Source: Candidatus Omnitrophota bacterium
GTDB taxonomy: Bacteria > Omnitrophota > Gorgyraeia > Pluralincolimonadales > Pluralincolimonadaceae
Direction of reading: 5' to 3'
Assembly (NCBI GenBank): GCA_041651455.1
Contig: JBAZJG010000010.1
Coordinates: 1-61,494 of the forward strand
Length of the DNA: 61,494 nucleotides
Position numbers and translations under genes: made by a program. Below the pieces are notes generated by a model. That model was given only the letters and a program-made list of their open reading frames with translations, ran no database searches and was not told where the DNA came from. Of the stretch, positions 1 through 61,494 are shown one piece after another. Numbering within the stretch: position 1 is the first letter of the stretch; every line of letters begins with the position of its first letter.

Positions 1-3000
1 TATACGCGAATGAGAAGGAACCGTTGAGGTAATAGGGGTTCTGCGGGTCCATATAGCCGCCGTAGAAGGTGCCCTGGTAGCTGTCTATGTCGGTGGTGCC
101 GCTGTTGTCCTTGGAGTTGATGTCGCTCTGGGCATAGCCGCCGCTGAGGCCTAGACGGGCCTTATCCCCGAATACGGGGATGTCCCCGCCGAGGGCGGTG
201 CCCCAGACTGTCGCACGGTAGCCGTTGCTGAATCCGCGGGCATCCTGCTTGAGGTACTCGCCGAATCCCCTGCCCCAGACATCCATACCCTTAAGCGACG
301 GGTCTCCGGCGGAGATGCCGGTCTCCTCGGCTTCCCTGGCCTGGGCGAACAGGTCCGAAAGCCTGGCGTTGCTGGTGCCGATGAACTGGCTGAATGAGCT
401 GTTGCTGACGTTAAGGATGCCGCCGTCGACGTTGGGGGTAACGGTGTCGAGGGATTGCCCAGCTTCTTCAGGGGTCGTGCCTTCGAGCGTATCTAGTACA
501 AAGAGCATATCGCCGGCGGGGTTCGTGATATTATCGAGGACTGAAGCGGCCGCGGCCGCATTCCCGTTCCTCGCGTCCGACACAAAGCCGAATCCCGCCC
601 CGGAACGGTCCACGGTAAGGATCAGGTCCCCTCCGACGCTGGAACCTATAAGCCTATACCTGGAATTGTTGGAGGTTATCGTGGCCGGCACGTTCACGCC
701 GGCACCGCCCGTACCGTCGATGACCTTCAGGGCCGCCCTGTTCGGCAGATATCCGCTTACCGTAACGTTAACCGCACTCGCCCCGGAGACCACGGCATCG
801 GAAGCGGACACAATGCTGCCTAAGCTTGAGGCTGAGACGGCGGAAAGCCTTAACGTCGAGCCCGCCGCCTGCGTATATACACCGTTGACATTCAGGGTGG
901 TCGAACCGATGTCCAATGTCGCATTATTCGTGACGGCTCCCGTGCCCAGGGCACCCGCATTGCTTACCTGTAAAGTGCCGCCGTCTATAGTCGTATCCCC
1001 TGTATAGGTATTGGCGCCAGTCAATATTAAGGTCCCGGTACCGTCCTTTGTAAGCGAGAATTTACCTGCGCCTCCGTCAGCGATCAGCCCCGAGAATGTT
1101 GTAGAAGTGCCGTCGCCGTATCCTAACGGCGTACTGCCGACCGTCAGCGTCCTGTCCGCCGCGCCTGAGTTGTTGACGGTCCCGGAGCCCGACAGCGAAC
1201 CTATCGTCTGGCTGAAATTATTCAGGGACATCGTCGCTCCTGACGCGACTGTCACGTCTGAGCCTGCGCCGAACGCCTGCGTCGCTATGCCGGCCTTCAA
1301 CGTGCCCGCGTTCACCGCGGTAGCGCCGGTATAGGTGTTCGCGCCGCTAAGGGTCAGGGTCCCGGCGCCGTTTTTAGCCATCCCTGTTACCGCGCCTATT
1401 GCGCCTGAAATATCAATATCCCCGGCGCCGTCAAGCGTGAGGACGTATGCGCCGCCAATCGCGCTGCTCAGGGTAAGTTTGCCGTCATAAGCGCAGATGG
1501 TCGTATTGCCTGCCTGCGTTATGGACCCGGAGATACTATTATTGGGCCCTAAACTGAATATAGCGCCGAGTCCGCTGGCGCCTGTTCCCTGCACCGAAGT
1601 AATATTATTGTCGATGGTCACGTCCACCCCGTCTTCGTCGAGTTCCAGAGTGGCATTGTCGGCAATGGTCACTCCGCTGCTCGATCCAAGCCCATCAGCG
1701 GTGGTGACGGTAAGTCCGCCGGCGTTAATTATCGTGCTGCCCGTATAGGTGTTTACCCCCGAAAGGCGCAGACTGCCTCTGCCCTCTTTTATCACCGAAC
1801 CGGAACCTATGGCGATCGCGCCACTCACGTCAATCTCGGATGCCTTTGTCCCGGTAAATGTCAGGTCATAATTCGATGTGCTGGTAATGTCGTTGACTAT
1901 GGCAAGCGCACCGGAGACCGCGCCGATCGTCGTGTCCGCGGTCGTTGATATCGCGCCCGAGAGCGTATTATTCCCTCCGGCGTTATTTATAGCCCCTATA
2001 TCCGCGTTGCCGTCGCCCTCTACACTGATGCTGTTCGACAGCGCCAAGCTTCCGGCATCGTCATCGACGGTCCCGAGCAATAAGGAACCGCCGTCATTTA
2101 TATCGACGGTCCCGGAACCGAGCGCATCGTCCACCTTGGCGTCTATAGCACCTGCGTTGATAGCCGTCCCCCCGGAATAAGTATTAGTGCCGCTAAGGTT
2201 CACCACTCCTGTGCCGCTTTTCGTCAGGGCTAAGCTGCCGGTAAGGTTCGATCCGAAGGTATAGTCCTCGTCACTAAGGTTAAAATTGACGGTCGCGGTG
2301 CCGGAGCCTCCGTTAATTCCCGCGGCGTTCAAGGTGCCCGCCGTGCCGCCGTCTCCGATGTTAAGAGTGCCGGTGGAACCGCCGTTACGCCCAAGATTGA
2401 CCGTTCCCGCGCCGCCAGCCACATTGACAGTCGCTCCATCGGAGATGGTAACCGTGCCGACGCCGTCTTCGCCTATAGTAAGCCCGGTGGAGTTTGTCCA
2501 TGTTGAACCGGAACCGCTGATGGCCACCGTTCCTGTAGCGGCACCGCCACGCCCGGCCATACCGACAGTATTACTTACGGCAGCTCCGTCGGAGATGTTT
2601 AAGGTCCCTGTATCCCAGCAGCCTACATACAAGTAACCGGTCAACGCAAAAGTTGAGCCTGTGCCGGTAATATTAACGGTACTGTCAGAGCCTGCGTTAC
2701 TTCCTATAAAACCGGTATAAGCACTAACGTCGGCGCCGCCGGATATATCCATCGTGCAGTCATCGTTATATCCGATGTACATATCGCTTTCGGTTGTTAA
2801 AGCGGACCCGTCGCCGGTGATGTAGATGGTGGCCGTGGAGCCGGTATTAGTTGCGAAGAAACCGCTGCCGCCGCTTAATGAACCGCCGTCGGAGATGGTA
2901 AGGGTGCAGGCGCCGGAATTGCCGACATAAAGGTCGCGGCCTGTGAAAGTAGAGCCGGCACCGGAAACGGTAACGCTGCCTGTGGAACCGGCAGAACTGC

Positions 3001-3634
3001 CGATATACACGTCTAATGTGTTGGTCATACTGCCGCCGCCGGAGACGGTAAGGGTGCCGTTGCCGGAATTGCCGACATAAAGATTGCTGGCATTCTGCAG
3101 GGTCGAGCCGCTGCCGGTAACGGTCAAAGTGCCTGTACTTCCGGCGTTGGATGCGATGTATACCCCTCCGTTTGATACCGCAAGATCGCCCCCGTTGGAG
3201 ACGGTCAAGGCACCCGTAGCGGCCTCGCCTATGACCAGCCCCCACGTATTCGTCCAGTTGGAGCCGGAACCTATGTTCAATACACCGGTAGTCGCGCCGT
3301 CGAACTTGGTCCAGCTGGTGCAGCCGCCGACATAATTCTCAAGGGTAACATTATAGCTGTTGAGGTCGAACACCGTTTCGAACCCCAGGGACGTAGTGTA
3401 ACCGGTCAGGTCTATAGTGCCGGAGGCAGAACTTTCATTGAATTCTATGCTGCCGGAAGCGGCGCTTGTATTTAAGCCGTCTATCGCGCTGCTGAGGGAG
3501 CCGCCTCCTGAAGAATTGTAGTTCGTGACGGTAAATGAATCTGCGTAGACAGAAGCGAAGGAAAAGATAACGACAGAACTGAGGAATAAGCAGAGAGTTT
3601 TCACATAGTTGGAGGTATTTTTATGTGTATGCAC
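1..3634 (-). CDS. Autotransporter (type Va) adhesin-like protein, 3'-truncated by the window edge: signal peptide, G-rich beta-strand repeats, PATR repeats, onset of the beta-barrel translocator
   Basis: The gene is absent from the ORF track because it has no stop inside the window. My own minus-strand translation from GTG 3634..3632 (GGAGG 5 nt upstream) stays open to position 2. It begins with the signal peptide VHTHKNTSNYVKTLCLFLSSVVIFSFASVYA. About 30-aa repeats follow (GTLTVSGGGS..YVGNSG..GSVTVSGAGSTF). There are four PATR-like units (KSGTGVVNLSGTNTYSGGTAINAG, KEGRGSLRLSGVNTYTGSTIINAGGLTV, KNGAGTLTLSGANTYTGATAVNAGTLKAG, KDGTGTLILTGANTYTGDTTIDGGTLQV). The barrel onset reads DVWGRGFGEYLKQDARGFSNGYRATVWGTALGGD. 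Confidence 0.85.
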   Translation of the reverse strand, partial: MHTHKNTSNYVKTLCLFLSSVVIFSFASVYADSFTVTNYNSSGGGSLSSAIDGLNTSAASGSIEFNESSASGTIDLTGYTTSLGFETVFDLNSYNVTLENYVGGCTSWTKFDGATTGVLNIGSGSNWTNTWGLVIGEAATGALTVSNGGDLAVSNGGVYIASNAGSTGTLTVTGSGSTLQNASNLYVGNSGNGTLTVSGGGSMTNTLDVYIGSSAGSTGSVTVSGAGSTFTGRDLYVGNSGACTLTISDGGSLSGGSGFFATNTGSTATIYITGDGSALTTESDMYIGYNDDCTMDISGGADVSAYTGFIGSNAGSDSTVNITGTGSTFALTGYLYVGCWDTGTLNISDGAAVSNTVGMAGRGGAATGTVAISGSGSTWTNSTGLTIGEDGVGTVTISDGATVNVAGGAGTVNLGRNGGSTGTLNIGDGGTAGTLNAAGINGGSGTATVNFNLSDEDYTFGSNLTGSLALTKSGTGVVNLSGTNTYSGGTAINAGAIDAKVDDALGSGTVDINDGGSLLLGTVDDDAGSLALSNSISVEGDGNADIGAINNAGGNNTLSGAISTTADTTIGAVSGALAIVNDITSTSNYDLTFTGTKASEIDVSGAIAIGSGSVIKEGRGSLRLSGVNTYTGSTIINAGGLTVTTADGLGSSSGVTIADNATLELDEDGVDVTIDNNITSVQGTGASGLGAIFSLGPNNSISGSITQAGNTTICAYDGKLTLSSAIGGAYVLTLDGAGDIDISGAIGAVTGMAKNGAGTLTLSGANTYTGATAVNAGTLKAGIATQAFGAGSDVTVASGATMSLNNFSQTIGSLSGSGTVNNSGAADRTLTVGSTPLGYGDGTSTTFSGLIADGGAGKFSLTKDGTGTLILTGANTYTGDTTIDGGTLQVSNAGALGTGAVTNNATLDIGSTTLNVNGVYTQAAGSTLRLSAVSASSLGSIVSASDAVVSGASAVNVTVSGYLPNRAALKVIDGTGGAGVNVPATITSNNSRYRLIGSSVGGDLILTVDRSGAGFGFVSDARNGNAAAAASVLDNITNPAGDMLFVLDTLEGTTPEEAGQSLDTVTPNVDGGILNVSNSSFSQFIGTSNARLSDLFAQAREAEETGISAGDPSLKGMDVWGRGFGEYLKQDARGFSNGYRATVWGTALGGDIPVFGDKARLGLSGGYAQSDINSKDNSGTTDIDSYQGTFYGGYMDPQNPYYLNGSFSFAY

Positions 3635-3696
3635 GGTATCCTCCATTTTTGACCACGACGCTTAATTATGTCAAATCAGAATAAGAGAGAAATTAA

Positions 3697-3775
3697 TGGC
3701 GGGCCCGACGAGATTTGAACTCGCGGTCTTCAGATCGACAATCTGACGTGCTAGACCAGGCTGCACCACGGGCCC
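3697..3775 (-). tRNA. tRNA-Asp (anticodon GTC), CCA encoded
   Basis: Hand-folded cloverleaf. Acceptor GGGCCCG/CGGGCCC; D stem GTGC/GCAC; anticodon stem TCAGA/TCTGA with loop TTGTCGA; T arm GCGAG-TTCAAAT-CTCGT; discriminator G followed by CCA. Confidence 0.9.
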
Positions 3776-3881
3776 GCGAAAAATCCAAGTTACTCTTCGT
3801 TCAAAGCGCCGGCTGGATTTCCGCAGAAATCCGTCTCGGCTGAACTCAGAGTGATTCATTACCCCCTTATAGGGGAATCTA

Positions 3882-3958
3882 TGGTGGGCACTAGAGGACT
3901 TGAACCTCTGACCCTCTGCGTGTAAAGCAGATGCTCTAACCAACTGAGCTAAGCGCCC
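3882..3958 (-). tRNA. tRNA-Val (anticodon TAC), CCA encoded
   Basis: Hand-folded cloverleaf. Acceptor GGGCGCT/AGTGCCC; D stem GCTC/GAGC; anticodon stem TCTGC/GCAGA with loop TTTACAC; T arm AGAGG-TTCAAGT-CCTCT; A followed by CCA. Confidence 0.9.
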
Positions 3959-3971
3959 GAGTAGAGTATGT

Positions 3972-4000
3972 AAAATACCATAAAAAAGAGCGGGTGTCAA
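3972..4000 (-). promoter_or_regulatory. Sigma70-like promoter for the tRNA-Val/tRNA-Asp pair
   Basis: The minus strand reads TTGACA (4000..3995), a 17-nt spacer, then TATTTT (3977..3972). This ends 13 nt upstream of the tRNA-Val 5' end. Confidence 0.4.
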
Positions 4001-4030
4001 CCCCGGCTTTCAGCCGGGACAGGCCTCGAC

Positions 4031-5146
4031 CTATCGCGCTTTAAACGCCTGCGCCATCCTCACGCGCTTGCCGATCGGCGGGTGGTCATACAGGAATATC
4101 TCTTCCAGCCGTCCCGGCTCCTTATCTGAAAGGTTCTGGTCCCCGAGCTTGTTCATCATGGATATGAAAGCGTCGGGATGCTGGGTTATCTCGAGAGCGA
4201 AACGGTCCGCCTGCCTCTCGAACGCCCTGCTGATGCCGTTCTGGATGGGCATCATCAGCAGCGCAAAGAATGTGAATATCAGCGCAAGCAGCGGGAATCC
4301 TGCAAGGTCCGACACGCCGCGCAGCCCAGCCATCTCCGAGAACCTCTCGAACACCAGACTGGCGGCGTAAAAACCCGCGAAGGACGTTATCGCCCCGAAA
4401 ACGAGTATCTTGGCTATATGCCCGCGCCTGTGGTGGCCTAATTCATGCGCGAGGACGACCTCTATCTCCTCGTGCGAATATTCCTTGAGCAACGTGTCCC
4501 CGAGCAGTATCCTGCGCGTCTTGCCGAGGCCCGCGAGCGCGGCGTTCGCCTTGACCGTCTTGCTGCTGAGGTCTATCTCGTAGACGCCGTTGACCTTCGC
4601 GCCGCATTTCGCGGCGAGGTTCAGCACGCGCGAGCGAAGGTCCTCGTCGGTAAGCTGCTTTATCTTGAAGAACAGCGGCAATATCACTATCGGGGCGACC
4701 CTGCTGAGGACTATCGTAAAGAGGACCCAGAACGCGGCGGTCCACGCCCACCAGGCCCTGTCGGAGCTCCTTAGAAAAAAATACAGCATCTCCGTGAGGA
4801 CGAAGAACATCCCGCCGCTGAGCGCGAGCTTCTTGAAGTAATCCTTGAGCCATCCGGAGAAGCTCTGGTTGGAGAGCGAGAATTTGCGCTCTATCGAATA
4901 GCCCTGGTACATGTCGAGCGTGAACGTCACCGCCGTGAAGACGGCCCCGAATACGGCGTAATAGACAGCCGTCGAGGCCCACGGGTTATCCGAGATATGC
5001 TCTGCAAAGTTGCGTATCCATACGGAGGGCCCCTGCGTGGCCATCACATAGAGGAAGAGCACGGTCAGCACGAGCTCCACGCCGAAGAGAATGCTCTTTA
5101 TCCGCGAATATCTTTTCGCGGGTTCCTGAGTCAGGTAGCCTATCAT
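4031..5146 (-). CDS. M48-family (Ste24/HtpX-like) zinc metallopeptidase, polytopic membrane protein
   Basis: HELGHH zinc motif (VLAHELGHHRRGH) and multiple hydrophobic helices. I moved the start to ATG 5146..5144, which overlaps the upstream TGA as ATGA. The track ORF runs to 5233, 90 nt into the upstream gene. Confidence 0.85.
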   Translation of the reverse strand: MIGYLTQEPAKRYSRIKSILFGVELVLTVLFLYVMATQGPSVWIRNFAEHISDNPWASTAVYYAVFGAVFTAVTFTLDMYQGYSIERKFSLSNQSFSGWLKDYFKKLALSGGMFFVLTEMLYFFLRSSDRAWWAWTAAFWVLFTIVLSRVAPIVILPLFFKIKQLTDEDLRSRVLNLAAKCGAKVNGVYEIDLSSKTVKANAALAGLGKTRRILLGDTLLKEYSHEEIEVVLAHELGHHRRGHIAKILVFGAITSFAGFYAASLVFERFSEMAGLRGVSDLAGFPLLALIFTFFALLMMPIQNGISRAFERQADRFALEITQHPDAFISMMNKLGDQNLSDKEPGRLEEIFLYDHPPIGKRVRMAQAFKAR

Positions 5147-5673
5147 TTCGCCTGTTGCAGGTATATCTTGCGTATCTCGTTGAAGATATCGACATACTCC
5201 CTCGTCTGGTAATCGCGGTAGGTCCATTCCCACGGCAGGAACGACCTGTCGACGTAACGCAGGGTTATCTCGGCGAATACGCCGCTGTTGAGGTATATCC
5301 TGTGCGCGTTATCTTTTGTCGTCGCGAGTATAAGTTTCGCGTCGGTCACGTATCCCGGGTCTATGTTTATCCTGCGCGACGGCTTCCCGCGCTCCCTGCT
5401 GAGGCCGAGCTCCATATTGTTGGTCATGTGTTTTATCTTCGGCAGTATCTCGGGGTTCACGAGCTTCCTGAACGATATGAACTGCCTCTTGAGGTTCTGC
5501 CCCATCTCCGGCGCGTAATAGTCCGTATACGAGAAATCCAAAAGCGCGGTCCTGAAATCTATCTTGCCGAACTTCCATTCAAGCTGCTTCTCCACCTTCA
5601 TGATCAGGTCGGGCTCGTTCGATATCATCCCGACGACCAGCTTCACAGGTTTGTGCGACTTTGCTGCCCCCAT
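5143..5673 (-). CDS. DUF4416-family protein
   Basis: The 176-aa product carries the family-typical blocks FSYTDYYAPEMG, RINIDPGYV..KLILATTK..HRIYL and WTYRDY. GGAGG lies 5 nt upstream of the ATG. Confidence 0.7.
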   Translation of the reverse strand: MGAAKSHKPVKLVVGMISNEPDLIMKVEKQLEWKFGKIDFRTALLDFSYTDYYAPEMGQNLKRQFISFRKLVNPEILPKIKHMTNNMELGLSRERGKPSRRINIDPGYVTDAKLILATTKDNAHRIYLNSGVFAEITLRYVDRSFLPWEWTYRDYQTREYVDIFNEIRKIYLQQAK

Positions 5674-5697
5674 TTAACCCTCCTAATATTTTAACGT

Positions 5698-6333
5698 TTA
5701 TTTCCCTTTGCACGCCTTGACGCAAATACCGCAGATCGAATGGCCTATCCCCGGCCTGCTGGCAAAGGTCTTCAGCAGCCCGCGGCATGCCTCTACATCC
5801 AGATCCTTCGAATCCTTCTTTATCGCTTTTGCCGGGCATAGCGGGATACACGCCGTGCACGTGCCGCATCCGGCTTTCACGGGTCTGCCGGCTTTGAGCG
5901 GCATGTCTGTCAGGACGGTCGCGTACCTGACGGACGCGCCGAACTCCGGGCTCACAAGCAGGCCCGAACGCCCGATATACCCGTTCCCTGCGAGATACCC
6001 TATCTTCTTGTGGGATACTGCGCCGCGCATGCGGTCCCAGTCCTCGATCAAGCTCGCGGGGACGGGAAGCGCGGAATAGCCGCAGTCCTGGATATGGTTG
6101 GAGATCTTCAGGGCGAGCTCATCCAGCAGTGAGTTCACCCTCTTATAATGGAAAGCGTAGATCCTTGACGGCTGGTCCGTGACGGTCGATACGACTCTCT
6201 GCGAAAGGCGCACGCCTATAGAGATGCCGCGGTCGAGCCCGTCGCAGGCCGACCTCGGCTCGAAGCAGAACGTATCCTTTATCTTGGATATGTCCGCGAC
6301 TCCGAATACCGACGCGCCGCCTTCGGCGGCCAT
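5698..6333 (-). CDS. QueG-like (epoxyqueuosine reductase / reductive-dehalogenase superfamily) 4Fe-4S protein, short form
   Basis: Motifs GYIGRSGLLVSPEFGASVRYATVLTD, CGTCTACIPLCP and CGICVKAC. Start is taken at ATG 6333 (MAAEGG), 20 nt after the surE stop. The track start at 6393 overlaps surE. Confidence 0.65.
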   Translation of the reverse strand: MAAEGGASVFGVADISKIKDTFCFEPRSACDGLDRGISIGVRLSQRVVSTVTDQPSRIYAFHYKRVNSLLDELALKISNHIQDCGYSALPVPASLIEDWDRMRGAVSHKKIGYLAGNGYIGRSGLLVSPEFGASVRYATVLTDMPLKAGRPVKAGCGTCTACIPLCPAKAIKKDSKDLDVEACRGLLKTFASRPGIGHSICGICVKACKGK

Positions 6334-6352
6334 GGCCTTCAGTTTCCTGTAA

Positions 6353-7126
6353 TTACTTAAAGAGTTTTTTGCCCGCATCCGATAATATCTCAAGGTCCTT
6401 GTAATCTGTCATGTCGTAGTGCAGCGGCGTTATCGATATATAACCGTCGCGGACGGCGACCGCGTCGACCATCCCGTCGCCTGCGACCTCCGCCTTGTGG
6501 CTGCACAGCCAGTAATAGACGCGTTTGTTCGGGTCCTCGCGCCTGTCGTAGCTCTCCCTGTAAAACGTCGACATCCCCTGCCGCGTTATCTTTACGCCCT
6601 TTATCCTCGACGCCGGGAGCGCCGGGACGTTCACGTTCAGCAGCGTATTGACCGGCAGCTTCTTTTCGAGCATCATTTTCGCGAGTTTCCGCGCGAAATC
6701 CACGGCGGCCTCGTATCTCGCCCACTTGAACGAGTTCAGCGACACCGCGAACGACGGCACACCCAGTATGGCGCCCTCGGTCGCGCCTGATACGGTCCCG
6801 GAATAGAGCACGTTGACGCCGAGGTTGGGCCCGCGGTTCACGCCCGATATTATAAGGTCGGGCTTGTGCTTCTTCATTATGGACATCATCGCTATCTTCA
6901 CGCAATCGGCCGGCGTGCCAGATATCGCATAGCCGAAGAACTTGCCCTCGTGGCTCGTCTCATTGACGCGAAGCGGCACCGATAGCGTTATCGCGTGGCC
7001 CTGCGCGGAGCGTTCCGCGTCGGGCGCGACGACCGTCACCTCGCCCAGTGTCTTTATCCTGCGGTAAAGCTCGAGGATGCCCGGCGAATGTATCCCGTCG
7101 TCGTTGGTCAGCAATATCCGTTTCAC
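6353..7126 (-). CDS. surE: 5'/3'-nucleotidase SurE
   Basis: The N-terminus MKRILLTNDDGIHSPGI is the SurE signature. The GTG start forms GTGA with the upstream stop. Confidence 0.9.
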   Translation of the reverse strand: MKRILLTNDDGIHSPGILELYRRIKTLGEVTVVAPDAERSAQGHAITLSVPLRVNETSHEGKFFGYAISGTPADCVKIAMMSIMKKHKPDLIISGVNRGPNLGVNVLYSGTVSGATEGAILGVPSFAVSLNSFKWARYEAAVDFARKLAKMMLEKKLPVNTLLNVNVPALPASRIKGVKITRQGMSTFYRESYDRREDPNKRVYYWLCSHKAEVAGDGMVDAVAVRDGYISITPLHYDMTDYKDLEILSDAGKKLFK

Positions 7127-8196
7127 GGCTTCTCCACGAGTTCGTAATCCAAGCTGCCGAGGCCTATCTTTGCGCCGTATTCAAGCTGCCTCGCCCATTC
7201 TATGCGCGGCCATTCCCTCTTGAACGCGTCCGCATTCGCGGCGGCGTTGACCATGTCGGCCGAGGCCTTGTCTATCGCTATGGGGTCCGTCGAGGCGAAT
7301 ATCCCCGCGTCGGGTGCGACAGCCGGCTCGTCTTTCGCAAGGCAGTCGCATTCCTTAGTTATCTTCAAGGCGTAATTCAGGAACAATATCTTTCCCTTCT
7401 TGTCGTTCATTACGCCGAGAGCGAACTCGGCCATCTTCTCCTGGACGTTGCCGCTTGATTCGCCCCATGATATGCTTATCGCGTCGCTGCGGCATGCGAC
7501 GAGGCAGTCCGCGCAGCCGATGCATTTCTTCTCGTCTATGAGCGCCGTTTTGTTTTTCATGGTTATCGCGCCGGCGGGGCAGTGCTTTATGCAGAGACCG
7601 CAGCCTATGCACTTGTCTTTTATTACCGACGGCTTTACGCCCGAATGCTGCATGAGCTTTCCTGCGCGTGTCGCGAAACCCATGCCGAGGTTCTTGACCG
7701 CGCTCGCAAACCCGGTCACCATATGGCCCGTCACGTGCGACATCACGACCGCCGCGTCAGCGTCCACGCACGCGCGCGATATCTTGACCGACTTATAGTG
7801 GTTCCCCGCGATCTTAACTTCGGAGTCGTTGCCCGAGCGCAATCCATCGGCAATAAGGACCGGCGCGCCGCAAACATCCGGCGTGAAGCCGTGCTCGTAA
7901 GCAAGGTTCGTGTGGTCGACGGCGTTCGTCCTCTGTCCGAGGTAGAGCGTGTTCGAATCGGTAAAGAACGGTTTCCCGCCGAGCGCGCCGACTTCGTCAG
8001 CGACGAACCTCGCGTGGCGTGCGTCGATATGGCCGGTATTGCCCTTCTCGCCGAACGTCAGTTTCAGCGCGACCAGCGAACCCTTGCTTATTATATCCTT
8101 CAGGCCGGCGCTCTTGAGCAGCCAGCGCGTCTTCTCGCCGATCGACTCGAGGCCCTCGTCCTTCCTCGCTTTTACGAAAAATACCTTCGGCTTCAT
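7123..8196 (-). CDS. DUF362 domain protein with an internal 2x[4Fe-4S] ferredoxin module
   Basis: DUF362-type N-terminus (VALKLTFGEKGNTGHI..FFTDSNTLY). Two CxxCxxCxxxCP motifs are present (CIGCGLCIKHCP, CIGCADCLVAC). Confidence 0.75.
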   Translation of the reverse strand: MKPKVFFVKARKDEGLESIGEKTRWLLKSAGLKDIISKGSLVALKLTFGEKGNTGHIDARHARFVADEVGALGGKPFFTDSNTLYLGQRTNAVDHTNLAYEHGFTPDVCGAPVLIADGLRSGNDSEVKIAGNHYKSVKISRACVDADAAVVMSHVTGHMVTGFASAVKNLGMGFATRAGKLMQHSGVKPSVIKDKCIGCGLCIKHCPAGAITMKNKTALIDEKKCIGCADCLVACRSDAISISWGESSGNVQEKMAEFALGVMNDKKGKILFLNYALKITKECDCLAKDEPAVAPDAGIFASTDPIAIDKASADMVNAAANADAFKREWPRIEWARQLEYGAKIGLGSLDYELVEKP

Positions 8197-8684
8197 TTAA
8201 GCTCTATCTCTCTAGCGGTCATCGTCTCGGTGTCCACTATCACCACGGTCGACCTGCCCGTCGTCCAGCCGCCGGTCTCGCCGGGGTTGACGATAAGGCA
8301 TGTCTTCACGACCTTAATGTCGGGCTTATGCGTATGGCCGTGTATCAGCAGGTGGACCTCCTGTCTGTCTATCATCCCGAGGACATCCTGCACATCCTCT
8401 ATCTCGTGCGTGACCACCATCCTTATATTTGACAGGTCGTACCTGTACGGGTGGTCGACTATCATGCCGTTGGATTTCATCGACAGCGCCTTCTTGTCGC
8501 CGTCGTTGTTGCCGAACACCCCGAGCCATTTGCATTTCAGCTTTTCCATCGGCGTGACGGCGAAGGGCGCACAGAAATCCCCGGCATGCACTACAAGGCT
8601 GCATCCTTCCGTGTTGAAGGTGTCCACCGCCTTTTTGACCATCGGGACGTTATCATGGGAATCCGACATTACGCCTATCTTCAT
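8193..8684 (-). CDS. YfcE/MJ0936-family metallophosphoesterase
   Basis: Motifs MKIGVMSDSHDN, VHAGDF, GNND and GHTH, in the order expected for a calcineurin-like phosphoesterase. Confidence 0.85.
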   Translation of the reverse strand: MKIGVMSDSHDNVPMVKKAVDTFNTEGCSLVVHAGDFCAPFAVTPMEKLKCKWLGVFGNNDGDKKALSMKSNGMIVDHPYRYDLSNIRMVVTHEIEDVQDVLGMIDRQEVHLLIHGHTHKPDIKVVKTCLIVNPGETGGWTTGRSTVVIVDTETMTAREIELK

Positions 8685-8708
8685 ATATGATCCTCCTGTT
8701 GTCGAATA

Positions 8709-9338
8709 TTAAACCAGCATTATCACCGAAAGCATGCGGCCTGCGGCGTCCTTCTCTTTCCTGTACGAAAAATATTCCGCGTTCCTGCACGACGTGCATA
8801 TGCCGCAGTCATAAATATTCTTCGATACTACGCCGGCGGAGAGCATCTGCTCCGCGTTCTCGCCCGCTATGTCAAAAAAATGCTTATGCGCCATTTTAAC
8901 AACTGAATCCGGAAAATGCACCAGAAATTCGCTTTTTACCTCATAACAGCACTGCCTCAGCGCGGGGCCGAACCCCACCACAAGCTTCGCCGGGTCGGAG
9001 CCGTACTCCGAGGCCATCATAAGCACGACGGAAGGCGATATCCTCTCCTTCGTGCTGCGCCATCCCGCGTGCGCTATCCCTATCGCCCCGTGTTCCGGGT
9101 CATGGAAGAAGACAGGCAGGCAATCCGCGGTCCTTACCGAAAGTGCGAGGCCTTTCACATCCGTCACGGCCGCGTCTGCGCCCGGGATCTCCGCGGAGAG
9201 GTCCGTCCTGCCGGTTACCTTTACCACCTTGCCTGCGTGGACCTGCTGCAAACGCGCGAGCCGCCCCTCTTTGATGCCGAGCCTCTTTAAAAATTCCTTA
9301 TGAGGCGTCGTCCTGTCAGAAGTCGCTTGTGTTATCAT
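8709..9338 (-). CDS. pgeF: Peptidoglycan editing factor PgeF (YfiH/DUF152 laccase-domain protein)
   Basis: Motifs QVHAGKVV, ADAAVT, RTADCLPVFF and GIAHAGWR. Confidence 0.85.
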   Translation of the reverse strand: MITQATSDRTTPHKEFLKRLGIKEGRLARLQQVHAGKVVKVTGRTDLSAEIPGADAAVTDVKGLALSVRTADCLPVFFHDPEHGAIGIAHAGWRSTKERISPSVVLMMASEYGSDPAKLVVGFGPALRQCCYEVKSEFLVHFPDSVVKMAHKHFFDIAGENAEQMLSAGVVSKNIYDCGICTSCRNAEYFSYRKEKDAAGRMLSVIMLV

Positions 9339-11266
9339 CAGAACGGCACTCCCGCGCCGAAATGGAACCTGCCTTCGCGTTTTTCGTTATTTTTATTCAA
9401 CGGATACCCGTAGTCGAGCCGCGCGACGAACCATTTCGCCCTGAACCTTACGCCGACTCCGACGGAATTCTGCAGGTCCTTCGGTATCCTGACTTCGCTC
9501 AGGTGCTCCCAGTTGCCGCCTACATCATAGAAGAGCGCGCCGTTGAACCATCTGTATATCGGGAACCTCGTCTCTATGTTCCCGAGCAGCATTACATTTC
9601 CCCATAACGGCAGGTTGTTCTCGTCGCGCGGGCCGATCGAGCGCGACTTATATCCGCGGACGGTGTCGTCTCCCCCAAGCGTGAACCTTTCGAAGAAAGG
9701 CACGTCGGTGGATTCGCCGTATTCGCCCATCCAGCCGCCCTTCCCCCTGAAGACAAGCGTCAGCTTCGGGTAAGGCGTAGATATATACCACCTGCCCTCT
9801 CCGACGGCCCTCATGAAGTTGTACCCGCCGCCTAACGCTTTCGAGGATATGCCGAAGGACCCGCGGTAATATGAGCCGTCGACGGGATACATGATGTCAT
9901 CGAGCGTATTGCGCTCCCATGTCAGCGCCAGTGTCGAGACGCCGGTCCTGCCCGTGTGGCGCTTGAAATCCTCCGGCGCCCATTCCGCAACATCATGGAC
10001 CTTGACCGTCTCGAAAGAATATTTAAGGAACCCGTGGGTATTCTCCGTGAGGCGGCTGCCGTATATGAGGTTGCCGCCGAATCCTTCCATCTTATACCGG
10101 CCGTCGTCCGAAGCGCGGCCGAATGCCTCGCTGCCGCCGAAATAATCCGTGCCCCAGAGGTTCTTCGCGATAATGCCGGCCTTTCCGCCCCTGTGCCCGC
10201 CGCCGGAATATCCCTGCGCGTCGAATTCCACGCTGTTCGGCAGCATCCCGTGCGACCTCAGCACGAACGACTGTATCGGGACGTCGGGGTAATACGCGAG
10301 GCCTATATCCTTCGCCTTCTCCCTGTCGATGAACTCGGCGTAGAAGAACTGGTAGGTCTTCGTCTTGACGTAGCCCATCTCGAAGAACGATACGAAATGA
10401 CCCGTAGGTATCCATATGAGCTGCGGCTTACCGAGCGCGTGCCACAGCTTCAGCGTGTTCGCGCGGGGTATGCTCGTGTCGAAATGCGCGTTCATCATCA
10501 GGACGGGCTTTCCTTTGATCCTGTCCGCGAAGGTCAGCGGGTCTATCAGTCGGACTTTCTTGTCGAGCTCTTCCGCGGAAGTTATTCCCTCCTCTTCGAG
10601 GCGCTCTTTGAAGAGCCGCGTCGCGAAACCGTTCCATATTATCTCGCCCATCCCGCCGCCGCCTAGCAGTATGACCATCGCGCGGACCCTGTCGTCGACG
10701 CCGGCGAGCACCGGCACCGCGATGCCGCCCAGGCTTATGCCCATAGCGCCTATCTTTTCCCTGTCGGCGCGCGGCCTCGTCTCGATCCAGTCGATGCTGC
10801 GGCGCGCCTCTATGACTATCTGCCTGAAGAGCTGTATGATCGCTTCCTCGCCGTTCTGTTTCAGGTTCTCGGCGAGCCATTTCCTGCCGAAACTGTAATC
10901 CTTCTGGTACGCGGTCTGGACCAGCATCACGCCGACCCCGCTCGACGCGAGCGATCGGCAGAACTCGCCCTCTATCTGCGGTATGCCGCCGGCGATATGG
11001 CTAAGGAATATTATGACCGGATATTTCTCCTGGCCTTTCGGTTCGTAGAAATCGAGGTATACCTTATTGTCGGGATAATCGGACTTGACCGAACACTGGT
11101 AGCTCAGCGAAAAATGGGTATATTCGCCGGTGGCCTCGATGATTTCGGGCTCGCAGGGAGGCGCGCCCTTTTCGTAATCGTAGAAACTCGCCGGGTCCAT
11201 GACGTAATCCTGCGCAAACACGGCGCACGGCAGCGCGAGCAGTATTACCGCCAAGATTTTCTTCAC
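9338..11266 (-). CDS. Secreted alpha/beta-hydrolase fused to a C-terminal Omp85/BamA-type (bacterial surface antigen) beta-barrel
   Basis: Signal peptide KKILAVILLALPCAVFAQD. The hydrolase carries GISLGG (nucleophile elbow), HFDTSIP and PTGHF. The C-terminal ~280 aa has Omp85 barrel blocks (AKNLWGTDYFGG, ERFTLGGDDTVRGY, NIETRFPI, GALFYDVGGNW, GVGVRF, LDYGYPL, terminal F). The probable start is GTG 11266, forming GTGA with the pcm stop. The track start is ATG 11308. Confidence 0.75.
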   Translation of the reverse strand: MKKILAVILLALPCAVFAQDYVMDPASFYDYEKGAPPCEPEIIEATGEYTHFSLSYQCSVKSDYPDNKVYLDFYEPKGQEKYPVIIFLSHIAGGIPQIEGEFCRSLASSGVGVMLVQTAYQKDYSFGRKWLAENLKQNGEEAIIQLFRQIVIEARRSIDWIETRPRADREKIGAMGISLGGIAVPVLAGVDDRVRAMVILLGGGGMGEIIWNGFATRLFKERLEEEGITSAEELDKKVRLIDPLTFADRIKGKPVLMMNAHFDTSIPRANTLKLWHALGKPQLIWIPTGHFVSFFEMGYVKTKTYQFFYAEFIDREKAKDIGLAYYPDVPIQSFVLRSHGMLPNSVEFDAQGYSGGGHRGGKAGIIAKNLWGTDYFGGSEAFGRASDDGRYKMEGFGGNLIYGSRLTENTHGFLKYSFETVKVHDVAEWAPEDFKRHTGRTGVSTLALTWERNTLDDIMYPVDGSYYRGSFGISSKALGGGYNFMRAVGEGRWYISTPYPKLTLVFRGKGGWMGEYGESTDVPFFERFTLGGDDTVRGYKSRSIGPRDENNLPLWGNVMLLGNIETRFPIYRWFNGALFYDVGGNWEHLSEVRIPKDLQNSVGVGVRFRAKWFVARLDYGYPLNKNNEKREGRFHFGAGVPF

Positions 11267-12066
11267 TTGTTCTTTTTCATCCACTTGCCGTCCTTGCTCT
11301 TTACCCATTTCTTACCATCGGGCTCATCCTGGTCCTTCTTCGGGAAACCCAGCGGCTGCTCCCCCGTAGACGGGCCCACAAGCGCGGCGGTCATCTCGTA
11401 ACCGTCCTTGCCCTTTGGCACCTTGGTCATCACTATAAGTTTCTTACCCGCGTATTCGCGCATCGGCATGATCAGCTTACCGTTCATCATGAGCTGGTCG
11501 ACCACTTTCTTTGGCACATAGTCCATCTGGTTCGTTACCACTATTACGCTGAACGGCGCGTGCTCGAGCCATCCGCTCTCGAGGCTTCCCGCTCTTATGT
11601 TGATCCCGCCGTACCCGAGAGACCTTAGCCTTTCACCCGCTTCGGCGGCGAGTTTCTCATAAGGTTCCAGGCAGTATATCTTTCCTGCGAGCTTCGAGAA
11701 GACCGCGGCCTGGTATCCAGCCTCGACGCCTATTATAAGGACCTTATCCCCGGGCCCGAATCCCGCCATCTTCGCGATAAGCGCGGTAAAATATGCCGGC
11801 GGTACCGCCTCGCCGTTACCTACGGGAAGCGATATATCCTCATAGGCGTATTCCCTCATGCCTTCGGGGACGAACTTATGCCTGTCGACGCCTGCTACGG
11901 CGTCGAGTATCTTCGGGTCCTTTATGCCGCGGGACATTACCTGCGTATCCATCATCATTCCGCGTTCGCGCGCGTAATCATCTGCTTGTGCGTAGCACAC
12001 GAAGCGCGTGCAGCACGCGCAGGACAGGAATACTGCGGTGGCCGTCGCGATGACAGAGGTCTTCAA
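11263..12066 (-). CDS. pcm: Protein-L-isoaspartate O-methyltransferase with a hydrophobic N-terminal leader and a Lys-rich C-terminal tail
   Basis: Pcm blocks RGIKDPKILDAVAGVDRHKFVP and a SAM-binding motif VLIIGVEAGYQAAV. The start is uncertain. Candidates are TTG 12066 (gives the leader KTSVIATATAVFLSCAC), GTG 12000 and ATG 11958. The track start TTG 12159 overlaps the M23 gene by 62 nt. Confidence 0.75.
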   Translation of the reverse strand: MKTSVIATATAVFLSCACCTRFVCYAQADDYARERGMMMDTQVMSRGIKDPKILDAVAGVDRHKFVPEGMREYAYEDISLPVGNGEAVPPAYFTALIAKMAGFGPGDKVLIIGVEAGYQAAVFSKLAGKIYCLEPYEKLAAEAGERLRSLGYGGINIRAGSLESGWLEHAPFSVIVVTNQMDYVPKKVVDQLMMNGKLIMPMREYAGKKLIVMTKVPKGKDGYEMTAALVGPSTGEQPLGFPKKDQDEPDGKKWVKSKDGKWMKKNK

Positions 12067-12097
12067 GACAAGTGCCGGGATCGATTTAACGGGTGTT

Positions 12098-12628
12098 TCA
12101 TTTTGTCTGCATATACCCCGCAAGAGGATCGACCGGTTCGCCGTCCACCCACAGCTCAAAATGCAGGTGCGCGACCATGCACGGGTTCCACGCGTTGCCG
12201 GTTTTGCCTACTTCGCCTATTATATCGCCTTTTTTGACCTTTTCGCCGCGCGAGTCGACGAACGTTTTCGAAAGGTGCCCATAGACCGTCCTTGTGCCGT
12301 CGACATGCTGTATCGCGACATATTTGCCCATCCCCTTACTGCTCTTCGAGACGGCGAAGCCAGACTTTCCCGCCCTTACAGGCGTGCCGACGGGAGCCGC
12401 AAGGTCTATGCCGAGATGCAACCTGCCGCCGTTTCGTTTCGCGCCGAATGTGCCGTCGCCGTAATTATCGCTGCGCACCTTCGCTTCGGACATCGCGACC
12501 GGCAGGACGAACTTCGGCTCCATAAGATGGAACAGCGTTATCTGGACCGGCTTATATAACAGGACCACGGCGGCCATCAGCGCCGCCAGGGCCAGGATCA
12601 TTTTTATCTTGAACAGTATACCCCTCAT
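12098..12628 (-). CDS. M23-family (LytM-type) metallopeptidase with an N-terminal membrane anchor
   Basis: Motifs HLGIDLAAPVGTPV, GDIIGEVGKTGNA and HLHFEL. The start ATG 12628 forms ATGA with the upstream stop. Confidence 0.85.
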   Translation of the reverse strand: MRGILFKIKMILALAALMAAVVLLYKPVQITLFHLMEPKFVLPVAMSEAKVRSDNYGDGTFGAKRNGGRLHLGIDLAAPVGTPVRAGKSGFAVSKSSKGMGKYVAIQHVDGTRTVYGHLSKTFVDSRGEKVKKGDIIGEVGKTGNAWNPCMVAHLHFELWVDGEPVDPLAGYMQTK

Positions 12629-13470
12629 CTCTCCCCCGCTCTTTTCAGTACCCACTCCGCTATTCTCCCCATTACCTTATCCCTTTGCGTCTCCCTCAGC
12701 AATTCATGGTACATTCCTTCGTAAAGCGCGAGCTCCTTGTCCTTGACGGGTATCTTCTCGAAAATTTCCCTGACACCGTCCATGTCCACGACCTTGTCGT
12801 CCGTCCCCTGCATGAAGAGCGCGGGGACCTCCAGTTTCCCGATATTCCCGGAGACGAAACGCATCGCCTTAGTCATCTCTATGTATAATCCGAACGATAT
12901 TACGCGCTGCGAAAGCTTGTCTTCCTTCGTATCCTTCATGAGCTGCTTGTCGTGCGTCAGCCACTCGAACGGTATCCTGTTCGGCGTGGTGAGCCGCGGC
13001 ATAAACAGCGCTATGAACTCGACTATGCCCTTCTCTACCCCGCTCGGAGGCGCCTTCAATTTCAGCGCCGGAGCGCTGACGGCGACCCCTTTTATCGCGT
13101 CCTTGCCGGTGCCGTATTTTATCGCGTATTCAAGCGCGAGCAGTCCGCCCATGCTAAGCCCGACTATAAATACCTTGTCGCAGAGCGCCTCAACCTTCGC
13201 GATCCCGACCATCTGCCGGAGGTCGCTCACGTAATCGCCGAAATCCGCGGCGTAGACGCGCCTTCCCTGCGACCTGCCGTGCCCGCGCTGGTCGTACAGG
13301 AACGCGGCGATGCCCGAGGAATAAAGCATCTCGCCGAAATACCCGTATTTCAGTGAATGCTCGCCGAGCCCGTGCGCGAGGACGACGACGGCCTTCGGGT
13401 CACCGGGAATGAACGCCCTGTATATGATATTCTGCGCGTCCTTGTTCTTGAAGGACCCTTCGAATTTCAA
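12625..13470 (-). CDS. Alpha/beta hydrolase (lysophospholipase / monoacylglycerol-lipase-like)
   Basis: Motifs VVLAHGLGEHS, DQRGHGRS, GLSMGG and a C-terminal MYHEL. The start is either TTG 13470 (GGGGG upstream) or TTG 13503. Confidence 0.75.
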   Translation of the reverse strand: MKFEGSFKNKDAQNIIYRAFIPGDPKAVVVLAHGLGEHSLKYGYFGEMLYSSGIAAFLYDQRGHGRSQGRRVYAADFGDYVSDLRQMVGIAKVEALCDKVFIVGLSMGGLLALEYAIKYGTGKDAIKGVAVSAPALKLKAPPSGVEKGIVEFIALFMPRLTTPNRIPFEWLTHDKQLMKDTKEDKLSQRVISFGLYIEMTKAMRFVSGNIGKLEVPALFMQGTDDKVVDMDGVREIFEKIPVKDKELALYEGMYHELLRETQRDKVMGRIAEWVLKRAGER

Positions 13471-13474
13471 GCTC

Positions 13475-15277
13475 TTACCCCCGCGACGAATACATCTCGT
13501 CAAAGACCGCTTTATATTTCTCCGCGACTACCCTGCGTTTCACTTTCAGCGTGGGCGTTATCTCGCCCTCTTCTATCGTCAGGCCCCTGTCGAGAAGCCT
13601 GAACTTCTTGATCTTCTCGTAATTGGCCAGTTCCTTCTGCTTCTCCTCTATCCTCTTCGACAGGAACTCCTGCACGCGAGGGTGCCCGATAAGTTCCGGC
13701 ACCGACATGTACGGTATCCCGAGCCGCAGCGCGAGGCCTTTCATCGCGTTGAAATCCGGCACTATCAGCGCCGTAAGGTACGGCCTGCGGTCGCCGTGGA
13801 CCACAACCTCCTGTATGTATGAATCGCTCTTTATGAGGTTCTCGACGTTCTGGGGTGCTATGTTCTTGCCGCCTGCGGTTATTATTATGTCCTTCTTCCT
13901 GTCGGTGATGTAAAGGAAGCCCTCCGCGTCTAAATACCCTATATCGCCCGTGTGCAGCCAACCCTCGGGGTCTATAGATTCTGCCGTCGCTTTCTCGTTC
14001 TTGTAATAGCCCTTCATGACCGACGGGCCTTTTATGAGTATCTCCCCGTCGGGGGCGGTCTTCACCTCGACGTCCTTTATCGGCCTGCCTACGGAACCGT
14101 ACCTCAGCGAGCGGAACGTATTGACGGTAACTACCGGGGACGTCTCCGTGAGCCCGTACCCCTCGAATATGAATATTCCGACCGAATAGAAGAACTCCGC
14201 CAGTTCTTTCGACAGCGGTGCGCTTCCCGATATAAAGAACCTTATGCGCCCTCCGACGGCCTCGTTTATCCTGCGGAAGACGAATATCTTCGAGAAGTGG
14301 TATTTAAGCCAGAGCGCCGGACCCGTCTCGAGATTGTTCAGCTTCGCTCTCGCGTATTCCTTGGCGGTATCGAGGGCGCGTTCGAGCGCTTTCTGCCTCG
14401 ACGGCGGGCTCTGCGAGGCCTTATCAATTATGCCCGCATGGAGCTTTTCATAGAACCTTGGGGCCGCACAAGCGTAGGTGGGCCGGACCTCTTTCAGGTT
14501 CTTGCTTACCGATTCCATATTCTCCGCGTAGGCGATCGTGCCGCCTATCATCAGCGTAAAATAATAGCTCGCCATCCTCTCGAAGACGTGCGAAAGCGGC
14601 AGGAAAGAAAGGCATATGTCGTTCTCGTTGAACGGCAGGACATCCAATGAAGAGCGGCAGTTGGAAAGGAAATTATCGTGCGTAAGGCAGACGCCTTTCG
14701 CCTGGCCGGTCGTTCCCGAAGTGTATACTATAGAGGCGAGGTCTTCTTTCTTTGACGACTGCAGCCGCGACTCGAAATCCATCCGTGCGTCGGCCGCGGC
14801 GGCGGAGCCCGCTTCCAGGAGGTTCGAAAAGGAGACGACCTCCGGCCTTTTTGCCCTGCCGTCGGGGTCCATGACTATTATCTTCCTGAGTAACGGCAGG
14901 CGCGCGCTGACGGAAAGTATCTTGTCGAGCTGTTCGGCCGTCGAGACGATCGCGATGACCGAATCGGAGTCGCGGATTATGTATTCCATCTGGTGGGGAA
15001 CGTCGGTCGGGTAAAGCGGCACGTCGGCGCACCCGAGCGAAAGGACAGCCAGGTCGGAATATGCCCACTCAGGGCGGTTCTCCGAAAGCAGCGCGACCTT
15101 CTCCCCCGGCTTGAGGCCGAGGGTTATGAGCCCGAAAGCGAGGTCCTTGACCTTGCCCTCGAACTCCGACCAGCTTATGTCGCGGTACCTGCCGCCGCTC
15201 TTGCGCCTGAGGGCGCACCTGCTGCCGTACTTGTTCGCCCTCGCGAAAAACATCAAAGGAATCGTGTCTTCACGCAT
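13475..15277 (-). CDS. fadD: Long-chain fatty acid-CoA ligase (AMP-forming)
   Basis: AMP-binding motifs YTSGTTGQAKGV, GYGLTETS and TGDIG, with KVKR near the C-terminus. Confidence 0.85.
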   Translation of the reverse strand: MREDTIPLMFFARANKYGSRCALRRKSGGRYRDISWSEFEGKVKDLAFGLITLGLKPGEKVALLSENRPEWAYSDLAVLSLGCADVPLYPTDVPHQMEYIIRDSDSVIAIVSTAEQLDKILSVSARLPLLRKIIVMDPDGRAKRPEVVSFSNLLEAGSAAAADARMDFESRLQSSKKEDLASIVYTSGTTGQAKGVCLTHDNFLSNCRSSLDVLPFNENDICLSFLPLSHVFERMASYYFTLMIGGTIAYAENMESVSKNLKEVRPTYACAAPRFYEKLHAGIIDKASQSPPSRQKALERALDTAKEYARAKLNNLETGPALWLKYHFSKIFVFRRINEAVGGRIRFFISGSAPLSKELAEFFYSVGIFIFEGYGLTETSPVVTVNTFRSLRYGSVGRPIKDVEVKTAPDGEILIKGPSVMKGYYKNEKATAESIDPEGWLHTGDIGYLDAEGFLYITDRKKDIIITAGGKNIAPQNVENLIKSDSYIQEVVVHGDRRPYLTALIVPDFNAMKGLALRLGIPYMSVPELIGHPRVQEFLSKRIEEKQKELANYEKIKKFRLLDRGLTIEEGEITPTLKVKRRVVAEKYKAVFDEMYSSRG

Positions 15278-15287
15278 AAGTTTCTCT

Positions 15288-16598
15288 TTAGAACATCACT
15301 TTGCGCGCGCGATTTATCCCTATGGCGAGTTTCAGCAGGTTCACGCTCTTCAGGCCTTTCTTTATAACGGCCATCCTCGACTTGCCTTTAGGCGTCTCGG
15401 ATACGGTGAAGAACTCCTCCGCCAGCTCAACCAGTAATTCCGGATATTCCTTGAAAAATTCGGGATGCTTCAGCGCGAAATTCGATATGCCTTTATATCT
15501 CTTGAGGTCCATCAACACGAATGAGCCCTCGAGCCTCTTACGGTACCCGGCGAGGCCTTTCTCCGAGAAATCGTTGTTCTTCTTCGCTTCTATTATCGTT
15601 TCGGCCGCGGCAAGCCCGGACGCCATCGCGAGGTTCGAGCCCTCGTGGTAGAGCGGGTTCATGTTCACGAAACCTGCGGCATCGCCCGCGATAATGAGCC
15701 CGTCCATCGTGAGCTTCGGCAGGTGGTCGTAACCGAACTCCGGGATCATGTGCGCGGAATATTCGAGCAGTTTCCCGCCTTTAATGTAATGCTTTATCGA
15801 CGGGTGTTCTTTGAAATTTTCTATCAGGTCGTTCGGGGTCAGCTTGTTGTTCTTCAGGTCGTTCGTCGAAACGCCGATACCGAGCGATACCGACTCCTTG
15901 TTCGTGTATAAGAACGCCGAGCCGACGAGTCCCTTGACCGACCCTCCGAAATACTCGAGCGACGCGCCCTCGTCGCCCTCAATGCCGAACCTCTCCTCGA
16001 TGGCCTCTTTAGGCAGGCCTATGACCTCCTTGCAGCAGGTAACCATGTGTTCGGGCACGTGCTTTTCGCGCAGGCCCAATCCCTGCGCCAACAGCGACGT
16101 CACGCCTTCCGCAACGACGACCACGTCGGCGAACAGGTCTCCGTCCTCGAGCCGCGTCTTGACCCCGACGGCCTTCTTGCCCTCGACGATGACCTTGTCG
16201 ACCACGGCCTCGTTGAGTATCATCACGCCGGCTTCCTCGGCCTTACCCGCGTACCACGCGTCGAATTTCCCGCGCAGCACCGAGAACGTGTTGTTATACG
16301 GCGGCTTGTTGAACCTTTCGAACCTCAGACCGAGGCCAACCTCGGAATCGTCCGAAAGGACCGCGAATTTTTTCTGCACTATCCTGCGCTCGACCGGCGC
16401 CTCCGCCCAGAATTCCGGTATCAGTTTGTTCAGTATGGTCGAATAGAGTATTCCTCCCATCACGTTCTTCGAGCCGGGCTTCTCGCCGCGCTCGAGCAGG
16501 ACAACGCTGAGGCCGGCTTTCGCGAGCGCGTACGCGCACGTCGTCCCGGCGGGGCCCGCCCCCACTACTATGCAATCGAATTTCTCACCGCTTGCCAT
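15288..16598 (-). CDS. fixC: FixC-type FAD-dependent oxidoreductase (ETF-quinone oxidoreductase family)
   Basis: The N-terminus FDCIVVGAGPAGTTCAYALAKAG..LLERG..GSKNVMGG and the block VLRGKFDAWY resemble E. coli FixC, recalled from memory. No etfAB or fixX is present in the window. Confidence 0.8.
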   Translation of the reverse strand: MASGEKFDCIVVGAGPAGTTCAYALAKAGLSVVLLERGEKPGSKNVMGGILYSTILNKLIPEFWAEAPVERRIVQKKFAVLSDDSEVGLGLRFERFNKPPYNNTFSVLRGKFDAWYAGKAEEAGVMILNEAVVDKVIVEGKKAVGVKTRLEDGDLFADVVVVAEGVTSLLAQGLGLREKHVPEHMVTCCKEVIGLPKEAIEERFGIEGDEGASLEYFGGSVKGLVGSAFLYTNKESVSLGIGVSTNDLKNNKLTPNDLIENFKEHPSIKHYIKGGKLLEYSAHMIPEFGYDHLPKLTMDGLIIAGDAAGFVNMNPLYHEGSNLAMASGLAAAETIIEAKKNNDFSEKGLAGYRKRLEGSFVLMDLKRYKGISNFALKHPEFFKEYPELLVELAEEFFTVSETPKGKSRMAVIKKGLKSVNLLKLAIGINRARKVMF

Positions 16599-16613
16599 TA
16601 TGGCTCTCCTTTA

Positions 16614-18668
16614 TTATTCTTCGATAAGCGCTTTTATCTGGGGGAGCATCTTGCGTGTCTCCTCCTCGCCGCGCTTGATAAGCTCTTCCGCCTTATAAAG
16701 CTCGAACCAGACCGCGTTCGTGAGTATCGGGTGTATCACGCAGTCCGCTTCGCGCGACGACGCCTCGGCCAGCACGTATTGCATCGCGAGCGAAGTGTTC
16801 ATCATGACATCGAAGACGTTCGGCGCGAAAGTCCTTCGCACCCAGTTATTGAAATTATACGATATGCGCGCGAACACGAAACCGTTCGCGAGCTTCGCCT
16901 CTTCCTTGCGGCGCTTCTGCTCGAATTCGTCGAATATCTTCTTCATCTCGTCCTGGCTCGGGAGGCAGTTGACCGCTATTATCTTCTTCGCGCCGCCTTT
17001 CATCAGTACGTCTATCGGGACCGGGTCGAACGTCCCGCCGTCTATAAGGAAATCGTCCCCGTAACGTATCGGCTTTATTATCGCGGGTATCGAGCATGAC
17101 GCGCGGACCGCGTCCACGAGGCTTCCCTGGTCGAAGACTATGTTCTCGCGGGAACGCAGCGTGTTCGCGACTATCTTGAACGGCGTATGGGTGTCGTGGA
17201 ACGTCTTCCCGCCGAGATATTCTCGAAAAAGCTTCTTCAGGTTATTACCGTTCAGGAAGCCCTGCAGGGGGAATATCGAAAAATCTGCGAGCGAGAGCAG
17301 CATCTTCCTGTCCTTGAACCTCATCGCGACCTTTTCGAGCTCGGCCGCTTCCATGCCCGACACCCAAAAAGCCCCGACTACCGCGCCGATCGAGGTGCCA
17401 GCGACGAAATCTATCGGTATCTTTTCTTTCTCGAGGACCTTCAGCACGCCTATATGGACGAGCCCGAGCGCCGCGCCTGAACCGAGCGCGAGGCCCACAA
17501 GTATCCTTCCTATCTCCCTGGCTATCCTGCGTACCGACCTCGAATAGAGGCACTCAGGCACCGCGAGGACCGGCGGCAGTCCCGCGGCCATCATGCCCGC
17601 GAGCATGCCGAGGTCCGGCAATGTCGCATACGCCTTGTGCCCGAGAAGCTTGATCTCCTCCTCGAACGTCTTTGTCATGACGAATTCGTTTATTATCGCC
17701 TTTATCGTCGTGTCGGGATCCTTTACGGTCTTCTTGAGTTCTTCGATGAGCCGCCCGGTGGACCTGAGGTTATGCTCCCCGGAATCCGTTACGATATGAA
17801 CCAGGTCCGACTGCGTCAATATGGAATACACCGACTTATCCATGTCAACGGGCATGTCCACGATGATATAATTGAATTCGGCGGCTATCGAGCTGAGAAG
17901 GGATATCGCCGCGGCGGGGTCTATGCGCGACGACGGACCGCAGGCGGCGTTAAGCAGGAATATGCCCCCGGCCTCATACTTGACTATCCTGTCTTTTACA
18001 TCCTCGTAACTGAGCATGCCGGATTCCATGCCGACGCACGGGAGTTCGCCTTCCATGCGCAGCATCGAGGAGCACTCTTTCCCGGTCGCGCTCATGTCTA
18101 TCAGCATGACCTTTTTGCGCGTCTCGTAAGCGAGAGCTATCGCGAGGTTCACCGAATACATCGTCCTGCCCGATTTCTTCGCGAGCCCGTAGACCGATAT
18201 TATCGTGGATTCGAATACGGCCTTGGCCCTGGATTCTTTCCTCTTCAGGCGGCGCGAGAGCGATTCGCTGAGCTTCAGCGCGAGCTGCGGGACCTCGTTG
18301 AGCAGAAGGTCAAAATCCTTCTTGTCTATCCTAAGGACCACGGAGTCGTTCACCATCTGCACGGAAGCGGAATGGGGCTCGTTGGTCAGCAGCGATACGA
18401 TCCCGACGTAGTCGCCCCTGTGCAGGAATATGAGGGTCTTCTCTTCGCCCGAAGGCGTCTTCACGAACACTTTCGCGCGGCCGGATACGATGCAATAAAA
18501 AGAATCCGACGGATGGCCTTCCCGGTACAGGATATGGTCCTTCCTGTACTCCGCTATGTAGCAGCGCTCTTCTATAAGCTTCTGCGCCACCTGCGGAAGG
18601 TCCGAAAAAAGCGGTATCTTCCTGACTACCGCAGCTCTGTCTAAATTGCTTAAGTTGGCAGGGTTCAT
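16614..18668 (-). CDS. Cyclic-nucleotide-binding-like domain + degenerate MinD/ParA-like domain + patatin-like phospholipase
   Basis: N-terminal CAP_ED fold (FSDLP..GDYVGIVSLL..PHSASV). The middle domain is ISVYGLAKKSGRTMYSVNLAIALA..MLIDM..IIVDMP. The patatin domain carries GSGAALG, GTSIG and LIDGG. Start is taken at ATG 18668 (MNPANLS). The track TTG 18704 coincides with a promoter-like -35 box. Confidence 0.8.
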   Translation of the reverse strand: MNPANLSNLDRAAVVRKIPLFSDLPQVAQKLIEERCYIAEYRKDHILYREGHPSDSFYCIVSGRAKVFVKTPSGEEKTLIFLHRGDYVGIVSLLTNEPHSASVQMVNDSVVLRIDKKDFDLLLNEVPQLALKLSESLSRRLKRKESRAKAVFESTIISVYGLAKKSGRTMYSVNLAIALAYETRKKVMLIDMSATGKECSSMLRMEGELPCVGMESGMLSYEDVKDRIVKYEAGGIFLLNAACGPSSRIDPAAAISLLSSIAAEFNYIIVDMPVDMDKSVYSILTQSDLVHIVTDSGEHNLRSTGRLIEELKKTVKDPDTTIKAIINEFVMTKTFEEEIKLLGHKAYATLPDLGMLAGMMAAGLPPVLAVPECLYSRSVRRIAREIGRILVGLALGSGAALGLVHIGVLKVLEKEKIPIDFVAGTSIGAVVGAFWVSGMEAAELEKVAMRFKDRKMLLSLADFSIFPLQGFLNGNNLKKLFREYLGGKTFHDTHTPFKIVANTLRSRENIVFDQGSLVDAVRASCSIPAIIKPIRYGDDFLIDGGTFDPVPIDVLMKGGAKKIIAVNCLPSQDEMKKIFDEFEQKRRKEEAKLANGFVFARISYNFNNWVRRTFAPNVFDVMMNTSLAMQYVLAEASSREADCVIHPILTNAVWFELYKAEELIKRGEEETRKMLPQIKALIEE

Positions 18669-18675
18669 CAACTGT

Positions 18676-18704
18676 ATTATATAGGCTATAAAACAAAATG
18701 GCAA
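18676..18704 (-). promoter_or_regulatory. Sigma70-like promoter abutting the patatin-gene ATG (would give a leaderless mRNA)
   Basis: The minus strand reads TTGCCA (18704..18699), a 17-nt spacer, TATAAT (18681..18676), then 7 nt to ATG 18668. No Shine-Dalgarno sequence precedes this ATG. Confidence 0.35.
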
Positions 18705-18721
18705 GCGTGATAACGCCTGCC

Positions 18722-18808
18722 AAAAAAGTAGCCAGCGGCTTTCAAACCCATCCTTGCTGCTTACTGCGATACTGCCGCTTGTTCCTTGGTTCTATTCCAG
18801 CCGCTGGC
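18722..18808 (-). terminator. Terminator-like expression platform: perfect 10-bp long-range stem followed by a U6 tract
   Basis: Minus-strand GCCAGCGGCT (18808..18799) pairs with AGCCGCTGGC (18740..18731) across a 58-nt insert. TAC-TTTTTT follows. The 3-nt gap before the U tract and the large loop make it atypical. Confidence 0.35.
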
Positions 18809-18861
18809 GAAATCCTGTGTCGACCGATGAAGGGAGGCAACCTACGCCTTTGACCTTTTCT

Positions 18862-18960
18862 CCGGTTTCGGTAACCCCGCCGCCCTGCCGTGCCACCTGG
18901 AATGGCCTCAGTTTAGGCCCGGGATTTTGCGTCACGCCCTTTCGGCCCTGATGGGGGTCG
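18862..18960 (-). promoter_or_regulatory. c-di-GMP-I (GEMM-I)-like riboswitch aptamer
   Basis: The minus-strand RNA carries, in order: CAGGGC; a GAAA-capped hairpin; GACGCAAAA (18933..18925); CCCGGGCCUAAAC (CCUAAAC at 18917..18911); and GCGGGGUUACCGA (18880..18868). These are the conserved blocks of the V. cholerae Vc2 aptamer as I recall it. The last block is an exact 13-nt match. The 5' helix is shorter than canonical. Confidence 0.55.
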
Positions 18961-19080
18961 GTGCGCTTTGGGTATTTCGCACCGAGCGTCAGGTCCGGCC
19001 GACGGCCAGACCGCCCTTTCGGTCAATTAAAGTATGCCACATGTCCGTGAAAATACAAGGGGCGTGGAAGGTAAAATCCT

Positions 19081-19977
19081 TCAGCAGTATCCCAGGATCT
19101 TGAGCGCCTGTGGGTCCTTGCGCCAGTTCTCGTGGACCTTGACCCAGAGCTCTATGAAGACGTGCCTTCCGATCAGTTTCTGTATGTCCCTTCTTGCGGC
19201 TTCACCGATATACTTGAGCATCTGCCCCCTGTGCCCGACTATTATCTTCTTCTGCGACTGGCGTTCAACGTATATCGTCGCCCTGATGAATGTCACCTTC
19301 TTCGGCCTCTCGGCGAATTCCTCTATAAGGACCGCTATAGAATGCGGGACCTCCTCGTGCGTCAGCTCGAGCGCCTTCTCGCGGACTATCTCTCCCGCCA
19401 TGAACCTTTCGGTCTTGTCGGTGAACTGGCTGTCCGGGAACATTTTCGGCCCGTACGGAAGGTATTTTATGACCATCGCCAGTACCGCGTCCATGTTGTC
19501 GCCGGTAAGCGCCGAGGTAGGTATCAGCTCCTTAAAATCGTAAAGCTTTGCGGCCTCCTCTATAAGCGGCAGCGCGAGCGATTTGCTCTTGAGGTCGACT
19601 TTGTTTATCAGCAGCAGCGCGGGCTTGCCGGCCTCTTTCACGAGCTTGAATATCAGCTTGTCCTCGTCGGTAATCCCCTTGGTCATGTCTATGATGAATA
19701 TGACGAGGTCGACCTCGAGCAACGAGTCCTTCGCGGCTTTCGTTATATACTTGCCGAGCAGGTTCTTCGGCTTATGTATGCCCGGGGTATCCACGAAGAC
19801 GACCTGCGCGTCCTTGTTCGTCAGTATGCCCTGTATCCTGTTGCGCGTCGTCTCGGGCTTCTCGGTCACTATCGCGACTTTCTCGCCGACGAGCCGGTTC
19901 AGCACCGTCGACTTGCCGACGTTGGGCCTTCCGACTATCGCGACAAAACCGGACTTGATCTTGTTCTCTTCCGCCAT
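19081..19977 (-). CDS. era: GTPase Era
   Basis: G1 motif GRPNVGKST, G3 motif DTPG and G4 motif NKVD, with a KH-domain C-terminus. Confidence 0.92.
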   Translation of the reverse strand: MAEENKIKSGFVAIVGRPNVGKSTVLNRLVGEKVAIVTEKPETTRNRIQGILTNKDAQVVFVDTPGIHKPKNLLGKYITKAAKDSLLEVDLVIFIIDMTKGITDEDKLIFKLVKEAGKPALLLINKVDLKSKSLALPLIEEAAKLYDFKELIPTSALTGDNMDAVLAMVIKYLPYGPKMFPDSQFTDKTERFMAGEIVREKALELTHEEVPHSIAVLIEEFAERPKKVTFIRATIYVERQSQKKIIVGHRGQMLKYIGEAARRDIQKLIGRHVFIELWVKVHENWRKDPQALKILGYC

Positions 19978-19978
19978 A

Positions 19979-21148
19979 TCAGTAGAGTTCTCCCGCCTTT
20001 AATTCCTTCATCCAGCGTTTCTCGAGCTCTTTTACAGTCACGTATAATTTCTTTTTCGCGACTTCCTCGAACGTCATCCCGGTGCCCAGCATTTTCAGCA
20101 TTTCCCTTATCGTGTACTTATTGTACCTTTTCATCAGGTATTTAGCGAGTGAATACGACTCCTGCGCGGCGAGATGGTATTGCACCTCGTCCGCCGCGGA
20201 AGAGAGCACCGTATCGAGCTCGGCAAACGGCAGCAGCAGCCCGTTCTTCACGGCGTTCTTCAGTATCGTAAGGTCCTTCTTCGCGTATTTGTATCCCTCG
20301 TAATACGCGAGCCCCTCGTGCAGCCAGTCGGGGGCCTTTCCGAGAGAAAGGTCGTTGACGAGCAGGTGCGTATATTCGTGCCAGACGATACCGCGCTTGT
20401 CCGCGTCCGTGAGGCCCGAGCCGACGAACGGCAGGCGTATCTTCCCGTCGTAAATGCCACTCGCCCCTTTCTTCCAGTCGCGGACCGCATTAAAATCATC
20501 CTGGTCGTAAAGTATCACTGTTATCTTGTATTGCGGGCGCAGGCCGAACTCCTGGCCGAGTATGCGGTATGCCTCCTGCAGGTAATAACGGACGTTATAG
20601 CTGGTCCGCGCGCCTTCCTTAGCGTACCTGATATCGAACTGGTCCATCCCCGAGGCGCGGTATTCTTTTTCGACCTTATTCTCGGTCTCGGCCTTGCCTA
20701 TCCTTTTCTTGAGCTCCTCGGCGTATTTGAAATCAGGATTTATGTCGAGGATCTTCTGCCAGAGCGCCTTCGCCTCATCGAGCTTCTGCGAATTATATTT
20801 TACCTCACCGAGCACAAAAAGCGCGGTGATGTTCTTAGCGTCATATTTCAGGGCCTGTTGCGCGTACCGGCCGGCAAGGTCGAGGTTGCGCCTCTCAAGC
20901 TCCGCTTCCGATTGGCCCGCGTAAGCAACCGCGAGGTTTTTCTCTGCGGTACTATTGCCCTTGTTAAGCTTTAGCGCCTGCTCGAGGTAGGATATCGCCG
21001 CCTTATACGCGCCCTTATTGTAAGCGTCAACGCCCATCTGGTTATACGCCGCTGCGGCGGCAGGGTCTTCCCTGACCGTGATGGCTTCGCAGGCGGGCTG
21101 CGCGGCGAGTGCAGCGAACACAAGGATTTTGAGTATTGCGCGTTTCAT
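19979..21148 (-). CDS. Secreted TPR-repeat protein with a C-terminal MA-clan (HExxH) peptidase-like domain
   Basis: Signal peptide MKRAILKILVFAALAAQPACEA. TPR-like helices are present (AYNKGAYKAAISYLEQALKL...). The zinc motif is WHEYTHLL, followed by HEGLAYYEG. Start is moved to ATG 21148. Confidence 0.7.
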   Translation of the reverse strand: MKRAILKILVFAALAAQPACEAITVREDPAAAAAYNQMGVDAYNKGAYKAAISYLEQALKLNKGNSTAEKNLAVAYAGQSEAELERRNLDLAGRYAQQALKYDAKNITALFVLGEVKYNSQKLDEAKALWQKILDINPDFKYAEELKKRIGKAETENKVEKEYRASGMDQFDIRYAKEGARTSYNVRYYLQEAYRILGQEFGLRPQYKITVILYDQDDFNAVRDWKKGASGIYDGKIRLPFVGSGLTDADKRGIVWHEYTHLLVNDLSLGKAPDWLHEGLAYYEGYKYAKKDLTILKNAVKNGLLLPFAELDTVLSSAADEVQYHLAAQESYSLAKYLMKRYNKYTIREMLKMLGTGMTFEEVAKKKLYVTVKELEKRWMKELKAGELY

Positions 21149-21156
21149 GTTATAAT
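21129..21156 (+). promoter_or_regulatory. Sigma70-like promoter for mazG
   Basis: TTGAGT (21129..21134), a 16-nt spacer, then TATAAT (21151..21156), 31 nt upstream of the mazG ATG. Confidence 0.4.
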
Positions 21157-21187
21157 CAGTATACCTTAACCCGAAAGACATGTCCAC

Positions 21188-21958
21188 ATGAGCGTAAAAT
21201 CCCTGAATAAGCTTGTTAAGATAATGGCCCGTTTGCGGGCGAAGGACGGCTGCCCGTGGGACAGGGCGCAGACGCACGCCTCCCTGAAGAAACACATAAT
21301 CGAGGAAGCGTATGAGCTCTGTGACGCGATAGATTCCAAAGATCCCGAGAAGCTCAAGGACGAACTCGGTGATTTCCTCTTCCAGGTGATATTCCAGGCG
21401 CAGATAGCTAAGGAACGCGGAGAATTTGATATGGGTGACGTGCTTCGCACGTCTACCCTAAAGATGCTTCACCGCCATCCGCATGTCTTCGGCAAGCACA
21501 AGGCCAAGGATCCTGATGATGCTTACAGGCACTGGCAGGCGCGCAAAGAAACGGAAAAGAATTACAAAGACCGCAAGAGCATACTCGACGGCGTCCCGAA
21601 GACCCTGCCCGCGCTGATAAAAGCCCAGAAGATCTCAAGGCGCGCGGCGACTCAGGGATTCGATTGGCCGGACGTGAAATTCGTCGTGGACAAGGTGCAT
21701 GAGGAGCTTGAAGAGGTTAAAGCAGAATTGAAGATCGGCAACAAGCGCCGGCTTGCCGAGGAGATCGGCGACTTGCTGTTCGCGGTAGTGATACTCTCCC
21801 GCTTCGGCGGCATCGACGCCGAGGAATCCCTCCATAACGCGACGAAAAAATTCGCGAAACGCTTCGGCAATATCGAACGTGCCGTAAAAAAGCGCGGAAG
21901 AAAGATAAACGAGTGCGGGTTCGAGGAATTATACCGCCTATGGCGCCGCCTAAGGTGA
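21188..21958 (+). CDS. mazG: Nucleoside triphosphate pyrophosphohydrolase MazG
   Basis: Motifs RLRAKDGCPWDRAQTHASL..EEAYE, ELGDFLF and, in the second domain, EEIGDLLFAVV. Confidence 0.9.
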   Translation: MSVKSLNKLVKIMARLRAKDGCPWDRAQTHASLKKHIIEEAYELCDAIDSKDPEKLKDELGDFLFQVIFQAQIAKERGEFDMGDVLRTSTLKMLHRHPHVFGKHKAKDPDDAYRHWQARKETEKNYKDRKSILDGVPKTLPALIKAQKISRRAATQGFDWPDVKFVVDKVHEELEEVKAELKIGNKRRLAEEIGDLLFAVVILSRFGGIDAEESLHNATKKFAKRFGNIERAVKKRGRKINECGFEELYRLWRRLR

Positions 21959-24900
21959 CCGGTGTTTCCCCGCAGCGGCCATCTTTCCGTGCAGCCTCTT
22001 GCTCTGGAGGCAAAAGGCCTCAATCTTAGCCTCTATCAACGGCGGGAACGGCGTGCCGTCTATCTCTATCGACAGGAACGGGAACTCTTCCACCCCCTTA
22101 AGGCCGGGATAATCCCTTCCGAACAGTTTCTTCTTAGCGCTTAGGTTCATGTTCCCGTTCAGTATCGACTCGATTATCCTTGTGGGCAGGCACGCGAAGG
22201 GCCCCACGTTGATTATCCCGGAGACGTGTTCTGCCACCTCGTTCATTGCGGAACCGACCACGACTATCGACTCCCCGGTAAGCTGTTCGTCGAAAAACTT
22301 TTTGCCGGTGTCCATAATTCTCTTGATGTTTATTTCTTCGCCGTCATAAAGCCCGGAGCGGGCCAGTATCTTCTTTATCTTCCTCTCGTAGCTGCTCTGA
22401 AGGAAGGTCTTTATGAAGAACTCGACCCTTCCGGACACGCCGAGGTCCGCCCCGACAAGCTTGTTCTTAACGAGATGGTCGACATAATAGAACCATTCGA
22501 GCATCGGCGCCGTCTTGGCGACGATCTCTTTCTGCGCGAGCCTGTCGATAAGCGGACTGCAACAGTAATCGTCGCGCCTGACGTATATCTCGCCCATTAT
22601 CGCCACCTTGTTCGCTTCCCTAAACGGGCGTTTCAGCGGTATCCTGCTTAACACGCCCATCGAATCTCCCAATACGTCATAAAGGCCGTGTCCGCCTTCC
22701 TCTATGCAAGAGAGGACTTTCTGCCACTGCCCCTCGAATATCCTCATCGCCTCATGGCGGTCCCTGGCCAGGGCTTTTAGAGCGTTCTTTATATCATACA
22801 TCGCGTCGTATATCAGCGCGGTCTTCAGGACCAGGATATTGAACCTGTTCCCCATTCCGAGATAGCTGTTCTGGGTATCCATCGAATAGACCGCGAGGTT
22901 CCTTATCTTCTTCTTCCTGATAAGCCCGTTGAAGAAGGTATTATACTGCCCGAACCTGCAATTACCCCCCGTTGAGGGCATGAAGAATACCAGCACGTCT
23001 CCGTCTTTCCTCTGCTCGAGGTATTTCATGAGGCTTCCGGCGCTGAGTATGAGCGGAAGGCACTCTTTGCATGTGGTATTCGACCTGCCGTGTTTCAACG
23101 ATATCCCGTCGGAAGGCTCCAGCGGTATGGCGTTTATCCCGGCGGTCCTGAAGACGGCCGCGAGCGCTTCCGGCCCCATCTTACCCATCGGAGGTATAAG
23201 CAGTTTTACCTTCTTATCGTTTATCTTCAGCCTCTCCCTGTCCGACGACACTATCCACAACCTCTTCCTTCGGCTTATGCAGCGGGCCGGGATGAACGGG
23301 TCGACGGCCTTCTGCGGATGCTGTTCCGTCCTCCTTGACCTCTCTACTATATCCAGGAACGCTTCTATCCTCGTGTTTATCCCGGCATCCGCGGTATGGC
23401 TGTCTATCTCGAGGGTCAACATCGGCTTATTGTCCATTATCTCCCTGACGTGCCCGACGATGAACGAATCCGGGCCGCAGCTGAAATTGGTGACGAATAC
23501 GGCATAAAGCTGGGGATGCTTCCTGATGAACCGCGCGGCCTTCAGTATCATCTGCCCGCTTGCCCAATACATATTCCTGTCGTCAGATTCGCTTTCGTAA
23601 GGCAGGCTATCGAACGGTATTATAGTCACTCCGCGCGAGGAGAATTTATCCGGTATCGCCATATTGGCTTCGGCCGCAAAACTGTTATACGGCCTGCCGA
23701 GCAGTACTACGGCTATCCTTTCCGGGTCTTTTTTTAGGTCTTCAAGGCACTTTTTCCCGCGCTGCTTCATCTTATACGTGAAATCTTCCTGCCTGGCACA
23801 CGCTTCGGCATAAGCCCTCACCGCATCCCGCCGTTTGAAGCCCATGTCAGCGGCCATATCGACGAATGTCCCCTGCGCGCCCTTCAATCCTTTCGAGAAA
23901 TCTATTATCGGGATAAGGAGCTTGCCTGTTCCGGATCTCTTGAAAGTGTCGCGCAGGTAATACGGTTCGCTCTGAAGGATGACGCAGGTCGATTGCTGCT
24001 CCTTGCGCGAGCGGAGCGCCTTCTTGGAGCTGATCTCAAGGACCTGCGGCAGGAATATATAGTCCGTTCCCTTCTCAATCAGGTTATGGAACATGCCGTG
24101 GGCTATTTCGGCGGGATAGCAGAAGGCGGCTCTCTTGCTCTGGACCCCGTTATCCGATATAGCATCCGATACCGCGACCTTCATGCCCAAAGCGGAAAAG
24201 AAACCGTTATACAGCGGGAAGAACGTATGGGTAAGGAATGATTTACTGATACCGACTTTTTTTACGCCCGGCCGGTGGGCCGGGACGGCACCCGTGCCGA
24301 AAAGCTCCTCCTGGCGCACCTTGACCAGGTTTAGCGGTCCGTCATCGACAACGACCGAATGGTTAAGGTTATAATACCTGTTGCACGAACCGCCGAAGAG
24401 GTAGGTCTTCCCTTCTATCTCTATGCGCAGGATGCTGCAGCCTCGGTCGCATTTTTCCGCGCCTCCCTTGCACCTGAACGAGTCCCGGTACCTGACTTCC
24501 CTCCCTATCAGGCCGGAGAGCCTGAACTCTTTCTTACTGAGCAGGCCGTGTTTGAGCTTGTCCTTTACCTCCAGCGCGACTCCGAAAGCCCCCATTAGGC
24601 CCGGTTCCGGGGGGACGATGATCTTCTTGCCCAAAAGCGAAGCCATCGCGACCGGGACCGCCTTGTTGTAACATACGCCGCCCTGCATCAGGACCTTATC
24701 GCCCACTATCCTGTTGCCCTTGACCCTGTTTATGTAATTCATGCATATGGAATAAACGAGGCCTGCGACGATGTCTTCCTTCTTGAGCCCTTCGTAAGAA
24801 GCGGTCTTTATGTCGCTGCTGATGAAGGCCGCGCACTGGTCGTTGAAATTGGGCGGGTTCTCCCCTTTCATCGCCTGCGGCTCTATCCCGGCCAGTTCGA

Positions 24901-26236
24901 CGCCGAGTGTCTCCTTGCAAGACTCTTCCAGGAAAGAACCCGTGCCTGCGGAACATGCCTCGTTCATCGCGTAATCACAGGCTACCATATTCTCTATATG
25001 CGTGTATTTCGCGTCCTGCCCGCCTATCTCGAATATAGTATCGACTTCCGCGTCAAAATATGCCGCTGCCCGGGCATGGGCTATTATCTCATTTATGACG
25101 CCGTCGGTCATCGCGTGCAGGGCCGCTATCTGCCTGCCCGAGCCCGTCACCCCGATACCGGTTATCACGATATCCTTCTTGAGGTTCTTCTCGAGGGCCT
25201 TGTAACAATTGCGGGACGCTTCGACCGGGTTGCCGTTCGTCCTGAGATATACAGAATCCAGGATCGCGTTATCGCGCTCCCTCATTACAACGGCTTTGGT
25301 CGTCGTCGAGCCGACATCGAGGCCTATGATGCAGGCATCCCCGTCGGAATATTCCTTCTTCTCCCACGCGCCTTTGAACTCCACGAACGGCAGCGCGGAC
25401 TTCAACGGCGGCAGGCCCGTATACCTGGATGAATGGCGCTTATCGCTGAGAAGTTTGGTGTTCGCGGTATCCGTATTATGCTCCATCGTCCAGAGGGCCG
25501 CGCCGAGAGCCTCAAAATACGCGGCTTCTTTCGGGACATGGACAGAGCGTATGTCTTTCTTCAGGAAGTTAACGACGCGCGGGTTCAGCGCGACGCCGCC
25601 GATGAGCATTACATTCTCCCTCGGCAGGTTGACCAGGAGTTCCATGACTTTCCTCGACATCATTTCACAGAGGCCCGCAAGTATCTCGCTTATATCCTGG
25701 CCTTTATTGAGGGCGTGGGTGCAGTCGCTCTTGCAGAATACCGAACATCTGCTTGAAAGCCTGTAGGTCTTGTCCGATGACGCGAGTTTCATCGCTTCAT
25801 CGAGGGAGATATTCATCCTCCTGAGCTGCTGCATAAAGAACTCGCCGGTTCCCGACGCGCATTTATTCAGCGTCCTTATGCCGGAGATGTTGCCTTCCCC
25901 GTCGAGGACATAAGCGACGAAGAGTTCCGCGCCGACGCTGACGACGGCGTCATACTTCTTCCTGCCCGTGTTCAGGAACTTCAGCGCTTCCTCGACCGCC
26001 TCGGGCTCGGAGATCCTCGGCAGCGAGACCGACGGACCGACCTTTCTGCCGGTCACCGCGATGTTGCGGTATCCGTCATCCTGCAGCCTGCGCATCGCCT
26101 GCTCCAGCGAACCGAATATGTTGCCCTCATGCGGCATGCTGATGACCCTGCCGACATGGAGGCCGTCCTTGTCCTTATATATCTCTACCGACGTCAGGTT
26201 AGACGCCCCGACGCATATTCCGCAGGTCTTTACCAT
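21950..26236 (-). CDS. Giant BCR/HAD-family protein: two BcrAD/BadFG (HgdC-like) activase ATPase domains fused to DUF2229/dehydratase-like C-terminal domains
   Basis: 1428 aa. Two actin-fold ATPase units are visible (CGICVGASN..LNKCASGTGEFF..SSRCSVFCKSD and IIGLDVGSTTTK..MNEACSAGTGSFLE..NDQCAAFISSD). A long Cys-containing C-terminal half follows. Confidence 0.75.
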   Translation of the reverse strand: MVKTCGICVGASNLTSVEIYKDKDGLHVGRVISMPHEGNIFGSLEQAMRRLQDDGYRNIAVTGRKVGPSVSLPRISEPEAVEEALKFLNTGRKKYDAVVSVGAELFVAYVLDGEGNISGIRTLNKCASGTGEFFMQQLRRMNISLDEAMKLASSDKTYRLSSRCSVFCKSDCTHALNKGQDISEILAGLCEMMSRKVMELLVNLPRENVMLIGGVALNPRVVNFLKKDIRSVHVPKEAAYFEALGAALWTMEHNTDTANTKLLSDKRHSSRYTGLPPLKSALPFVEFKGAWEKKEYSDGDACIIGLDVGSTTTKAVVMRERDNAILDSVYLRTNGNPVEASRNCYKALEKNLKKDIVITGIGVTGSGRQIAALHAMTDGVINEIIAHARAAAYFDAEVDTIFEIGGQDAKYTHIENMVACDYAMNEACSAGTGSFLEESCKETLGVELAGIEPQAMKGENPPNFNDQCAAFISSDIKTASYEGLKKEDIVAGLVYSICMNYINRVKGNRIVGDKVLMQGGVCYNKAVPVAMASLLGKKIIVPPEPGLMGAFGVALEVKDKLKHGLLSKKEFRLSGLIGREVRYRDSFRCKGGAEKCDRGCSILRIEIEGKTYLFGGSCNRYYNLNHSVVVDDGPLNLVKVRQEELFGTGAVPAHRPGVKKVGISKSFLTHTFFPLYNGFFSALGMKVAVSDAISDNGVQSKRAAFCYPAEIAHGMFHNLIEKGTDYIFLPQVLEISSKKALRSRKEQQSTCVILQSEPYYLRDTFKRSGTGKLLIPIIDFSKGLKGAQGTFVDMAADMGFKRRDAVRAYAEACARQEDFTYKMKQRGKKCLEDLKKDPERIAVVLLGRPYNSFAAEANMAIPDKFSSRGVTIIPFDSLPYESESDDRNMYWASGQMILKAARFIRKHPQLYAVFVTNFSCGPDSFIVGHVREIMDNKPMLTLEIDSHTADAGINTRIEAFLDIVERSRRTEQHPQKAVDPFIPARCISRRKRLWIVSSDRERLKINDKKVKLLIPPMGKMGPEALAAVFRTAGINAIPLEPSDGISLKHGRSNTTCKECLPLILSAGSLMKYLEQRKDGDVLVFFMPSTGGNCRFGQYNTFFNGLIRKKKIRNLAVYSMDTQNSYLGMGNRFNILVLKTALIYDAMYDIKNALKALARDRHEAMRIFEGQWQKVLSCIEEGGHGLYDVLGDSMGVLSRIPLKRPFREANKVAIMGEIYVRRDDYCCSPLIDRLAQKEIVAKTAPMLEWFYYVDHLVKNKLVGADLGVSGRVEFFIKTFLQSSYERKIKKILARSGLYDGEEINIKRIMDTGKKFFDEQLTGESIVVVGSAMNEVAEHVSGIINVGPFACLPTRIIESILNGNMNLSAKKKLFGRDYPGLKGVEEFPFLSIEIDGTPFPPLIEAKIEAFCLQSKRLHGKMAAAGKHRSP

Positions 26237-26252
26237 GAACTAGCTCTTCCCT

Positions 26253-27296
26253 TCATATATATATCCAGTTTATCAGGTGGAATGTCACCGGGATCGTAAA
26301 TACCAGGCTGTTTACCCTGTCAATGACGCCCCCATGGCCCGGCAGGACGTTGCCGCTGTCCTTTACGCCGATGTCCCTTTTGACCATGGAAAACACGAGA
26401 TCGCCCATAAGCCCGAGGACGCCTATCAAAAATCCGAGGGCAAACATAAAGAGAGGGCTCATCCTGCCTTTGGGCATTTCCGGCATAAGCGGCAAGAATG
26501 CCATCGAAGAAAAAGCAACTATTATTGCCGTGACTATGCCCGCTCCCCACGTCTTCCTTGGATTTATGGAAGGCGCTATCTTTGCATCAAACACACGGGC
26601 TAACGGGCTCGACGGGGAGATGCTGCACAGGATATTCATAGCCTTGCCCACCCAGAATGCGATCAGGTCCCTCGCCTCCGTGAACGTAAAACAGTAAAGC
26701 AATATCATCGGGCCGAGGTTTATCATGAAAAGGCCGTGTCCGAGATTGAATACGAAGAACATAATACCGAGGGATACGGCCCCGAGGGCTTTTATCGCTC
26801 CGTCGGTCCTGTCCTGTATCACAAAAAGCAACGGTATGAGCAGGAACAGGTATACGGGGACGAGGATTATGTACAGGCCGTACCAGTTGATATAGGCAAG
26901 ATATGCATTCAGCGGGATCGCCGCATAACATACTAACATCGTTGCCCTGTTCCGGCCCATCTCTTCCCTTCCTTCCGTAACATGGGCAAAGAGATGGAAA
27001 TATTCACGCAGCGCAAAAAAACACATTAGTGACAAAAAACAGAATGATGCGATGCGGGCCGTAGCTAATGCCAGCAGGAATATCGCGGCCATCCACCACC
27101 AGGCTACGGTCCTGTCGGCGATCTCTTTTGCCGATTTCAGTTTCCTGGACAGCATTATACCAGATATTATAGTGAAGAATACGAGTAATCCGATAATAGA
27201 GGCCATGGTCATAGACATCGGGCGTTCCTGCTTTCCCGTCGACATCAGGAAAGACAGTACCGCTATGCTGAAAGGTATCAGGCATCTCCTTAACAT
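26253..27296 (-). CDS. cdsA: Phosphatidate cytidylyltransferase-family (CdsA-like) membrane protein
   Basis: The C-terminal signature is KRDIGVKDSGNVLPGHGGVIDRVNS. The protein is polytopic and hydrophobic. GGGAG lies upstream of the ATG. Confidence 0.8.
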   Translation of the reverse strand: MLRRCLIPFSIAVLSFLMSTGKQERPMSMTMASIIGLLVFFTIISGIMLSRKLKSAKEIADRTVAWWWMAAIFLLALATARIASFCFLSLMCFFALREYFHLFAHVTEGREEMGRNRATMLVCYAAIPLNAYLAYINWYGLYIILVPVYLFLLIPLLFVIQDRTDGAIKALGAVSLGIMFFVFNLGHGLFMINLGPMILLYCFTFTEARDLIAFWVGKAMNILCSISPSSPLARVFDAKIAPSINPRKTWGAGIVTAIIVAFSSMAFLPLMPEMPKGRMSPLFMFALGFLIGVLGLMGDLVFSMVKRDIGVKDSGNVLPGHGGVIDRVNSLVFTIPVTFHLINWIYI

Positions 27297-27300
27297 GATC

Positions 27301-27939
27301 TTATCTCCCTATCCAGGTGTACGACTTGTATTCCGCTCCCTTTGCGGACTCAATGGTCTTCTTGACCCTTAATATACAGGTCAGAAGGACTAACGATGAT
27401 ACCCATATAAGGTAATAATCGACATAGCCGAAGAATGGCGGATAAAAGAACACTATCACCGCGAACACCGCCATCCATACCGCCCTGTCCGGCTTGCCGC
27501 CTCCTATGGTCTCGTGCCGCCTGATCCCGTTCGGCATGCCTTTACCGAGGACCCCGTAAAATTCTGCGGCCCATGTCAATATAAGGAACACGAAAAGCGA
27601 AATGGTCGGGCCTCCCGGTACAAAAAACAGCGAACCGTAACAAATCGTATCTCCTACTATGTCGAGGGTTTCGTTCCATATCTCTCCGGCTACCGTGGCA
27701 TTGCCGCGCTCTCTCGAAAGCATGCCGTCCAGAGTATTCATTACCATCCTTAACAACAGGAACAACGGCACGAGAAGCAGCAGCCAATGAAGCCTGCGGC
27801 ATGTCAGCCCAAGATAGAAGCCCGCTGCCGTCAGGATTATGAATACGCATCCGGCTACCGTTGCCTGGTTTGCGGTCATCCACTTACCTCCCACCCATCT
27901 CACTACTTTCTGGAAATTGCCTTTCTGCAAATATAACAT
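27301..27939 (-). CDS. CDP-alcohol phosphatidyltransferase-family protein
   Basis: The D(x)2DG(x)2AR...G(x)3D(x)3D-type motif is seen as NTLDGMLSRERG..AGEIWNETLDIVGD. AAGGAG is the RBS. Confidence 0.8.
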   Translation of the reverse strand: MLYLQKGNFQKVVRWVGGKWMTANQATVAGCVFIILTAAGFYLGLTCRRLHWLLLLVPLFLLLRMVMNTLDGMLSRERGNATVAGEIWNETLDIVGDTICYGSLFFVPGGPTISLFVFLILTWAAEFYGVLGKGMPNGIRRHETIGGGKPDRAVWMAVFAVIVFFYPPFFGYVDYYLIWVSSLVLLTCILRVKKTIESAKGAEYKSYTWIGR

Positions 27940-27954
27940 CTCTGTCTTTCTCCT

Positions 27955-30627
27955 TTAATATAAGCTGATCTTTTCTATTTCTTTTTTGGCAAGCATCGCC
28001 AGGGCCTTGTATCCATCATAACTGCGTTCCGCGCCCTTTGGGTCTATCGGTTCCCCGATAATAAGTTCGATCTTTCTGGGCCTGATAAAATAGCTGCCCT
28101 TCCCGAGCGCATCCTGCGCTCCTTTGATATATACCGGGACTATCGGGATGCCCAATTCGATCGATAGCATGCCGATGCCCGGCTTGAATTCCCCGATATT
28201 CTTCTGTATTGAACGTGTCCCTTCGGGAAATAGTATTATCGATTTCCCCTGTCTCATTAATTCCTCGCAGACTTTCAATCCTTTGAGAAAATTACCCGAT
28301 CTCTCAAAGGGAAAGATGTTCAAGAATGATTCCGCGGCAATGCGCCGCGGCCTGTTCTTATAGAAGTAATCCGAAGCTGCCGGGGCAAAGACGTCCCTTG
28401 CCATCATGACGGGGAATATGCTGTATAATAACGGGTAATCGAGGTGGCTCGAATGGTTTGCTGCCAGTATAAAAGAGCTTTTTCCCGGAAGATTGCCTTT
28501 CCCCTTCACCGATAGCCTTACATAAACTCTGAAGAATACCTTAAGGGCCGCGGCAGCCATAAGGTGGCAAACGAACATAACCCTGGACCTGGCTATAATG
28601 GCACGCGCTTCGGTGCGCGGGTCAAATTGTTCCTTCTTTTCCGCGCGCCCCTTGTCGTTAATTAGCAGTGCGAGGTCTTTCAGCGTTGCGGCCTTTTGCC
28701 ATTCCTCTTCGGACAGGGATATGCCGAGTTCCTGCTCTATATCGCAGATCAGTTCCACCTTTTGGAGGGAATCTATCCCGAGGTCCGCATATAAGTCGGA
28801 ATCGGCCGATATCTTTTTCGGGTCCATCCCCGCCTTTTTTGCGGTAATGGGCGCTATCTTTTGCAGGGCATCATTAAATATAAGCGAGTCCCCCTCGTTA
28901 CTCCCCGCGGGCTTATCTTGCGGACGGTACGTTTCGGCGATCTTTTGTACTTCTTTCCTCTTTATCTTCCTCGTCGAAGTCTTCGGCAGCTCGTCGAAAT
29001 AGAGCATGAAATCCGGTATCTTCTTATATTCCGCGAGGTTATTGCTCAGGCGGCTTACCTCGGACCCCACTTTCTTCCTGATAAGCTCCTTATCCTTTTT
29101 ATCGGCGCCCTCAAAACGTTCGAGGTTAGGCGCGATCACCGCAAATACTTCCTCCGTGCCTGCCTTGAGCCCTTCGGCCGCCTTCTTGCCGAGGACGCAG
29201 ATCTCCTTTATGTACGGGCTCGCGGACATGACCTCCTCTATCTCTTCCGGAAAGACCTTCTTGCCGCCGCCGAGGACTATAAGGTTCCTTATGCGGCCGG
29301 TAATATACAGGAACCCGTCCCTGTCGAACCTGCCGATGTCGCCTGTATGGAGCCAGCCGTCTTTTATCATCTCGGCGGTCTTTTCGGGGTTCTTGTAATA
29401 TCCTTTCATGACATGGTCACCGCGCGTGACTATCTCGCCCTCTTCGCCGAACGTGCCGTCCGGCTTCATCAGCTTCACTTCGACTCCCGGTATCGGCTTG
29501 CCGACGGAGCCGTATTTCAGTTCCCTGAAGGTGTTGACCGCGATAACCGGCGATGTTTCGGTCAGCCCGTAGCCCTGCAGGATAGTGAACCCCATCGCGT
29601 TAAAATCCATCTCGACCGTCAGGTCGAGCGGCGCACCGCCCGAGACGAAACATCTTAGGTTCCTGCCGAACTGGCTGTGTATCTTTTTGAAAATGTATTT
29701 CCCGGGCTTCATGTTAAGCTTCAGCATGAACCTGCACAGGTGCAGGCACATGAAGAAGAACCGCCTTTGGACGAACGGCAGCGATTGCGCCTTCTTTATT
29801 ATGCCGTCGTGGAACATCTTCAGCACGAGCGGCACCGTTATCATCACTGAAGTGCGGGTCTCGTTCATCAGCGCGATGATGTTCGCCGGCTTCAGGCTGT
29901 CGCAATAGGTTATCGTCGCCCCGACATAGAGAGGCGACAGGAACCCGCCCGTCATCTCGAGCATGTGGTTGAGCGGCAGCATCGAAAGGAAGTTGTCCGC
30001 CTCTGTGTAGTGGACGAGCCTGTTGAGCTCCTTCGCCTGGAACATCAGGTTCCTGTAGGTCAGCTCGACGCCTTTCGCGACGCCCGTCGTGCCGGACGTG
30101 TAGACTATGACCGCGGTATCCTCGACGGCAAGCGGCAGGTACTTCCTGTCGCCGGCCTTCATCTTGAGGTCCTTTATCTTTATCAGGTCGGTACGGGCCG
30201 AATCGTCGAGGAGTAACACCTGCTTCAGTGCCGTGAGCTTAGGCTTGATATTGTCTATCTCCGGAAGGTATTTCTCCGAGACGAACACGAACTTCGTGCC
30301 GCTGTCATTCAGGATGAACTCTATCTCTTTTTCGCTGAGCTTCACGTCGATCGGGACGACTATTCCGCCGCACGAGATGATGCCGAAGAGGGCGATGCCC
30401 CACTCCGGACGCGATTCGGAAAGTATCGCGGCGCGGTCGCCTTTTTCCATCCCCAGCTTAAGCAGCGTTGAAGATACATCGACCGCCCGCTCGCCGAGCG
30501 GGACATATGAGAGCGCGTTCCATCCGTCCTTCGTCTTTATCTGCAGGGCGGTCTTCGAGAACCAGCGCTTGTTTATCGATTCCATTATCTCGTGGATGGA
30601 AAGGTTGTCGAAATCAGGCCTGGGCAT
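27955..30627 (-). CDS. Tri-domain enzyme: acyl-AMP ligase (adenylation) + acyl-carrier (phosphopantetheine) domain + PlsC-type lysophospholipid acyltransferase
   Basis: The adenylation domain carries YTSGTTGVAKGV, GYGLTETS and TGDIG. The carrier motif is DLGIDSLQKVEL. The acyltransferase carries HX4D (ANHSSHLD) and FPEGTRS. Confidence 0.85.
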   Translation of the reverse strand: MPRPDFDNLSIHEIMESINKRWFSKTALQIKTKDGWNALSYVPLGERAVDVSSTLLKLGMEKGDRAAILSESRPEWGIALFGIISCGGIVVPIDVKLSEKEIEFILNDSGTKFVFVSEKYLPEIDNIKPKLTALKQVLLLDDSARTDLIKIKDLKMKAGDRKYLPLAVEDTAVIVYTSGTTGVAKGVELTYRNLMFQAKELNRLVHYTEADNFLSMLPLNHMLEMTGGFLSPLYVGATITYCDSLKPANIIALMNETRTSVMITVPLVLKMFHDGIIKKAQSLPFVQRRFFFMCLHLCRFMLKLNMKPGKYIFKKIHSQFGRNLRCFVSGGAPLDLTVEMDFNAMGFTILQGYGLTETSPVIAVNTFRELKYGSVGKPIPGVEVKLMKPDGTFGEEGEIVTRGDHVMKGYYKNPEKTAEMIKDGWLHTGDIGRFDRDGFLYITGRIRNLIVLGGGKKVFPEEIEEVMSASPYIKEICVLGKKAAEGLKAGTEEVFAVIAPNLERFEGADKKDKELIRKKVGSEVSRLSNNLAEYKKIPDFMLYFDELPKTSTRKIKRKEVQKIAETYRPQDKPAGSNEGDSLIFNDALQKIAPITAKKAGMDPKKISADSDLYADLGIDSLQKVELICDIEQELGISLSEEEWQKAATLKDLALLINDKGRAEKKEQFDPRTEARAIIARSRVMFVCHLMAAAALKVFFRVYVRLSVKGKGNLPGKSSFILAANHSSHLDYPLLYSIFPVMMARDVFAPAASDYFYKNRPRRIAAESFLNIFPFERSGNFLKGLKVCEELMRQGKSIILFPEGTRSIQKNIGEFKPGIGMLSIELGIPIVPVYIKGAQDALGKGSYFIRPRKIELIIGEPIDPKGAERSYDGYKALAMLAKKEIEKISLY

Positions 30628-31354
30628 CTTCTTTTACCTCTTTATGCCTGTTCCTTATCGATTCGGCCGGTATGCCGTAATATATGTCCCGGGGTTCGAC
30701 CTTCGTGCCTTTTCGCAGTACGGCGCTCGCCCCTATTATCGCGTTGTCCCCTATCTCACAACCGGGCATTATCGTCGAATGTGACCCTATCGTGACGTTC
30801 TTGCCTATCTTGACCTTCCTCAGCTTCAGCGTTCCGCGCTCCACGATATGCCCGATGATGATAGCTCCCCCGCCGACGACCGTATTGTCGCCTATCTCAA
30901 GAAGGGTCGCGTCAAAGATATATTTGGAGTTTATCTGCACGTTCTTTCCGAGCTTTACTCCCAATAAGCGCAGGAAGATATTCGCGAACGGCGTGAGCAG
31001 GATGAAATCTATGAACGTGAAATTGACCAGCAGGTACAACGCGCTTATAAAAGCCCACTTGAAGGTCTCGGCCGAGAATATCGGATGGTTGCCCTCTTTG
31101 AGCCGTATGCGCAACACGGTGCGGACGAGCCCGACGAGCAGGATAAGCGTAAGGCCGAAAAGGAAATAACCTCCGGCGATGGAGACCCCGAGAAGGAAGT
31201 ACTTTGCGACCGCCGGCATATCCTGCGAATATCCGAGCGCGCCGAAGAACACCGCTATGCCGGGGATAAGCGCTATACCGAAGAATAGCGTGCCGATAAG
31301 GTACATCGATATCGCAGCAAGCATTTGTGTCGCAGAAACGAGTAGCCACTTCAT
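30614..31354 (-). CDS. Membrane-anchored hexapeptide-repeat (left-handed beta-helix) acyl/acetyltransferase
   Basis: About four N-terminal TM helices are followed by LbH repeats (IGDNTVVGGGAIIIGH..IGKNVTIGSHSTIMPGCEIGDNAIIGASAVL). AAGGAGG is the RBS. The gene overlaps the downstream gene by 14 nt. Confidence 0.8.
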   Translation of the reverse strand: MKWLLVSATQMLAAISMYLIGTLFFGIALIPGIAVFFGALGYSQDMPAVAKYFLLGVSIAGGYFLFGLTLILLVGLVRTVLRIRLKEGNHPIFSAETFKWAFISALYLLVNFTFIDFILLTPFANIFLRLLGVKLGKNVQINSKYIFDATLLEIGDNTVVGGGAIIIGHIVERGTLKLRKVKIGKNVTIGSHSTIMPGCEIGDNAIIGASAVLRKGTKVEPRDIYYGIPAESIRNRHKEVKEDAQA

Positions 31355-31367
31355 TTTCGGCCTCCTT

Positions 31368-32105
31368 TTACAGGGTCTGCCTGAACCATTCCGATATAAG
31401 ATCTTTCATTCTGCCGGGGTATTGTTCTATAAGGCGTTCCGCGTGCAGCCCGTCGCTGAATATCTCCAGCTTCTTCTCGTATACGGTCGCAGAATTAAAG
31501 AGCTTCTTAGAGTGATAATCTTTTATGACCCAGTCCTTCGCGCCGTGTATGAAGAGTATCGCGCTGTCCTTTACTGCCGCTATCATGTCTATCGGCCTCT
31601 CCTTATCCATAAAGATATGGTCGATCTTGACGCCTTTGCCCTCGAACCTGCAATCTATCATCGCCTTGAGGTCCGAGAACATCTCGGGTTCCCAGAAATG
31701 GTAGTTGATATCCCAAAAGCTGTAAGGGGCGCTTACAAGGGCCATGCTCTTTATCTCCGTCCTCCTTGCAGCCACGATTATCGCTATTGCCGCGCCGAGC
31801 GAGAACCCGATAACGCCTATCCTCTTATATCCGCTCTTGACGGCATAACCTATGACCGCATCGAGATCCGACGGTTCCTTGGCCGTCCACGTGAATTTAC
31901 CTCCGCTCTTGCCGTGCCCGCGGAAATCGAATATTATCACGTCGTGCTCTCCGGAGACGAGGTCGATAGCCTTCCTTATTGCGCCGTTTGCCTTGCTGTT
32001 GAAGAAGCCGGGGCAAACTATAATGACTGAATCGAAGCCGTTCCTGAAATGCTCGAAGGCGATCTCTACGCCGTCTTCCGTAACGAGGGTTTCGTTAGAG
32101 CTCAT
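31368..32105 (-). CDS. Alpha/beta hydrolase
   Basis: Motifs FDFRGHGKSGG, GFSLGA (nucleophile elbow), IHGAKD and GLHAE. The start ATG 32105 (MSSNETL) overlaps the marR end by 11 nt. Confidence 0.75.
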   Translation of the reverse strand: MSSNETLVTEDGVEIAFEHFRNGFDSVIIVCPGFFNSKANGAIRKAIDLVSGEHDVIIFDFRGHGKSGGKFTWTAKEPSDLDAVIGYAVKSGYKRIGVIGFSLGAAIAIIVAARRTEIKSMALVSAPYSFWDINYHFWEPEMFSDLKAMIDCRFEGKGVKIDHIFMDKERPIDMIAAVKDSAILFIHGAKDWVIKDYHSKKLFNSATVYEKKLEIFSDGLHAERLIEQYPGRMKDLISEWFRQTL

Positions 32106-32550
32106 CTTCGGCCCTCTTGAGGCCCCTATCGAGCCTGTCAAGTATCTCCGCCAGCCCCTTCTTGTCCTTCTCGTCGAGGAACCAGACAAGTTTCTTTACG
32201 TTTTCGAAATACTTGTCCTCGACTTTGTTTATGAGGTCTATGCCCTTCTTCGTTACGGTTATATGGTTTACGCGGCGGTCGTCTGCGCTCCCTTCCCGTT
32301 TTACAAGGCCTGTTTTTTCGAGCCTGTCGATTATTCCCGTGATATTCGACCTTGAGACGACCCTGTTTATTCCCAGGTCGCTCTGGGTAAGCCTGTTCTT
32401 GGAGTATTTCAATATTACGAGCACGTCGTATTGGGCCGTCGTTACGCCGAACCCGGCGAAAAACCTGTCCGCGGCTTTAATTATGGCTTCCGAAACGTGC
32501 ACAAGCTTGCGAATGCTGTTGTTATTCAACTGGTCTGTATCTGTAGGCAT
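32095..32550 (-). CDS. MarR-family transcriptional regulator
   Basis: 151 aa. A winged-HTH block is present (LTQSDLGINRVVSRSNITGIIDRLEKTGLVKREGSADDRR). Confidence 0.85.
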   Translation of the reverse strand: MPTDTDQLNNNSIRKLVHVSEAIIKAADRFFAGFGVTTAQYDVLVILKYSKNRLTQSDLGINRVVSRSNITGIIDRLEKTGLVKREGSADDRRVNHITVTKKGIDLINKVEDKYFENVKKLVWFLDEKDKKGLAEILDRLDRGLKRAEDEL

Positions 32551-32580
32551 GGCGGACCTTTCTTTTGTTATCTTATTAAT

Positions 32581-32609
32581 AGTTTATATCATAATTGTTA
32601 TGTTGTCAA
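32581..32609 (-). promoter_or_regulatory. Sigma70-like promoter of the marR-lipid operon
   Basis: The minus strand reads TTGACA (32609..32604), a 17-nt spacer, then TAAACT (32586..32581). The spacer contains the AT-rich pseudo-palindrome ATAACAATTAT, a possible MarR operator. Confidence 0.45.
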
Positions 32610-32627
32610 GTAATATTTTAAAAAAAT

Positions 32628-34181
32628 TTATCGGCGCTTCTTTCTTGCCATAAATATGCCGGAAAGCCCCGAAAGCATCAGCAGGATGGTCGACGGCTCG
32701 GGTACGACGAATATCGACGCGTCATCCACGTATATCGCGGAACTCCAGTACCTGCCGGCCGCAATGTCCGCATCCGAAATGTTACAGGAGAGGTTCCTGC
32801 GGATAAAGAACGTCATCGGCGTCCCGTTGGACTGCGCGGTCACCATTATCTGCTGCCAGGCGGCGGTGAACTGCTCCGGCGTCATCGTTACCATATTCCA
32901 TATTATATTCGGGGAATTCGGGTCTGCCCCGCCCGTTGGGTCGATTCCGGCAGCCACCATCACTTCGGCATCCGATGCAAGCATATCCGCCGGTATATCG
33001 TTTATGCTCTGGAACCAGAACGAGAACCCGTAGGTCGTGCCTGCGGTCGAACCGGCTAATGTCTGCCTAAAAGAGTTGTCGTGCTCGAACGAGCCGGCAT
33101 CTTCTATCTGTTCGCCCATACCGACAGAATACGATCCGGACCTTTTGTGCGCGTTGGTGGAGTAAGATGCGTCGAAGAAGAATCCGCCGCTCGAGCTGTC
33201 CTGGTAGCTCCACTCTGTGGGCTGACAGGTATCGAAACTCATGGTCTCGAAACCGGCATTCTTTACCTTGTCGGGGAAGACGTCTATCTTTATCCTGTTA
33301 AGGGAATATCCTGCGGAGCCCATAGCGGAGTCGATATCGTCTGCATAATACGGCACGAACGAGTCGTAGGTGTTCCAGGCCTCGGTCCCGGTCGACACGG
33401 CGAAATGCGTCCCTGCGATGGTAAGCTGGCCGTTCCAGACCAGGAAGCTCGGGCTGCCGGAATCGCCGCCCTGACATCCTGCCTGGCCCTGCGGATCGTT
33501 GTTGCTGTCGTAGCTGTACACCGCGGTAGTGGTACCATTGGTAGGGTTGGAGAAACCTGTAGTAGCAACGTTCTGGAAATTATCTATGGTATTGTTTCCC
33601 GCCTTCGCCGTCCAGCCGTAGGTCAGCAGGTCCTTGCCGTTATACCATCCGGTATCGAACCACGATGTGGAATAATCGTCGGCGTCGAGCACCGAATAGC
33701 TCGCGATGCCGTCAGAAACGGGGATCGCCTCGGTAAGCCAGCCAAGCGCGAGGTCGGGGATGCACATATACGGGTTGCCGCTGTTATCGTAGAGAGGCTT
33801 GCCGTTCTGTGTCAGCTGATAATCGAACGTCGAATATCCCTGAACGGTATAGGTCTTGAGCTGGCCGAGAGAGTTAACGAATGATACCGTGCTTCCTACC
33901 GGCACCCTATAGTGGTTCGCGCATACGAAGTTCTGCGCGGAGACCATCGCCACGCTGCGGCCCGCGTAATCGGTCTGCCAGCCGACGCCGGACCAGTCGT
34001 ACGCGGCGCCGATAAAATCGGGGTTCGCGACAGGGTTAGCGGTACCGTAAGTGCCGGCTACGAAGCGGTCGTAGAGGTTCGAGTCATAGCCGCTTATTTC
34101 GAGCGCCGACGCCTGCGGAATACGGCATAAGCCGAAAAGTGCGGATAAAAAAATGACCCGAAGAATGAGTTTTTTCGTCAA
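32628..34181 (-). CDS. Secreted trypsin-like serine-protease-domain protein with a C-terminal PEP-CTERM sorting signal
   Basis: TTG start. The signal peptide is KKLILRVIFLSALFGLCRIPQASA. Candidate triad residues are CANH, PDLALGWL and CQGGDSGSP. The C-terminus is VPEPSTILLMLSGLSGIFMARKKRR, i.e. PEP + TM + basic tail. Confidence 0.8.
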   Translation of the reverse strand: MTKKLILRVIFLSALFGLCRIPQASALEISGYDSNLYDRFVAGTYGTANPVANPDFIGAAYDWSGVGWQTDYAGRSVAMVSAQNFVCANHYRVPVGSTVSFVNSLGQLKTYTVQGYSTFDYQLTQNGKPLYDNSGNPYMCIPDLALGWLTEAIPVSDGIASYSVLDADDYSTSWFDTGWYNGKDLLTYGWTAKAGNNTIDNFQNVATTGFSNPTNGTTTAVYSYDSNNDPQGQAGCQGGDSGSPSFLVWNGQLTIAGTHFAVSTGTEAWNTYDSFVPYYADDIDSAMGSAGYSLNRIKIDVFPDKVKNAGFETMSFDTCQPTEWSYQDSSSGGFFFDASYSTNAHKRSGSYSVGMGEQIEDAGSFEHDNSFRQTLAGSTAGTTYGFSFWFQSINDIPADMLASDAEVMVAAGIDPTGGADPNSPNIIWNMVTMTPEQFTAAWQQIMVTAQSNGTPMTFFIRRNLSCNISDADIAAGRYWSSAIYVDDASIFVVPEPSTILLMLSGLSGIFMARKKRR

Positions 34182-34233
34182 GGTTGGTCCTCTCCCCTTA
34201 ATGATGTATCCCCCATCCCCCGAATCTTCAGTA

Positions 34234-34262
34234 AATATACATTATATATACCGGCGGGTCAA
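34234..34262 (-). promoter_or_regulatory. Sigma70-like promoter of the PEP-CTERM gene
   Basis: The minus strand reads TTGACC (34262..34257), a 17-nt spacer, then TATATT (34239..34234). Confidence 0.4.
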
Positions 34263-34280
34263 ACGAAATTAATTGCTTTT

Positions 34281-34655
34281 TTATAGGACGTATTTGACGG
34301 TGTTGTCGAGGGCCTTCTTGAACTCGAAGACATCCCTGAAGTCCTCGATGGAGTCTTCTTCTGTCTTGGAGAGCAGTCTGGCTTTTATGAGGTTAAATAC
34401 GATGTTCCCGAAATCTTCGGTCTTCGTGACCCCCCAGCTCTCGAGCACCGTACGGGCGAGCGGGCCGAACTGGTCTATCGCGTATTCGCGGAGCCCTTCG
34501 GAGAGTTCCCTGCCGTTGACATGGCGCGGCTTCTCGAACCTCGATACCGTGTGGGTGAGGCCGTTGAGCACAAAGAGGTAAGCGTCGATCTTATATCTCG
34601 GGTCCTTCTCCGCGACCTTTTCGAGTATCCCCGTTATATCCAGGCGTTCCTTCAT
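34281..34655 (-). CDS. Minf_1886-family (Verrucomicrobia/Planctomycetes-type) small conserved protein
   Basis: 124 aa. The blocks HVNGRELSEGLREYAIDQFGPLARTVLESWGV..EDFGNIVFNLI..LLSKTEEDS match my recollection of TIGR04138. Confidence 0.5.
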   Translation of the reverse strand: MKERLDITGILEKVAEKDPRYKIDAYLFVLNGLTHTVSRFEKPRHVNGRELSEGLREYAIDQFGPLARTVLESWGVTKTEDFGNIVFNLIKARLLSKTEEDSIEDFRDVFEFKKALDNTVKYVL

Positions 34656-35176
34656 CTCTTCCCCGAAATGAGCAGCATCGCTATTATAGTCTTTGCGTCC
34701 TTTATCCTGCCCTGCTTGACGTATTTCAAGGCGTCGGTAAGATTGACCGTCCTTACCTTTATGTCCTCGTCGAAATCGGGCTCGAGCCTCGAGGGCTTCA
34801 GGCCCGTCGCCTTGTATATCACCACGAATTCATCCGTTACCCCGGGCGAGGGGTAGAAGATATCGAGCTTCTCGAACTTATCCGCGGCATAGCCGATCTC
34901 CTCGCGTATCTCCCTGCGGGCCGCCGAGAGCGGCGCCTCGCCCTTATGCAGGGTGCCGGCCGGTATCTCGAGAAGCCTCTCGCCGACGGCATAACGGAAC
35001 TGCTCTACGAGAACGACCCTGCCGCCCGGCAGCAGCGGCAGTATCCCGACCGAGCCGATATGGTGGACGACCTCCCACCTGGCCTTCCTGCCCTTTATCG
35101 TGCCGTCGCTGACGACGAGCCGGACTATCCTGCCGTCGTAAATAAGCGTCTTCTTTTCCAGTTTGAACTTTGCCAT
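34652..35176 (-). CDS. NUDIX hydrolase (ADP-ribose pyrophosphatase-like)
   Basis: Nudix box GTLHKGEAPLSAARREIREEIGY. Start is moved to ATG 35176 (MAKFKLEKK). Confidence 0.85.
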   Translation of the reverse strand: MAKFKLEKKTLIYDGRIVRLVVSDGTIKGRKARWEVVHHIGSVGILPLLPGGRVVLVEQFRYAVGERLLEIPAGTLHKGEAPLSAARREIREEIGYAADKFEKLDIFYPSPGVTDEFVVIYKATGLKPSRLEPDFDEDIKVRTVNLTDALKYVKQGRIKDAKTIIAMLLISGKR

Positions 35177-35210
35177 GGCCCGTATTTTACGCTTTTGCGG
35201 AAAAAATTCA

Positions 35211-35244
35211 ATAAAAATAGGGGGCATCCTTTTCGGATACCCCC
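35211..35244 (-). terminator. Intrinsic terminator of csp
   Basis: The minus strand reads GGGGGTATCC-GAAAA-GGATGCCCCC, a 10-bp stem with one G.U pair, followed directly by TATTTTTAT. Confidence 0.8.
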
Positions 35245-35265
35245 TATATCGTGTTAGCGTCTTTG

Positions 35266-35466
35266 TTAGAGCTTTACTACGTTTGTAGCCTGCTCACCCT
35301 TGGGACCCTTCTCGATGTCGAACTGGACTTCCTGTCCCTCGGTTAAAGATTTATAACCTTCACCCTGGATCGCGCTGTGATGAACAAACACATCCTTGCC
35401 GTTCTCAGGAGTAATGAATCCGTAACCTTTCTGATCGCTGAACCACTTTACCTTTCCCTTAGCCAT
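35266..35466 (-). CDS. csp: Cold-shock protein (CspA family)
   Basis: 66 aa. RNP1 is KGYGFI and RNP2 is VFVHH. AAAGGAGG is the RBS. Confidence 0.95.
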
Positions 35467-35517
35467 TACTTACTACCTCCTTTCCTCTTGGATTATAGTA
35501 AATAATGACCTGGTCGT

Positions 35518-35557
35518 AAAAAAACCGCAAAGGTTAGTTATCATCAACCGCTGCGGT
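35518..35557 (-). terminator. Terminator-like attenuator inside the csp 5' leader
   Basis: Minus-strand ACCGCAGCGGTT pairs with AACCTTTGCGGT (one mismatch, one wobble) around a 10-nt loop. U7 follows (35524..35518). It lies between the promoter (35591..35618) and ATG 35466. Confidence 0.5.
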
Positions 35558-35590
35558 ATACGATTTCTAATCTTATTTACTACGGGAGTA

Positions 35591-35618
35591 ATTATAACAT
35601 ATGCCCGCCGTTTGTCAA
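35591..35618 (-). promoter_or_regulatory. Consensus sigma70 promoter of csp
   Basis: The minus strand reads TTGACA (35618..35613), a 16-nt spacer, then TATAAT (35596..35591). This implies a 5' UTR of about 118 nt. Confidence 0.65.
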
Positions 35619-35643
35619 GGTTTTTTATTGGGCATTTATACCT

Positions 35644-35673
35644 TTGACATAATGGGCCGATATTTTGTATAAT
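35644..35673 (+). promoter_or_regulatory. Consensus sigma70 promoter of the nuo operon
   Basis: TTGACA (35644..35649), an 18-nt spacer, then TATAAT (35668..35673), about 58 nt upstream of the nuoA ATG. Confidence 0.6.
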
Positions 35674-35730
35674 TACAGGAGCCAGCCAGATTTTGACCGG
35701 TTTTGCATCCCATAGGAGCCGCTTTAACTT

Positions 35731-36087
35731 ATGATCGCAGATTACGGGTACGCAGGCCTCTTCCTACTCTTCGGCATCGCTTTCGTTGCCGCGGCTTTCA
35801 TTACATCCTGGTTCCTCCGCCCGCGCGACCCGAACCCCGCCAAGAACTCCTGCTACGAATGCGGCGAGACGGTCAGGGGCAATTCCTGGATACAGTTCAA
35901 CGTCCGTTATTACATAATAGCGCTTATCTTCGTCGTCTTCGACGTGGAAATACTCTTCCTCGTGCCGTGGGCGGTCATATTCCGCGAGTCCGGCGTCATA
36001 GCTTTCGTCGAGATGATGGTATTCATCGCGGTGCTGCTGGCCGGCCTTATATACGCGTGGAAGAAAGGGGCCCTCGAATGGCAGTAA
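35731..36087 (+). CDS. nuoA: NADH-quinone oxidoreductase subunit A
   Basis: 118 aa with three TM helices. Motifs YECGE and [15 protein letters not shown]. Confidence 0.9.
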
Positions 36088-36593
36088 TAGAGAAGATACC
36101 GGCTTCGGGCCTCATAGAGAAGTTCCCCGGCGGAAACCTCGTCCTCACGACTGGCGAAAGCGTACTCAAGTGGAGCAAGGCCTCTTCGCTCTGGCCGCTT
36201 ACCTTCGGCCTCGCCTGCTGCGCCATCGAAATGATCGGCACCGGCGCTTCAAGGTTCGATATCGACCGCTTCGGCGCCGGCGTATTCCGCGCCAGCCCCA
36301 GGCAGTGCGACGTGATGATAGTCGCCGGCACGATCTGCGTGAAGATGGGCGACTGCATGAAACGGCTTTACGCCCAGATGCCAGAACCCAAATACGTCAT
36401 AGCGATGGGCAATTGCGCCGTATCAGGCGGCATCTTCTATAAAGATACCTACTCCGTCGTGAAGGGGACCGAGGCGCTCGGTATCCCGGTCGACGTGCAC
36501 ATACCCGGTTGCCCTCCGAGGCCGGAGAACCTCCTATTCGGGATAATGAAACTGCAGGAAAAGATAATGAAGGAGAAGCATGGCAAACGTTGA
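36078..36593 (+). CDS. nuoB: NADH-quinone oxidoreductase subunit B
   Basis: Motifs [23 protein letters not shown] and GCPPRPE. Start is moved to ATG 36078 (MAVIEK). The track ORF 35703.. is an Arg-rich read-through of nuoA in another frame. Confidence 0.9.
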
Positions 36594-36930
36594 GGCCCTG
36601 GAGATACCCAGGGACGGCCTGCTTGAAGCCGCGCGCGGCCTGCTTGACAGGGGCTTCGACAGCCTGCACTGCATAACCGCCGTTGATAACAAGGACCATA
36701 TCGAACTCATATACAGCTTTTACTCGATGAAGGACCGCACCGCCGCGGTCATCAGGACGCGGCTCGAAGGCGACCTTACCGTCGAAAGCCTTGAGAAATT
36801 GTGGAGATCCGCGGATTGGCTCGAGCGCGAGGTCTTCGACCTTTTCGGCGTAAAATTCCTGAACCATCCTGACCTTAGAAGGATATTGAATCCCGAAGAA
36901 TGGACTATACATCCGTTAAGGAAGACATAA
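36580..36930 (+). CDS. nuoC: NADH-quinone oxidoreductase subunit C (short form)
   Basis: Motif [26 protein letters not shown]. Confidence 0.85.
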
Positions 36931-38024
36931 CTACCGAGGAGTTCTGGGTGAACATGGGGCCGCAGCACCCGTCCACCCACGGGGTACTGCGCCTCGAACT
37001 CAAGCTCAGCGGCGAGACGGTCGTCGACAGCATCGTCCATATCGGCTACCTGCACCGCAGCATCGAGAAGATCGCCGAGAAACGCTCATATACCCAGTTC
37101 ATACCTTTCACCGACAGGCTCGACTATCTCGCGTCGATGAACAATAACCTCGCATACGTGCTGGCCGCGGAAAAACTGATGAATATCGAGGTCAGCGGCA
37201 AGGCAAAGCATATCAGGGTCATAATGGCCGAGCTCAATAGGATAGCCAGCCATCTCTTCGGCGTTACTACGTTCACGCAGGACCTCGGCGCTTTCGCCAC
37301 TCCCCTCTTTTACGGCATGCGCGAGCGCGAGAAGATAGTGGAATTCTTCGATTCGGTATGCGGCCAGCGGCTGACCTATAATTATATGAGGATAGGCGGC
37401 GTGTCGCACGACCTGCCTGCTGGCTCCGAAGAAAAAATAAAGAAGATAGTCGCGTATATGCGCCCGAAACTGGATGACCTCGAGGCCATGTTCAGCGCGA
37501 ACAGGATATTTACCGCCAGGACGAAAGGCATAGGCACGCTGACCGCCGAGAAAGCGGTCAATTACGGCGTGACCGGGCCGAACCTGCGCGCTTCGGGGGT
37601 AAAATGGGACCTCCGCAAGGATGAGCCCTACGAGTGTTACGATAAATTCGATTTCGATATCCCGACCGGCAGGAACGGCGACGCATGGGACAGGTATAAG
37701 GTAAGGATGGAAGAAATGCGCCAGAGCCTGCGTATCATCGAGCAGGCCGCTGGGGGGATCCCTGAAGGCGACCCGACGGTCAAGGCAGGAAAGATATTCA
37801 GGCCGGCGCCCGGGCAGGCATATATAAGGAGCGAGAACCCGCGCGGCGAGTTAGGGTTTTACATATTCAGCGACGGCTCGCCCATGCCGTACAGGTTGAA
37901 GATACGCGCGCCTTCATTCTCGAATATCTCGGTCCTGCCGGAACTGATAAAAGGCCTCAAGATCGCGGACGCGGTATGCGTGCTCGGGAGCCTCGATGTG
38001 GTCATGGGGGAGATAGACAGATGA
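36900..38024 (+). CDS. nuoD: NADH-quinone oxidoreductase subunit D
   Basis: Motifs NMGPQHPSTHGVLRL and a C-terminal SLDVVMGEIDR. Confidence 0.95.
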   Translation: MDYTSVKEDITTEEFWVNMGPQHPSTHGVLRLELKLSGETVVDSIVHIGYLHRSIEKIAEKRSYTQFIPFTDRLDYLASMNNNLAYVLAAEKLMNIEVSGKAKHIRVIMAELNRIASHLFGVTTFTQDLGAFATPLFYGMREREKIVEFFDSVCGQRLTYNYMRIGGVSHDLPAGSEEKIKKIVAYMRPKLDDLEAMFSANRIFTARTKGIGTLTAEKAVNYGVTGPNLRASGVKWDLRKDEPYECYDKFDFDIPTGRNGDAWDRYKVRMEEMRQSLRIIEQAAGGIPEGDPTVKAGKIFRPAPGQAYIRSENPRGELGFYIFSDGSPMPYRLKIRAPSFSNISVLPELIKGLKIADAVCVLGSLDVVMGEIDR

Positions 38025-38965
38025 CCATCTCCATACTGACATTCATAATAATGGTGATAGTGGGCGTGATGGTCCTCGGGTTTATCGCCGTATCGGCGAT
38101 GTTCCTTATATGGTGGGAGCGCAAGGTCTCGGCGCACATCCAGACGCGTTACGGGCCGATGCGCGTCGGCTGGCACGGCGTACTGCAGTCGGTCGCGGAC
38201 GTCATCAAGCTGCTGCTCAAGGAGAATATAACCCCGACGGGAGCGGACAAGCTCATCTGGTGGACCGCCCCCTTCTTTGCGGTAGTGCCGTCGGTAATGG
38301 TATTCGCGCCGATAGGCCACGACCTGAATATCGGCGTGCTTTACATCATGGCGATGACCTCGCTGTGCGTCCTCGGGATATTCATGGCCGGATGGGGCTC
38401 GAACAACAAATATTCCCTGCTCGGCGGCATGAGGTCGGCCGCGCAGATAATAAGCTATGAGATACCTCTTATCCTGGCGATGGTAACGGCCGTGATGTTC
38501 GCCGGCACGCTCTCCGTGCAGAAGATCGTCGAGGCGCAGAAGAGCGCCTGGTTCGTCTTCCATCCGAGCATGGCCGTCGCGTTTCTCGTCTTCCTTATCG
38601 CGGGGACCGCCGAGGTCAACAGGACGCCTTTCGACATCCCGGAGGCCGAATCGGAGCTCGTCGCGGGGTTCCATACGGAATATTCCGGAATGAAGTTCGC
38701 GATGTTCTTCCTCGGCGAGTACACTAACATGTTCATCATATCGGCGCTGGCCGCGGTGCTGTTCCTCGGCGGCTGGAGCGGGCCGTTCCTTCATCCTATA
38801 ATATGGTTCCTTATAAAGACATACGGGATCGTGACGCTGATGATGTGGATTAGGTGGACGCTGCCGAGGGTCAGGGTCGACCAGTTGATGAATTTCGCGT
38901 GGAAGGTGCTCACGCCTGTATCGTTCGCTAACCTTGCCGTAGCGGGATGGGTATTACTGAGATGA
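38021..38965 (+). CDS. nuoH: NADH-quinone oxidoreductase subunit H
   Basis: Motifs WWERKVSAHIQTRYGP and FDIPEAESELVAGFHTEYSGMKFA. ATGA overlap with nuoD. Confidence 0.95.
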   Translation: MTISILTFIIMVIVGVMVLGFIAVSAMFLIWWERKVSAHIQTRYGPMRVGWHGVLQSVADVIKLLLKENITPTGADKLIWWTAPFFAVVPSVMVFAPIGHDLNIGVLYIMAMTSLCVLGIFMAGWGSNNKYSLLGGMRSAAQIISYEIPLILAMVTAVMFAGTLSVQKIVEAQKSAWFVFHPSMAVAFLVFLIAGTAEVNRTPFDIPEAESELVAGFHTEYSGMKFAMFFLGEYTNMFIISALAAVLFLGGWSGPFLHPIIWFLIKTYGIVTLMMWIRWTLPRVRVDQLMNFAWKVLTPVSFANLAVAGWVLLR

Positions 38966-39360
38966 TAAAAGCGCTGTTCGTGACGCTGAAGAACATATTC
39001 GTGAAGCCGGTGACGCTGCAATACCCGACGCAGAAGATGCCTATGGCCGAAAGATTCAGGGGGCTCGTAGACCTGCGGACGGAGAAATGCATCAAATGCA
39101 ACCAGTGCGTGAAGATATGCCCGACATCCTGCCTCGACCTCTCCCTAAAGGAAGGCGCCGACAAGAAGAAGGATTTCGGGCACTTCAAATATAACATGGA
39201 GCTCTGCTGCTTCTGCGGGCTGTGCGAACAGGTCTGCCCGACGCAGGCGATATACATGAACAAGATCTACGAGATAGCCGTCTACGGGCACGATAAATTG
39301 CACATAGACCTTTTGGGAACGGGTAAATATGATGAATGGGCTCATCCGACAGTTAAGTGA
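38962..39360 (+). CDS. nuoI: NADH-quinone oxidoreductase subunit I (2x[4Fe-4S])
   Basis: Motifs CIKCNQCVKICP and CCFCGLCEQVCP. ATGA overlap with nuoH. An alternative start is at 38947. Confidence 0.9.
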   Translation: MIKALFVTLKNIFVKPVTLQYPTQKMPMAERFRGLVDLRTEKCIKCNQCVKICPTSCLDLSLKEGADKKKDFGHFKYNMELCCFCGLCEQVCPTQAIYMNKIYEIAVYGHDKLHIDLLGTGKYDEWAHPTVK

Positions 39361-39889
39361 TATCGTAAGTAATTACGGGCTGCCGCGGGATTTCGTCGTG
39401 CAGGCCTCCTTCTATGTCATTGCGGGGCTTGCCTGCGTCTTCGCGTTCGGGGTCGTGGCGATGCGCAATATATTCCATTGCGCGGTCTCGCTCGCGCTAT
39501 GCCTCTTCTGCATCGCCGGGGTCTACCTCTTCCTTAACGCGGAGTTCCTTGCGGTAGTCCAGATACTGATATACGTAGGAGCGATAGTCACGCTCTTCAT
39601 ATTCGCGATAATGCTGACGTCCAACATAGAGGACCGCTCGATAAGGCAGGCGAACAGGCAGGTCCTTGTATCGGCCGCCGTAGCCGCGGCCATATTGTCT
39701 TTCTTTATTTTCATAATCATCGGCGCGCCGTGGAAAACCGCCGCTGAAGGCACGGCTACGGCACCCGGGCTGGAGGATATCGGGCGCGCGCTCATGTCCG
39801 CATACGCTCTTCCGTTCGAGTTCATCTCCCTCATCCTTCTTGCCGCGCTCGTCGGCGCGATAGTCATAGGAAAGGCCAAAAAGCAATGA
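39329..39889 (+). CDS. nuoJ: NADH-quinone oxidoreductase subunit J
   Basis: Hydrophobic protein with motif AEFLAVVQILIYVGAIVTLFIFAIML. Confidence 0.85.
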   Translation: MMNGLIRQLSDIVSNYGLPRDFVVQASFYVIAGLACVFAFGVVAMRNIFHCAVSLALCLFCIAGVYLFLNAEFLAVVQILIYVGAIVTLFIFAIMLTSNIEDRSIRQANRQVLVSAAVAAAILSFFIFIIIGAPWKTAAEGTATAPGLEDIGRALMSAYALPFEFISLILLAALVGAIVIGKAKKQ

Positions 39890-40194
39890 TACCACAAAAC
39901 CATTTCCTTATATTAGGCGCGGTCCTCTTCGCGATGGGCCTTTACGGCGCGCTGACGCGCAGGACGGCGATCGGGATATTGATGTCGATAGAGCTTATAT
40001 TGAACGCCGCGAACATAAACCTTATAACGTTCAATAAATTCATCGGGGGCCCGGACGGCCTTGGGCAGGTCTTCGCGCTGTTCGTCATGGCGATAGCCGC
40101 CGCTTCCGCGGTGATAGGGCTTGTGCTGGTGATAGCGGTTTACAGGAACATGAAAACGATTTTCACGGAAAAGATGAACATACTGAAATGGTAA
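39886..40194 (+). CDS. nuoK: NADH-quinone oxidoreductase subunit K
   Basis: 102 aa. Motif GILMSIELILNAANINL. ATGA overlap with nuoJ. Confidence 0.9.
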   Translation: MIPQNHFLILGAVLFAMGLYGALTRRTAIGILMSIELILNAANINLITFNKFIGGPDGLGQVFALFVMAIAAASAVIGLVLVIAVYRNMKTIFTEKMNILKW

Positions 40195-42050
40195 GATACG
40201 CGCACCTTATACCGCTATTCCCGTTTGCCGCCTTTGCGGTGAACATCCTTTTCGGGCGCAGGCTCAGGAAGGCGAGCGCACTCGTCTCCATAGGCGCTTC
40301 CTTCATCTCGCTTGCCATAGCCGCGGTGACCTTTATCGGGAACGCGCGCTGCGGAGAGGGTTCGTATATGGTCGGCCGCTGGCTTTCGTTCGGGGGCATC
40401 TCCCTCGACTTCGGCGTCACTGTGGACCCGTTGTCTTGCATGATGCTTATGGTCGTGACCGTCGTAGGCACGTTGATACAGATATATTCCATCGGGTACA
40501 TGCGCGACGACCAGCGTTTTTCAAGGTTCTTCGCCTATATGTCGCTTTTTATGGGCTCGATGCTCGGCCTTCTGCTCTCCGACAATTTTGTGATGCTCTA
40601 TATATTCTGGGAAGGCGTAGGGCTCTGCTCGTACCTGCTCATATCCTTCTGGTTCGAGCGGCCTGCTGCCGCCAAGGCAGGCATGAAGGCGTTCATAACC
40701 ACGAGGATAGGCGATACGGGCCTGCTGATAGGGATATTGCTGCTCTTCTCCGCCACGAAAACTCTCTATTTCAGGGACCTCGGCAACCTCGGGATAAACG
40801 ACTCGCTGCTGACGGTCATAGCGCTGCTGATATTCTGCGGCGCGGTCGGTAAATCGGCGCAATTCCCGCTGCACGTATGGCTTCCCGACGCGATGGAAGG
40901 CCCGACGCCGGTCTCCGCCCTCATACACGCGGCGACGATGGTGGCCGCGGGCGTATACCTCGTCGCGCGCACCTACGGGCTGTTCCTCGCGCACCATTCA
41001 TCGCTCATTTGGGTCGCGTATATAGGCGCGATAACCGCGTTCATGGCGGCAACCATCGCGACAGTAAATAACGACATAAAGCGCATACTCGCTTACTCGA
41101 CGATAAGCCAGCTGGGTTTCATGATGCTCGCGCTCGGCGTCGGAGGTTACGACGGGGGCACGTTCCATCTCATGACGCACGCGTTCTTCAAGGCCCTGCT
41201 CTTCCTCTGCGCGGGAAGCGTCATACACGCGGTCCACACTCAGGACATATTCAAGATGGGCGGCCTGCTCGGGAAGATGAAGGCCACCGGATGGACTTTC
41301 ATAATAGGCGCTCTCGCGATCGCCGGCGTGCCGCCGCTGTCGGGGTTCTGGTCGAAGGATGAGATCCTCTCCGAGATACTCAGGGAAGGCCACCCGGTCC
41401 TATTCGGCATCGCCGCAGTTACGAGCCTGCTTACTGCATTCTATATGTTCCGCCTGATATTCGTCGTGCTGTTCGGCAAGCCGCGCTCGGAACTGCACGC
41501 GCATGAGTCGCCCGCCGTCATGACCGTCCCGCTCGGCATACTCGCGGCATTCTCGATATTCGCGGGTTTCTTCAGGCCGGTGGAATTCGAGCCCATCATG
41601 ATGGGCGTCTCGATAGCGATATCCGCCGCGGGGATAGGGACGGCGTATGTATTTTATATACTCGGCAACAAGATACTCCCGGCCCCGCTTCGTGCGAGGT
41701 TCTCTTTCCTGTATAAGCTCATATCGAATAAGTACTATGTCGACGAAATATACGAAGCTCTCATAATAAAACCGAGCATGCGGCTCGCGGGCATCGCCGC
41801 CGCGTTCGATTCGAAAGTTGTCGACGGCGCCGTGAACCTTACCGCATATCTCTCGGCCGTATCCGGCAAACTGCAGTACTGGTTCGACCTCTATATCGTC
41901 GACGGCATAGTGAACATGGCCGCGAACATAACGTGGCTCTGTTCCGCGGTATTCCGCCGGCTCCAGACCGGCTTCGTCCAGAATTACATACTAATAGCGT
42001 TCTTCGGTCTCGCGATAATGATACTGATAAAATTGACAGGAGGTCAGTGA
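40188..42050 (+). CDS. nuoL: NADH-quinone oxidoreductase subunit L
   Basis: 620-aa antiporter-like subunit. Motifs WEGVGLCSYLLI and GKSAQFPLHVWLPDAMEGPTPVSALIHAATMV. Confidence 0.95.
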   Translation: MVRYAHLIPLFPFAAFAVNILFGRRLRKASALVSIGASFISLAIAAVTFIGNARCGEGSYMVGRWLSFGGISLDFGVTVDPLSCMMLMVVTVVGTLIQIYSIGYMRDDQRFSRFFAYMSLFMGSMLGLLLSDNFVMLYIFWEGVGLCSYLLISFWFERPAAAKAGMKAFITTRIGDTGLLIGILLLFSATKTLYFRDLGNLGINDSLLTVIALLIFCGAVGKSAQFPLHVWLPDAMEGPTPVSALIHAATMVAAGVYLVARTYGLFLAHHSSLIWVAYIGAITAFMAATIATVNNDIKRILAYSTISQLGFMMLALGVGGYDGGTFHLMTHAFFKALLFLCAGSVIHAVHTQDIFKMGGLLGKMKATGWTFIIGALAIAGVPPLSGFWSKDEILSEILREGHPVLFGIAAVTSLLTAFYMFRLIFVVLFGKPRSELHAHESPAVMTVPLGILAAFSIFAGFFRPVEFEPIMMGVSIAISAAGIGTAYVFYILGNKILPAPLRARFSFLYKLISNKYYVDEIYEALIIKPSMRLAGIAAAFDSKVVDGAVNLTAYLSAVSGKLQYWFDLYIVDGIVNMAANITWLCSAVFRRLQTGFVQNYILIAFFGLAIMILIKLTGGQ

Positions 42051-43528
42051 TGCCTTTTCCGTTATTGAGTTCCGTAATATTCCTGCCGCTGCTTGCGGGC
42101 CTGCTTATACTTTTCGTCCCGAAGGACAGGACCGGCCTGATAAAGGGCATCGCGACTGCCGCGACCGGCATAACGCTCCTGCTGGCGGTAGCGGCCGTGC
42201 TGGGCTTCGACTATAATGAGGCCGCGATGCAGTTCGTCGAGAAGGTGTCGTGGATACCGCAGGTGAACATCAACTACCACCTCGGCATCGACGGGATAAG
42301 TATAGGCCTCGTCTTCCTGACGGCGCTGCTCGGTTTCCTCGCGTGCATCGGCTCATACGGCATCAAGGAACGCCAGAAGGAATACTATTTCCTCTACCTG
42401 CTGCTTAACACCGGAATGCTCGGGACGTTCCTTTCGCTGGACCTCTTCCTCTTCTATGTCTTCTGGGAGATAGTGCTCGTCCCGATGTACTTCCTTATAG
42501 GCATATGGGGCGGCCCGCGCAGGGAATACGCCGCTATCAAGTTCTTCATATATACGCTGGCCGGGTCGGTCTTCATGCTGCTTTCGATCCTCGCGCTCTA
42601 TTTCACGTCCAGCCCTCATACGTTCAACATGCTCGAGCTCGCCTCCTCCGGAAGCGGCCTCGCTAAAGGCCTGCAGATCATGGTCTTCATAGGTTTCTAC
42701 CTCGGATTCGCGATAAAGGTCCCCGTATTCCCGTTCCATACCTGGTTGCCCGACGCGCACGTCGAGGCCCCGACGCCTATCAGCGTGCTGCTCGCGGGCG
42801 TCCTGCTTAAAATGGGCGGATACGGGTTCTTCAGGATAAGCTACCCGATACTTAAGGACGCCGCCGTATATTTCGCGCTTCCGTTCGCGGTACTCGGGCT
42901 GATAAATATCGTCTACGGCGCGTTCGTCGCGATGGCGCAGACGGATTTCAAGAAGATGGTCGCGTATTCCTCTGTAAGCCATATGGGATTCGTCATGCTC
43001 GGGCTCGCGAGCATGACGGTCACCGGCTTTAACGGCGCGCTGTTGCAGATGTTCAACCACGGCGTCATTACCGGCGGAATGTTCCTCCTGGTCGGCGTGC
43101 TCTATGACCGCGCCCACACGAGGGACCTCGGCAAGTTCGGCGGCCTCGGGACGAAGATGCCGGTTTATTCGGGCGTGCTGATAGTGTTTACGCTCGCCTC
43201 TCTCGGCCTTCCCGGCCTCAGCGGGTTCGTCAGCGAGTTCATGTCGCTCATGGGAGGCTTTATCTCATTCCGTCTCATAACGATAATATCCGTGCTCGGC
43301 ATCGTGATAACGGCGGGGTATTTCCTTTATATGATACAGCGCGTGCTGCTCGGGCCTTTGAATAACACGTGGGCCGGCATCGCGGATATCAACAAGCGCG
43401 AGCTTTTCACTCTCGTGCCGCTTATGGCGGTCGTCATCGCCATCGGCGTCTACCCGCTGTTGATACTGAATTACCAGTCCGTGGCCATTACTGAACTCAT
43501 CCGGAACATCGGGGGATTATTCCTTTGA
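42050..43528 (+). CDS. nuoM: NADH-quinone oxidoreductase subunit M
   Basis: Motifs FPFHTWLPDAHVEAPTP and AYSSVSHMGF. The start ATG 42050 overlaps the nuoL TGA (TGATG). Confidence 0.95.
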   Translation: MPFPLLSSVIFLPLLAGLLILFVPKDRTGLIKGIATAATGITLLLAVAAVLGFDYNEAAMQFVEKVSWIPQVNINYHLGIDGISIGLVFLTALLGFLACIGSYGIKERQKEYYFLYLLLNTGMLGTFLSLDLFLFYVFWEIVLVPMYFLIGIWGGPRREYAAIKFFIYTLAGSVFMLLSILALYFTSSPHTFNMLELASSGSGLAKGLQIMVFIGFYLGFAIKVPVFPFHTWLPDAHVEAPTPISVLLAGVLLKMGGYGFFRISYPILKDAAVYFALPFAVLGLINIVYGAFVAMAQTDFKKMVAYSSVSHMGFVMLGLASMTVTGFNGALLQMFNHGVITGGMFLLVGVLYDRAHTRDLGKFGGLGTKMPVYSGVLIVFTLASLGLPGLSGFVSEFMSLMGGFISFRLITIISVLGIVITAGYFLYMIQRVLLGPLNNTWAGIADINKRELFTLVPLMAVVIAIGVYPLLILNYQSVAITELIRNIGGLFL

Positions 43529-44946
43529 ACGTCGCGGAAAGCGTAAAATTCTTCCTGCCCGAACTGATACTGGCGGCATCTGCGGTAGCGGTGCTGATAG
43601 GGGGCCTCTTTGTAAAAAAGAGGGCCGTCCTCGGCGCGTTCTGCCTCGCGGCCATACTGCTTTCCATATTATGCATGCCGCACAGCTATGAGGCGGCTGG
43701 GCCCCTCTTCTCCAACATGCTGCTGAACGACACGTTCTCGGAATTCTTCAAGGAGATATCCCTGCTTGTCATAGGGCTCGTGATACTTGTATCGCTCGGG
43801 TACAGGCCTTTCTCCGACGAGGACGCCGGCGAATACTACTTCCTGCTGCTCGCGGCCGCCGTGGCCATGATGGTAGCCGCTTCCTCGAACAACCTGATGA
43901 TGATATACATATCGCTTGAGGCGATATCACTGGTCTCCTATATGCTAACCGCTTTCCTGAAACGCAACCCGTTCTCGAGCGAAGCCGCGCTCAAGTATTT
44001 TCTCTTCGGCGCGCTGGCTACGGGGGTGATGCTCTACGGCATATCTTTCATATACGGCCTTTTCGGCACGACGGACCTTTCCGCGATATCGGGCGCGATA
44101 AACGCCGGGGGCGCGAATTCGCTCGCGGCCGCGGTGGCGCTGCTGCTGGTCTTCGCGGGGCTCAGCTTCAAGTGCGCGCTCGTACCGTTCCATATGTGGG
44201 TGCCGGACGCCTACCAGGGCGCGCCGACGCCGATAACCGCCTTCCTGTCCGCCGGGCCCAAGGCGATAGGTTTCGCGATACTCGTCAGGGTCTTCCTTAA
44301 GAATTTCTTCCCGATGTTCACCGGATGGGCGGATATAGCGCAGGTGGTCGCGATAATCACGATGACAGCCGGCAATATCATCGCGATCAACCAGGAAGAC
44401 ATCAAGCGGATGCTCGGTTATTCGTCGATAGCGCAGGCCGGCTATATCCTGATAGGTTTTGTAGTCGGGACATCACTCGGAATACAGGCGATCATGTATT
44501 ACCTTTTGGCGTATGTGCTGATGAATATAGGCGCGTTCGGGTGCGTCGTCCTCGTATCGAACTCGATCAAGAGCGACCATATCGAGGAATACAGCGGGCT
44601 CTCGAAGCGGGAACCCGTCCTCGCGTTCATGCTGACGGTATTCCTGCTCTCGCTTGCGGGCATACCCCCTCTCGCGGGCTTCTTCGGCAAGTTCCTCGTC
44701 TTTGCAGCCGCGATACAGTCGAAATATTATATGCTCGCGGTCGCCGGCGTCATTAACAGCGTATTGGCGGTCTTCTATTACGTAAAGGTCGTCAAGTTCA
44801 TGTACCTGAACGAGCCGCACACCATGGTCAGGGAACCGAAGCCGTTATCGGTGAAGCTTGCGCTGGTCATCGCGTTTATAGGCGTGCTCGCGGCGGGCCT
44901 CTTTCCGGTACCGTTCCTCAGGTGGATAGGAAGCTCCTTACTGTAA
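43525..44946 (+). CDS. nuoN: NADH-quinone oxidoreductase subunit N
   Basis: Motifs PFHMWVPDAYQGAPTP and GYSSIAQAGY. The TTG start forms TTGA with the nuoM stop. Confidence 0.9.
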   Translation: MNVAESVKFFLPELILAASAVAVLIGGLFVKKRAVLGAFCLAAILLSILCMPHSYEAAGPLFSNMLLNDTFSEFFKEISLLVIGLVILVSLGYRPFSDEDAGEYYFLLLAAAVAMMVAASSNNLMMIYISLEAISLVSYMLTAFLKRNPFSSEAALKYFLFGALATGVMLYGISFIYGLFGTTDLSAISGAINAGGANSLAAAVALLLVFAGLSFKCALVPFHMWVPDAYQGAPTPITAFLSAGPKAIGFAILVRVFLKNFFPMFTGWADIAQVVAIITMTAGNIIAINQEDIKRMLGYSSIAQAGYILIGFVVGTSLGIQAIMYYLLAYVLMNIGAFGCVVLVSNSIKSDHIEEYSGLSKREPVLAFMLTVFLLSLAGIPPLAGFFGKFLVFAAAIQSKYYMLAVAGVINSVLAVFYYVKVVKFMYLNEPHTMVREPKPLSVKLALVIAFIGVLAAGLFPVPFLRWIGSSLL

Positions 44947-44948
44947 AT

Positions 44949-46067
44949 ATGATGACAAGGATACTTGTTATAGCGATACTGCTGGCTTCCGCGCCGGCGC
45001 ATGCCGATACCGTCTATCTTAAGAATAAGGGCGTGCTGAAAGGGGTCATAAGGGCCGAGGACCCCTACCGCGTGACCCTCGCGATAGGCACCGGCACGAT
45101 GAGGATATCCAGGGACCAGATCGAATCCATCGAGAAGGCATCCGAAAAGGAAAATGCGGCGATAGAAGCCTCCGCAAGGAAGAAGGCTATCGAGAAGGGC
45201 GCGCTCGTCCCCGACTCCTTCGCGGACACGGCCAGGCAGCTCCGCGAGCTGATAGCCAGCAGGAAGGCCGCGGACGACGCGAAAAAACTGCTCGATGACG
45301 CGAAGTCCTCCCTCGCGTCAAAAAAGAAGAAACATAGGAACCTCAGGGCGAAATTCGACGCGGTCAACGGCAAAGTGGCCGGGATGGACCCGCAGAGCGA
45401 CATAATGAGCTATAACCGTTATATAACGGAAATGAACTCGCTTAACAGCGAGATCTCCTCGCTCGTAGAGGATCTCAATGCGCTCAGCGCGAAGGTGCCG
45501 GAATATGAGCGCAATTACTGGAAGGCGATCACCGAATACGGCAACGCCGTCGGGAACTTCCGGCTCGAGCTTGACAAGAAGGTCGAGGATATGAAGAGCC
45601 GCGGGATCAGCGAGGAAGAAGCCCTTTACGCGGACATAGCGTCAAAAGCTATCTCGGATATCGAGAAGGGCCTTAACAGGGACTCTGTCGCACTGACAAA
45701 AACAGCGAACGGCATGACGGTCAAGGCCGTACTGAACGGCAGCACGACCTGCCTGTTGGCCGTCGATACGGGCGCATCGATAGTAGTGATATCGCGCGAT
45801 ATAGCGCAGAAGATAGAGACGAACCCGAACGATACGATAGAAGGCGTGAATTTTACGCTTGCGGACGGCAGCACCACGCAAAGCGACGTAATAATGGTCA
45901 AGAGCATAAAAGTCGGCAATTCAATCGCCTATGACGTGCCGGTCGCCGTTTCGGACAATCCGCCGGGCCACGGCATAGACGGCCTGCTCGGGATGTCGTT
46001 CCTTGGCAATTTCAATATCAAGATGGACGTGGCCAACGGGAAGCTTGTCCTTGAGACGATAAAATGA
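44949..46067 (+). CDS. Secreted coiled-coil protein with a C-terminal retropepsin-like (clan AA) aspartic protease domain
   Basis: Signal peptide MMTRILVIAILLASAPAHA. A long Lys/Glu/Ala-rich helical middle region follows. The C-terminal domain carries LLAVDTGASIVVIS and GLLGMSFLGNFNIKMD. Confidence 0.7.
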   Translation: MMTRILVIAILLASAPAHADTVYLKNKGVLKGVIRAEDPYRVTLAIGTGTMRISRDQIESIEKASEKENAAIEASARKKAIEKGALVPDSFADTARQLRELIASRKAADDAKKLLDDAKSSLASKKKKHRNLRAKFDAVNGKVAGMDPQSDIMSYNRYITEMNSLNSEISSLVEDLNALSAKVPEYERNYWKAITEYGNAVGNFRLELDKKVEDMKSRGISEEEALYADIASKAISDIEKGLNRDSVALTKTANGMTVKAVLNGSTTCLLAVDTGASIVVISRDIAQKIETNPNDTIEGVNFTLADGSTTQSDVIMVKSIKVGNSIAYDVPVAVSDNPPGHGIDGLLGMSFLGNFNIKMDVANGKLVLETIK

Positions 46068-46079
46068 CTGTGGTATAAT

Positions 46080-46340
46080 ATGCGGGAAGAGGATAAAAAG
46101 AAGGCGGAATTCTACAGGCTGACTAAAGTCTGGGGGCTTCTCACCTTCGTCCCCGTAGTCCTTGCGGCAGGCCCACTGGCGGGATACTTCTTAGGAGAAT
46201 ACCTGGAGAAGAAGATCGGGTTCGCGCCTTACCTTTCGCTCATTTTCATGGGGTTTGGCTTCTACACAAGCGTAAGAGAGATAATAAAAATACTCAAGAT
46301 AATAAACAAAGATGACAGAGACTCACGCGGCACAACCTGA
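46080..46340 (+). CDS. AtpZ/AtpI-family small membrane protein of the atp operon
   Basis: 86 aa with two TM helices (WGLLTFVPVVLAAGPLAGYFLG, YLSLIFMGFGFY). It is the first gene of the atp cluster. Confidence 0.65.
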   Translation: MREEDKKKAEFYRLTKVWGLLTFVPVVLAAGPLAGYFLGEYLEKKIGFAPYLSLIFMGFGFYTSVREIIKILKIINKDDRDSRGTT

Positions 46341-47061
46341 ACTCCCTAACCTCGTAGGGCTCCTGGCGGAGAAGCTCGAAGGGACGCCTTTCGCGCACTT
46401 CCTTCACCTCTACGAGAACATAATATATTCGCTCATGATCGTCGCGCTCGTATCCCTGCTGGCATTCTTCGCGTCCCGCAGGAGCTCGATGATACCCGGG
46501 CGGCTCCAGCTTTTCATGGAGATCGTCGTAGGCGGGCTCGATGATTTCGTATGCGGCATACTCGGTCCGAAAGGAAAGAGGTTCACGCCGTTCATCGGCA
46601 CGCTCTTCATCTATATACTGCTGATGAACCTGATGGGGATGGTGCCGTTCCTGAAGTCATCTACATCTAGCCTCTCGACCACCGTCGCCCTTGCGATATG
46701 CGTCTTCCTGTATGTGCAGTTCACGGCAATAAAGGAGAACGGCATTATCGGATATGTAGACCACCTGATGGGAAACCCGAGGGGCGTAATAGCTTTCACG
46801 GTCTTCATACCTGTACTGCTCTTCTTCATACATATAATATCGGAGCTTGTGAAGCCGCTGAGCCTCTCCCTTCGTCTCCGGAGCAACGTCTGGGCGGAGG
46901 ATATGCTTTTGGCGGTATCGGCGCAATTCGGGATAGGGGGCGTCCCCCTCTTCCTGTTCAACATGTTCCTGACCCTGCTGAGCAGCGTGATGCAGGCGGT
47001 AGTCTTCAGCTTGTTAAGCACGGTGTATTTCGCGCTTATACTGCCGCACCACGAGGAATGA
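46312..47061 (+). CDS. atpB: F0F1 ATP synthase subunit a
   Basis: Conserved Arg region LSLSLRLRSNVWAED, with five or more TM helices. Confidence 0.9.
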   Translation: MTETHAAQPELPNLVGLLAEKLEGTPFAHFLHLYENIIYSLMIVALVSLLAFFASRRSSMIPGRLQLFMEIVVGGLDDFVCGILGPKGKRFTPFIGTLFIYILLMNLMGMVPFLKSSTSSLSTTVALAICVFLYVQFTAIKENGIIGYVDHLMGNPRGVIAFTVFIPVLLFFIHIISELVKPLSLSLRLRSNVWAEDMLLAVSAQFGIGGVPLFLFNMFLTLLSSVMQAVVFSLLSTVYFALILPHHEE

Positions 47062-47101
47062 CCGCCCCCTTGAGGGGCTAACCTTAAAAGGAGGTAACAA
47101 G

Positions 47102-47332
47102 ATGGACTACAAAGCAATGCTTTCCATATCGGTCCCGATAGGGCTGGCGATCGCCGCGTTCGGTTCCGCTATAGCGCTCGGAAAGGCCGTAGCCGCCGCG
47201 ATGGAGGCGACCGCGAGGCAGCCCGAGGCATCAATGAAGATACTCATCAACATGATAGCCGGTTGCGCCCTTATCGAGGCCCTCACGATATACGCGCTCG
47301 TGCTTTCGTTCTCTCTGCTGGGGAAGATATAA
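47102..47332 (+). CDS. atpE: F0F1 ATP synthase subunit c
   Basis: 76-aa hairpin. The loop is ARQPE and the carboxylate lies in ALIEALTIYAL. This is an H+-type context with no Q/ES/T Na+ signature. Confidence 0.92.
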   Translation: MDYKAMLSISVPIGLAIAAFGSAIALGKAVAAAMEATARQPEASMKILINMIAGCALIEALTIYALVLSFSLLGKI

Positions 47333-47341
47333 TATCCCGCG

Positions 47342-47839
47342 ATGGAACTCTTAAAGTCTTTAAGCGCTAACGAGATCGTGGCACAGGTCGTCAGTTTCCT
47401 GCTGCTGCTTACCCTGCTGCGCATATTCGCCTGGAAAAAACTGCTGAAGATGCTCGACGACAGGCGCGAGAGGATCGCCTCGGAGTTCAGGAAGATCGAG
47501 GATGCGCAGTCCGCGGTCGAGAAGCTCAGGGCCGATTACGACAAACGGCTTGCCGGTATAGAGGCCGAGGCCCGCGCGAAGATACAGGAAGCTGTGGCCG
47601 AAGGCAAGAAGGTCTCCCAGGAGATCCGGGAAGGCGCGAGGCAGGAAGCGCGCACGATACTCGACAAAGCGCAGGAGAACATCGAGATAGAGGTCTCTAA
47701 GGCGAAGCAGGAGCTCAAGGAGAGGGTCGTCGAGCTCACGCTCGGCACCACGGAAAAACTGCTTAAAGAGAAGATCACCGATGAGAAGGACAGGAAGCTG
47801 GCTTCCGACTTCCTCGACGAGCTGGAGAAGGTGAAATGA
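47342..47839 (+). CDS. atpF: F0F1 ATP synthase subunit b
   Basis: One N-terminal TM helix, then a long charged helix. Operon position supports the call. Confidence 0.85.
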   Translation: MELLKSLSANEIVAQVVSFLLLLTLLRIFAWKKLLKMLDDRRERIASEFRKIEDAQSAVEKLRADYDKRLAGIEAEARAKIQEAVAEGKKVSQEIREGARQEARTILDKAQENIEIEVSKAKQELKERVVELTLGTTEKLLKEKITDEKDRKLASDFLDELEKVK

Positions 47840-48384
47840 ACGACCGTTCGGTCGCCAGGAGATACGCCGAGGGATTCCTTGATTACGCCAAGGAGAACGT
47901 AGGCGCGAAGGCCGGGCTCGAGGACCTGATGTCACTCGGGAAGATGCTCGAAGCGGACCCCGAACTGCTGAAATTCCTCAAGAACCCGGAGATATCTTAT
48001 AAGGACAAGGCGGCATTCATAGATAAAGTGTTCACGGGGACCTTCTCGGAGCAGACGCGCGAATTCATGAAGCTTATAGTGGAAAAGCGCCGCAGCGAAG
48101 AGGCCCCGAACATCGCGCTTGAAGCAAAGGAATTTTACTACCGCGAGATGGGGATAGAGCACGCGCTCATAAAAAGCGCGAAGCCGCTCTCCCCTGCCAC
48201 GCTCGAGTCCATCAAGAAAAAACTCGAAGATAAGATCGGCAAGAAGCTCGAGGTCGAGGTCGAGGTCGATCCCTGGCTTATAGGCGGGGTGCAGGCCACG
48301 GTCGGGAATATCGTAATAGACGGCTCGGTAAGAAGGAAACTTTCCGAATTGAGGGAACATCTAATGGAAATAAAGGTGGATTGA
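47836..48384 (+). CDS. atpH: F0F1 ATP synthase subunit delta (OSCP)
   Basis: The start [13 protein letters not shown] and the C-terminal [20 protein letters not shown] are OSCP-like. ATGA overlap with atpF. Confidence 0.85.
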
Positions 48385-48385
48385 A

Positions 48386-49921
48386 ATGGCGCTAAGACCG
48401 GAAGAAGTGACTTCAGTCATAAAGGGCGAACTGGAAAAATTCAAGTCCAAGATGAAGATGGAATCCGTCGGGACGATACTCCAGGTCGGCGACGGGATCG
48501 CGAGGGTCTACGGACTCGATGACGCGATGATGGGAGAACTCGTCGAGCTCCCCGGCGGGGTAATGGGCATGGTCCTTAACCTCGAGGAAGAGAGTGTCGG
48601 TATAGCCATCTTCGGCTCCGACGAGAATATCAAGGACGGCGATACCGTGAAGAGGACCGGCAAGATCGCGCAGGTCCCGGCCGGAAAGGCGCTCGTCGGC
48701 AGGGTCGTCGACGCGCTCGGCAACCCGATAGACGACAAGGGCCCGGTGGTCGCGGACAGGTACAGGCCTATAGAGGGCCACTCGCCGAATGTCATCCAGC
48801 GCCAGCCGGTCAAGGAACCCCTTCAGACGGGCATCAAGGCCATAGATTCGATGATACCTATCGGGCGCGGCCAACGCGAGCTGGTCATAGGCGACAGGCA
48901 GACCGGCAAGACCGCCATAGCCATAGACACGATAATAAACCAGAAGGACAAGGGCGTCTATTGTATATACGTCGCGATCGGGCAGAAGCTTTCGACGATA
49001 GTTTCGGTATCGGAGACGCTTACCAAATACGGCGCGATGGAATACACGACGATAGTCAGCGCGCCGGCCGAAGCCCCCGCCCCCCTGCAGTACCTTGCTC
49101 CATACGCGGGCTGCGCGATGGGTGAGGAGTTCATGTATAACGGCAAGCACGCGCTGGTCATATACGACGACCTTTCCAAGCACGCGCAGGCATACAGGCA
49201 GCTCTCGCTGCTGTTGAGGCGTCCGCCGGGGCGCGAGGCGTATCCCGGGGACATCTTCTACCTGCATTCTAGGCTTCTCGAGCGCGCCGCTAAACTTTCG
49301 GACGAGCTCGGCGGCGGCTCCCTTACCGCCCTGCCGTTCATCGAGACACAGGCAGGCGACATCACGAGCTATATCCCGACGAATGTCATCTCGATAACCG
49401 ACGGGCAGATATATCTGGAGACGGACCTTTTCTACGGCGGCGTCAGGCCGGCCATAAACGTCGGGCTTTCGGTATCGCGTGTAGGAGGTAAAGCGCAGAC
49501 AAAGGCGATGAAGAGCGTAGCCGCGAAGCTCAGGATAGACCTCGCGCAGTACAGGGAACTCGCGGCGTTCGCGCAGTTCGGTTCCGAGCTCGATAAAGTG
49601 ACCCAGGCGCAGCTGACGCGCGGCGAGAAGATGACCGAACTGCTCAAGCAGGGCCAGTACGAGCCGCTTCCCCTGTCGAAACAGGTTATAATAATATACG
49701 CCGGTACGAACGGCTACCTTGACGACATGCCTGTAGAACACATAAAGAAGTTCGAGGAGGGCCTTTACGCTTTTGCCGCCGAGAAATATCCCGAGATAGA
49801 GCACGAGATAGAGACCAAGAAAGAGATAAGCGACAGCACGGCCGCAAAGCTCAATAAGGCGGTCTCGGAGTTCAAGAGGCAGTTCAACGAAGCGCTGACA
49901 AAAAATGATACTATCGCTTAG
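48386..49921 (+). CDS. atpA: F0F1 ATP synthase subunit alpha
   Basis: Walker A GDRQTGKT. Motifs [21 protein letters not shown]. Confidence 0.97.
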
Positions 49922-50771
49922 GCAGATAAAGAGCAGGATAAAAAGCGTCGAGAGCACGAAGAAGATCACGCGCGCTATGCAGATGGTCTCTACCGCGAAA
50001 TTCAAGCGCAGCGAGCAGATGCTCGAAACCGGCAGGCCGTATTACCGGAAGCTCGACTCTATACTCATAAAACTCCTGCTGAGCCTGAGCCCGGAACAGC
50101 TAAAAGCGCACCCTCTCCTCGAGGAAAGGGACGGCGCGAGGAAGTTCGCGCTTTGCATGATAACATCCGACAGCGGCCTCTGCAGCGTATATAACAACAA
50201 CATCATACGCCTGACTGAGAAGATGCTGAAGCAGCACGGCAGGGAGAACGTCAGGATAATCGCGGTCGGCAGGAAAGGTTTCGTCCATTTCAGCAAGAGG
50301 GGCGCCCAGATAGTCAAGAGTTACATAGGCCTGCACGGGCGTTATTCCGCCGAGACCGCCGACAGGATCGCGAAAGACATGATAGACATGTTCCTGAACC
50401 ATGAGGCGGACGAGATATATATAGCCCACAGCCATTTTGAGTCGGCTACGAAATACAAGCCGGATATAAGAAAATTCCTGAGCATCACTCCTCCGCACCC
50501 CGTAAAGGGCGAGATGGAGTTCATCGCCGACCCGGGCATAGACGAGATACTTAAGGACCTTATACCGAGGTACCTGTCGGTAAAGATGCGGCTTATATTG
50601 CTCGACGCATTTACGACGGAGCATTCCTCGAGGATGATAGCGATGCAGTCGGCGACGGACAACGCCGTGGAACTCATAGACAGCCTGACGATGCTGAGGA
50701 ATAAGGCGCGCCAGGCCTCAATAACGAACCAGGTGCTTGAAGTGGCATCTTCCGCAGAAGCGCTTAAATAA
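49905..50771 (+). CDS. atpG: F0F1 ATP synthase subunit gamma
   Basis: N-terminus [29 protein letters not shown] and C-terminus [19 protein letters not shown]. Confidence 0.92.
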
Positions 50772-52511
<1,740 letters not shown>

Positions 52512-52515
<4 letters not shown>

Positions 52516-53747
52516 ACCACATACTCCAGTTGTTGCTCGCTCTTGGCATCATTATAGCCGCCGCAAAATTAGTCGGAAGCCTGAGCGCTGCCATAAAACA
52601 GCCTCCCGTTTTCGGCGAGATACTCGTAGGCCTGTTGCTGGGTCCGAGCGTCCTTAATATGATGGGCTGGCCTATTTTCGTTCCGCACGGGACGGAGGCT
52701 GTCCCGGCAATCAGCGAGGTGGTCCACGATATCGCGGAGATAGGCGTTATACTGCTCATGTTCATCGCGGGTCTCGAGACCGACCTGAAAGGCATAATCG
52801 CCGTAGGGAAGAACGCCTTCTGGGCGGCAGTCGGCGGAGTCGTCCTGCCTATGGGCTTCGGGACATGGTTCTCGATGTATATGGGTTTCCCCTTCACTGA
52901 ATCGGTTTTTATCGGCACTATTTTGACCGCGACATCGGTCTCAATTACGGCCCAGACGCTGCTCGAGATCGGCGCGCTTAAGACTAAGGAAGGTTCGACC
53001 ATACTCGGCGCCGCGGTCATAGACGACGTGATGGGTATCATAGTCCTGTCCCTCGTCGTCGCGTTTTCGATAAACCCGCCGCAGGCGTCCGGGGGCATAT
53101 CCTCGGCCGCATTGCCTATAGCGGGGCTGGGCCTTCAGATCGCGCTTTTCTTCGCGGTGGCTGTTTTCATAGGCGCTAAATTCTTTGACGGTATACTCGA
53201 TTATGCGGTCAAGCTTACTTCTTCCCACGCCCTTTTTGCCATGGCGCTCGTCCTGTGTTTCCTTTATGCCATAGGCGCCGAGTATTTCGGAAAGGTCGCC
53301 GCGATAACGGGCTCGTATATCTGCGGCGTCATGATGACAAGGTCGAAGCATTTCGAGAAGATCGAGCATTCGGCGAAGACATTCGCATATCCGTTCTTCG
53401 TCCCGGTCTTCCTCGTCGATATAGGCCTGCGCGCGAATGCCCGAGAACTCGGAGGGGATATCCCGTTCGTCATAGGGATCGTGCTTATAGCGATCTTGAC
53501 GAAGGTCGGCGGCTGTATGGCGGGCGCTAGGGCTACGGGATTCGATAACAGGGAATCCCTGAGGGTCGGCGTAGGCATGATATCGAGAGGCGAGGTCGGT
53601 CTTATCGTCGCCGGTTACGGCCTCGGGCACGCGATAATACAGAAAGACGTCTTCTCGGCGATGGTGATAATGGTCCTGATAACGACGCTTGTCACGCCTC
53701 CGCTGTTGCGTGTGGTATTCCCGAAGAAGAAACTGATAGAGCTGTAG
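52512..53747 (+). CDS. CPA2-family cation:proton antiporter (Kef/NapA-like), membrane domain only
   Basis: Motif LLALGIIIAAAKLVGSLSAAIKQPPVFGEILVGLLLGPSVL and about 12 TM helices. ATGA overlap with atpC. Confidence 0.85.
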
Positions 53748-53750
53748 GGC

Positions 53751-54320
53751 TTATTTCCTGCTGCCCGGTTTTACGATGGGTTTTCCCGCCTTGCATAACG
53801 GGCATTCTTCCGGACGGAACGTATCTATCTTCAATTTGGCGAGCGACTTGAACGGCGCGCCGAATTTTGCCGTCCCTGCCGACCTGTCGATTACAGCTCC
53901 TACCCCGACGACCTTAGCGCCGAGACTCCTGACAAGGTCCGCCACTTCGCGCGCGGAACCGCCGGTGGTGGTCACATCCTCGATCACGATGACCTTCTCC
54001 CCGGGAGACAGCGTGAAGCCGCGCCTGAGTGCCATCTTGCCGTCTTCCCTCTCGGCAAATATCCCTTTTATCCCGAGCGCGCGGGCGACTTCATACGCTG
54101 CCGTTATGCCTCCGATAGCCGGGCCTATAACAACATTCGCCTTTTTGCCCTTGAACTTGCCGGCCAGCTCCTTGCATAATTTTGCGGACATCTTCGTATC
54201 GGCCAATACAAGCGCGCATTGCATGTAATATTCGCTGTGGAGGCCGCTCGAGAGCTTGAAATGGCCTTTGTGGAACGCGTTGCACTTCCTGAATATATCC
54301 AAGACGGCCTTTTGGTTCAA
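53751..54320 (-). CDS. pyrE: Orotate phosphoribosyltransferase
   Basis: PRPP-binding motif KVIVIEDVTTTGGSA. The TTG start forms TTGA with the pyrF stop. Confidence 0.9.
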   Translation of the reverse strand: MNQKAVLDIFRKCNAFHKGHFKLSSGLHSEYYMQCALVLADTKMSAKLCKELAGKFKGKKANVVIGPAIGGITAAYEVARALGIKGIFAEREDGKMALRRGFTLSPGEKVIVIEDVTTTGGSAREVADLVRSLGAKVVGVGAVIDRSAGTAKFGAPFKSLAKLKIDTFRPEECPLCKAGKPIVKPGSRK

Positions 54321-55045
54321 CCTTCCATCTCCTTTATTATGTTCTTCGCGGCATATACCGGGTCTTTCGCCTCGATCACCGGCCTGCCCACCACTATATA
54401 ATTTGCCCCGGCCCTGATGGCGTCCGACGGCGCCATCGTCCTCTTCTGGTCGCCTTTTTCCGCGCCCGCAGGCCGTATCCCGGGCGTGACTATGATGAAA
54501 TCCTTCCCGAGGTTCTGCCTGATGAGCGAAGTTTCGTTCGGCGAGGCGACCACTCCGTCGAGCCCGGCGTCTTTAGCGAGCCTGGCAAGGGTTATGACCT
54601 CTTCGCCAATCTTCCTGTCCACTCCTATCTCGCCTATAGATGCCTGTTCCATGCTGGTCAGGACGGTCACGCCAAGCAATATCGGCTTGTTATCGGAACT
54701 TGCGGCGGCAACGGCCTCGGCTGCCGCAGAAGATGCGGCGGACATCATTTCGGAACCGCCCATAGCGTGGATATTCATCATGAACACGCCTAATTTTGCC
54801 GCCGACCTGACGGCATGCGCGACGGTATTCGGTATATCGTGGAATTTAAGGTCTAAGAAGACCTTCGCGCCCTTATCGTGGACCATTTTAACGGCGTCCG
54901 GCCCGTAAGACGTGAACAGCCCCATACCTACTTTGAAGACGCGCACGGCAGTCCCGAGCTTCTTGACCATCAAGGCGGCTTCATCGAGCGTTTTCACGTC
55001 GAGGGCTACTATAAGCTTGTCTCCGGCCGCTACGTTTTCAGGCAT
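54317..55045 (-). CDS. pyrF: Orotidine 5'-phosphate decarboxylase
   Basis: Motifs LIVALDV, FKVGMGLF, FLDLKFHDIPNTV and YIVVGRPV. Confidence 0.92.
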   Translation of the reverse strand: MPENVAAGDKLIVALDVKTLDEAALMVKKLGTAVRVFKVGMGLFTSYGPDAVKMVHDKGAKVFLDLKFHDIPNTVAHAVRSAAKLGVFMMNIHAMGGSEMMSAASSAAAEAVAAASSDNKPILLGVTVLTSMEQASIGEIGVDRKIGEEVITLARLAKDAGLDGVVASPNETSLIRQNLGKDFIIVTPGIRPAGAEKGDQKRTMAPSDAIRAGANYIVVGRPVIEAKDPVYAAKNIIKEMEG

Positions 55046-55944
55046 CCGGTCAACTCCTTTATGTCATTTATCTTCCTGCCGCGCATGTATTTTTCCATGC
55101 CGCCGATTATCCCTGCCGCTGTCGACGGGTCCACGAAGTTCGCGGTGCCTATCTGCACGGCGGCGGCTCCCGCTATTATGAACTCGAGCGCGTCGCTGCA
55201 ATCCATTATCCCGCCCATGCCTATTACCGGGACCTTGACCCTGCGGGCCGTCTCCCACACCATCCGGAGCGCTATCGGCTTTATCGCGGGCCCGCTGAGC
55301 CCTCCGACGATATTACCGAGTACAGGCGTCCGTGAATCGATATCTATCGCCATCCCGGTGAACGTATTGACGAGCGACACGGCATCCGTTCCTGCCTCCT
55401 GCGCCGCGAGCGCTATCTCGCTTATATCCTTCACGTTCGGAGAAAGTTTGGTAATCACCGGCTTGCGGGTGGCTTTCCTTACCGCCCTTACGACATCCGC
55501 CGCCGAACCGGGCTCCCTCGAGAATTCAAGGCCGCCCTTCACGTTCGGGCAGGAGATGTTTATCTCTATGGCGTCCGCCCTTTTTACTTTATCGAGCTTG
55601 GCGGCGAGCCGCGCATAATCCTCTATGCAATGCCCCGCTATCGACACGACCACGGCGGTCCTCAGCTTGCTCAGGAACGGCATCTTGTCTTTTATGAAAG
55701 CGTCGACGCCGTCATTCTGTATGCCTATCGAATTCAACATGCCCGAAGGCGTCTCGACCATGCGCGGGGGCGGGTTGCCCTCCCTCGCCTTAAGCGTTAC
55801 CGATTTGGTGACTATCGCGCCTAACTTATCGAGGTCCACGAGGCCTTTATATTCCTCGCCTGAGCCGAAAGTGCCGGAGGCGACCATGACCGGGTTCTTC
55901 AGTTCCAGCCCGCCTATCATGACTTTTAGCGATGGTTTTACCAT
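55030..55944 (-). CDS. pyrD: Dihydroorotate dehydrogenase, catalytic subunit (class 1B)
   Basis: Motifs GLELKNPVMVASGTFG, NISCPNVK and GGLSGPAIKPIALR. The start ATG 55944 overlaps the pyrK stop. Confidence 0.92.
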   Translation of the reverse strand: MVKPSLKVMIGGLELKNPVMVASGTFGSGEEYKGLVDLDKLGAIVTKSVTLKAREGNPPPRMVETPSGMLNSIGIQNDGVDAFIKDKMPFLSKLRTAVVVSIAGHCIEDYARLAAKLDKVKRADAIEINISCPNVKGGLEFSREPGSAADVVRAVRKATRKPVITKLSPNVKDISEIALAAQEAGTDAVSLVNTFTGMAIDIDSRTPVLGNIVGGLSGPAIKPIALRMVWETARRVKVPVIGMGGIMDCSDALEFIIAGAAAVQIGTANFVDPSTAAGIIGGMEKYMRGRKINDIKELTGCLKT

Positions 55945-56711
55945 ATCATCTCTTCCAGTTTGAATACCGGCCCGTCCTTGCAGATGAGCTTGTATCCGGA
56001 CTTCGTCTTTATCGCGCACCCGAGGCACGCGCCCACTCCGCAAGCTATATATTCCTCGAAAGACCCGTATGCCTCTACCTTGAGTTTTTTCGCGGCGTTC
56101 GCGGCGGCTTTAAGCATCGGTGACGGGCCGCAGGCATACACGACCGTCCCGGAGGGCTTTTTCCCGGCGATCGACCTGCCAAGCAGGTCAGTTGCAAAGC
56201 ATTTCTTTCCGCAGCTGCCGTCATCGGTCGCCACGAGCGTTTTTATGCCGAGGCCTTCAAAATGTTCCCTGCAAAGGAGCGACTTCCCGTCCTTTGCCCC
56301 TATTATAACCGAAACGTCCTTCTTTTTATCCTTTAAAAGCTCCTCCGCGAGGAAAGCGAGCGGCGCTACGCCTATACCGCCGGCGATTATCACTATGTCT
56401 TTCTTCCCTTCGGGGACGGTGAACCCTTTGCCCATGGGCCCCAGGATATCGAGGATCTCGCCGGCTTTAGCGGATGATAATTTTTTCGTGCCTTTCCCTA
56501 ACACCTCATAAAGTATACGGAACGAGCCGCCTTCCACCCTGTGGAAGCCGAACGGCCTCCTGAGGAGCGGTTCCGTGGAATTGCCGCACCTGATTGTCAT
56601 GAACTGCCCCGGTTTTGCGGCCTTCGCGATGGGCGGGCACTTTACGGACATGAGGAAATAGCCGGGCTTCACTTCCCTGTTGGATAAGACCTTTCCTTTT
56701 GCCTGCTTCAT
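55938..56711 (-). CDS. pyrK: Dihydroorotate dehydrogenase electron-transfer subunit
   Basis: FNR-like fold (RRPF, GGIGVAPL) with a C-terminal 2Fe-2S motif CGVGACLGC. Confidence 0.9.
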   Translation of the reverse strand: MKQAKGKVLSNREVKPGYFLMSVKCPPIAKAAKPGQFMTIRCGNSTEPLLRRPFGFHRVEGGSFRILYEVLGKGTKKLSSAKAGEILDILGPMGKGFTVPEGKKDIVIIAGGIGVAPLAFLAEELLKDKKKDVSVIIGAKDGKSLLCREHFEGLGIKTLVATDDGSCGKKCFATDLLGRSIAGKKPSGTVVYACGPSPMLKAAANAAKKLKVEAYGSFEEYIACGVGACLGCAIKTKSGYKLICKDGPVFKLEEMIW

Positions 56712-59949
<3,238 letters not shown>

Positions 59950-59957
<8 letters not shown>

Positions 59958-61047
59958 GTTTGTTTTCCCTCATCATTCCCGCAAATTTGTCGAAAAGATA
60001 TTCCGCGTCATGCGGCCCCGGGCAGGCCTCAGGGTGGTACTGGACGGAGAAGACCGGCAGTTCCCTGTGCCCCATCCCCTCTACGGTCTTGTCGTAAAGG
60101 TTTACGTGCGTCAGTTCCATCTGCTTATCCGGTATCGAATCTATGTCCACCGCGAACCCGTGGTTCTGCGACGTGATATCGACTTTCCTCGTCCGGAGGT
60201 CCATTACCGGATGGTTGCCGCCGTGGTGCCCGAATTTCAGTTTATATGTCTTACCGCCGAACGCGAGGCCGAGTATCTGGTGGCCGAGGCAAATGCCGAA
60301 TATCGGCAGCTTGTCCCTCAGTTCCCTGACCGCCTTTATGTGGTAAGGCACCGCCTCGGGGTCGCCGGGGCCGTTGGAAAGGAAGAGGCCGTCCGGTTTA
60401 ACGGCCATAATATCGCTTGCTGTCGCAGCGGCAGGGAAGACCCTTACCCTGCATCCGATCCTGTTCAGGTTCCTGAGGATGTTCAGTTTCATCCCGCAAT
60501 CGACGGCCGCTACGGTAAACTCGGGTTTCTGCCCCGGCTGCGACGGCCAGTCGAAAGGCCTCGCGCAGGCGACCTCTTTTACGAGGTCCCTTCCTATGAG
60601 GCCGGGAGATGCCTTCACTTTCTCAAGAAGCGCCTTTACGTCGGAGTCCCCGGAAGATATTACGCATTTCATCGCGCCCTTGGTCCGCAGGATCCTTGTG
60701 ACGGCCCTTGTATCGATCCCCTGTATCCCCACAATCCCGTATTTTTTCATATAGCCGTCGAGCGTACCTCTGCTGCGGTGGTTCGACGCGATACTGCTCA
60801 GCTCCTTCACGACAAAACCTTCCGCCCAAGGCTTCGACGATTCGACGTCCTCGTCATTTACCCCGTAGTTGCCTATAAGCGGATACGTCATGGTGACCAC
60901 CTGCCCTTTATACGAGGGGTCGGTAAGGATCTCCTGGTATCCGGTCATAGATGTATTGAAGACGAGCTCCCCGAACGCCTCCGCTTCGGCTCCGAACTGC
61001 TCGCCGGCAAAATGGGTCCCGTCTTCGAGAACTAGGTGTGCTTTCAT
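59950..61047 (-). CDS. carA: Carbamoyl-phosphate synthase small (glutaminase) subunit
   Basis: Motifs GICLGHQ (catalytic Cys) and SVQYHPE. Confidence 0.95.
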
Positions 61048-61066
61048 GCGTCTCCCGTTTTATCCC

Positions 61067-61381
61067 CTAGAATACAGGCGAAAGGGCATCCTTGCCGGCG
61101 TCAATCGCCTTTCCGGCAGGGCTCCTGTGGTAATCGACGTACTTAAGGTTTTCCTGGGCCTTCTTGCCGTAATATGAATCGGGGTATTTCTTGACCACGA
61201 GGTCATAAAAATACTGGGCATTGTCCCAATCCTTGTTATGAAAAGACAGGTCGCCGGCGGCGAGCCAATCCTTCGCCTCGAGCTTCTCCTTGCCCGACAG
61301 CATATTTGCGGGGGCGGCGCAGCCAATGGCGAGCGAAATAACCATAACGGACGCCAGAACCTTGATAATCCTGATACCCAT
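61067..61381 (-). CDS. Small TPR/BamD-like lipoprotein
   Basis: Lipobox LAIGC after a hydrophobic leader. A TPR-like helix pair is present (WDNAQYFYDLVVKKYPDSYYGKKAQ). AAAGGAGGAGG is the RBS. Confidence 0.55.
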   Translation of the reverse strand: MGIRIIKVLASVMVISLAIGCAAPANMLSGKEKLEAKDWLAAGDLSFHNKDWDNAQYFYDLVVKKYPDSYYGKKAQENLKYVDYHRSPAGKAIDAGKDALSPVF

Positions 61382-61399
61382 CGACCTCCTCCTTTTCGT

Positions 61400-61494
61400 T
61401 TAGGCGAATTTCCCGTTCTCGTATCTTATCTTTCCGCCGACTATCGTGATAACCGCCAAGCCGCTGAGCTTCTTTCCTATCAACGGCGTATTTT
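61400..61494 (-). CDS. pyrC: Dihydroorotase, 3' end only (5' part lies outside the window)
   Basis: My minus-strand translation NTPLIGKKLSGLAVITIVGGKIRYENGKFA* matches the usual dihydroorotase C-terminus. Operon context fits. Confidence 0.6.
   Translation of the reverse strand, partial: NTPLIGKKLSGLAVITIVGGKIRYENGKFA

Follow-up and report, generated by a model that had tools for sequence, protein, structure and literature searches.

A divergent GEMM-I-type RNA with a putative promoter and terminators of its own lies next to a patatin operon in Candidatus Omnitrophota

The stretch of DNA analysed here (61,494 nt from a Candidatus Omnitrophota bacterium, hereafter the window) carries a train of minus-strand genes with one large gap, between era and a patatin gene. 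What does this gap encode, and does it act on the genes that follow? A sequence-only reading had placed a compact c-di-GMP-I (GEMM-I) riboswitch there, implicitly within the 5' UTR of the patatin mRNA. The gap is as large as that reading supposed and is the only one of its kind: 412 nt separate the era stop (19081) from the patatin ATG (18668), and a second apparent gap in the train (34182–34651) is occupied by a 124-aa ORF. The 96-nt string quoted as the riboswitch matches the minus strand exactly at 18862..18957, which places the end originally given (18960) 3 nt too far.

The gene downstream of the gap is as follows.

16614..18668, minus strand: patatin gene, 684 aa, with cNMP-binding (PF00027), ParA/MinD-like AAA_31 (PF13614) and patatin (PF01734) domains (Pfam)

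The 684-aa protein has 583 homologues, and the named ones are almost all from Candidatus Omnitrophota. A TTG start upstream, giving 696 aa, was dropped; homologues are mostly 682–684 aa and the orthologous locus L005 has an in-frame TAA four codons 5' of the ATG, so ATG 18668 is taken as the patatin start. Among the clade loci compared, either era or a TPR gene lies upstream and the downstream operon is always the same. At least 29 of 80 genomes have the RNA cassette described below in synteny with the patatin operon, and adjacency and orientation are kept down to ~37–40% protein identity. Literature searches on GEMM RNAs with patatin genes and on c-di-GMP riboswitches in Omnitrophica returned no direct precedent, and no paper found by them places a GEMM-I RNA immediately ahead of a cNMP-binding/patatin gene, in agreement with the earlier impression that this pairing is undescribed. 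A scan of the 61-kb window for GGDEF/EAL motifs found none, a result that is uninformative at such a scale.

Membership of the c-di-GMP-I family RF01051 is defined by a covariance model score at or above gathering (35 bits). At that score Rfam returned only two tRNAs for the whole window, and the hit that had been anticipated did not appear. A permissive search of 481 nt gave 26.4 bits (E=0.0038) at 18867–18957. This match is full-length (model positions 1–87), with the GACGCAAA, CCUAAAC and GGGGUUACCGA blocks aligned to the consensus. Folding energy alone gives no support, the MFE of the 96-nt segment 18862..18957 having z = 0.02 against shuffles. The window RNA thus lies below the membership threshold and 20 orthologous elements lie above it, at 35.0 to 73.4 bits (L001 35.0, L005 56.6, L006 38.2, L011 71.1, L015 61.4, L018 40.4, L023 68.8, L025 73.4, L027 64.8, L028 66.7, L030 47.7, L031 48.9, L034 41.5, L036 72.7, L037 42.2, L038 68.3, L053 66.9, L081 54.3, L082 46.2, L083 41.1). 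The other members that share the inserted hairpin hp0 with the window (L002, L016, L084, L085, L086 and L089) are also under the gathering score.

A covariance model built from relatives only, with the window's subclade left out (R1), scores the window at 154.1 bits (E 8.5e-50) and matches 37 of the 89 loci retrieved, each time upstream of the operon and on the strand of its genes. Its placement of the 5' junction was dropped as an alignment artefact: the first five positions of R1 fell on the 3' half of hp0 instead of 19024–19020, with the junction deleted, which avoids a 21-nt insertion. What supports the outer junction in the window is accordingly the promoter-anchored alignment together with C12:G95 covariation, and not the model alignment. 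In L005, L081 and L082, which have the branched architecture seen in the window, the RF01051 match begins at the outer 5' junction and the arm is treated as an insertion. The low Rfam score and misplaced 5' end in the window are explained by three inserted hairpins that the model cannot place. On homology (154 bits with R1), and despite 26.4 bits with RF01051, the window RNA is classed as a divergent GEMM-I variant and not as a threshold-passing RF01051 member; support beyond chance comes from homology and covariation and not from the single-sequence match. The assignment to a GEMM-I/c-di-GMP-I type of aptamer made in the sequence-only reading is thereby upheld.

The boundaries of that reading are not. 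The aptamer starts at 19024, not at about 18957, and is ~75 nt longer than the segment first proposed. Its parts are listed below.

18869..19024, minus strand: full GEMM-I-type aptamer, RNA nt 1–156 (promoter-anchored alignments A2 and A3, R1, covariation)
19013..19015, minus strand: GGG, invariant in 15/15 sequences, with G10 (19015) as the G20 equivalent
18992..19012, minus strand: hp0, a 9-bp hairpin GGUCUGGCC-GUC-GGCCGGACC inserted at the site of the relatives' AAA bulge
18958..18985, minus strand: hpA, an inserted 8-bp hairpin with a 12-nt loop GAAAUACCCAAAGC (covariation, RNAalifold)
18946..18957, minus strand: hpB, a small inserted hairpin CCC-CCAUCA-GGG, with a hairpin at the same position in 15/15
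18934..18945, minus strand: hpC, CC-GAAA-GG (tetraloop at 18943–18940), with the mid-stem 3' strand GCGU
18925..18933, minus strand: GACGCAAAA, invariant columns in A2, aligned to the RF01051 consensus GACGCAAA
18873..18926, minus strand: receptor arm P1b, with compensatory changes in its basal, middle and distal parts
18869..18872, minus strand: A153-C154 and C155-G156, with CCGAA invariant and aligned to the RF01051 3' end

The order from the 5' end is the 5' strand with its junction GACCGAAAGGGC (19024–19013), the branched tetraloop arm, GACGCAAAA, the receptor arm and UUACCG; the promoter-anchored alignment puts the G20 equivalent of the junction at 19015. G11-C12 (19014–19013) form the base of the tetraloop arm with G95-C96 (18930–18929), and the pair C12:G95 covaries (C:G in ten sequences, U:A in three). 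The 3' strand of this arm has the canonical length, GAAA being followed by 6 nt, GAC and GC with the spacing of the canonical copy L011, and the 5' strand is interrupted by hp0, hpA and hpB. The suggestion of a structural variant was thus borne out, but what had looked like a truncated 3-bp GAAA hairpin is the outer end of an arm of full length, branched by three insertions. Cells of hp0 are 100% paired in seven sequences, with G-C to A-U and C-G/U-G changes; this hairpin is confined to the window's subclade (it is missing in L003/L005/L006/L007) and stands where canonical GEMM-I RNAs have a well-conserved AAA bulge. In hpA, six of seven counted pairs are compensatory and 100% of cells are paired, and RNAalifold independently predicts it. 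The stems of hpB differ among the 15 sequences, with two of five pairs compensatory in A3. The 4-bp mid-stem joins GCGU to ACGC at 18989–18986 and is A-U in the window's subclade and C-G elsewhere, and beyond it the GAAA is invariant on an hpC pair that occurs as C-G, U-G and U-A. A kissing interaction between the hpB loop and the receptor-arm loop was considered, and by inspection it has no covariation.

In the receptor arm, the CCUAAAC half of the tetraloop receptor (18917–18911) is invariant, and a bulged GG lies at 18881–18880, where G145 is the G83 equivalent. The pairing register in the middle of the arm is offset by 1 nt in the window's subclade, and U-G to U-A changes in L089 agree with this. 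C94 (18931) is the C44 equivalent, A97/A98 (18928/18927) are the junction adenines of the A47 region (AAA), and C154 (18871) is the C92 equivalent. Like RF01051 and the Vibrio cholerae aptamer Vc2, in which the roles of G20, C92, the tetraloop and receptor and the C44-G83 contact are described (PMC11705072), the window RNA has the three-helix junction AGGGC...GACGCAAA...UUACCG with equivalents of the ligand pocket, the GAAA tetraloop with its CCUAAAC receptor, the C44/G83 equivalents and a covarying receptor arm. At the level of sequence, the pocket equivalents G10, A97/A98 and C154 are all invariant across the 15-sequence alignment, and the GNRA-tetraloop arm, receptor and C44-G83 equivalents are all present. 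Unlike Vc2, the tetraloop arm is multi-branched, with hp0, hpA and hpB in its 5' strand and the AAA bulge replaced, and the near canonical P1 has only 2 bp (C4-G156 and G5-C155, both invariant). Short P1 helices weaken Vc2 binding (PMC11705072). A distant 3' strand is able to close the whole domain of the window RNA; its segment 18827–18822 could add 6 bp to P1 yet belongs to a competing helix. We expect the cassette RNA to bind c-di-GMP.

Covariation among the orthologous loci, suggested earlier as a check on the proposal, supports the fold. A single architecture fits all 15 clade sequences. Alignment A2, with the window among its sequences, gives 96.6% paired cells and 16 compensatory pairs, a result reached in 0 of 500 shuffles, with slid controls at or below 44%. 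Alignment A3, which leaves out the window's subclade, has 95.1% of cells paired and 13 compensatory pairs (0 of 500 shuffles; slid controls 26–47%), indicating that the helix covariation stands without that subclade. The hp0-bearing subclade itself also maintains the helices by compensatory changes.

Downstream of the aptamer the RNA continues into a conserved segment.

18822..18868, minus strand: 3' block AAACCGGAGAAAAGGUCAAAGGCGUAGGUUGCCUCCCUUCAUCGGUC, nearly invariant

The last 13 nt of this block (18834–18822) pair with the 5' end and junction of the RNA (19024–19014), GACCGA-AAGGG with CCCUU-CA-UCGGUC, to give a closing helix that is formed by both RNAalifold and the MFE fold. An equivalent helix of 12–14 bp and about -20 kcal/mol is present in 28 cassettes with compensatory changes (GACCGA/UCGGUC vs GCCGAU/AUCGGC vs GCUGAU/AUCAGC; AAAGG/CCUUU vs AAGG/CCUU). 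Inside the window's clade its sequence does not vary, and all the covariation in its favour is therefore seen in more remote relatives. The helix takes up the G20 equivalent and the first pair of the tetraloop arm and would thus sequester them; we infer that ligand binding and the closing helix are mutually exclusive, at least in the inner AAGGG:CCCUU part. About 12 of the 29 cassettes have at least five U in the 9 nt 3' of the closing helix, and the window helix has no such U-tract. Two other ideas about the 3' block were discarded. A leader peptide or small ORF (UUG at nt 185, 33 codons) was rejected because 1–2-nt indels between clade members shift the frame, and no conserved ORF was found on the cassette RNA among the clade member sequences. 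A GGAG:CUCC pairing inside the block lacks compensatory support and is broken in L003 and L006.

The cassette is flanked by promoter and terminator motifs.

19031..19058, minus strand: promoter P1, with -35 TTGTAT (19058–19053), a 16-nt spacer and an extended -10 TGgCATACT (19039–19031)
18723..18808, minus strand: T1, a 10-bp stem GCCAGCGGCU/AGCCGCUGGC with a ~58-nt loop, then UAC-UUUUUU (-28.9 kcal/mol)
18689..18722, minus strand: T2, an intrinsic terminator hairpin followed by AUUUUGUUUUA (terminator scan; -16.4 kcal/mol)
18676..18704, minus strand: promoter P2, TTGCCA (18704–18699), N17, TATAAT (18681–18676), 7 nt to the ATG

The start predicted for P1 is the G at 19024. A consensus promoter scan missed P1, which is too weak for it, and the box CCCTTGnAT-N16-TGGCATACTTTAATTGACCG lies at a constant distance from the RNA 5' end in 17 of 17 clade members, whichever gene is upstream. 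This suggests that P1 is the RNA's own promoter. The T1 stem covaries (CCAACGGCU/AGCCGUUGG in L003, CCGGCGGUU/AACCGCCGG in L007) and is missing in L002/L016/L086. T2 is kept in the window's subclade, and its 3' arm includes the P2 -35. Across the relatives, 28 of 29 cassettes have a further terminator-like hairpin 3' of the closing helix. Both T1 and T2 fold alike with the aptamer free or constrained, and hence no coupling of ligand to termination is visible in the window in silico. A search for an antiterminator pairing of the released 3' segment with T1, T2 or the second hairpin found none, these hairpins being unchanged when the window, L027, L056, L038, L023 and L011 were folded under constraint. 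CsrA-like A(N)GGA motifs occur in the T1 loop of the window and are not conserved in L001 or L003. P2 matches the consensus at 11 of 12 positions, with 0.5 such sites expected by chance. A TATAAT-like box lies 6–12 nt 5' of the ATG in 26 of 29 cassettes; such boxes also occur at the RNA-less orthologous loci L008 and L013, and L009 has TATGAT by inspection. The arrangement TATAAT-N7-ATG implies a patatin mRNA that is probably leaderless and starts from P2.

Taken as a whole, the region 19024–18822 on the minus strand is rather probably a GEMM-I class sensor RNA with its own promoter and terminators, a competing closing helix and a cis output on the patatin operon. Transcription would start from P1 at G19024 and end at T1 and T2, giving a discrete RNA of ~300–335 nt in which c-di-GMP and the closing helix would compete as a switch, so that its conformation would report c-di-GMP. 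Any regulatory output on the adjacent operon would be exerted in cis via polymerase traffic, not via a 5' UTR. In an ancestral form, the closing helix plus a U-tract may have served as a ligand-sensitive terminator, setting whether polymerases from P1 reach the terminator that overlaps the P2 -35 and spacer. The cis-interference step by itself is speculative, and we put it somewhat short of an even chance; a literature search on riboswitch-driven promoter occlusion found no direct precedent. We also suggest, tentatively, a more general form in which the cassette is an insulated c-di-GMP-sensing RNA gene retained just ahead of the leaderless operon throughout Omnitrophota, and that operon is run by promoter occlusion or by a trans/buffering RNA, an output unlike that of characterised GEMM-I RNAs. 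Under the trans/buffering option the invariant 3' block might be displayed in one conformational state only. In that case the sensor would have been elaborated within this lineage by the branching of its tetraloop arm.

The main alternative is a stand-alone c-di-GMP-binding sRNA that buffers c-di-GMP or acts in trans, for instance by baring or covering its 3' block, and has no cis effect on the patatin promoter. In its favour, 28 of 29 cassettes have a promoter of their own plus one or two terminators, the downstream gene has its own leaderless promoter even where the RNA is absent, the window terminators are insensitive to the aptamer state in silico, and the near-invariant 3' block suggests a partner. 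There are also precedents, namely merRNA (PMC3627812) of Bdellovibrio bacteriovorus and the Vc2-terminated sRNAs of V. cholerae (bioRxiv 10.1101/617340), which resemble the window in carrying a GEMM-I aptamer in a discrete, here predicted, non-coding transcript. No conserved ORF follows merRNA, which is expressed at massive levels, whereas the window cassette keeps synteny with one operon across the phylum. Strict adjacency and orientation to patatin, down to ~37–40% identity, is not required of a trans RNA; the terminator 3' arm doubles as the P2 -35 while the upstream neighbour changes; and no target complementarity was found. We therefore regard a purely stand-alone role as unlikely, though as an idea to be taken seriously.

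A classical 5'-UTR ON-switch, in which c-di-GMP blocks a terminator and read-through yields a long-leader patatin mRNA that is translated, is improbable. Its support lies in relatives: a U-tract comes after the closing helix in ~12 of 29, and in L011 this helix is the sole terminator. Dual-terminator GEMM-I riboswitches are also known, such as Bc1 of the Bacillus cereus group, which like the window combines a GEMM-I aptamer, a long platform and two tandem terminators (PMC11218506). The second Bc1 terminator, however, is insensitive to ligand and masked any response (PMC11218506), and Bc1 sits in a 5' UTR with translational coupling, whereas the window has a separate leaderless promoter after its terminators and a switch helix that uses the 5' strand rather than the aptamer 3' half. 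The window's closing helix lacks a U-tract, its two further terminators show no alternative pairing, TATAAT-N7-ATG is conserved, and no Shine-Dalgarno stands before the patatin ATG although the genome uses AAGGAG, which precedes other genes in the window. The 5' UTR implied by the sequence-only reading is not supported, as two predicted terminators and a conserved TATAAT-N7-ATG promoter lie between the aptamer and the gene. The classical layout does occur in the phylum with the same aptamer class: in L037 (95–180) the terminator 3' arm pairs with the aptamer 3' half, and downstream of it lie an SD-led ORF and a PilZ-like one, which suggests that the closing-helix, leaderless design is specific to the patatin operon. 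Canonical Omnitrophota copies at that operon (such as L011, L027 and L056) share with the window the promoter, aptamer, closing helix, terminator, TATAAT-N7-12-ATG and operon. They differ in having a simple 6-bp tetraloop hairpin and often a U-tract directly after the closing helix, and in many of them a GH1 beta-glucosidase gene comes first and patatin second.

We consider it very improbable that the RNA has changed its specificity, to 3'3'-cGAMP (GEMM-Ib) or in some other way. What speaks for such a change is the divergence of the clade and the promiscuity of some G20 aptamers in the GEMM-Ib literature. Against this, the G20 equivalent is G in 15 of 15 sequences, and the RNA is therefore not of the A20 cGAMP type; the A47 region reads AAA and the C92 equivalent is C. 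The sequence-only reading likewise took a G as specifying c-di-GMP over cGAMP, but the G20 equivalent lies at 19015, outside the segment it quoted. Neither A20 nor the altered 20/47/92 nucleotides that mark the c-di-GMP-I-GGC (RF03167) and c-di-GMP-I-UAU variants are present in the window, which reads GACGCAAAA. The RF03167 consensus has GCGAA in place of GCAAA, and relatives that match RF03167 also read GCAAA, with A at the variant-defining position; they carry that label only because RF03167 models P1 and so outscores.

Still less credible is a decaying relic that lost ligand binding when hp0 destroyed the AAA bulge. An Rfam score under threshold and the documented existence of conserved, non-responding aptamers (PMC11218506) would fit such decay, but all pocket and tertiary-contact nucleotides are invariant, the helices of the hp0-bearing subclade are kept up by compensatory changes, and hp0 itself covaries. 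Least credible of all is the compact aptamer at 18957–18867 with a truncated 3-bp GAAA hairpin and a C-run/G-run P1: Rfam local alignment chose this register and the window's subclade and L006 have an inner AGGGC-like mimic, yet the register scores under gathering, L003, L088, L083, L005 and L082 lack AGGGC there and keep the outer GGGYAAAC junction, the C-run taken for P1 and the GGG of the supposed AGGGC junction at about 18950 form the covarying hairpin hpB, the G-run assigned to P1 pairs as the receptor-arm 3' strand, and a tetraloop 3 bp away from the junction would fall short of its receptor.

If the reading as a sensor RNA cassette holds, a GEMM-I subclade with a branched arm escapes the Rfam threshold, which would mean that model-based surveys undercount c-di-GMP riboswitches in uncultivated phyla. 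Insertions in the 5' strand opposite a 3' strand of exact length would make the RNA a natural test of how much change the GEMM-I fold can take. The layout, in which the RNA has its own promoter and a switch helix built on the 5' strand and its terminator overlaps the promoter of the leaderless gene that follows, would be unusual and would allow a direct test of riboswitch-controlled transcriptional interference against a stand-alone riboswitch RNA. For Omnitrophota, it would tie c-di-GMP sensing to an NTE-like cNMP-binding patatin lipase, a link between two nucleotide-messenger systems that we did not find in the literature searched.

Between the era stop (19081) and the downstream ORF's first ATG (18668) lie 412 nt, in agreement with the sequence-only reading, and the 96-nt string quoted there as a GEMM-I-like riboswitch lies on the minus strand at 18862-18957. 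The upstream protein is Era, and the downstream protein combines cNMP-binding, ParA/MinD-like and patatin domains. At curated thresholds, Rfam recovered only two tRNA genes from the whole window (3700-3775 and 3885-3958, minus strand). A permissive search of 18650-19130 gave a full-length match to RF01051 (c-di-GMP-I) at 18867-18957 with 26.4 bits (E = 0.0038) against a gathering score of 35 bits, a shortfall that the sequence-only reading had named as refuting its call and that, on the window alone, does so. In this alignment the tetraloop hairpin looks shortened and the other arm lengthened, and in folding energy the segment did not stand out from its shuffled versions.

Homologues of the downstream protein number in the hundreds, almost all of them in Candidatus Omnitrophota MAGs. 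We sampled 89 loci: 80 orthologous loci from species-representative genomes and nine from metagenomes, the latter found with a conserved DNA block as search pattern. Of 35 loci scanned, 20 carried c-di-GMP-I-clan aptamers above Rfam gathering ahead of this gene or operon, with scores between 35.0 bits (L001, the closest relative) and 73.4 bits. Matches labelled RF03167 read GCAAA, not GCGAA, and are therefore of the ordinary type. R1, a covariance model trained on eight relatives that all lie outside the window's own subclade, scored 154 bits on the window (E about 1e-49) and matched 37 of the 89 loci, always upstream and on the gene strand. Together these matches uphold the GEMM-I class call, and because a model from outside the subclade finds both the window and its orthologues, sequence comparison identifies the element as a genuine member of a GEMM-I lineage tied to the patatin operon. 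A weak second R1 match inside an 890-aa ORF (28756-28900, minus strand; 14.5 bits, E about 0.001 under rough calibration) is probably spurious.

When the intergenic regions are aligned, every clade member shows the conserved, promoter-like box CCCTTGnAT-N16-TGGCATACTTTAAT and, immediately after it, TTGACCGAAA(A)GGGYAAAC; by alignment the latter is a canonical GEMM-I 5' junction (19024-19013 in the window). Rfam alignments of three relatives (L005, L081, L082) begin at this outer junction and place the sequence after it in the tetraloop hairpin as one long insert. One shared scheme of the arm fits 15 of 15 sequences:

5' part: junction, 2-bp base, bulge and 4-bp mid-stem
Insertions: inserted hairpin A, then inserted hairpin B
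Tip: 2-bp hairpin with an invariant GAAA cap
3' strand: continuous (6 nt, GAC, GC), of exactly the length seen in canonical L011

The subclade to which the window belongs has a third inserted hairpin, hp0 (9 bp), in place of the AAA bulge. The scheme reassigns several blocks of the sequence-only reading: the C-run and AGGG taken for P1 and the junction pair with each other as hairpin B, the supposedly shortened 3-bp GAAA helix is the tip of the tetraloop arm, and the G-run read as a P1 strand belongs to the receptor arm. The inner AGGGC was rejected as the junction, being absent there in L003, L083 and L005, which keep the outer one. R1 placed its first five positions on the 3' half of hp0, sparing a 21-nt insertion penalty, so the model itself gives no confirmation of the window's 5' end.

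Covariation supports the fold in related genomes. In alignment A3 (eight sequences, window excluded), 95.1% of cells were paired and 13 pairs had changed on both sides; none of 500 shuffles reached these values and slid controls gave 26-47%. With the window included (A2, 15 sequences) the values were 96.6% and 16 pairs, again with 0/500 shuffles and slid controls ≤44%. Covariation extends to the pair that links GACGC with the outer junction (C:G in ten, U:A in three, two mismatches), and RNAalifold independently recovered hairpin A, the mid-stem, the GAAA hairpin and the receptor arm.

By alignment, and numbering the RNA from its predicted start at 19024, G10 (19015), A97/98 and C154 (18871) correspond to G20, the A47 region and C92 of Vc2; the GAAA tetraloop, the CCUAAAC receptor half, and C94 with bulged G145 (C44-G83 equivalents) are all invariant. 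The roles of these nucleotides in Vc2 are described in PMC11705072. Because of these equivalences, the predicted pocket argues for c-di-GMP over cGAMP or GGC/UAU variants, and the G at the G20 position agrees with the specificity proposed earlier.

At its 5' end the RNA reads GACCGA-AAGGG (11 nt), and a complementary stretch, CCCUU-CA-UCGGUC, lies at 18834-18822. The two pair as a closing helix in both the RNAalifold and whole-leader MFE folds, where the helix is predicted to take up the G20 equivalent together with the tetraloop arm's first pair. The same helix, of 12-14 bp (about -20 kcal/mol), occurs in 28 cassettes, or promoter-to-terminator RNA units, of the wider family. The canonical near P1 has only 2 bp. 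Compensatory differences fall at several positions, with outer variants GACCGA/UCGGUC, GCCGAU/AUCGGC, GCUGAU/AUCAGC and GCUGAC/GUCGGC and inner variants AAAGG/CCUUU and AAGG/CCUU. Between the aptamer and the 3' strand, a ~40-nt block, CCGAAACCGGAGAAAAGGUCAAAGGCGUAGGUUGCCUCC (18832-18870), is almost invariant in the clade, in hosts with a patatin protein identity of only 58-100%; it had no Rfam match and no compensatory changes.

Three features precede the patatin gene:

18808-18723, minus strand: T1, an intrinsic-terminator-like hairpin whose stem covaries in relatives
18722-18689, minus strand: T2, an intrinsic-terminator-like hairpin conserved in the subclade
18676-18704: P2, a near-consensus promoter motif (TTGCCA-N17-TATAAT) with its -35 inside the T2 3' arm and its TATAAT ending 7 nt before the ATG

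The window lacks a U-tract after the closing helix. A U-rich tract directly behind the helix occurs in about 12 of 29 cassettes and makes the sole terminator in L011; one or more further terminator-like hairpins follow the closing helix in 28/29, and a TATAAT-like box lies 6-12 nt before the start codon in 26/29. The T1 loop holds three A(N)GGA motifs (CACAGGAU, CAAGGAAC, CAAGGAUG; 18735-18800) that resemble CsrA-type binding sites and are not conserved in L001 or L003.

No Shine-Dalgarno sequence precedes the patatin ATG; other window genes have AAGGAG. The -10-to-ATG layout also occurs in orthologous loci without the RNA (L008, L009, L013), where, as in the window, the box (TATAAT or TGnTATCAT) stands 7-9 nt ahead of the ATG and there is no Shine-Dalgarno. 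Since this layout persists even without the RNA, the patatin mRNA seems to be leaderless, and conserved as such, in a genome otherwise using strong AAGGAG sites. The TTG of the -35 hexamer, a start frequent in gene callers (696 aa; 16614-18704), was rejected, as the lengths of homologues and, in L005, an in-frame stop point to ATG 18668; the TTG shares the reading frame solely through the 36-nt distance from promoter to ATG.

The comparisons show a fold of GEMM-I type and a helix that competes with it, terminator hairpins, a pair of promoter motifs, and synteny. Binding of c-di-GMP would open the closing helix at least in its inner part, while its outer three pairs may stay as a clamp; in U-tract relatives the helix would serve as a ligand-sensitive terminator. 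Given the constitutive terminator and the independent leaderless promoter that come next, we favour a discrete sensor RNA that would affect the operon via polymerase traffic into the terminator overlapping P2. The main rival is a stand-alone RNA, for which merRNA (PMC3627812) and the Vc2 sRNAs (bioRxiv 10.1101/617340) are precedents. Simple read-through into the patatin gene is a minor alternative: T1 and T2 fold identically with the aptamer free or constrained to its bound fold, and in Bc1 a second terminator can wholly mask the GEMM-I response (PMC11218506).

Upstream, the cassette's neighbour varies between era and a TPR gene; downstream lies always the same operon, in some loci with a gene inserted before patatin. 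In many Omnitrophota (L023:1743-3002, L037:1542-2768 and similar loci) this is a GH1 beta-glucosidase gene abutting or overlapping patatin; a nitroreductase-like gene occupies this position in L006 and L081. A second GEMM-I aptamer (L037:95-180, 57.7 bits), 1.1 kb upstream of the patatin-operon cassette, differs in having the classical design, a terminator pairing with the aptamer 3' half and then a Shine-Dalgarno-led ORF; the closing-helix and leaderless layout is therefore specific to the patatin operon. The ORFs that follow it encode a Shine-Dalgarno-led 169-aa secreted protein and a 109-aa PilZ-like product (272-781, 838-1167). Omnitrophota-type loci in MAGs labelled Planctomycetia, Deltaproteobacteria or Thermoproteota (L002, L006, L012, L057; protein P0100) likely reflect binning or labelling problems.

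The window RNA falls below the Rfam threshold and passes the sequence-level and covariation tests applied. By these comparisons the cassette RNA is descended from GEMM-I and predicted to work like it, and we regard it as a variant of that known class, new in both structure and architecture. The literature searched held no paper tying GEMM-I to patatin-type lipases or reporting it in Omnitrophota, and no description of riboswitch-controlled promoter occlusion. The sensor class is already well known; what is unusual and testable is the branched arm, the Rfam blind spot, the closing helix built from the 5' strand, and the insulated cassette before a leaderless gene.

Follow-up and report, generated by a model that had tools for sequence, protein, structure and literature searches.

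The PlsA and Ger ester-to-ether reductases, described in 2021-2022, are proteins of about 1430 aa with the so-called BBD architecture, and it has been shown experimentally that they reduce the sn-1 ester of phospholipids to an alk(en)yl ether. The plasmalogen synthase PlsA/PlsR was described in Clostridium perfringens, single-gene PlsA (4248-4920 bp) in Enterococcus, Lactococcus and Bifidobacterium, and Ger (glycerol ester reductase) in Thermotoga maritima and Desulfatibacillum alkenivorans. PlsA and Ger each work as a single gene when expressed in E. coli, and the accounts consulted here present them either as one isolated gene or as an operon of two, with no mention of a lipid-gene neighbourhood. 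Lysophospholipid repair in E. coli depends on Aas, together with LplT, and AasC is the protein of Chlamydia trachomatis; in Aas the PlsC domain precedes the ligase. ElbD, encoded in the elbB-elbE cluster of Myxococcus xanthus, begins with adenylation and carrier domains and ends with a PlsC-type acyltransferase. Clusters similar to elb in sponge symbionts are reported to adjoin genes for G3P acyltransferases, DAG kinases and CDP-alcohol phosphatidyltransferases, and of 267 Omnitrophota MAGs from the Black Sea, 93 were counted as having ElbD homologues.

The window analysed here (the whole stretch of 61,494 nucleotides, from a Candidatus Omnitrophota bacterium) contains a lipid operon of seven genes (g1 to g7, Table 1), all on the minus strand between 21950 and 32550 according to the ORF calls. 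The junctions from g1 to g7 calculated from the coordinates are -11, +13, -14, +15, +4 and +16 nt, as the preliminary description had indicated, so that there is no space for a terminator between the genes, and the end of the operon is marked by a 9-nt overlap of g7 with a convergent MazG gene. The promoter proposed there, TTGACA-17-TAAACT, is also present, at 32609-32581 of the minus strand (-35 at 32609-32604, -10 at 32586-32581, 17-nt spacer), within an intergenic gap of 77 nt. The bare consensus is unexceptional (15 promoter-like sites in the region versus 11.4 +/- 3.0 in shuffles); the promoter lies inside a block of about 48 nt that hardly varies in an alignment of seven genomes, unlike the divergent intergenic DNA on either side. 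A pair of related sites, ATAACAATTAT within the spacer (32601-32591) and TAAACTATTAA covering the -10 (32586-32576), is probably bound by the MarR protein encoded by g1; in most relatives these two sites have the sequences TAACAGTTA and AACTGTTA. All seven domain calls of the preliminary description were upheld by Pfam and NCBIfam, that of g5 by Pfam only at threshold, and with them its overall reading as a lipid operon.

Table 1. Features of the lipid operon in the window.
Feature	Size	Coordinates	Strand	Basis
Promoter and probable MarR operator		32576..32612	-	sequence reading, scan, alignment; MarR binding presumed
g1, MarR-family winged-helix regulator	151 aa	32095..32550	-	Pfam MarR 49 bits
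g2, alpha/beta-fold serine hydrolase, ATG at 32105	245 aa	31368..32105	-	Pfam Hydrolase_4, Abhydrolase_1
g3, membrane-anchored left-handed beta-helix (LbH) acyltransferase	246 aa	30614..31354	-	Pfam Hexapep
g4, AMP-binding/PP-binding/PlsC fusion	890 aa	27955..30627	-	Pfam
g4 N-terminal fatty-acid adenylating ligase domain	residues 1-557	28957..30627	-	Pfam AMP-binding 267 bits
g4 C-terminal part, carrier, anchor and PlsC-type lysophospholipid acyltransferase		27955..28956	-	Pfam PP-binding, Acyltransferase
g5, CDP-alcohol phosphotransferase-fold membrane protein, Asn-variant subfamily	212 aa	27301..27939	-	Pfam, AF2, Foldseek
g6, long CdsA-like CTP:phosphatidate cytidylyltransferase	347 aa	26253..27296	-	Pfam CTP_transf_1 130 bits
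Recombination cassette, ACP-PlsC, g5 and g6	2.7 kb	26240..28955	-	blastn breakpoints
g7, fused PlsA/Ger-type ester-to-ether reductase	1428 aa	21950..26236	-	Pfam, NCBIfam, architecture

The last gene, g7, encodes two BcrAD/BadFG activase domains (residues 1-260 and 303-555), a four-cysteine segment (C589/596/600/618), a DUF2229 region (660-878) that includes an HGD-D fragment and, up to residue 1428, a second half resembling a reductase; in Pfam terms this is PF01869 x2 plus PF09989 ('BBD'). Its PDB matches are HAD/BCR activators, full-length homologues that are 49-52% identical occur in other phyla, including anaerobic ones, and 15 cluster-type cysteines are invariant among 13 diverse homologues. 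By architecture, length and family-wide conservation, g7 is most likely of the PlsA/Ger type, the characterised proteins being compared here by their published descriptions, and its product is most likely an alkyl or alkenyl ether, between which the sequence does not discriminate. The preliminary description had proposed an ether or vinyl-ether lipid from this giant BCR/HAD-type protein, which fits these data, and had considered the gene combination an undescribed system, which does not, given that its key enzyme belongs to a family that is known and whose distribution over phyla has been surveyed. Unlike the published genes, g7 (Ger, from here on) is the last of a seven-gene lipid operon, and in several Omnitrophota lineages genes of its type are linked to those for ligase-ACP-PlsC fusions, CdsA and CDP-alcohol transferases. 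Close relatives carry different cassettes in the middle of the operon, at the same locus.

The ligase domain of g4 contains the motifs TSGTTGVAKG (177-186), GYGLTE (352-357), TGD (428-430) and PKTSTRKIKR (548-557), has FadD13 as its top PDB match and is 80-92% identical to stand-alone ligases of 567-573 aa in the closest relatives. It is followed by a carrier domain (GIDSL, with the phosphopantetheine site at Ser620), a hydrophobic anchor (683-703) and a PlsC domain (HSSHLD, 725-730; FPEGTR, 800-805). As in Aas and AasC, ATP-dependent loading of a fatty acid on a carrier thiol and PlsC-family transfer to a lysophospholipid are predicted in one polypeptide, and LplT-like MFS:PlsC fusions are encoded in the same cluster in five relatives (L014, L015, L041, L044 and L046), although the domain order is reversed, the carrier is built into g4 instead of being a soluble ACP, and the NCBIfam Aas models score 177-220 bits against equivalog cut-offs of 1221-1349 bits. 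The order of domains is that of ElbD, from which g4 differs in lacking a reductase domain (residue 654 is the last of the carrier and 705 the first of PlsC), so that it cannot make the fatty aldehyde or alcohol required by the elb route. No elbB or elbE homologues were seen, and ether formation here would come from Ger rather than from that route. Ligase-ACP-PlsC fusions are very common in Omnitrophota, and many of the Black Sea ElbD matches may be proteins of the g4 type.

The g5 protein reaches 22.5 bits against the Pfam CDP-OH_P_transf model (cut-off 22), and its fold, the six-helix fold of phosphatidylinositol-phosphate (PIP) and archaetidylinositol-phosphate synthases, was confirmed by Foldseek with an AlphaFold (AF2) model of pLDDT 83. 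The top matches are PIP synthases, AF2299 and DIPPS (TM 0.6-0.67), and the structural matches include M. tuberculosis PgsA1 and the PIPS of R. salmoninarum and M. kansasii. Among curated HMMs, that of archaetidylinositol phosphate synthase scores highest (41 bits); the scores are far under the equivalog cut-offs, and there is no inositol-phosphate synthase gene near g5. The family signature is D-x2-D-G-x2-A-R-x8-G-x3-D-x3-D, whereas g5 and its relatives have N-x2-D-G-x2-[AS]-R-x8-G-x3-N-x3-D (in g5, N68-x2-D71-G-x2-S-R-x8-G85-x3-N89-x3-D93-x3-D97), that is, the canonical first and third aspartates are replaced by asparagine, as an alignment with CPT1 and the PIP synthase of M. tuberculosis shows. 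This N/N variant is present in 111 of the 112 motif-bearing g5 representatives, and the 212-aa start is backed by a conserved N-terminus. Because two of the four canonical metal-site aspartates are asparagine, the chemistry of g5 may differ from ordinary CDP-DAG:alcohol transfer. Its neighbour g6 aligns to the catalytic C-terminus of Thermotoga maritima CdsA (4q2e/4q2g, alignment to 4q2g) and has the 27-residue CdsA signature (303-329), conserved in all g6 homologues, but it is about 60-80 residues longer, its N-terminal half is divergent, and it reaches 59 bits against the NCBIfam CdsA equivalog (cut-off 385). In almost all type-A loci that leave room for g6, this gene adjoins g5, directly downstream in most.

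The first three genes are less specific. The MarR regulator is under every NCBIfam equivalog cut-off (MprA, HpaR, OhrR, FabT), and the hydrolase g2, with a nucleophile elbow GFSLG at residues 100-104 and a start that overlaps the MarR stop by 11 nt, has weak NCBIfam matches to lactonases and lysophospholipase L2, all far under cut-off. Hydropathy indicates about three hydrophobic segments in residues 10-135 of g3, followed by hexapeptide repeats (about 130-240). Its top NCBIfam match is TIGR02353 (99 bits, E 1.8e-28), a model of the TM+LbH domain at the C-terminus of the Pls/PosA NRPSs such as epsilon-poly-L-lysine synthetase, and the second is heptaprenylglyceryl-phosphate O-acetyltransferase (64 bits). 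Like the domain of those NRPSs, g3 is associated with an adenylation/carrier protein, since its gene adjoins that of the ligase in 14 of 14 relatives examined (overlap or gap up to about 40 nt, the stop and start codons usually overlapping); unlike them, it is a separate protein with one TM+hexapeptide unit instead of three, far under the 423-bit family cut-off, and no amino-acid-type adenylation domain is found here.

Comparison with six close relatives by blastn places breakpoints of DNA homology at 28955-28957 and 26239-26248 in every one of them. The part between them, whose first segment is the carrier/PlsC part joined in frame to the ligase domain, shows a dip in GC3 (0.59 in the C-terminal part of g4, versus 0.78), and in L003 and L013 the C-terminal part of g4 is 50-53% identical versus 80% for the N-terminal part. 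The g5 and g6 of the window are 57% and 51% identical to those of the distant locus L015, versus 29-30% to those of the near L003 and L013, which have the order MarR, hydrolase, LbH, fusion, CDP-alcohol transferase, CdsA, three genes and Ger. From these comparisons, the triad PlsC, g5 and g6 is read as having entered by recombination where the ligase domain ends. In L001 and L004, with ligase domains 90% and 81% identical, the cassette and Ger are absent and the ligase runs straight to MazG; L002, L005 and L006 have unrelated cassettes. That of L002 encodes B12-radical SAMs and a GH3 protein, whereas L005 and L006 have Lgt-like, ICMT and sulfur-transport genes; Ger is kept in L005 and absent from L006. 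The MarR gene heads the locus in L001-L003, L005, L006 and L013, and only MarR, hydrolase, LbH and ligase domain are constant in the closest relatives. Seven-gene synteny, the check proposed in the preliminary description, thus fails at this distance: ACP-PlsC, g5 and g6 are swapped, and g7 is either kept whole or missing. On sequence grounds the operon consists of three modules (the MarR/hydrolase/LbH/ligase core, the ACP-PlsC, g5 and g6 cassette, and Ger), and because these are also found separately it is better described as a mosaic than as the self-contained pathway first suggested.

In more distant Omnitrophota (L015, L041, L042, L044, L046, L049 and L056, the last two being short contigs that begin at the end of the fusion gene) the order is hydrolase, LbH, fusion, g5, g6, in some a DAG kinase, a methyltransferase, in some a radical SAM, and Ger. 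An MFS-PlsC gene heads the first five, and L041, L044 and L046 have a recognisable but more distant MarR, as does L014, whose order is Ger, MarR, MFS:PlsC, LbH, fusion and, further on, CdsA. Ger lies within 10 kb in all 11 Omnitrophota-type loci that have g5-g6 and at least 5 kb of downstream sequence. The triad is also widespread outside this phylum: g5-g6-PlsC occurs in contigs recorded as Zixibacteria and Desulfobulbus, in one 5.7-Mb genome and in five unassigned metagenome contigs, and further 212-aa g5 orthologues are recorded as Planctomycetota.

The favoured explanation, with a probability of about 0.6, is that this is an accessory, MarR-controlled operon for lipid salvage and remodelling, which most likely yields in the end a phospholipid with an ether bond (1-O-alkyl or 1-O-alk-1'-enyl). 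MarR would repress transcription from the two sites overlapping the spacer and the -10 until released by a lipid-type ligand, and the serine hydrolase g2 would provide free fatty acid and/or lyso-lipid. The ligase domain of g4 would adenylate the fatty acid and load its own carrier domain, from which PlsC would acylate lysophosphatidate or a lysophospholipid, which is Aas chemistry with the ACP built in, and g3, the constant partner of the ligase, may transfer the activated acyl group to another acceptor in the membrane. Phosphatidate would then be converted by g6 into CDP-diacylglycerol, g5, whose nearest structures accept inositol phosphate, would move the phosphatidyl group to an alcohol, and Ger would act last, on the completed phospholipid, using ATP and a low-potential electron donor to turn its sn-1 ester into an ether. 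A role in salvage is in keeping with the genes that relatives add (LplT-like MFS:PlsC fusions, DAG kinases, flavodoxin) and with a cNMP-patatin phospholipase and a second ligase and hydrolase pair encoded near the operon in the window. A literature search found no experiment on these proteins or on any Omnitrophota lipid.

A less probable explanation is that the modules are adjacent but functionally independent, sharing a promoter only because a recombination hot spot has gathered envelope and lipid genes, so that Ger would act on bulk phospholipid, PlsC, g5 and g6 would make their own lipid, and LbH and ligase would have a separate role. Each module is found without the others (Ger but no triad in L005; the triad, with Ger absent from the surrounding 10 kb, in L017, L018, L019, L025, L026, L028, L053 and L058; LbH and ligase without triad and Ger in L001, L004 and L010), so co-location need not mean one pathway; the same slot is filled by unrelated cassettes, and PlsA and Ger function alone in E. 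coli. However, fusion, g5, g6 and Ger occur together in at least four Omnitrophota lineages despite rearrangements, with Ger identities of 85%, 62% and 49%, which makes a functional link among the modules likely, every module concerns acyl-glycerolipid chemistry and the gaps do not exceed 16 nt.

It is improbable that these genes are the housekeeping PlsC, CdsA and head-group transferase, the only ones of a reduced, possibly host-dependent cell that builds its bulk membrane from scavenged fatty acids. The window has no second plsC, cdsA or pgsA homologue, the fusions are as common in Omnitrophota as a main route would be, and ultra-small cells and host-dependent traits are part of what has been reported for this phylum (PMC10066038). 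Nevertheless, close relatives with 80-90% identical ligase domains lack the C-terminal part of g4, g5 and g6 at this locus, three of them also g7, which favours the accessory status already proposed in the preliminary description; moreover, g5 and g6 exist as two non-orthologous types within one close group, which is unusual for essential core genes, and g6 is far from the CdsA equivalog. The same triad is present in 4.5- and 5.7-Mb genomes, in which the canonical genes are presumably present as well.

Very improbable is a reading in which the real unit is g3 plus g4 (adenylation, carrier and membrane TM-LbH) acting like epsilon-poly-lysine synthetase Pls to give an N- or O-acylated membrane or small-molecule product (such as a lipoamino acid or an acylated head group), the phospholipid genes being accessory to it, because, although no other curated model comes near the Pls/PosA domain as a match to g3 (other LbH families reach at most 64 bits) and g3 adjoins the ligase in every genome examined, that match covers one unit of the three-unit model, the ligase of the closest relatives has no carrier domain and the PlsC fused to the carrier already gives an acceptor-transfer step. 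Such a role is compatible with the salvage/remodelling explanation.

The seven genes of the operon lie on the minus strand and, as the preliminary description had it, are packed with gaps of -14 to +16 nt; the seven domain calls made there were all confirmed with Pfam and NCBIfam. This packing, like the domains, motifs, synteny and cassette structure described below, is a matter of observation. The operon is closed at g7, because the end of this gene overlaps a convergent MazG gene by 9 nt. Elsewhere the window carries ordinary core-chromosome genes, namely those for complex I, ATP synthase, Era, SurE, an Omp85 protein and two tRNAs, and the closest six loci in the genome collection belong to Omnitrophota/Omnitrophica MAGs, one of them labelled Planctomycetia.

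Genes of the lipid operon and other genes of the window mentioned in the text (forward-strand positions)
Feature	Position	Strand	Type	Junction with next operon gene (nt)
g1, MarR regulator	32095-32550	-	ORF	-11
g2, alpha/beta hydrolase	31368-32105	-	ORF	+13
g3, membrane LbH (left-handed beta-helix) protein	30614-31354	-	ORF	-14
g4, ligase-ACP-PlsC fusion, 890 aa	27955-30627	-	ORF	+15
g5, CDP-alcohol transferase, 212 aa	27301-27939	-	ORF	+4
g6, CdsA-like protein, 347 aa	26253-27296	-	ORF	+16
g7, Ger-type protein, 1428 aa	21950-26236	-	ORF	
517-aa secreted protein, PEP-CTERM-like	32628-34181	-		
684-aa cNMP-binding and patatin phospholipase	16614-18704	-		
Second AMP-ligase, then another alpha/beta hydrolase	12625-15277	-		
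Omp85-family outer-membrane protein	9338-11308	-		
381-aa retropepsin-like protein	44922-46067	+		

The TTGACA-17-TAAACT promoter proposed earlier is present at 32609-32581. As a bare consensus match it is unremarkable (15 promoter-like sites in the region vs 11.4 +/- 3.0 in shuffles); it lies inside a block of ~48 nt upstream of MarR that is almost invariant in an alignment of seven genomes, whereas the remaining intergenic DNA diverges. The block has the consensus TACTTGACAACATAACAGTTATnATATAAACTGTTA and contains two related TAAC(A/T)(G/A)TTA sites, one within the spacer and one over the -10, the usual place for a MarR operator, suggesting that they form a putative operator. These sites were read off the seven-genome alignment, and the inverted-repeat finder returned no hit in the promoter region. 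g1 itself contains the winged-helix domain of the MarR family (PF01047, 49 bits, cut-off 24.6) and reaches no NCBIfam subfamily equivalog. The gene directly upstream of the promoter encodes a secreted protein of 517 aa whose C-terminus is PEP-CTERM-like (VPEPSTILLMLSGLSGIFMARKKRR) and which has no Pfam domain. This gene is an insertion/deletion polymorphism, present only in the window and in the related locus L001; in L002, L003, L005, L006 and L013 homology breaks off at ~34280-34312 and resumes at ~32622-32629, skipping it.

The operon most likely represents an accessory lipid salvage and remodelling system that would end in an ether phospholipid. The substrates, order of steps, product and regulation that we infer are the following. 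g2 may free a fatty acid, which g4 would adenylate and load onto its own carrier domain, the PlsC domain then passing the acyl group to lysophosphatidate or a lysophospholipid. g6 would make a CDP-activated lipid, g5 would attach the head group (its nearest structures accept inositol phosphate) and g7 is predicted to use ATP and a low-potential donor for the reduction of the sn-1 ester to an ether; sister loci contain flavodoxin genes. g3 could acylate some acceptor with the activated acyl group, and MarR would control the whole operon from the conserved putative operator. The interpretation in the preliminary description is partly supported: its functional guess, a specialised phospholipid, possibly an ether, was a good one, but the key enzyme family has already been described (PlsA/Ger), and the seven genes are not a fixed unit. 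An LplT-like MFS:PlsC protein and a DAG kinase encoded in sister loci, together with the patatin phospholipase encoded near the operon, give the system a scavenging flavour, which would suit the host-dependent lifestyle that has been proposed for Omnitrophota (PMC10066038). If the organism is host-dependent, the operon may show how scavenged ester lipids are converted into its own membrane. No lipid data or biochemistry of Omnitrophota were found in the literature.

By its architecture and length, g7 can be assigned to the known PlsA/Ger kind of ester-to-ether reductase, enzymes that turn the sn-1 acyl ester of a glycerophospholipid into an alkenyl or alkyl ether when oxygen is absent and that have been characterised experimentally in C. 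perfringens (PlsA/PlsR), E. faecalis (PlsA), T. maritima and D. alkenivorans (Ger). It carries PF01869 (BcrAD_BadFG activase) in two N-terminal stretches (207 bits), followed by PF09989 (DUF2229, 162 bits) at 660-878. This is the 'BBD' core conserved in all alkyl-ether producers (PMC13159169), the architecture given for Ger by Sahonero-Canavesi et al., and g7 also shares the Act1-Act2-Red1-Red2 layout of single-gene PlsA, whose genes measure 4248-4920 bp. A weak HGD-D fragment (912-963, 18.8 bits) and a further half of ~500 aa follow, so that the ~1400-aa single polypeptide includes the C-terminal reductase/dehydratase-like half equivalent to PlsR. Region 880-1428 aligns without truncation to 12 homologues and contains the invariant C920, C1059, C1093 and C1349. 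Homologues from sources named Deltaproteobacteria, Chitinispirillia and Woesearchaeota are 49-52% identical over 99-100% of the length, and fifteen cysteines are invariant across 13 diverse members of this type (C126, C164, C168; C428, C468; C589, C596, C600, C618; C706, C751, C920; C1059, C1093, C1349), a grouping that would be expected for an activase bridging cluster and reductase clusters. In the PDB, g7 finds relatives of its activase domains only. According to the literature, an alkyl (Ger) and an alkenyl (PlsA) product are not distinguishable by sequence. Assignment of g7 as a benzoyl-CoA reductase or 2-hydroxyacyl-CoA dehydratase was rejected, since g7 scores far under the cut-offs of those equivalogs and shares its fused BBD architecture with PlsA/Ger.

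Omnitrophota commonly have fusions of the g4 type (AMP-ligase, ACP and PlsC), 873-907 aa long and with ~45-53% identity, and there is one example from Wallbacteria. In the examined loci of Omnitrophota the LbH gene immediately precedes the ligase or fusion gene, which is not the case in the Wallbacteria locus (L012). The whole association is retained, with further genes added, in more distant Omnitrophota. In seven of their loci (L015, L041, L042, L044, L046, L049 and L056, the last two being short contigs that begin at the end of the fusion gene) the order is hydrolase-LbH-fusion-g5-g6-(DAG kinase)-Methyltransf_20-(one or two radical SAMs and others)-Ger; an MFS:PlsC gene stands at the head of the first five, with a recognisable MarR gene in L041, L044 and L046. 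The order in L014 is Ger-MarR-MFS:PlsC-LbH-fusion-...-CdsA-methyltransferase-flavodoxin-DAG kinase. Of the Omnitrophota-type loci in which g5-g6 are followed by sufficient sequence (at least 5 kb), 11 of 11 have Ger at most 10 kb away. Loci from outside the Omnitrophota have a three-gene module composed of g5, a long CdsA and a stand-alone PlsC of 204-211 aa, with no Ger nearby, and in a distant branch (~30% identity, metagenome contigs) a g5-like gene accompanies Methyltransf_20, PlsC and CdsA genes. This separate occurrence indicates that the operon joins three modules, namely a MarR/hydrolase/LbH/ligase core, a PlsC/g5/g6 triad and Ger. Whether they are independent modules that merely share a hot spot has to be considered, because cores, triad and Ger do occur separately, but the linkage fusion-g5-g6-Ger is repeated across lineages and makes this explanation unlikely. 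Among the genes inserted between CdsA and Ger, the radical SAM genes lie at 7696-9870 in L015 and at 3048-5219 in L049 (425 and 275 aa), and L041 has a 407-aa SPASM-type radical SAM protein (13438-14658); a Methyltransf_20 gene also lies between CdsA and Ger in these loci.

Conservation of the seven-gene neighbourhood, put forward earlier as a check on the operon, breaks down in close relatives. When the window was compared with six of these, only MarR, hydrolase, LbH and the ligase domain of g4 were constant, present in all six save that the short contig L004 starts inside the locus, the cassette behind them being swapped. In every close relative DNA homology ends at window 28955-28957, that is, at codon ~558 of g4, right after the last ligase motif (PKTSTRKIKR). 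In L003, L005 and L013 it resumes at 26239-26248, 3-12 nt before the start of g7, and Ger is present; in L001, L004 and L006 it resumes at 21945-21946, just past the g7 stop, and Ger is absent. The ligase of L001 and L004 is a stand-alone protein of ~570 aa with MazG directly next. L005, which is closest to the window (ligase domain 89% and Ger 91% identical), fills the slot (9215-16344) with eight unrelated genes, including those for a Lgt-like protein, an ICMT/PEMT-like methyltransferase, a zinc-ribbon radical SAM protein, an ArsP permease, and Se/S-carrier-like, Carb_kinase-like and sulfur-transport proteins; the ORFs in the slot of L006 (11700-18437) match this cassette in size and order. 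The slot of L002 (4865-13745) holds four tandem ORFs of ~445 aa (B12-binding radical SAM proteins in the two that were scanned), two proteins without a Pfam hit and a GH3-family adenylating enzyme. L003 and L013 have the layout of the window plus three inserted genes, although their ACP-PlsC, CDP-alcohol transferase and CdsA are only 50-53, 29 and 30% identical to those of the window, against 80-85% in the flanking genes. Conversely, window g5 and g6 are 57 and 51% identical to those of the more distant L015, a lineage with only 62% identity in Ger. GC3 is 0.78 in the ligase domain, drops to 0.59-0.63 in ACP-PlsC, g5 and g6, and is back at 0.73 in g7. Breakpoints, divergent identities and the fall in GC3 therefore identify the 2.7-kb segment 26240-28955 as a recombination cassette by which the ligase ORF is lengthened in frame; g7 forms a second unit, which a locus either has or lacks in its entirety. 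It is unlikely that this mosaic arose as an assembly chimera: the g4 ORF is continuous and has full-length homologues of ~880-900 aa, the same arrangement is found on a second contig, and in another metagenome a g6-type CdsA signature comes after a g5 with 87% identity.

The 61-kb window contains no further homologue of plsC, cdsA or a CDP-alcohol transferase gene, and the genes could be read as the housekeeping set of a reduced genome. This is distinctly improbable, as close relatives do not have them at the locus and one close group contains two non-orthologous types of g5/g6. The three genes that come with the second (type-B) CdsA/transferase cassette, in L013 (7188-10594) and L003 (14188-17640), code for two proteins without any Pfam domain (493-507 and 198 aa) and a third of 437-468 aa with only a precomputed CapK_C hit. 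The MarR-hydrolase junction is another variable point inside the 'conserved' core: L006 has a 937-aa DUF2339 membrane protein inserted there (5707-8520), and L001 shows a gap of similar size (~5883-8530) at the same position.

Within the constant core, g2 is a serine hydrolase with a GFSLG elbow. g3 is a three-segment membrane protein with a hexapeptide-repeat domain, and its best curated match (99 bits) is the TM+LbH C-terminal domain of the Pls/PosA NRPSs, the second-best being heptaprenylglyceryl-phosphate O-acetyltransferase. An NRPS-like acyl-transfer system of g3 and g4 could thus be imagined as the real core; this is very improbable, and it would be compatible with the salvage and remodelling function. 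g4 consists of a fatty-acid adenylating ligase with all core motifs, a carrier (PP-binding, 590-654; GIDSL, Ser620), a short hydrophobic segment and PlsC (Acyltransferase, 705-835, 81 bits), the latter with the HX4D motif as HSSHLD (725-730) and FPEGTR (800-805). It resembles ElbD, the multidomain enzyme of myxobacterial ether-lipid synthesis, except that ElbD has a reductase domain between carrier and acyltransferase; g4 has no NAD-binding or reductase domain, nor space for one between these two domains, and without this defining part it was not classified as ElbD. The chemistry suggested by its domains, from fatty acid to carrier thiol to lysophospholipid, is like that of Aas, and g4 should work in a similar way, although Aas has an N-terminal PlsC followed by the acyl-ACP synthetase, the reverse of the order in g4, which has a built-in carrier domain as well. 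Its score against the Aas equivalog PRK08633 is 219.5 bits (cut-off 1221).

g6 aligns with the catalytic end of T. maritima CdsA and carries at residues 303-329 the CdsA signature (PROSITE pattern S-x-[LIVMF]-K-R-x4-K-D-x-[GSA]-x2-[LIF]-[PGS]-x-H-G-G-x2-D-R). Canonical CdsA is shorter, and against the equivalog PRK11624 g6 scores 58.8 bits (cut-off 385). A CTP-dependent polyprenol kinase, a member of the same Pfam family, was discarded since the CdsA signature is retained. Immediately upstream of g5-g6, the metagenome contig L034 (8300-11697) has a PlsC gene and a second, divergent CdsA-like gene (25% identical to g6), placing two paralogues side by side, neither of which reaches the canonical CdsA model.

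g5 barely reaches the Pfam threshold, but its AF2 model (pLDDT 83, pTM 0.81) has the CDP-AP fold: the top 19 Foldseek matches are all CDP-AP enzymes (probability 1.00, TM 0.58-0.67), with PIP synthases, AF2299 and DIPPS among the matches. It departs from the four-Asp signature D-x2-D-G-x2-A-R-x8-G-x3-D-x3-D of these enzymes, since alignment with M. tuberculosis PgsA1 and CPT1 shows the first and third Asp replaced by N68 and N89, D71 and D93 being retained. An exhaustive search of 1.84 billion proteins gave only 674 representatives related to g5; among the best 150 of these, 111 of the 112 with a readable motif have the Asn/Asn pattern, and g5 therefore belongs to a coherent conserved subfamily and is not a decayed gene. 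The strength of this conservation, together with 212-aa orthologues that are 57-87% identical and gapless in a 20-sequence alignment, likewise led to the rejection of a pseudo-enzyme. Some of the orthologues come from sources named Pirellulales, Thermoguttaceae, Zixibacteria, Desulfobulbus and TA06.

The triad spans Omnitrophota and, by source names, Planctomycetota, Zixibacteria and Desulfobulbus. We tentatively consider that it could be an undescribed pathway for a non-canonical class of phospholipid, welded in Omnitrophota to a scavenging module and Ger in a hypervariable 'lipid island'; an unusual substrate or head group would be the reason why it needs an acyltransferase and a cytidylyltransferase of its own. 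The triad would have been joined by in-frame recombination at the end of the fatty-acid ligase, and close relatives would exchange cassettes modifying head groups or tails (two CdsA/transferase types, methyltransferases, radical SAM enzymes, DAG kinases), as in O-antigen loci, possibly driven by selection by hosts, prey or phages on the membrane surface.

Anoxic settings are rich in bacterial ether lipids, among them the branched tetraethers that serve as palaeoclimate proxies, but the producers and pathways are only partly known. The locus puts Ger into a defined setting of genes for fatty-acid activation, acyl transfer, CDP-activation and head-group transfer, to which sister loci add radical SAM enzymes and methyltransferases (the former, if related to the membrane-spanning lipid synthases Mss or Tes, would bear on the question of branched tetraether producers), and it provides a concrete gene set for testing in an uncultured phylum. 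For specialists in phospholipids, it offers a CDP-alcohol transferase with a strictly conserved Asn/Asn metal site and its own CdsA and PlsC in several phyla (by contig assignment), as well as a case of clean cassette exchange within an operon that includes an in-frame domain swap. The published accounts found handle Ger/PlsA as an isolated marker gene; no description was found in the literature of Ger embedded in a cluster of lipid genes, of the Asn-variant triad or of cassette swapping at this locus. Among described systems, the closest to the cluster as a whole are the elb-type ether-lipid clusters of sponge symbionts, which are located beside G3P acyltransferases, DAG kinases and CDP-alcohol transferases.

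Other lipid-related genes lie a few kb downstream of the operon. Besides the cNMP-binding patatin phospholipase, they code for a FixC/ETF-QO-like flavoprotein and for a second AMP-ligase, a paralogue with 32% identity to g4 that is paired with another alpha/beta hydrolase behind it; L001 has a similar second ligase ~8 kb past its MazG gene. The Omp85-family protein has an N-terminal dienelactone-hydrolase-like domain, an unusual fusion, and a retropepsin-like aspartyl protease-domain protein (Asp_protease_2 / gag-asp_proteas) is encoded between the complex I and ATP synthase genes. The stretch 21000-35000 has about twice as many terminator-like hairpins as its shuffles (26 vs 13.3 +/- 3.6), and all are within coding sequence, as for example a GC-rich stem of 7-8 bp at 28332-28350 in the PlsC part of g4.
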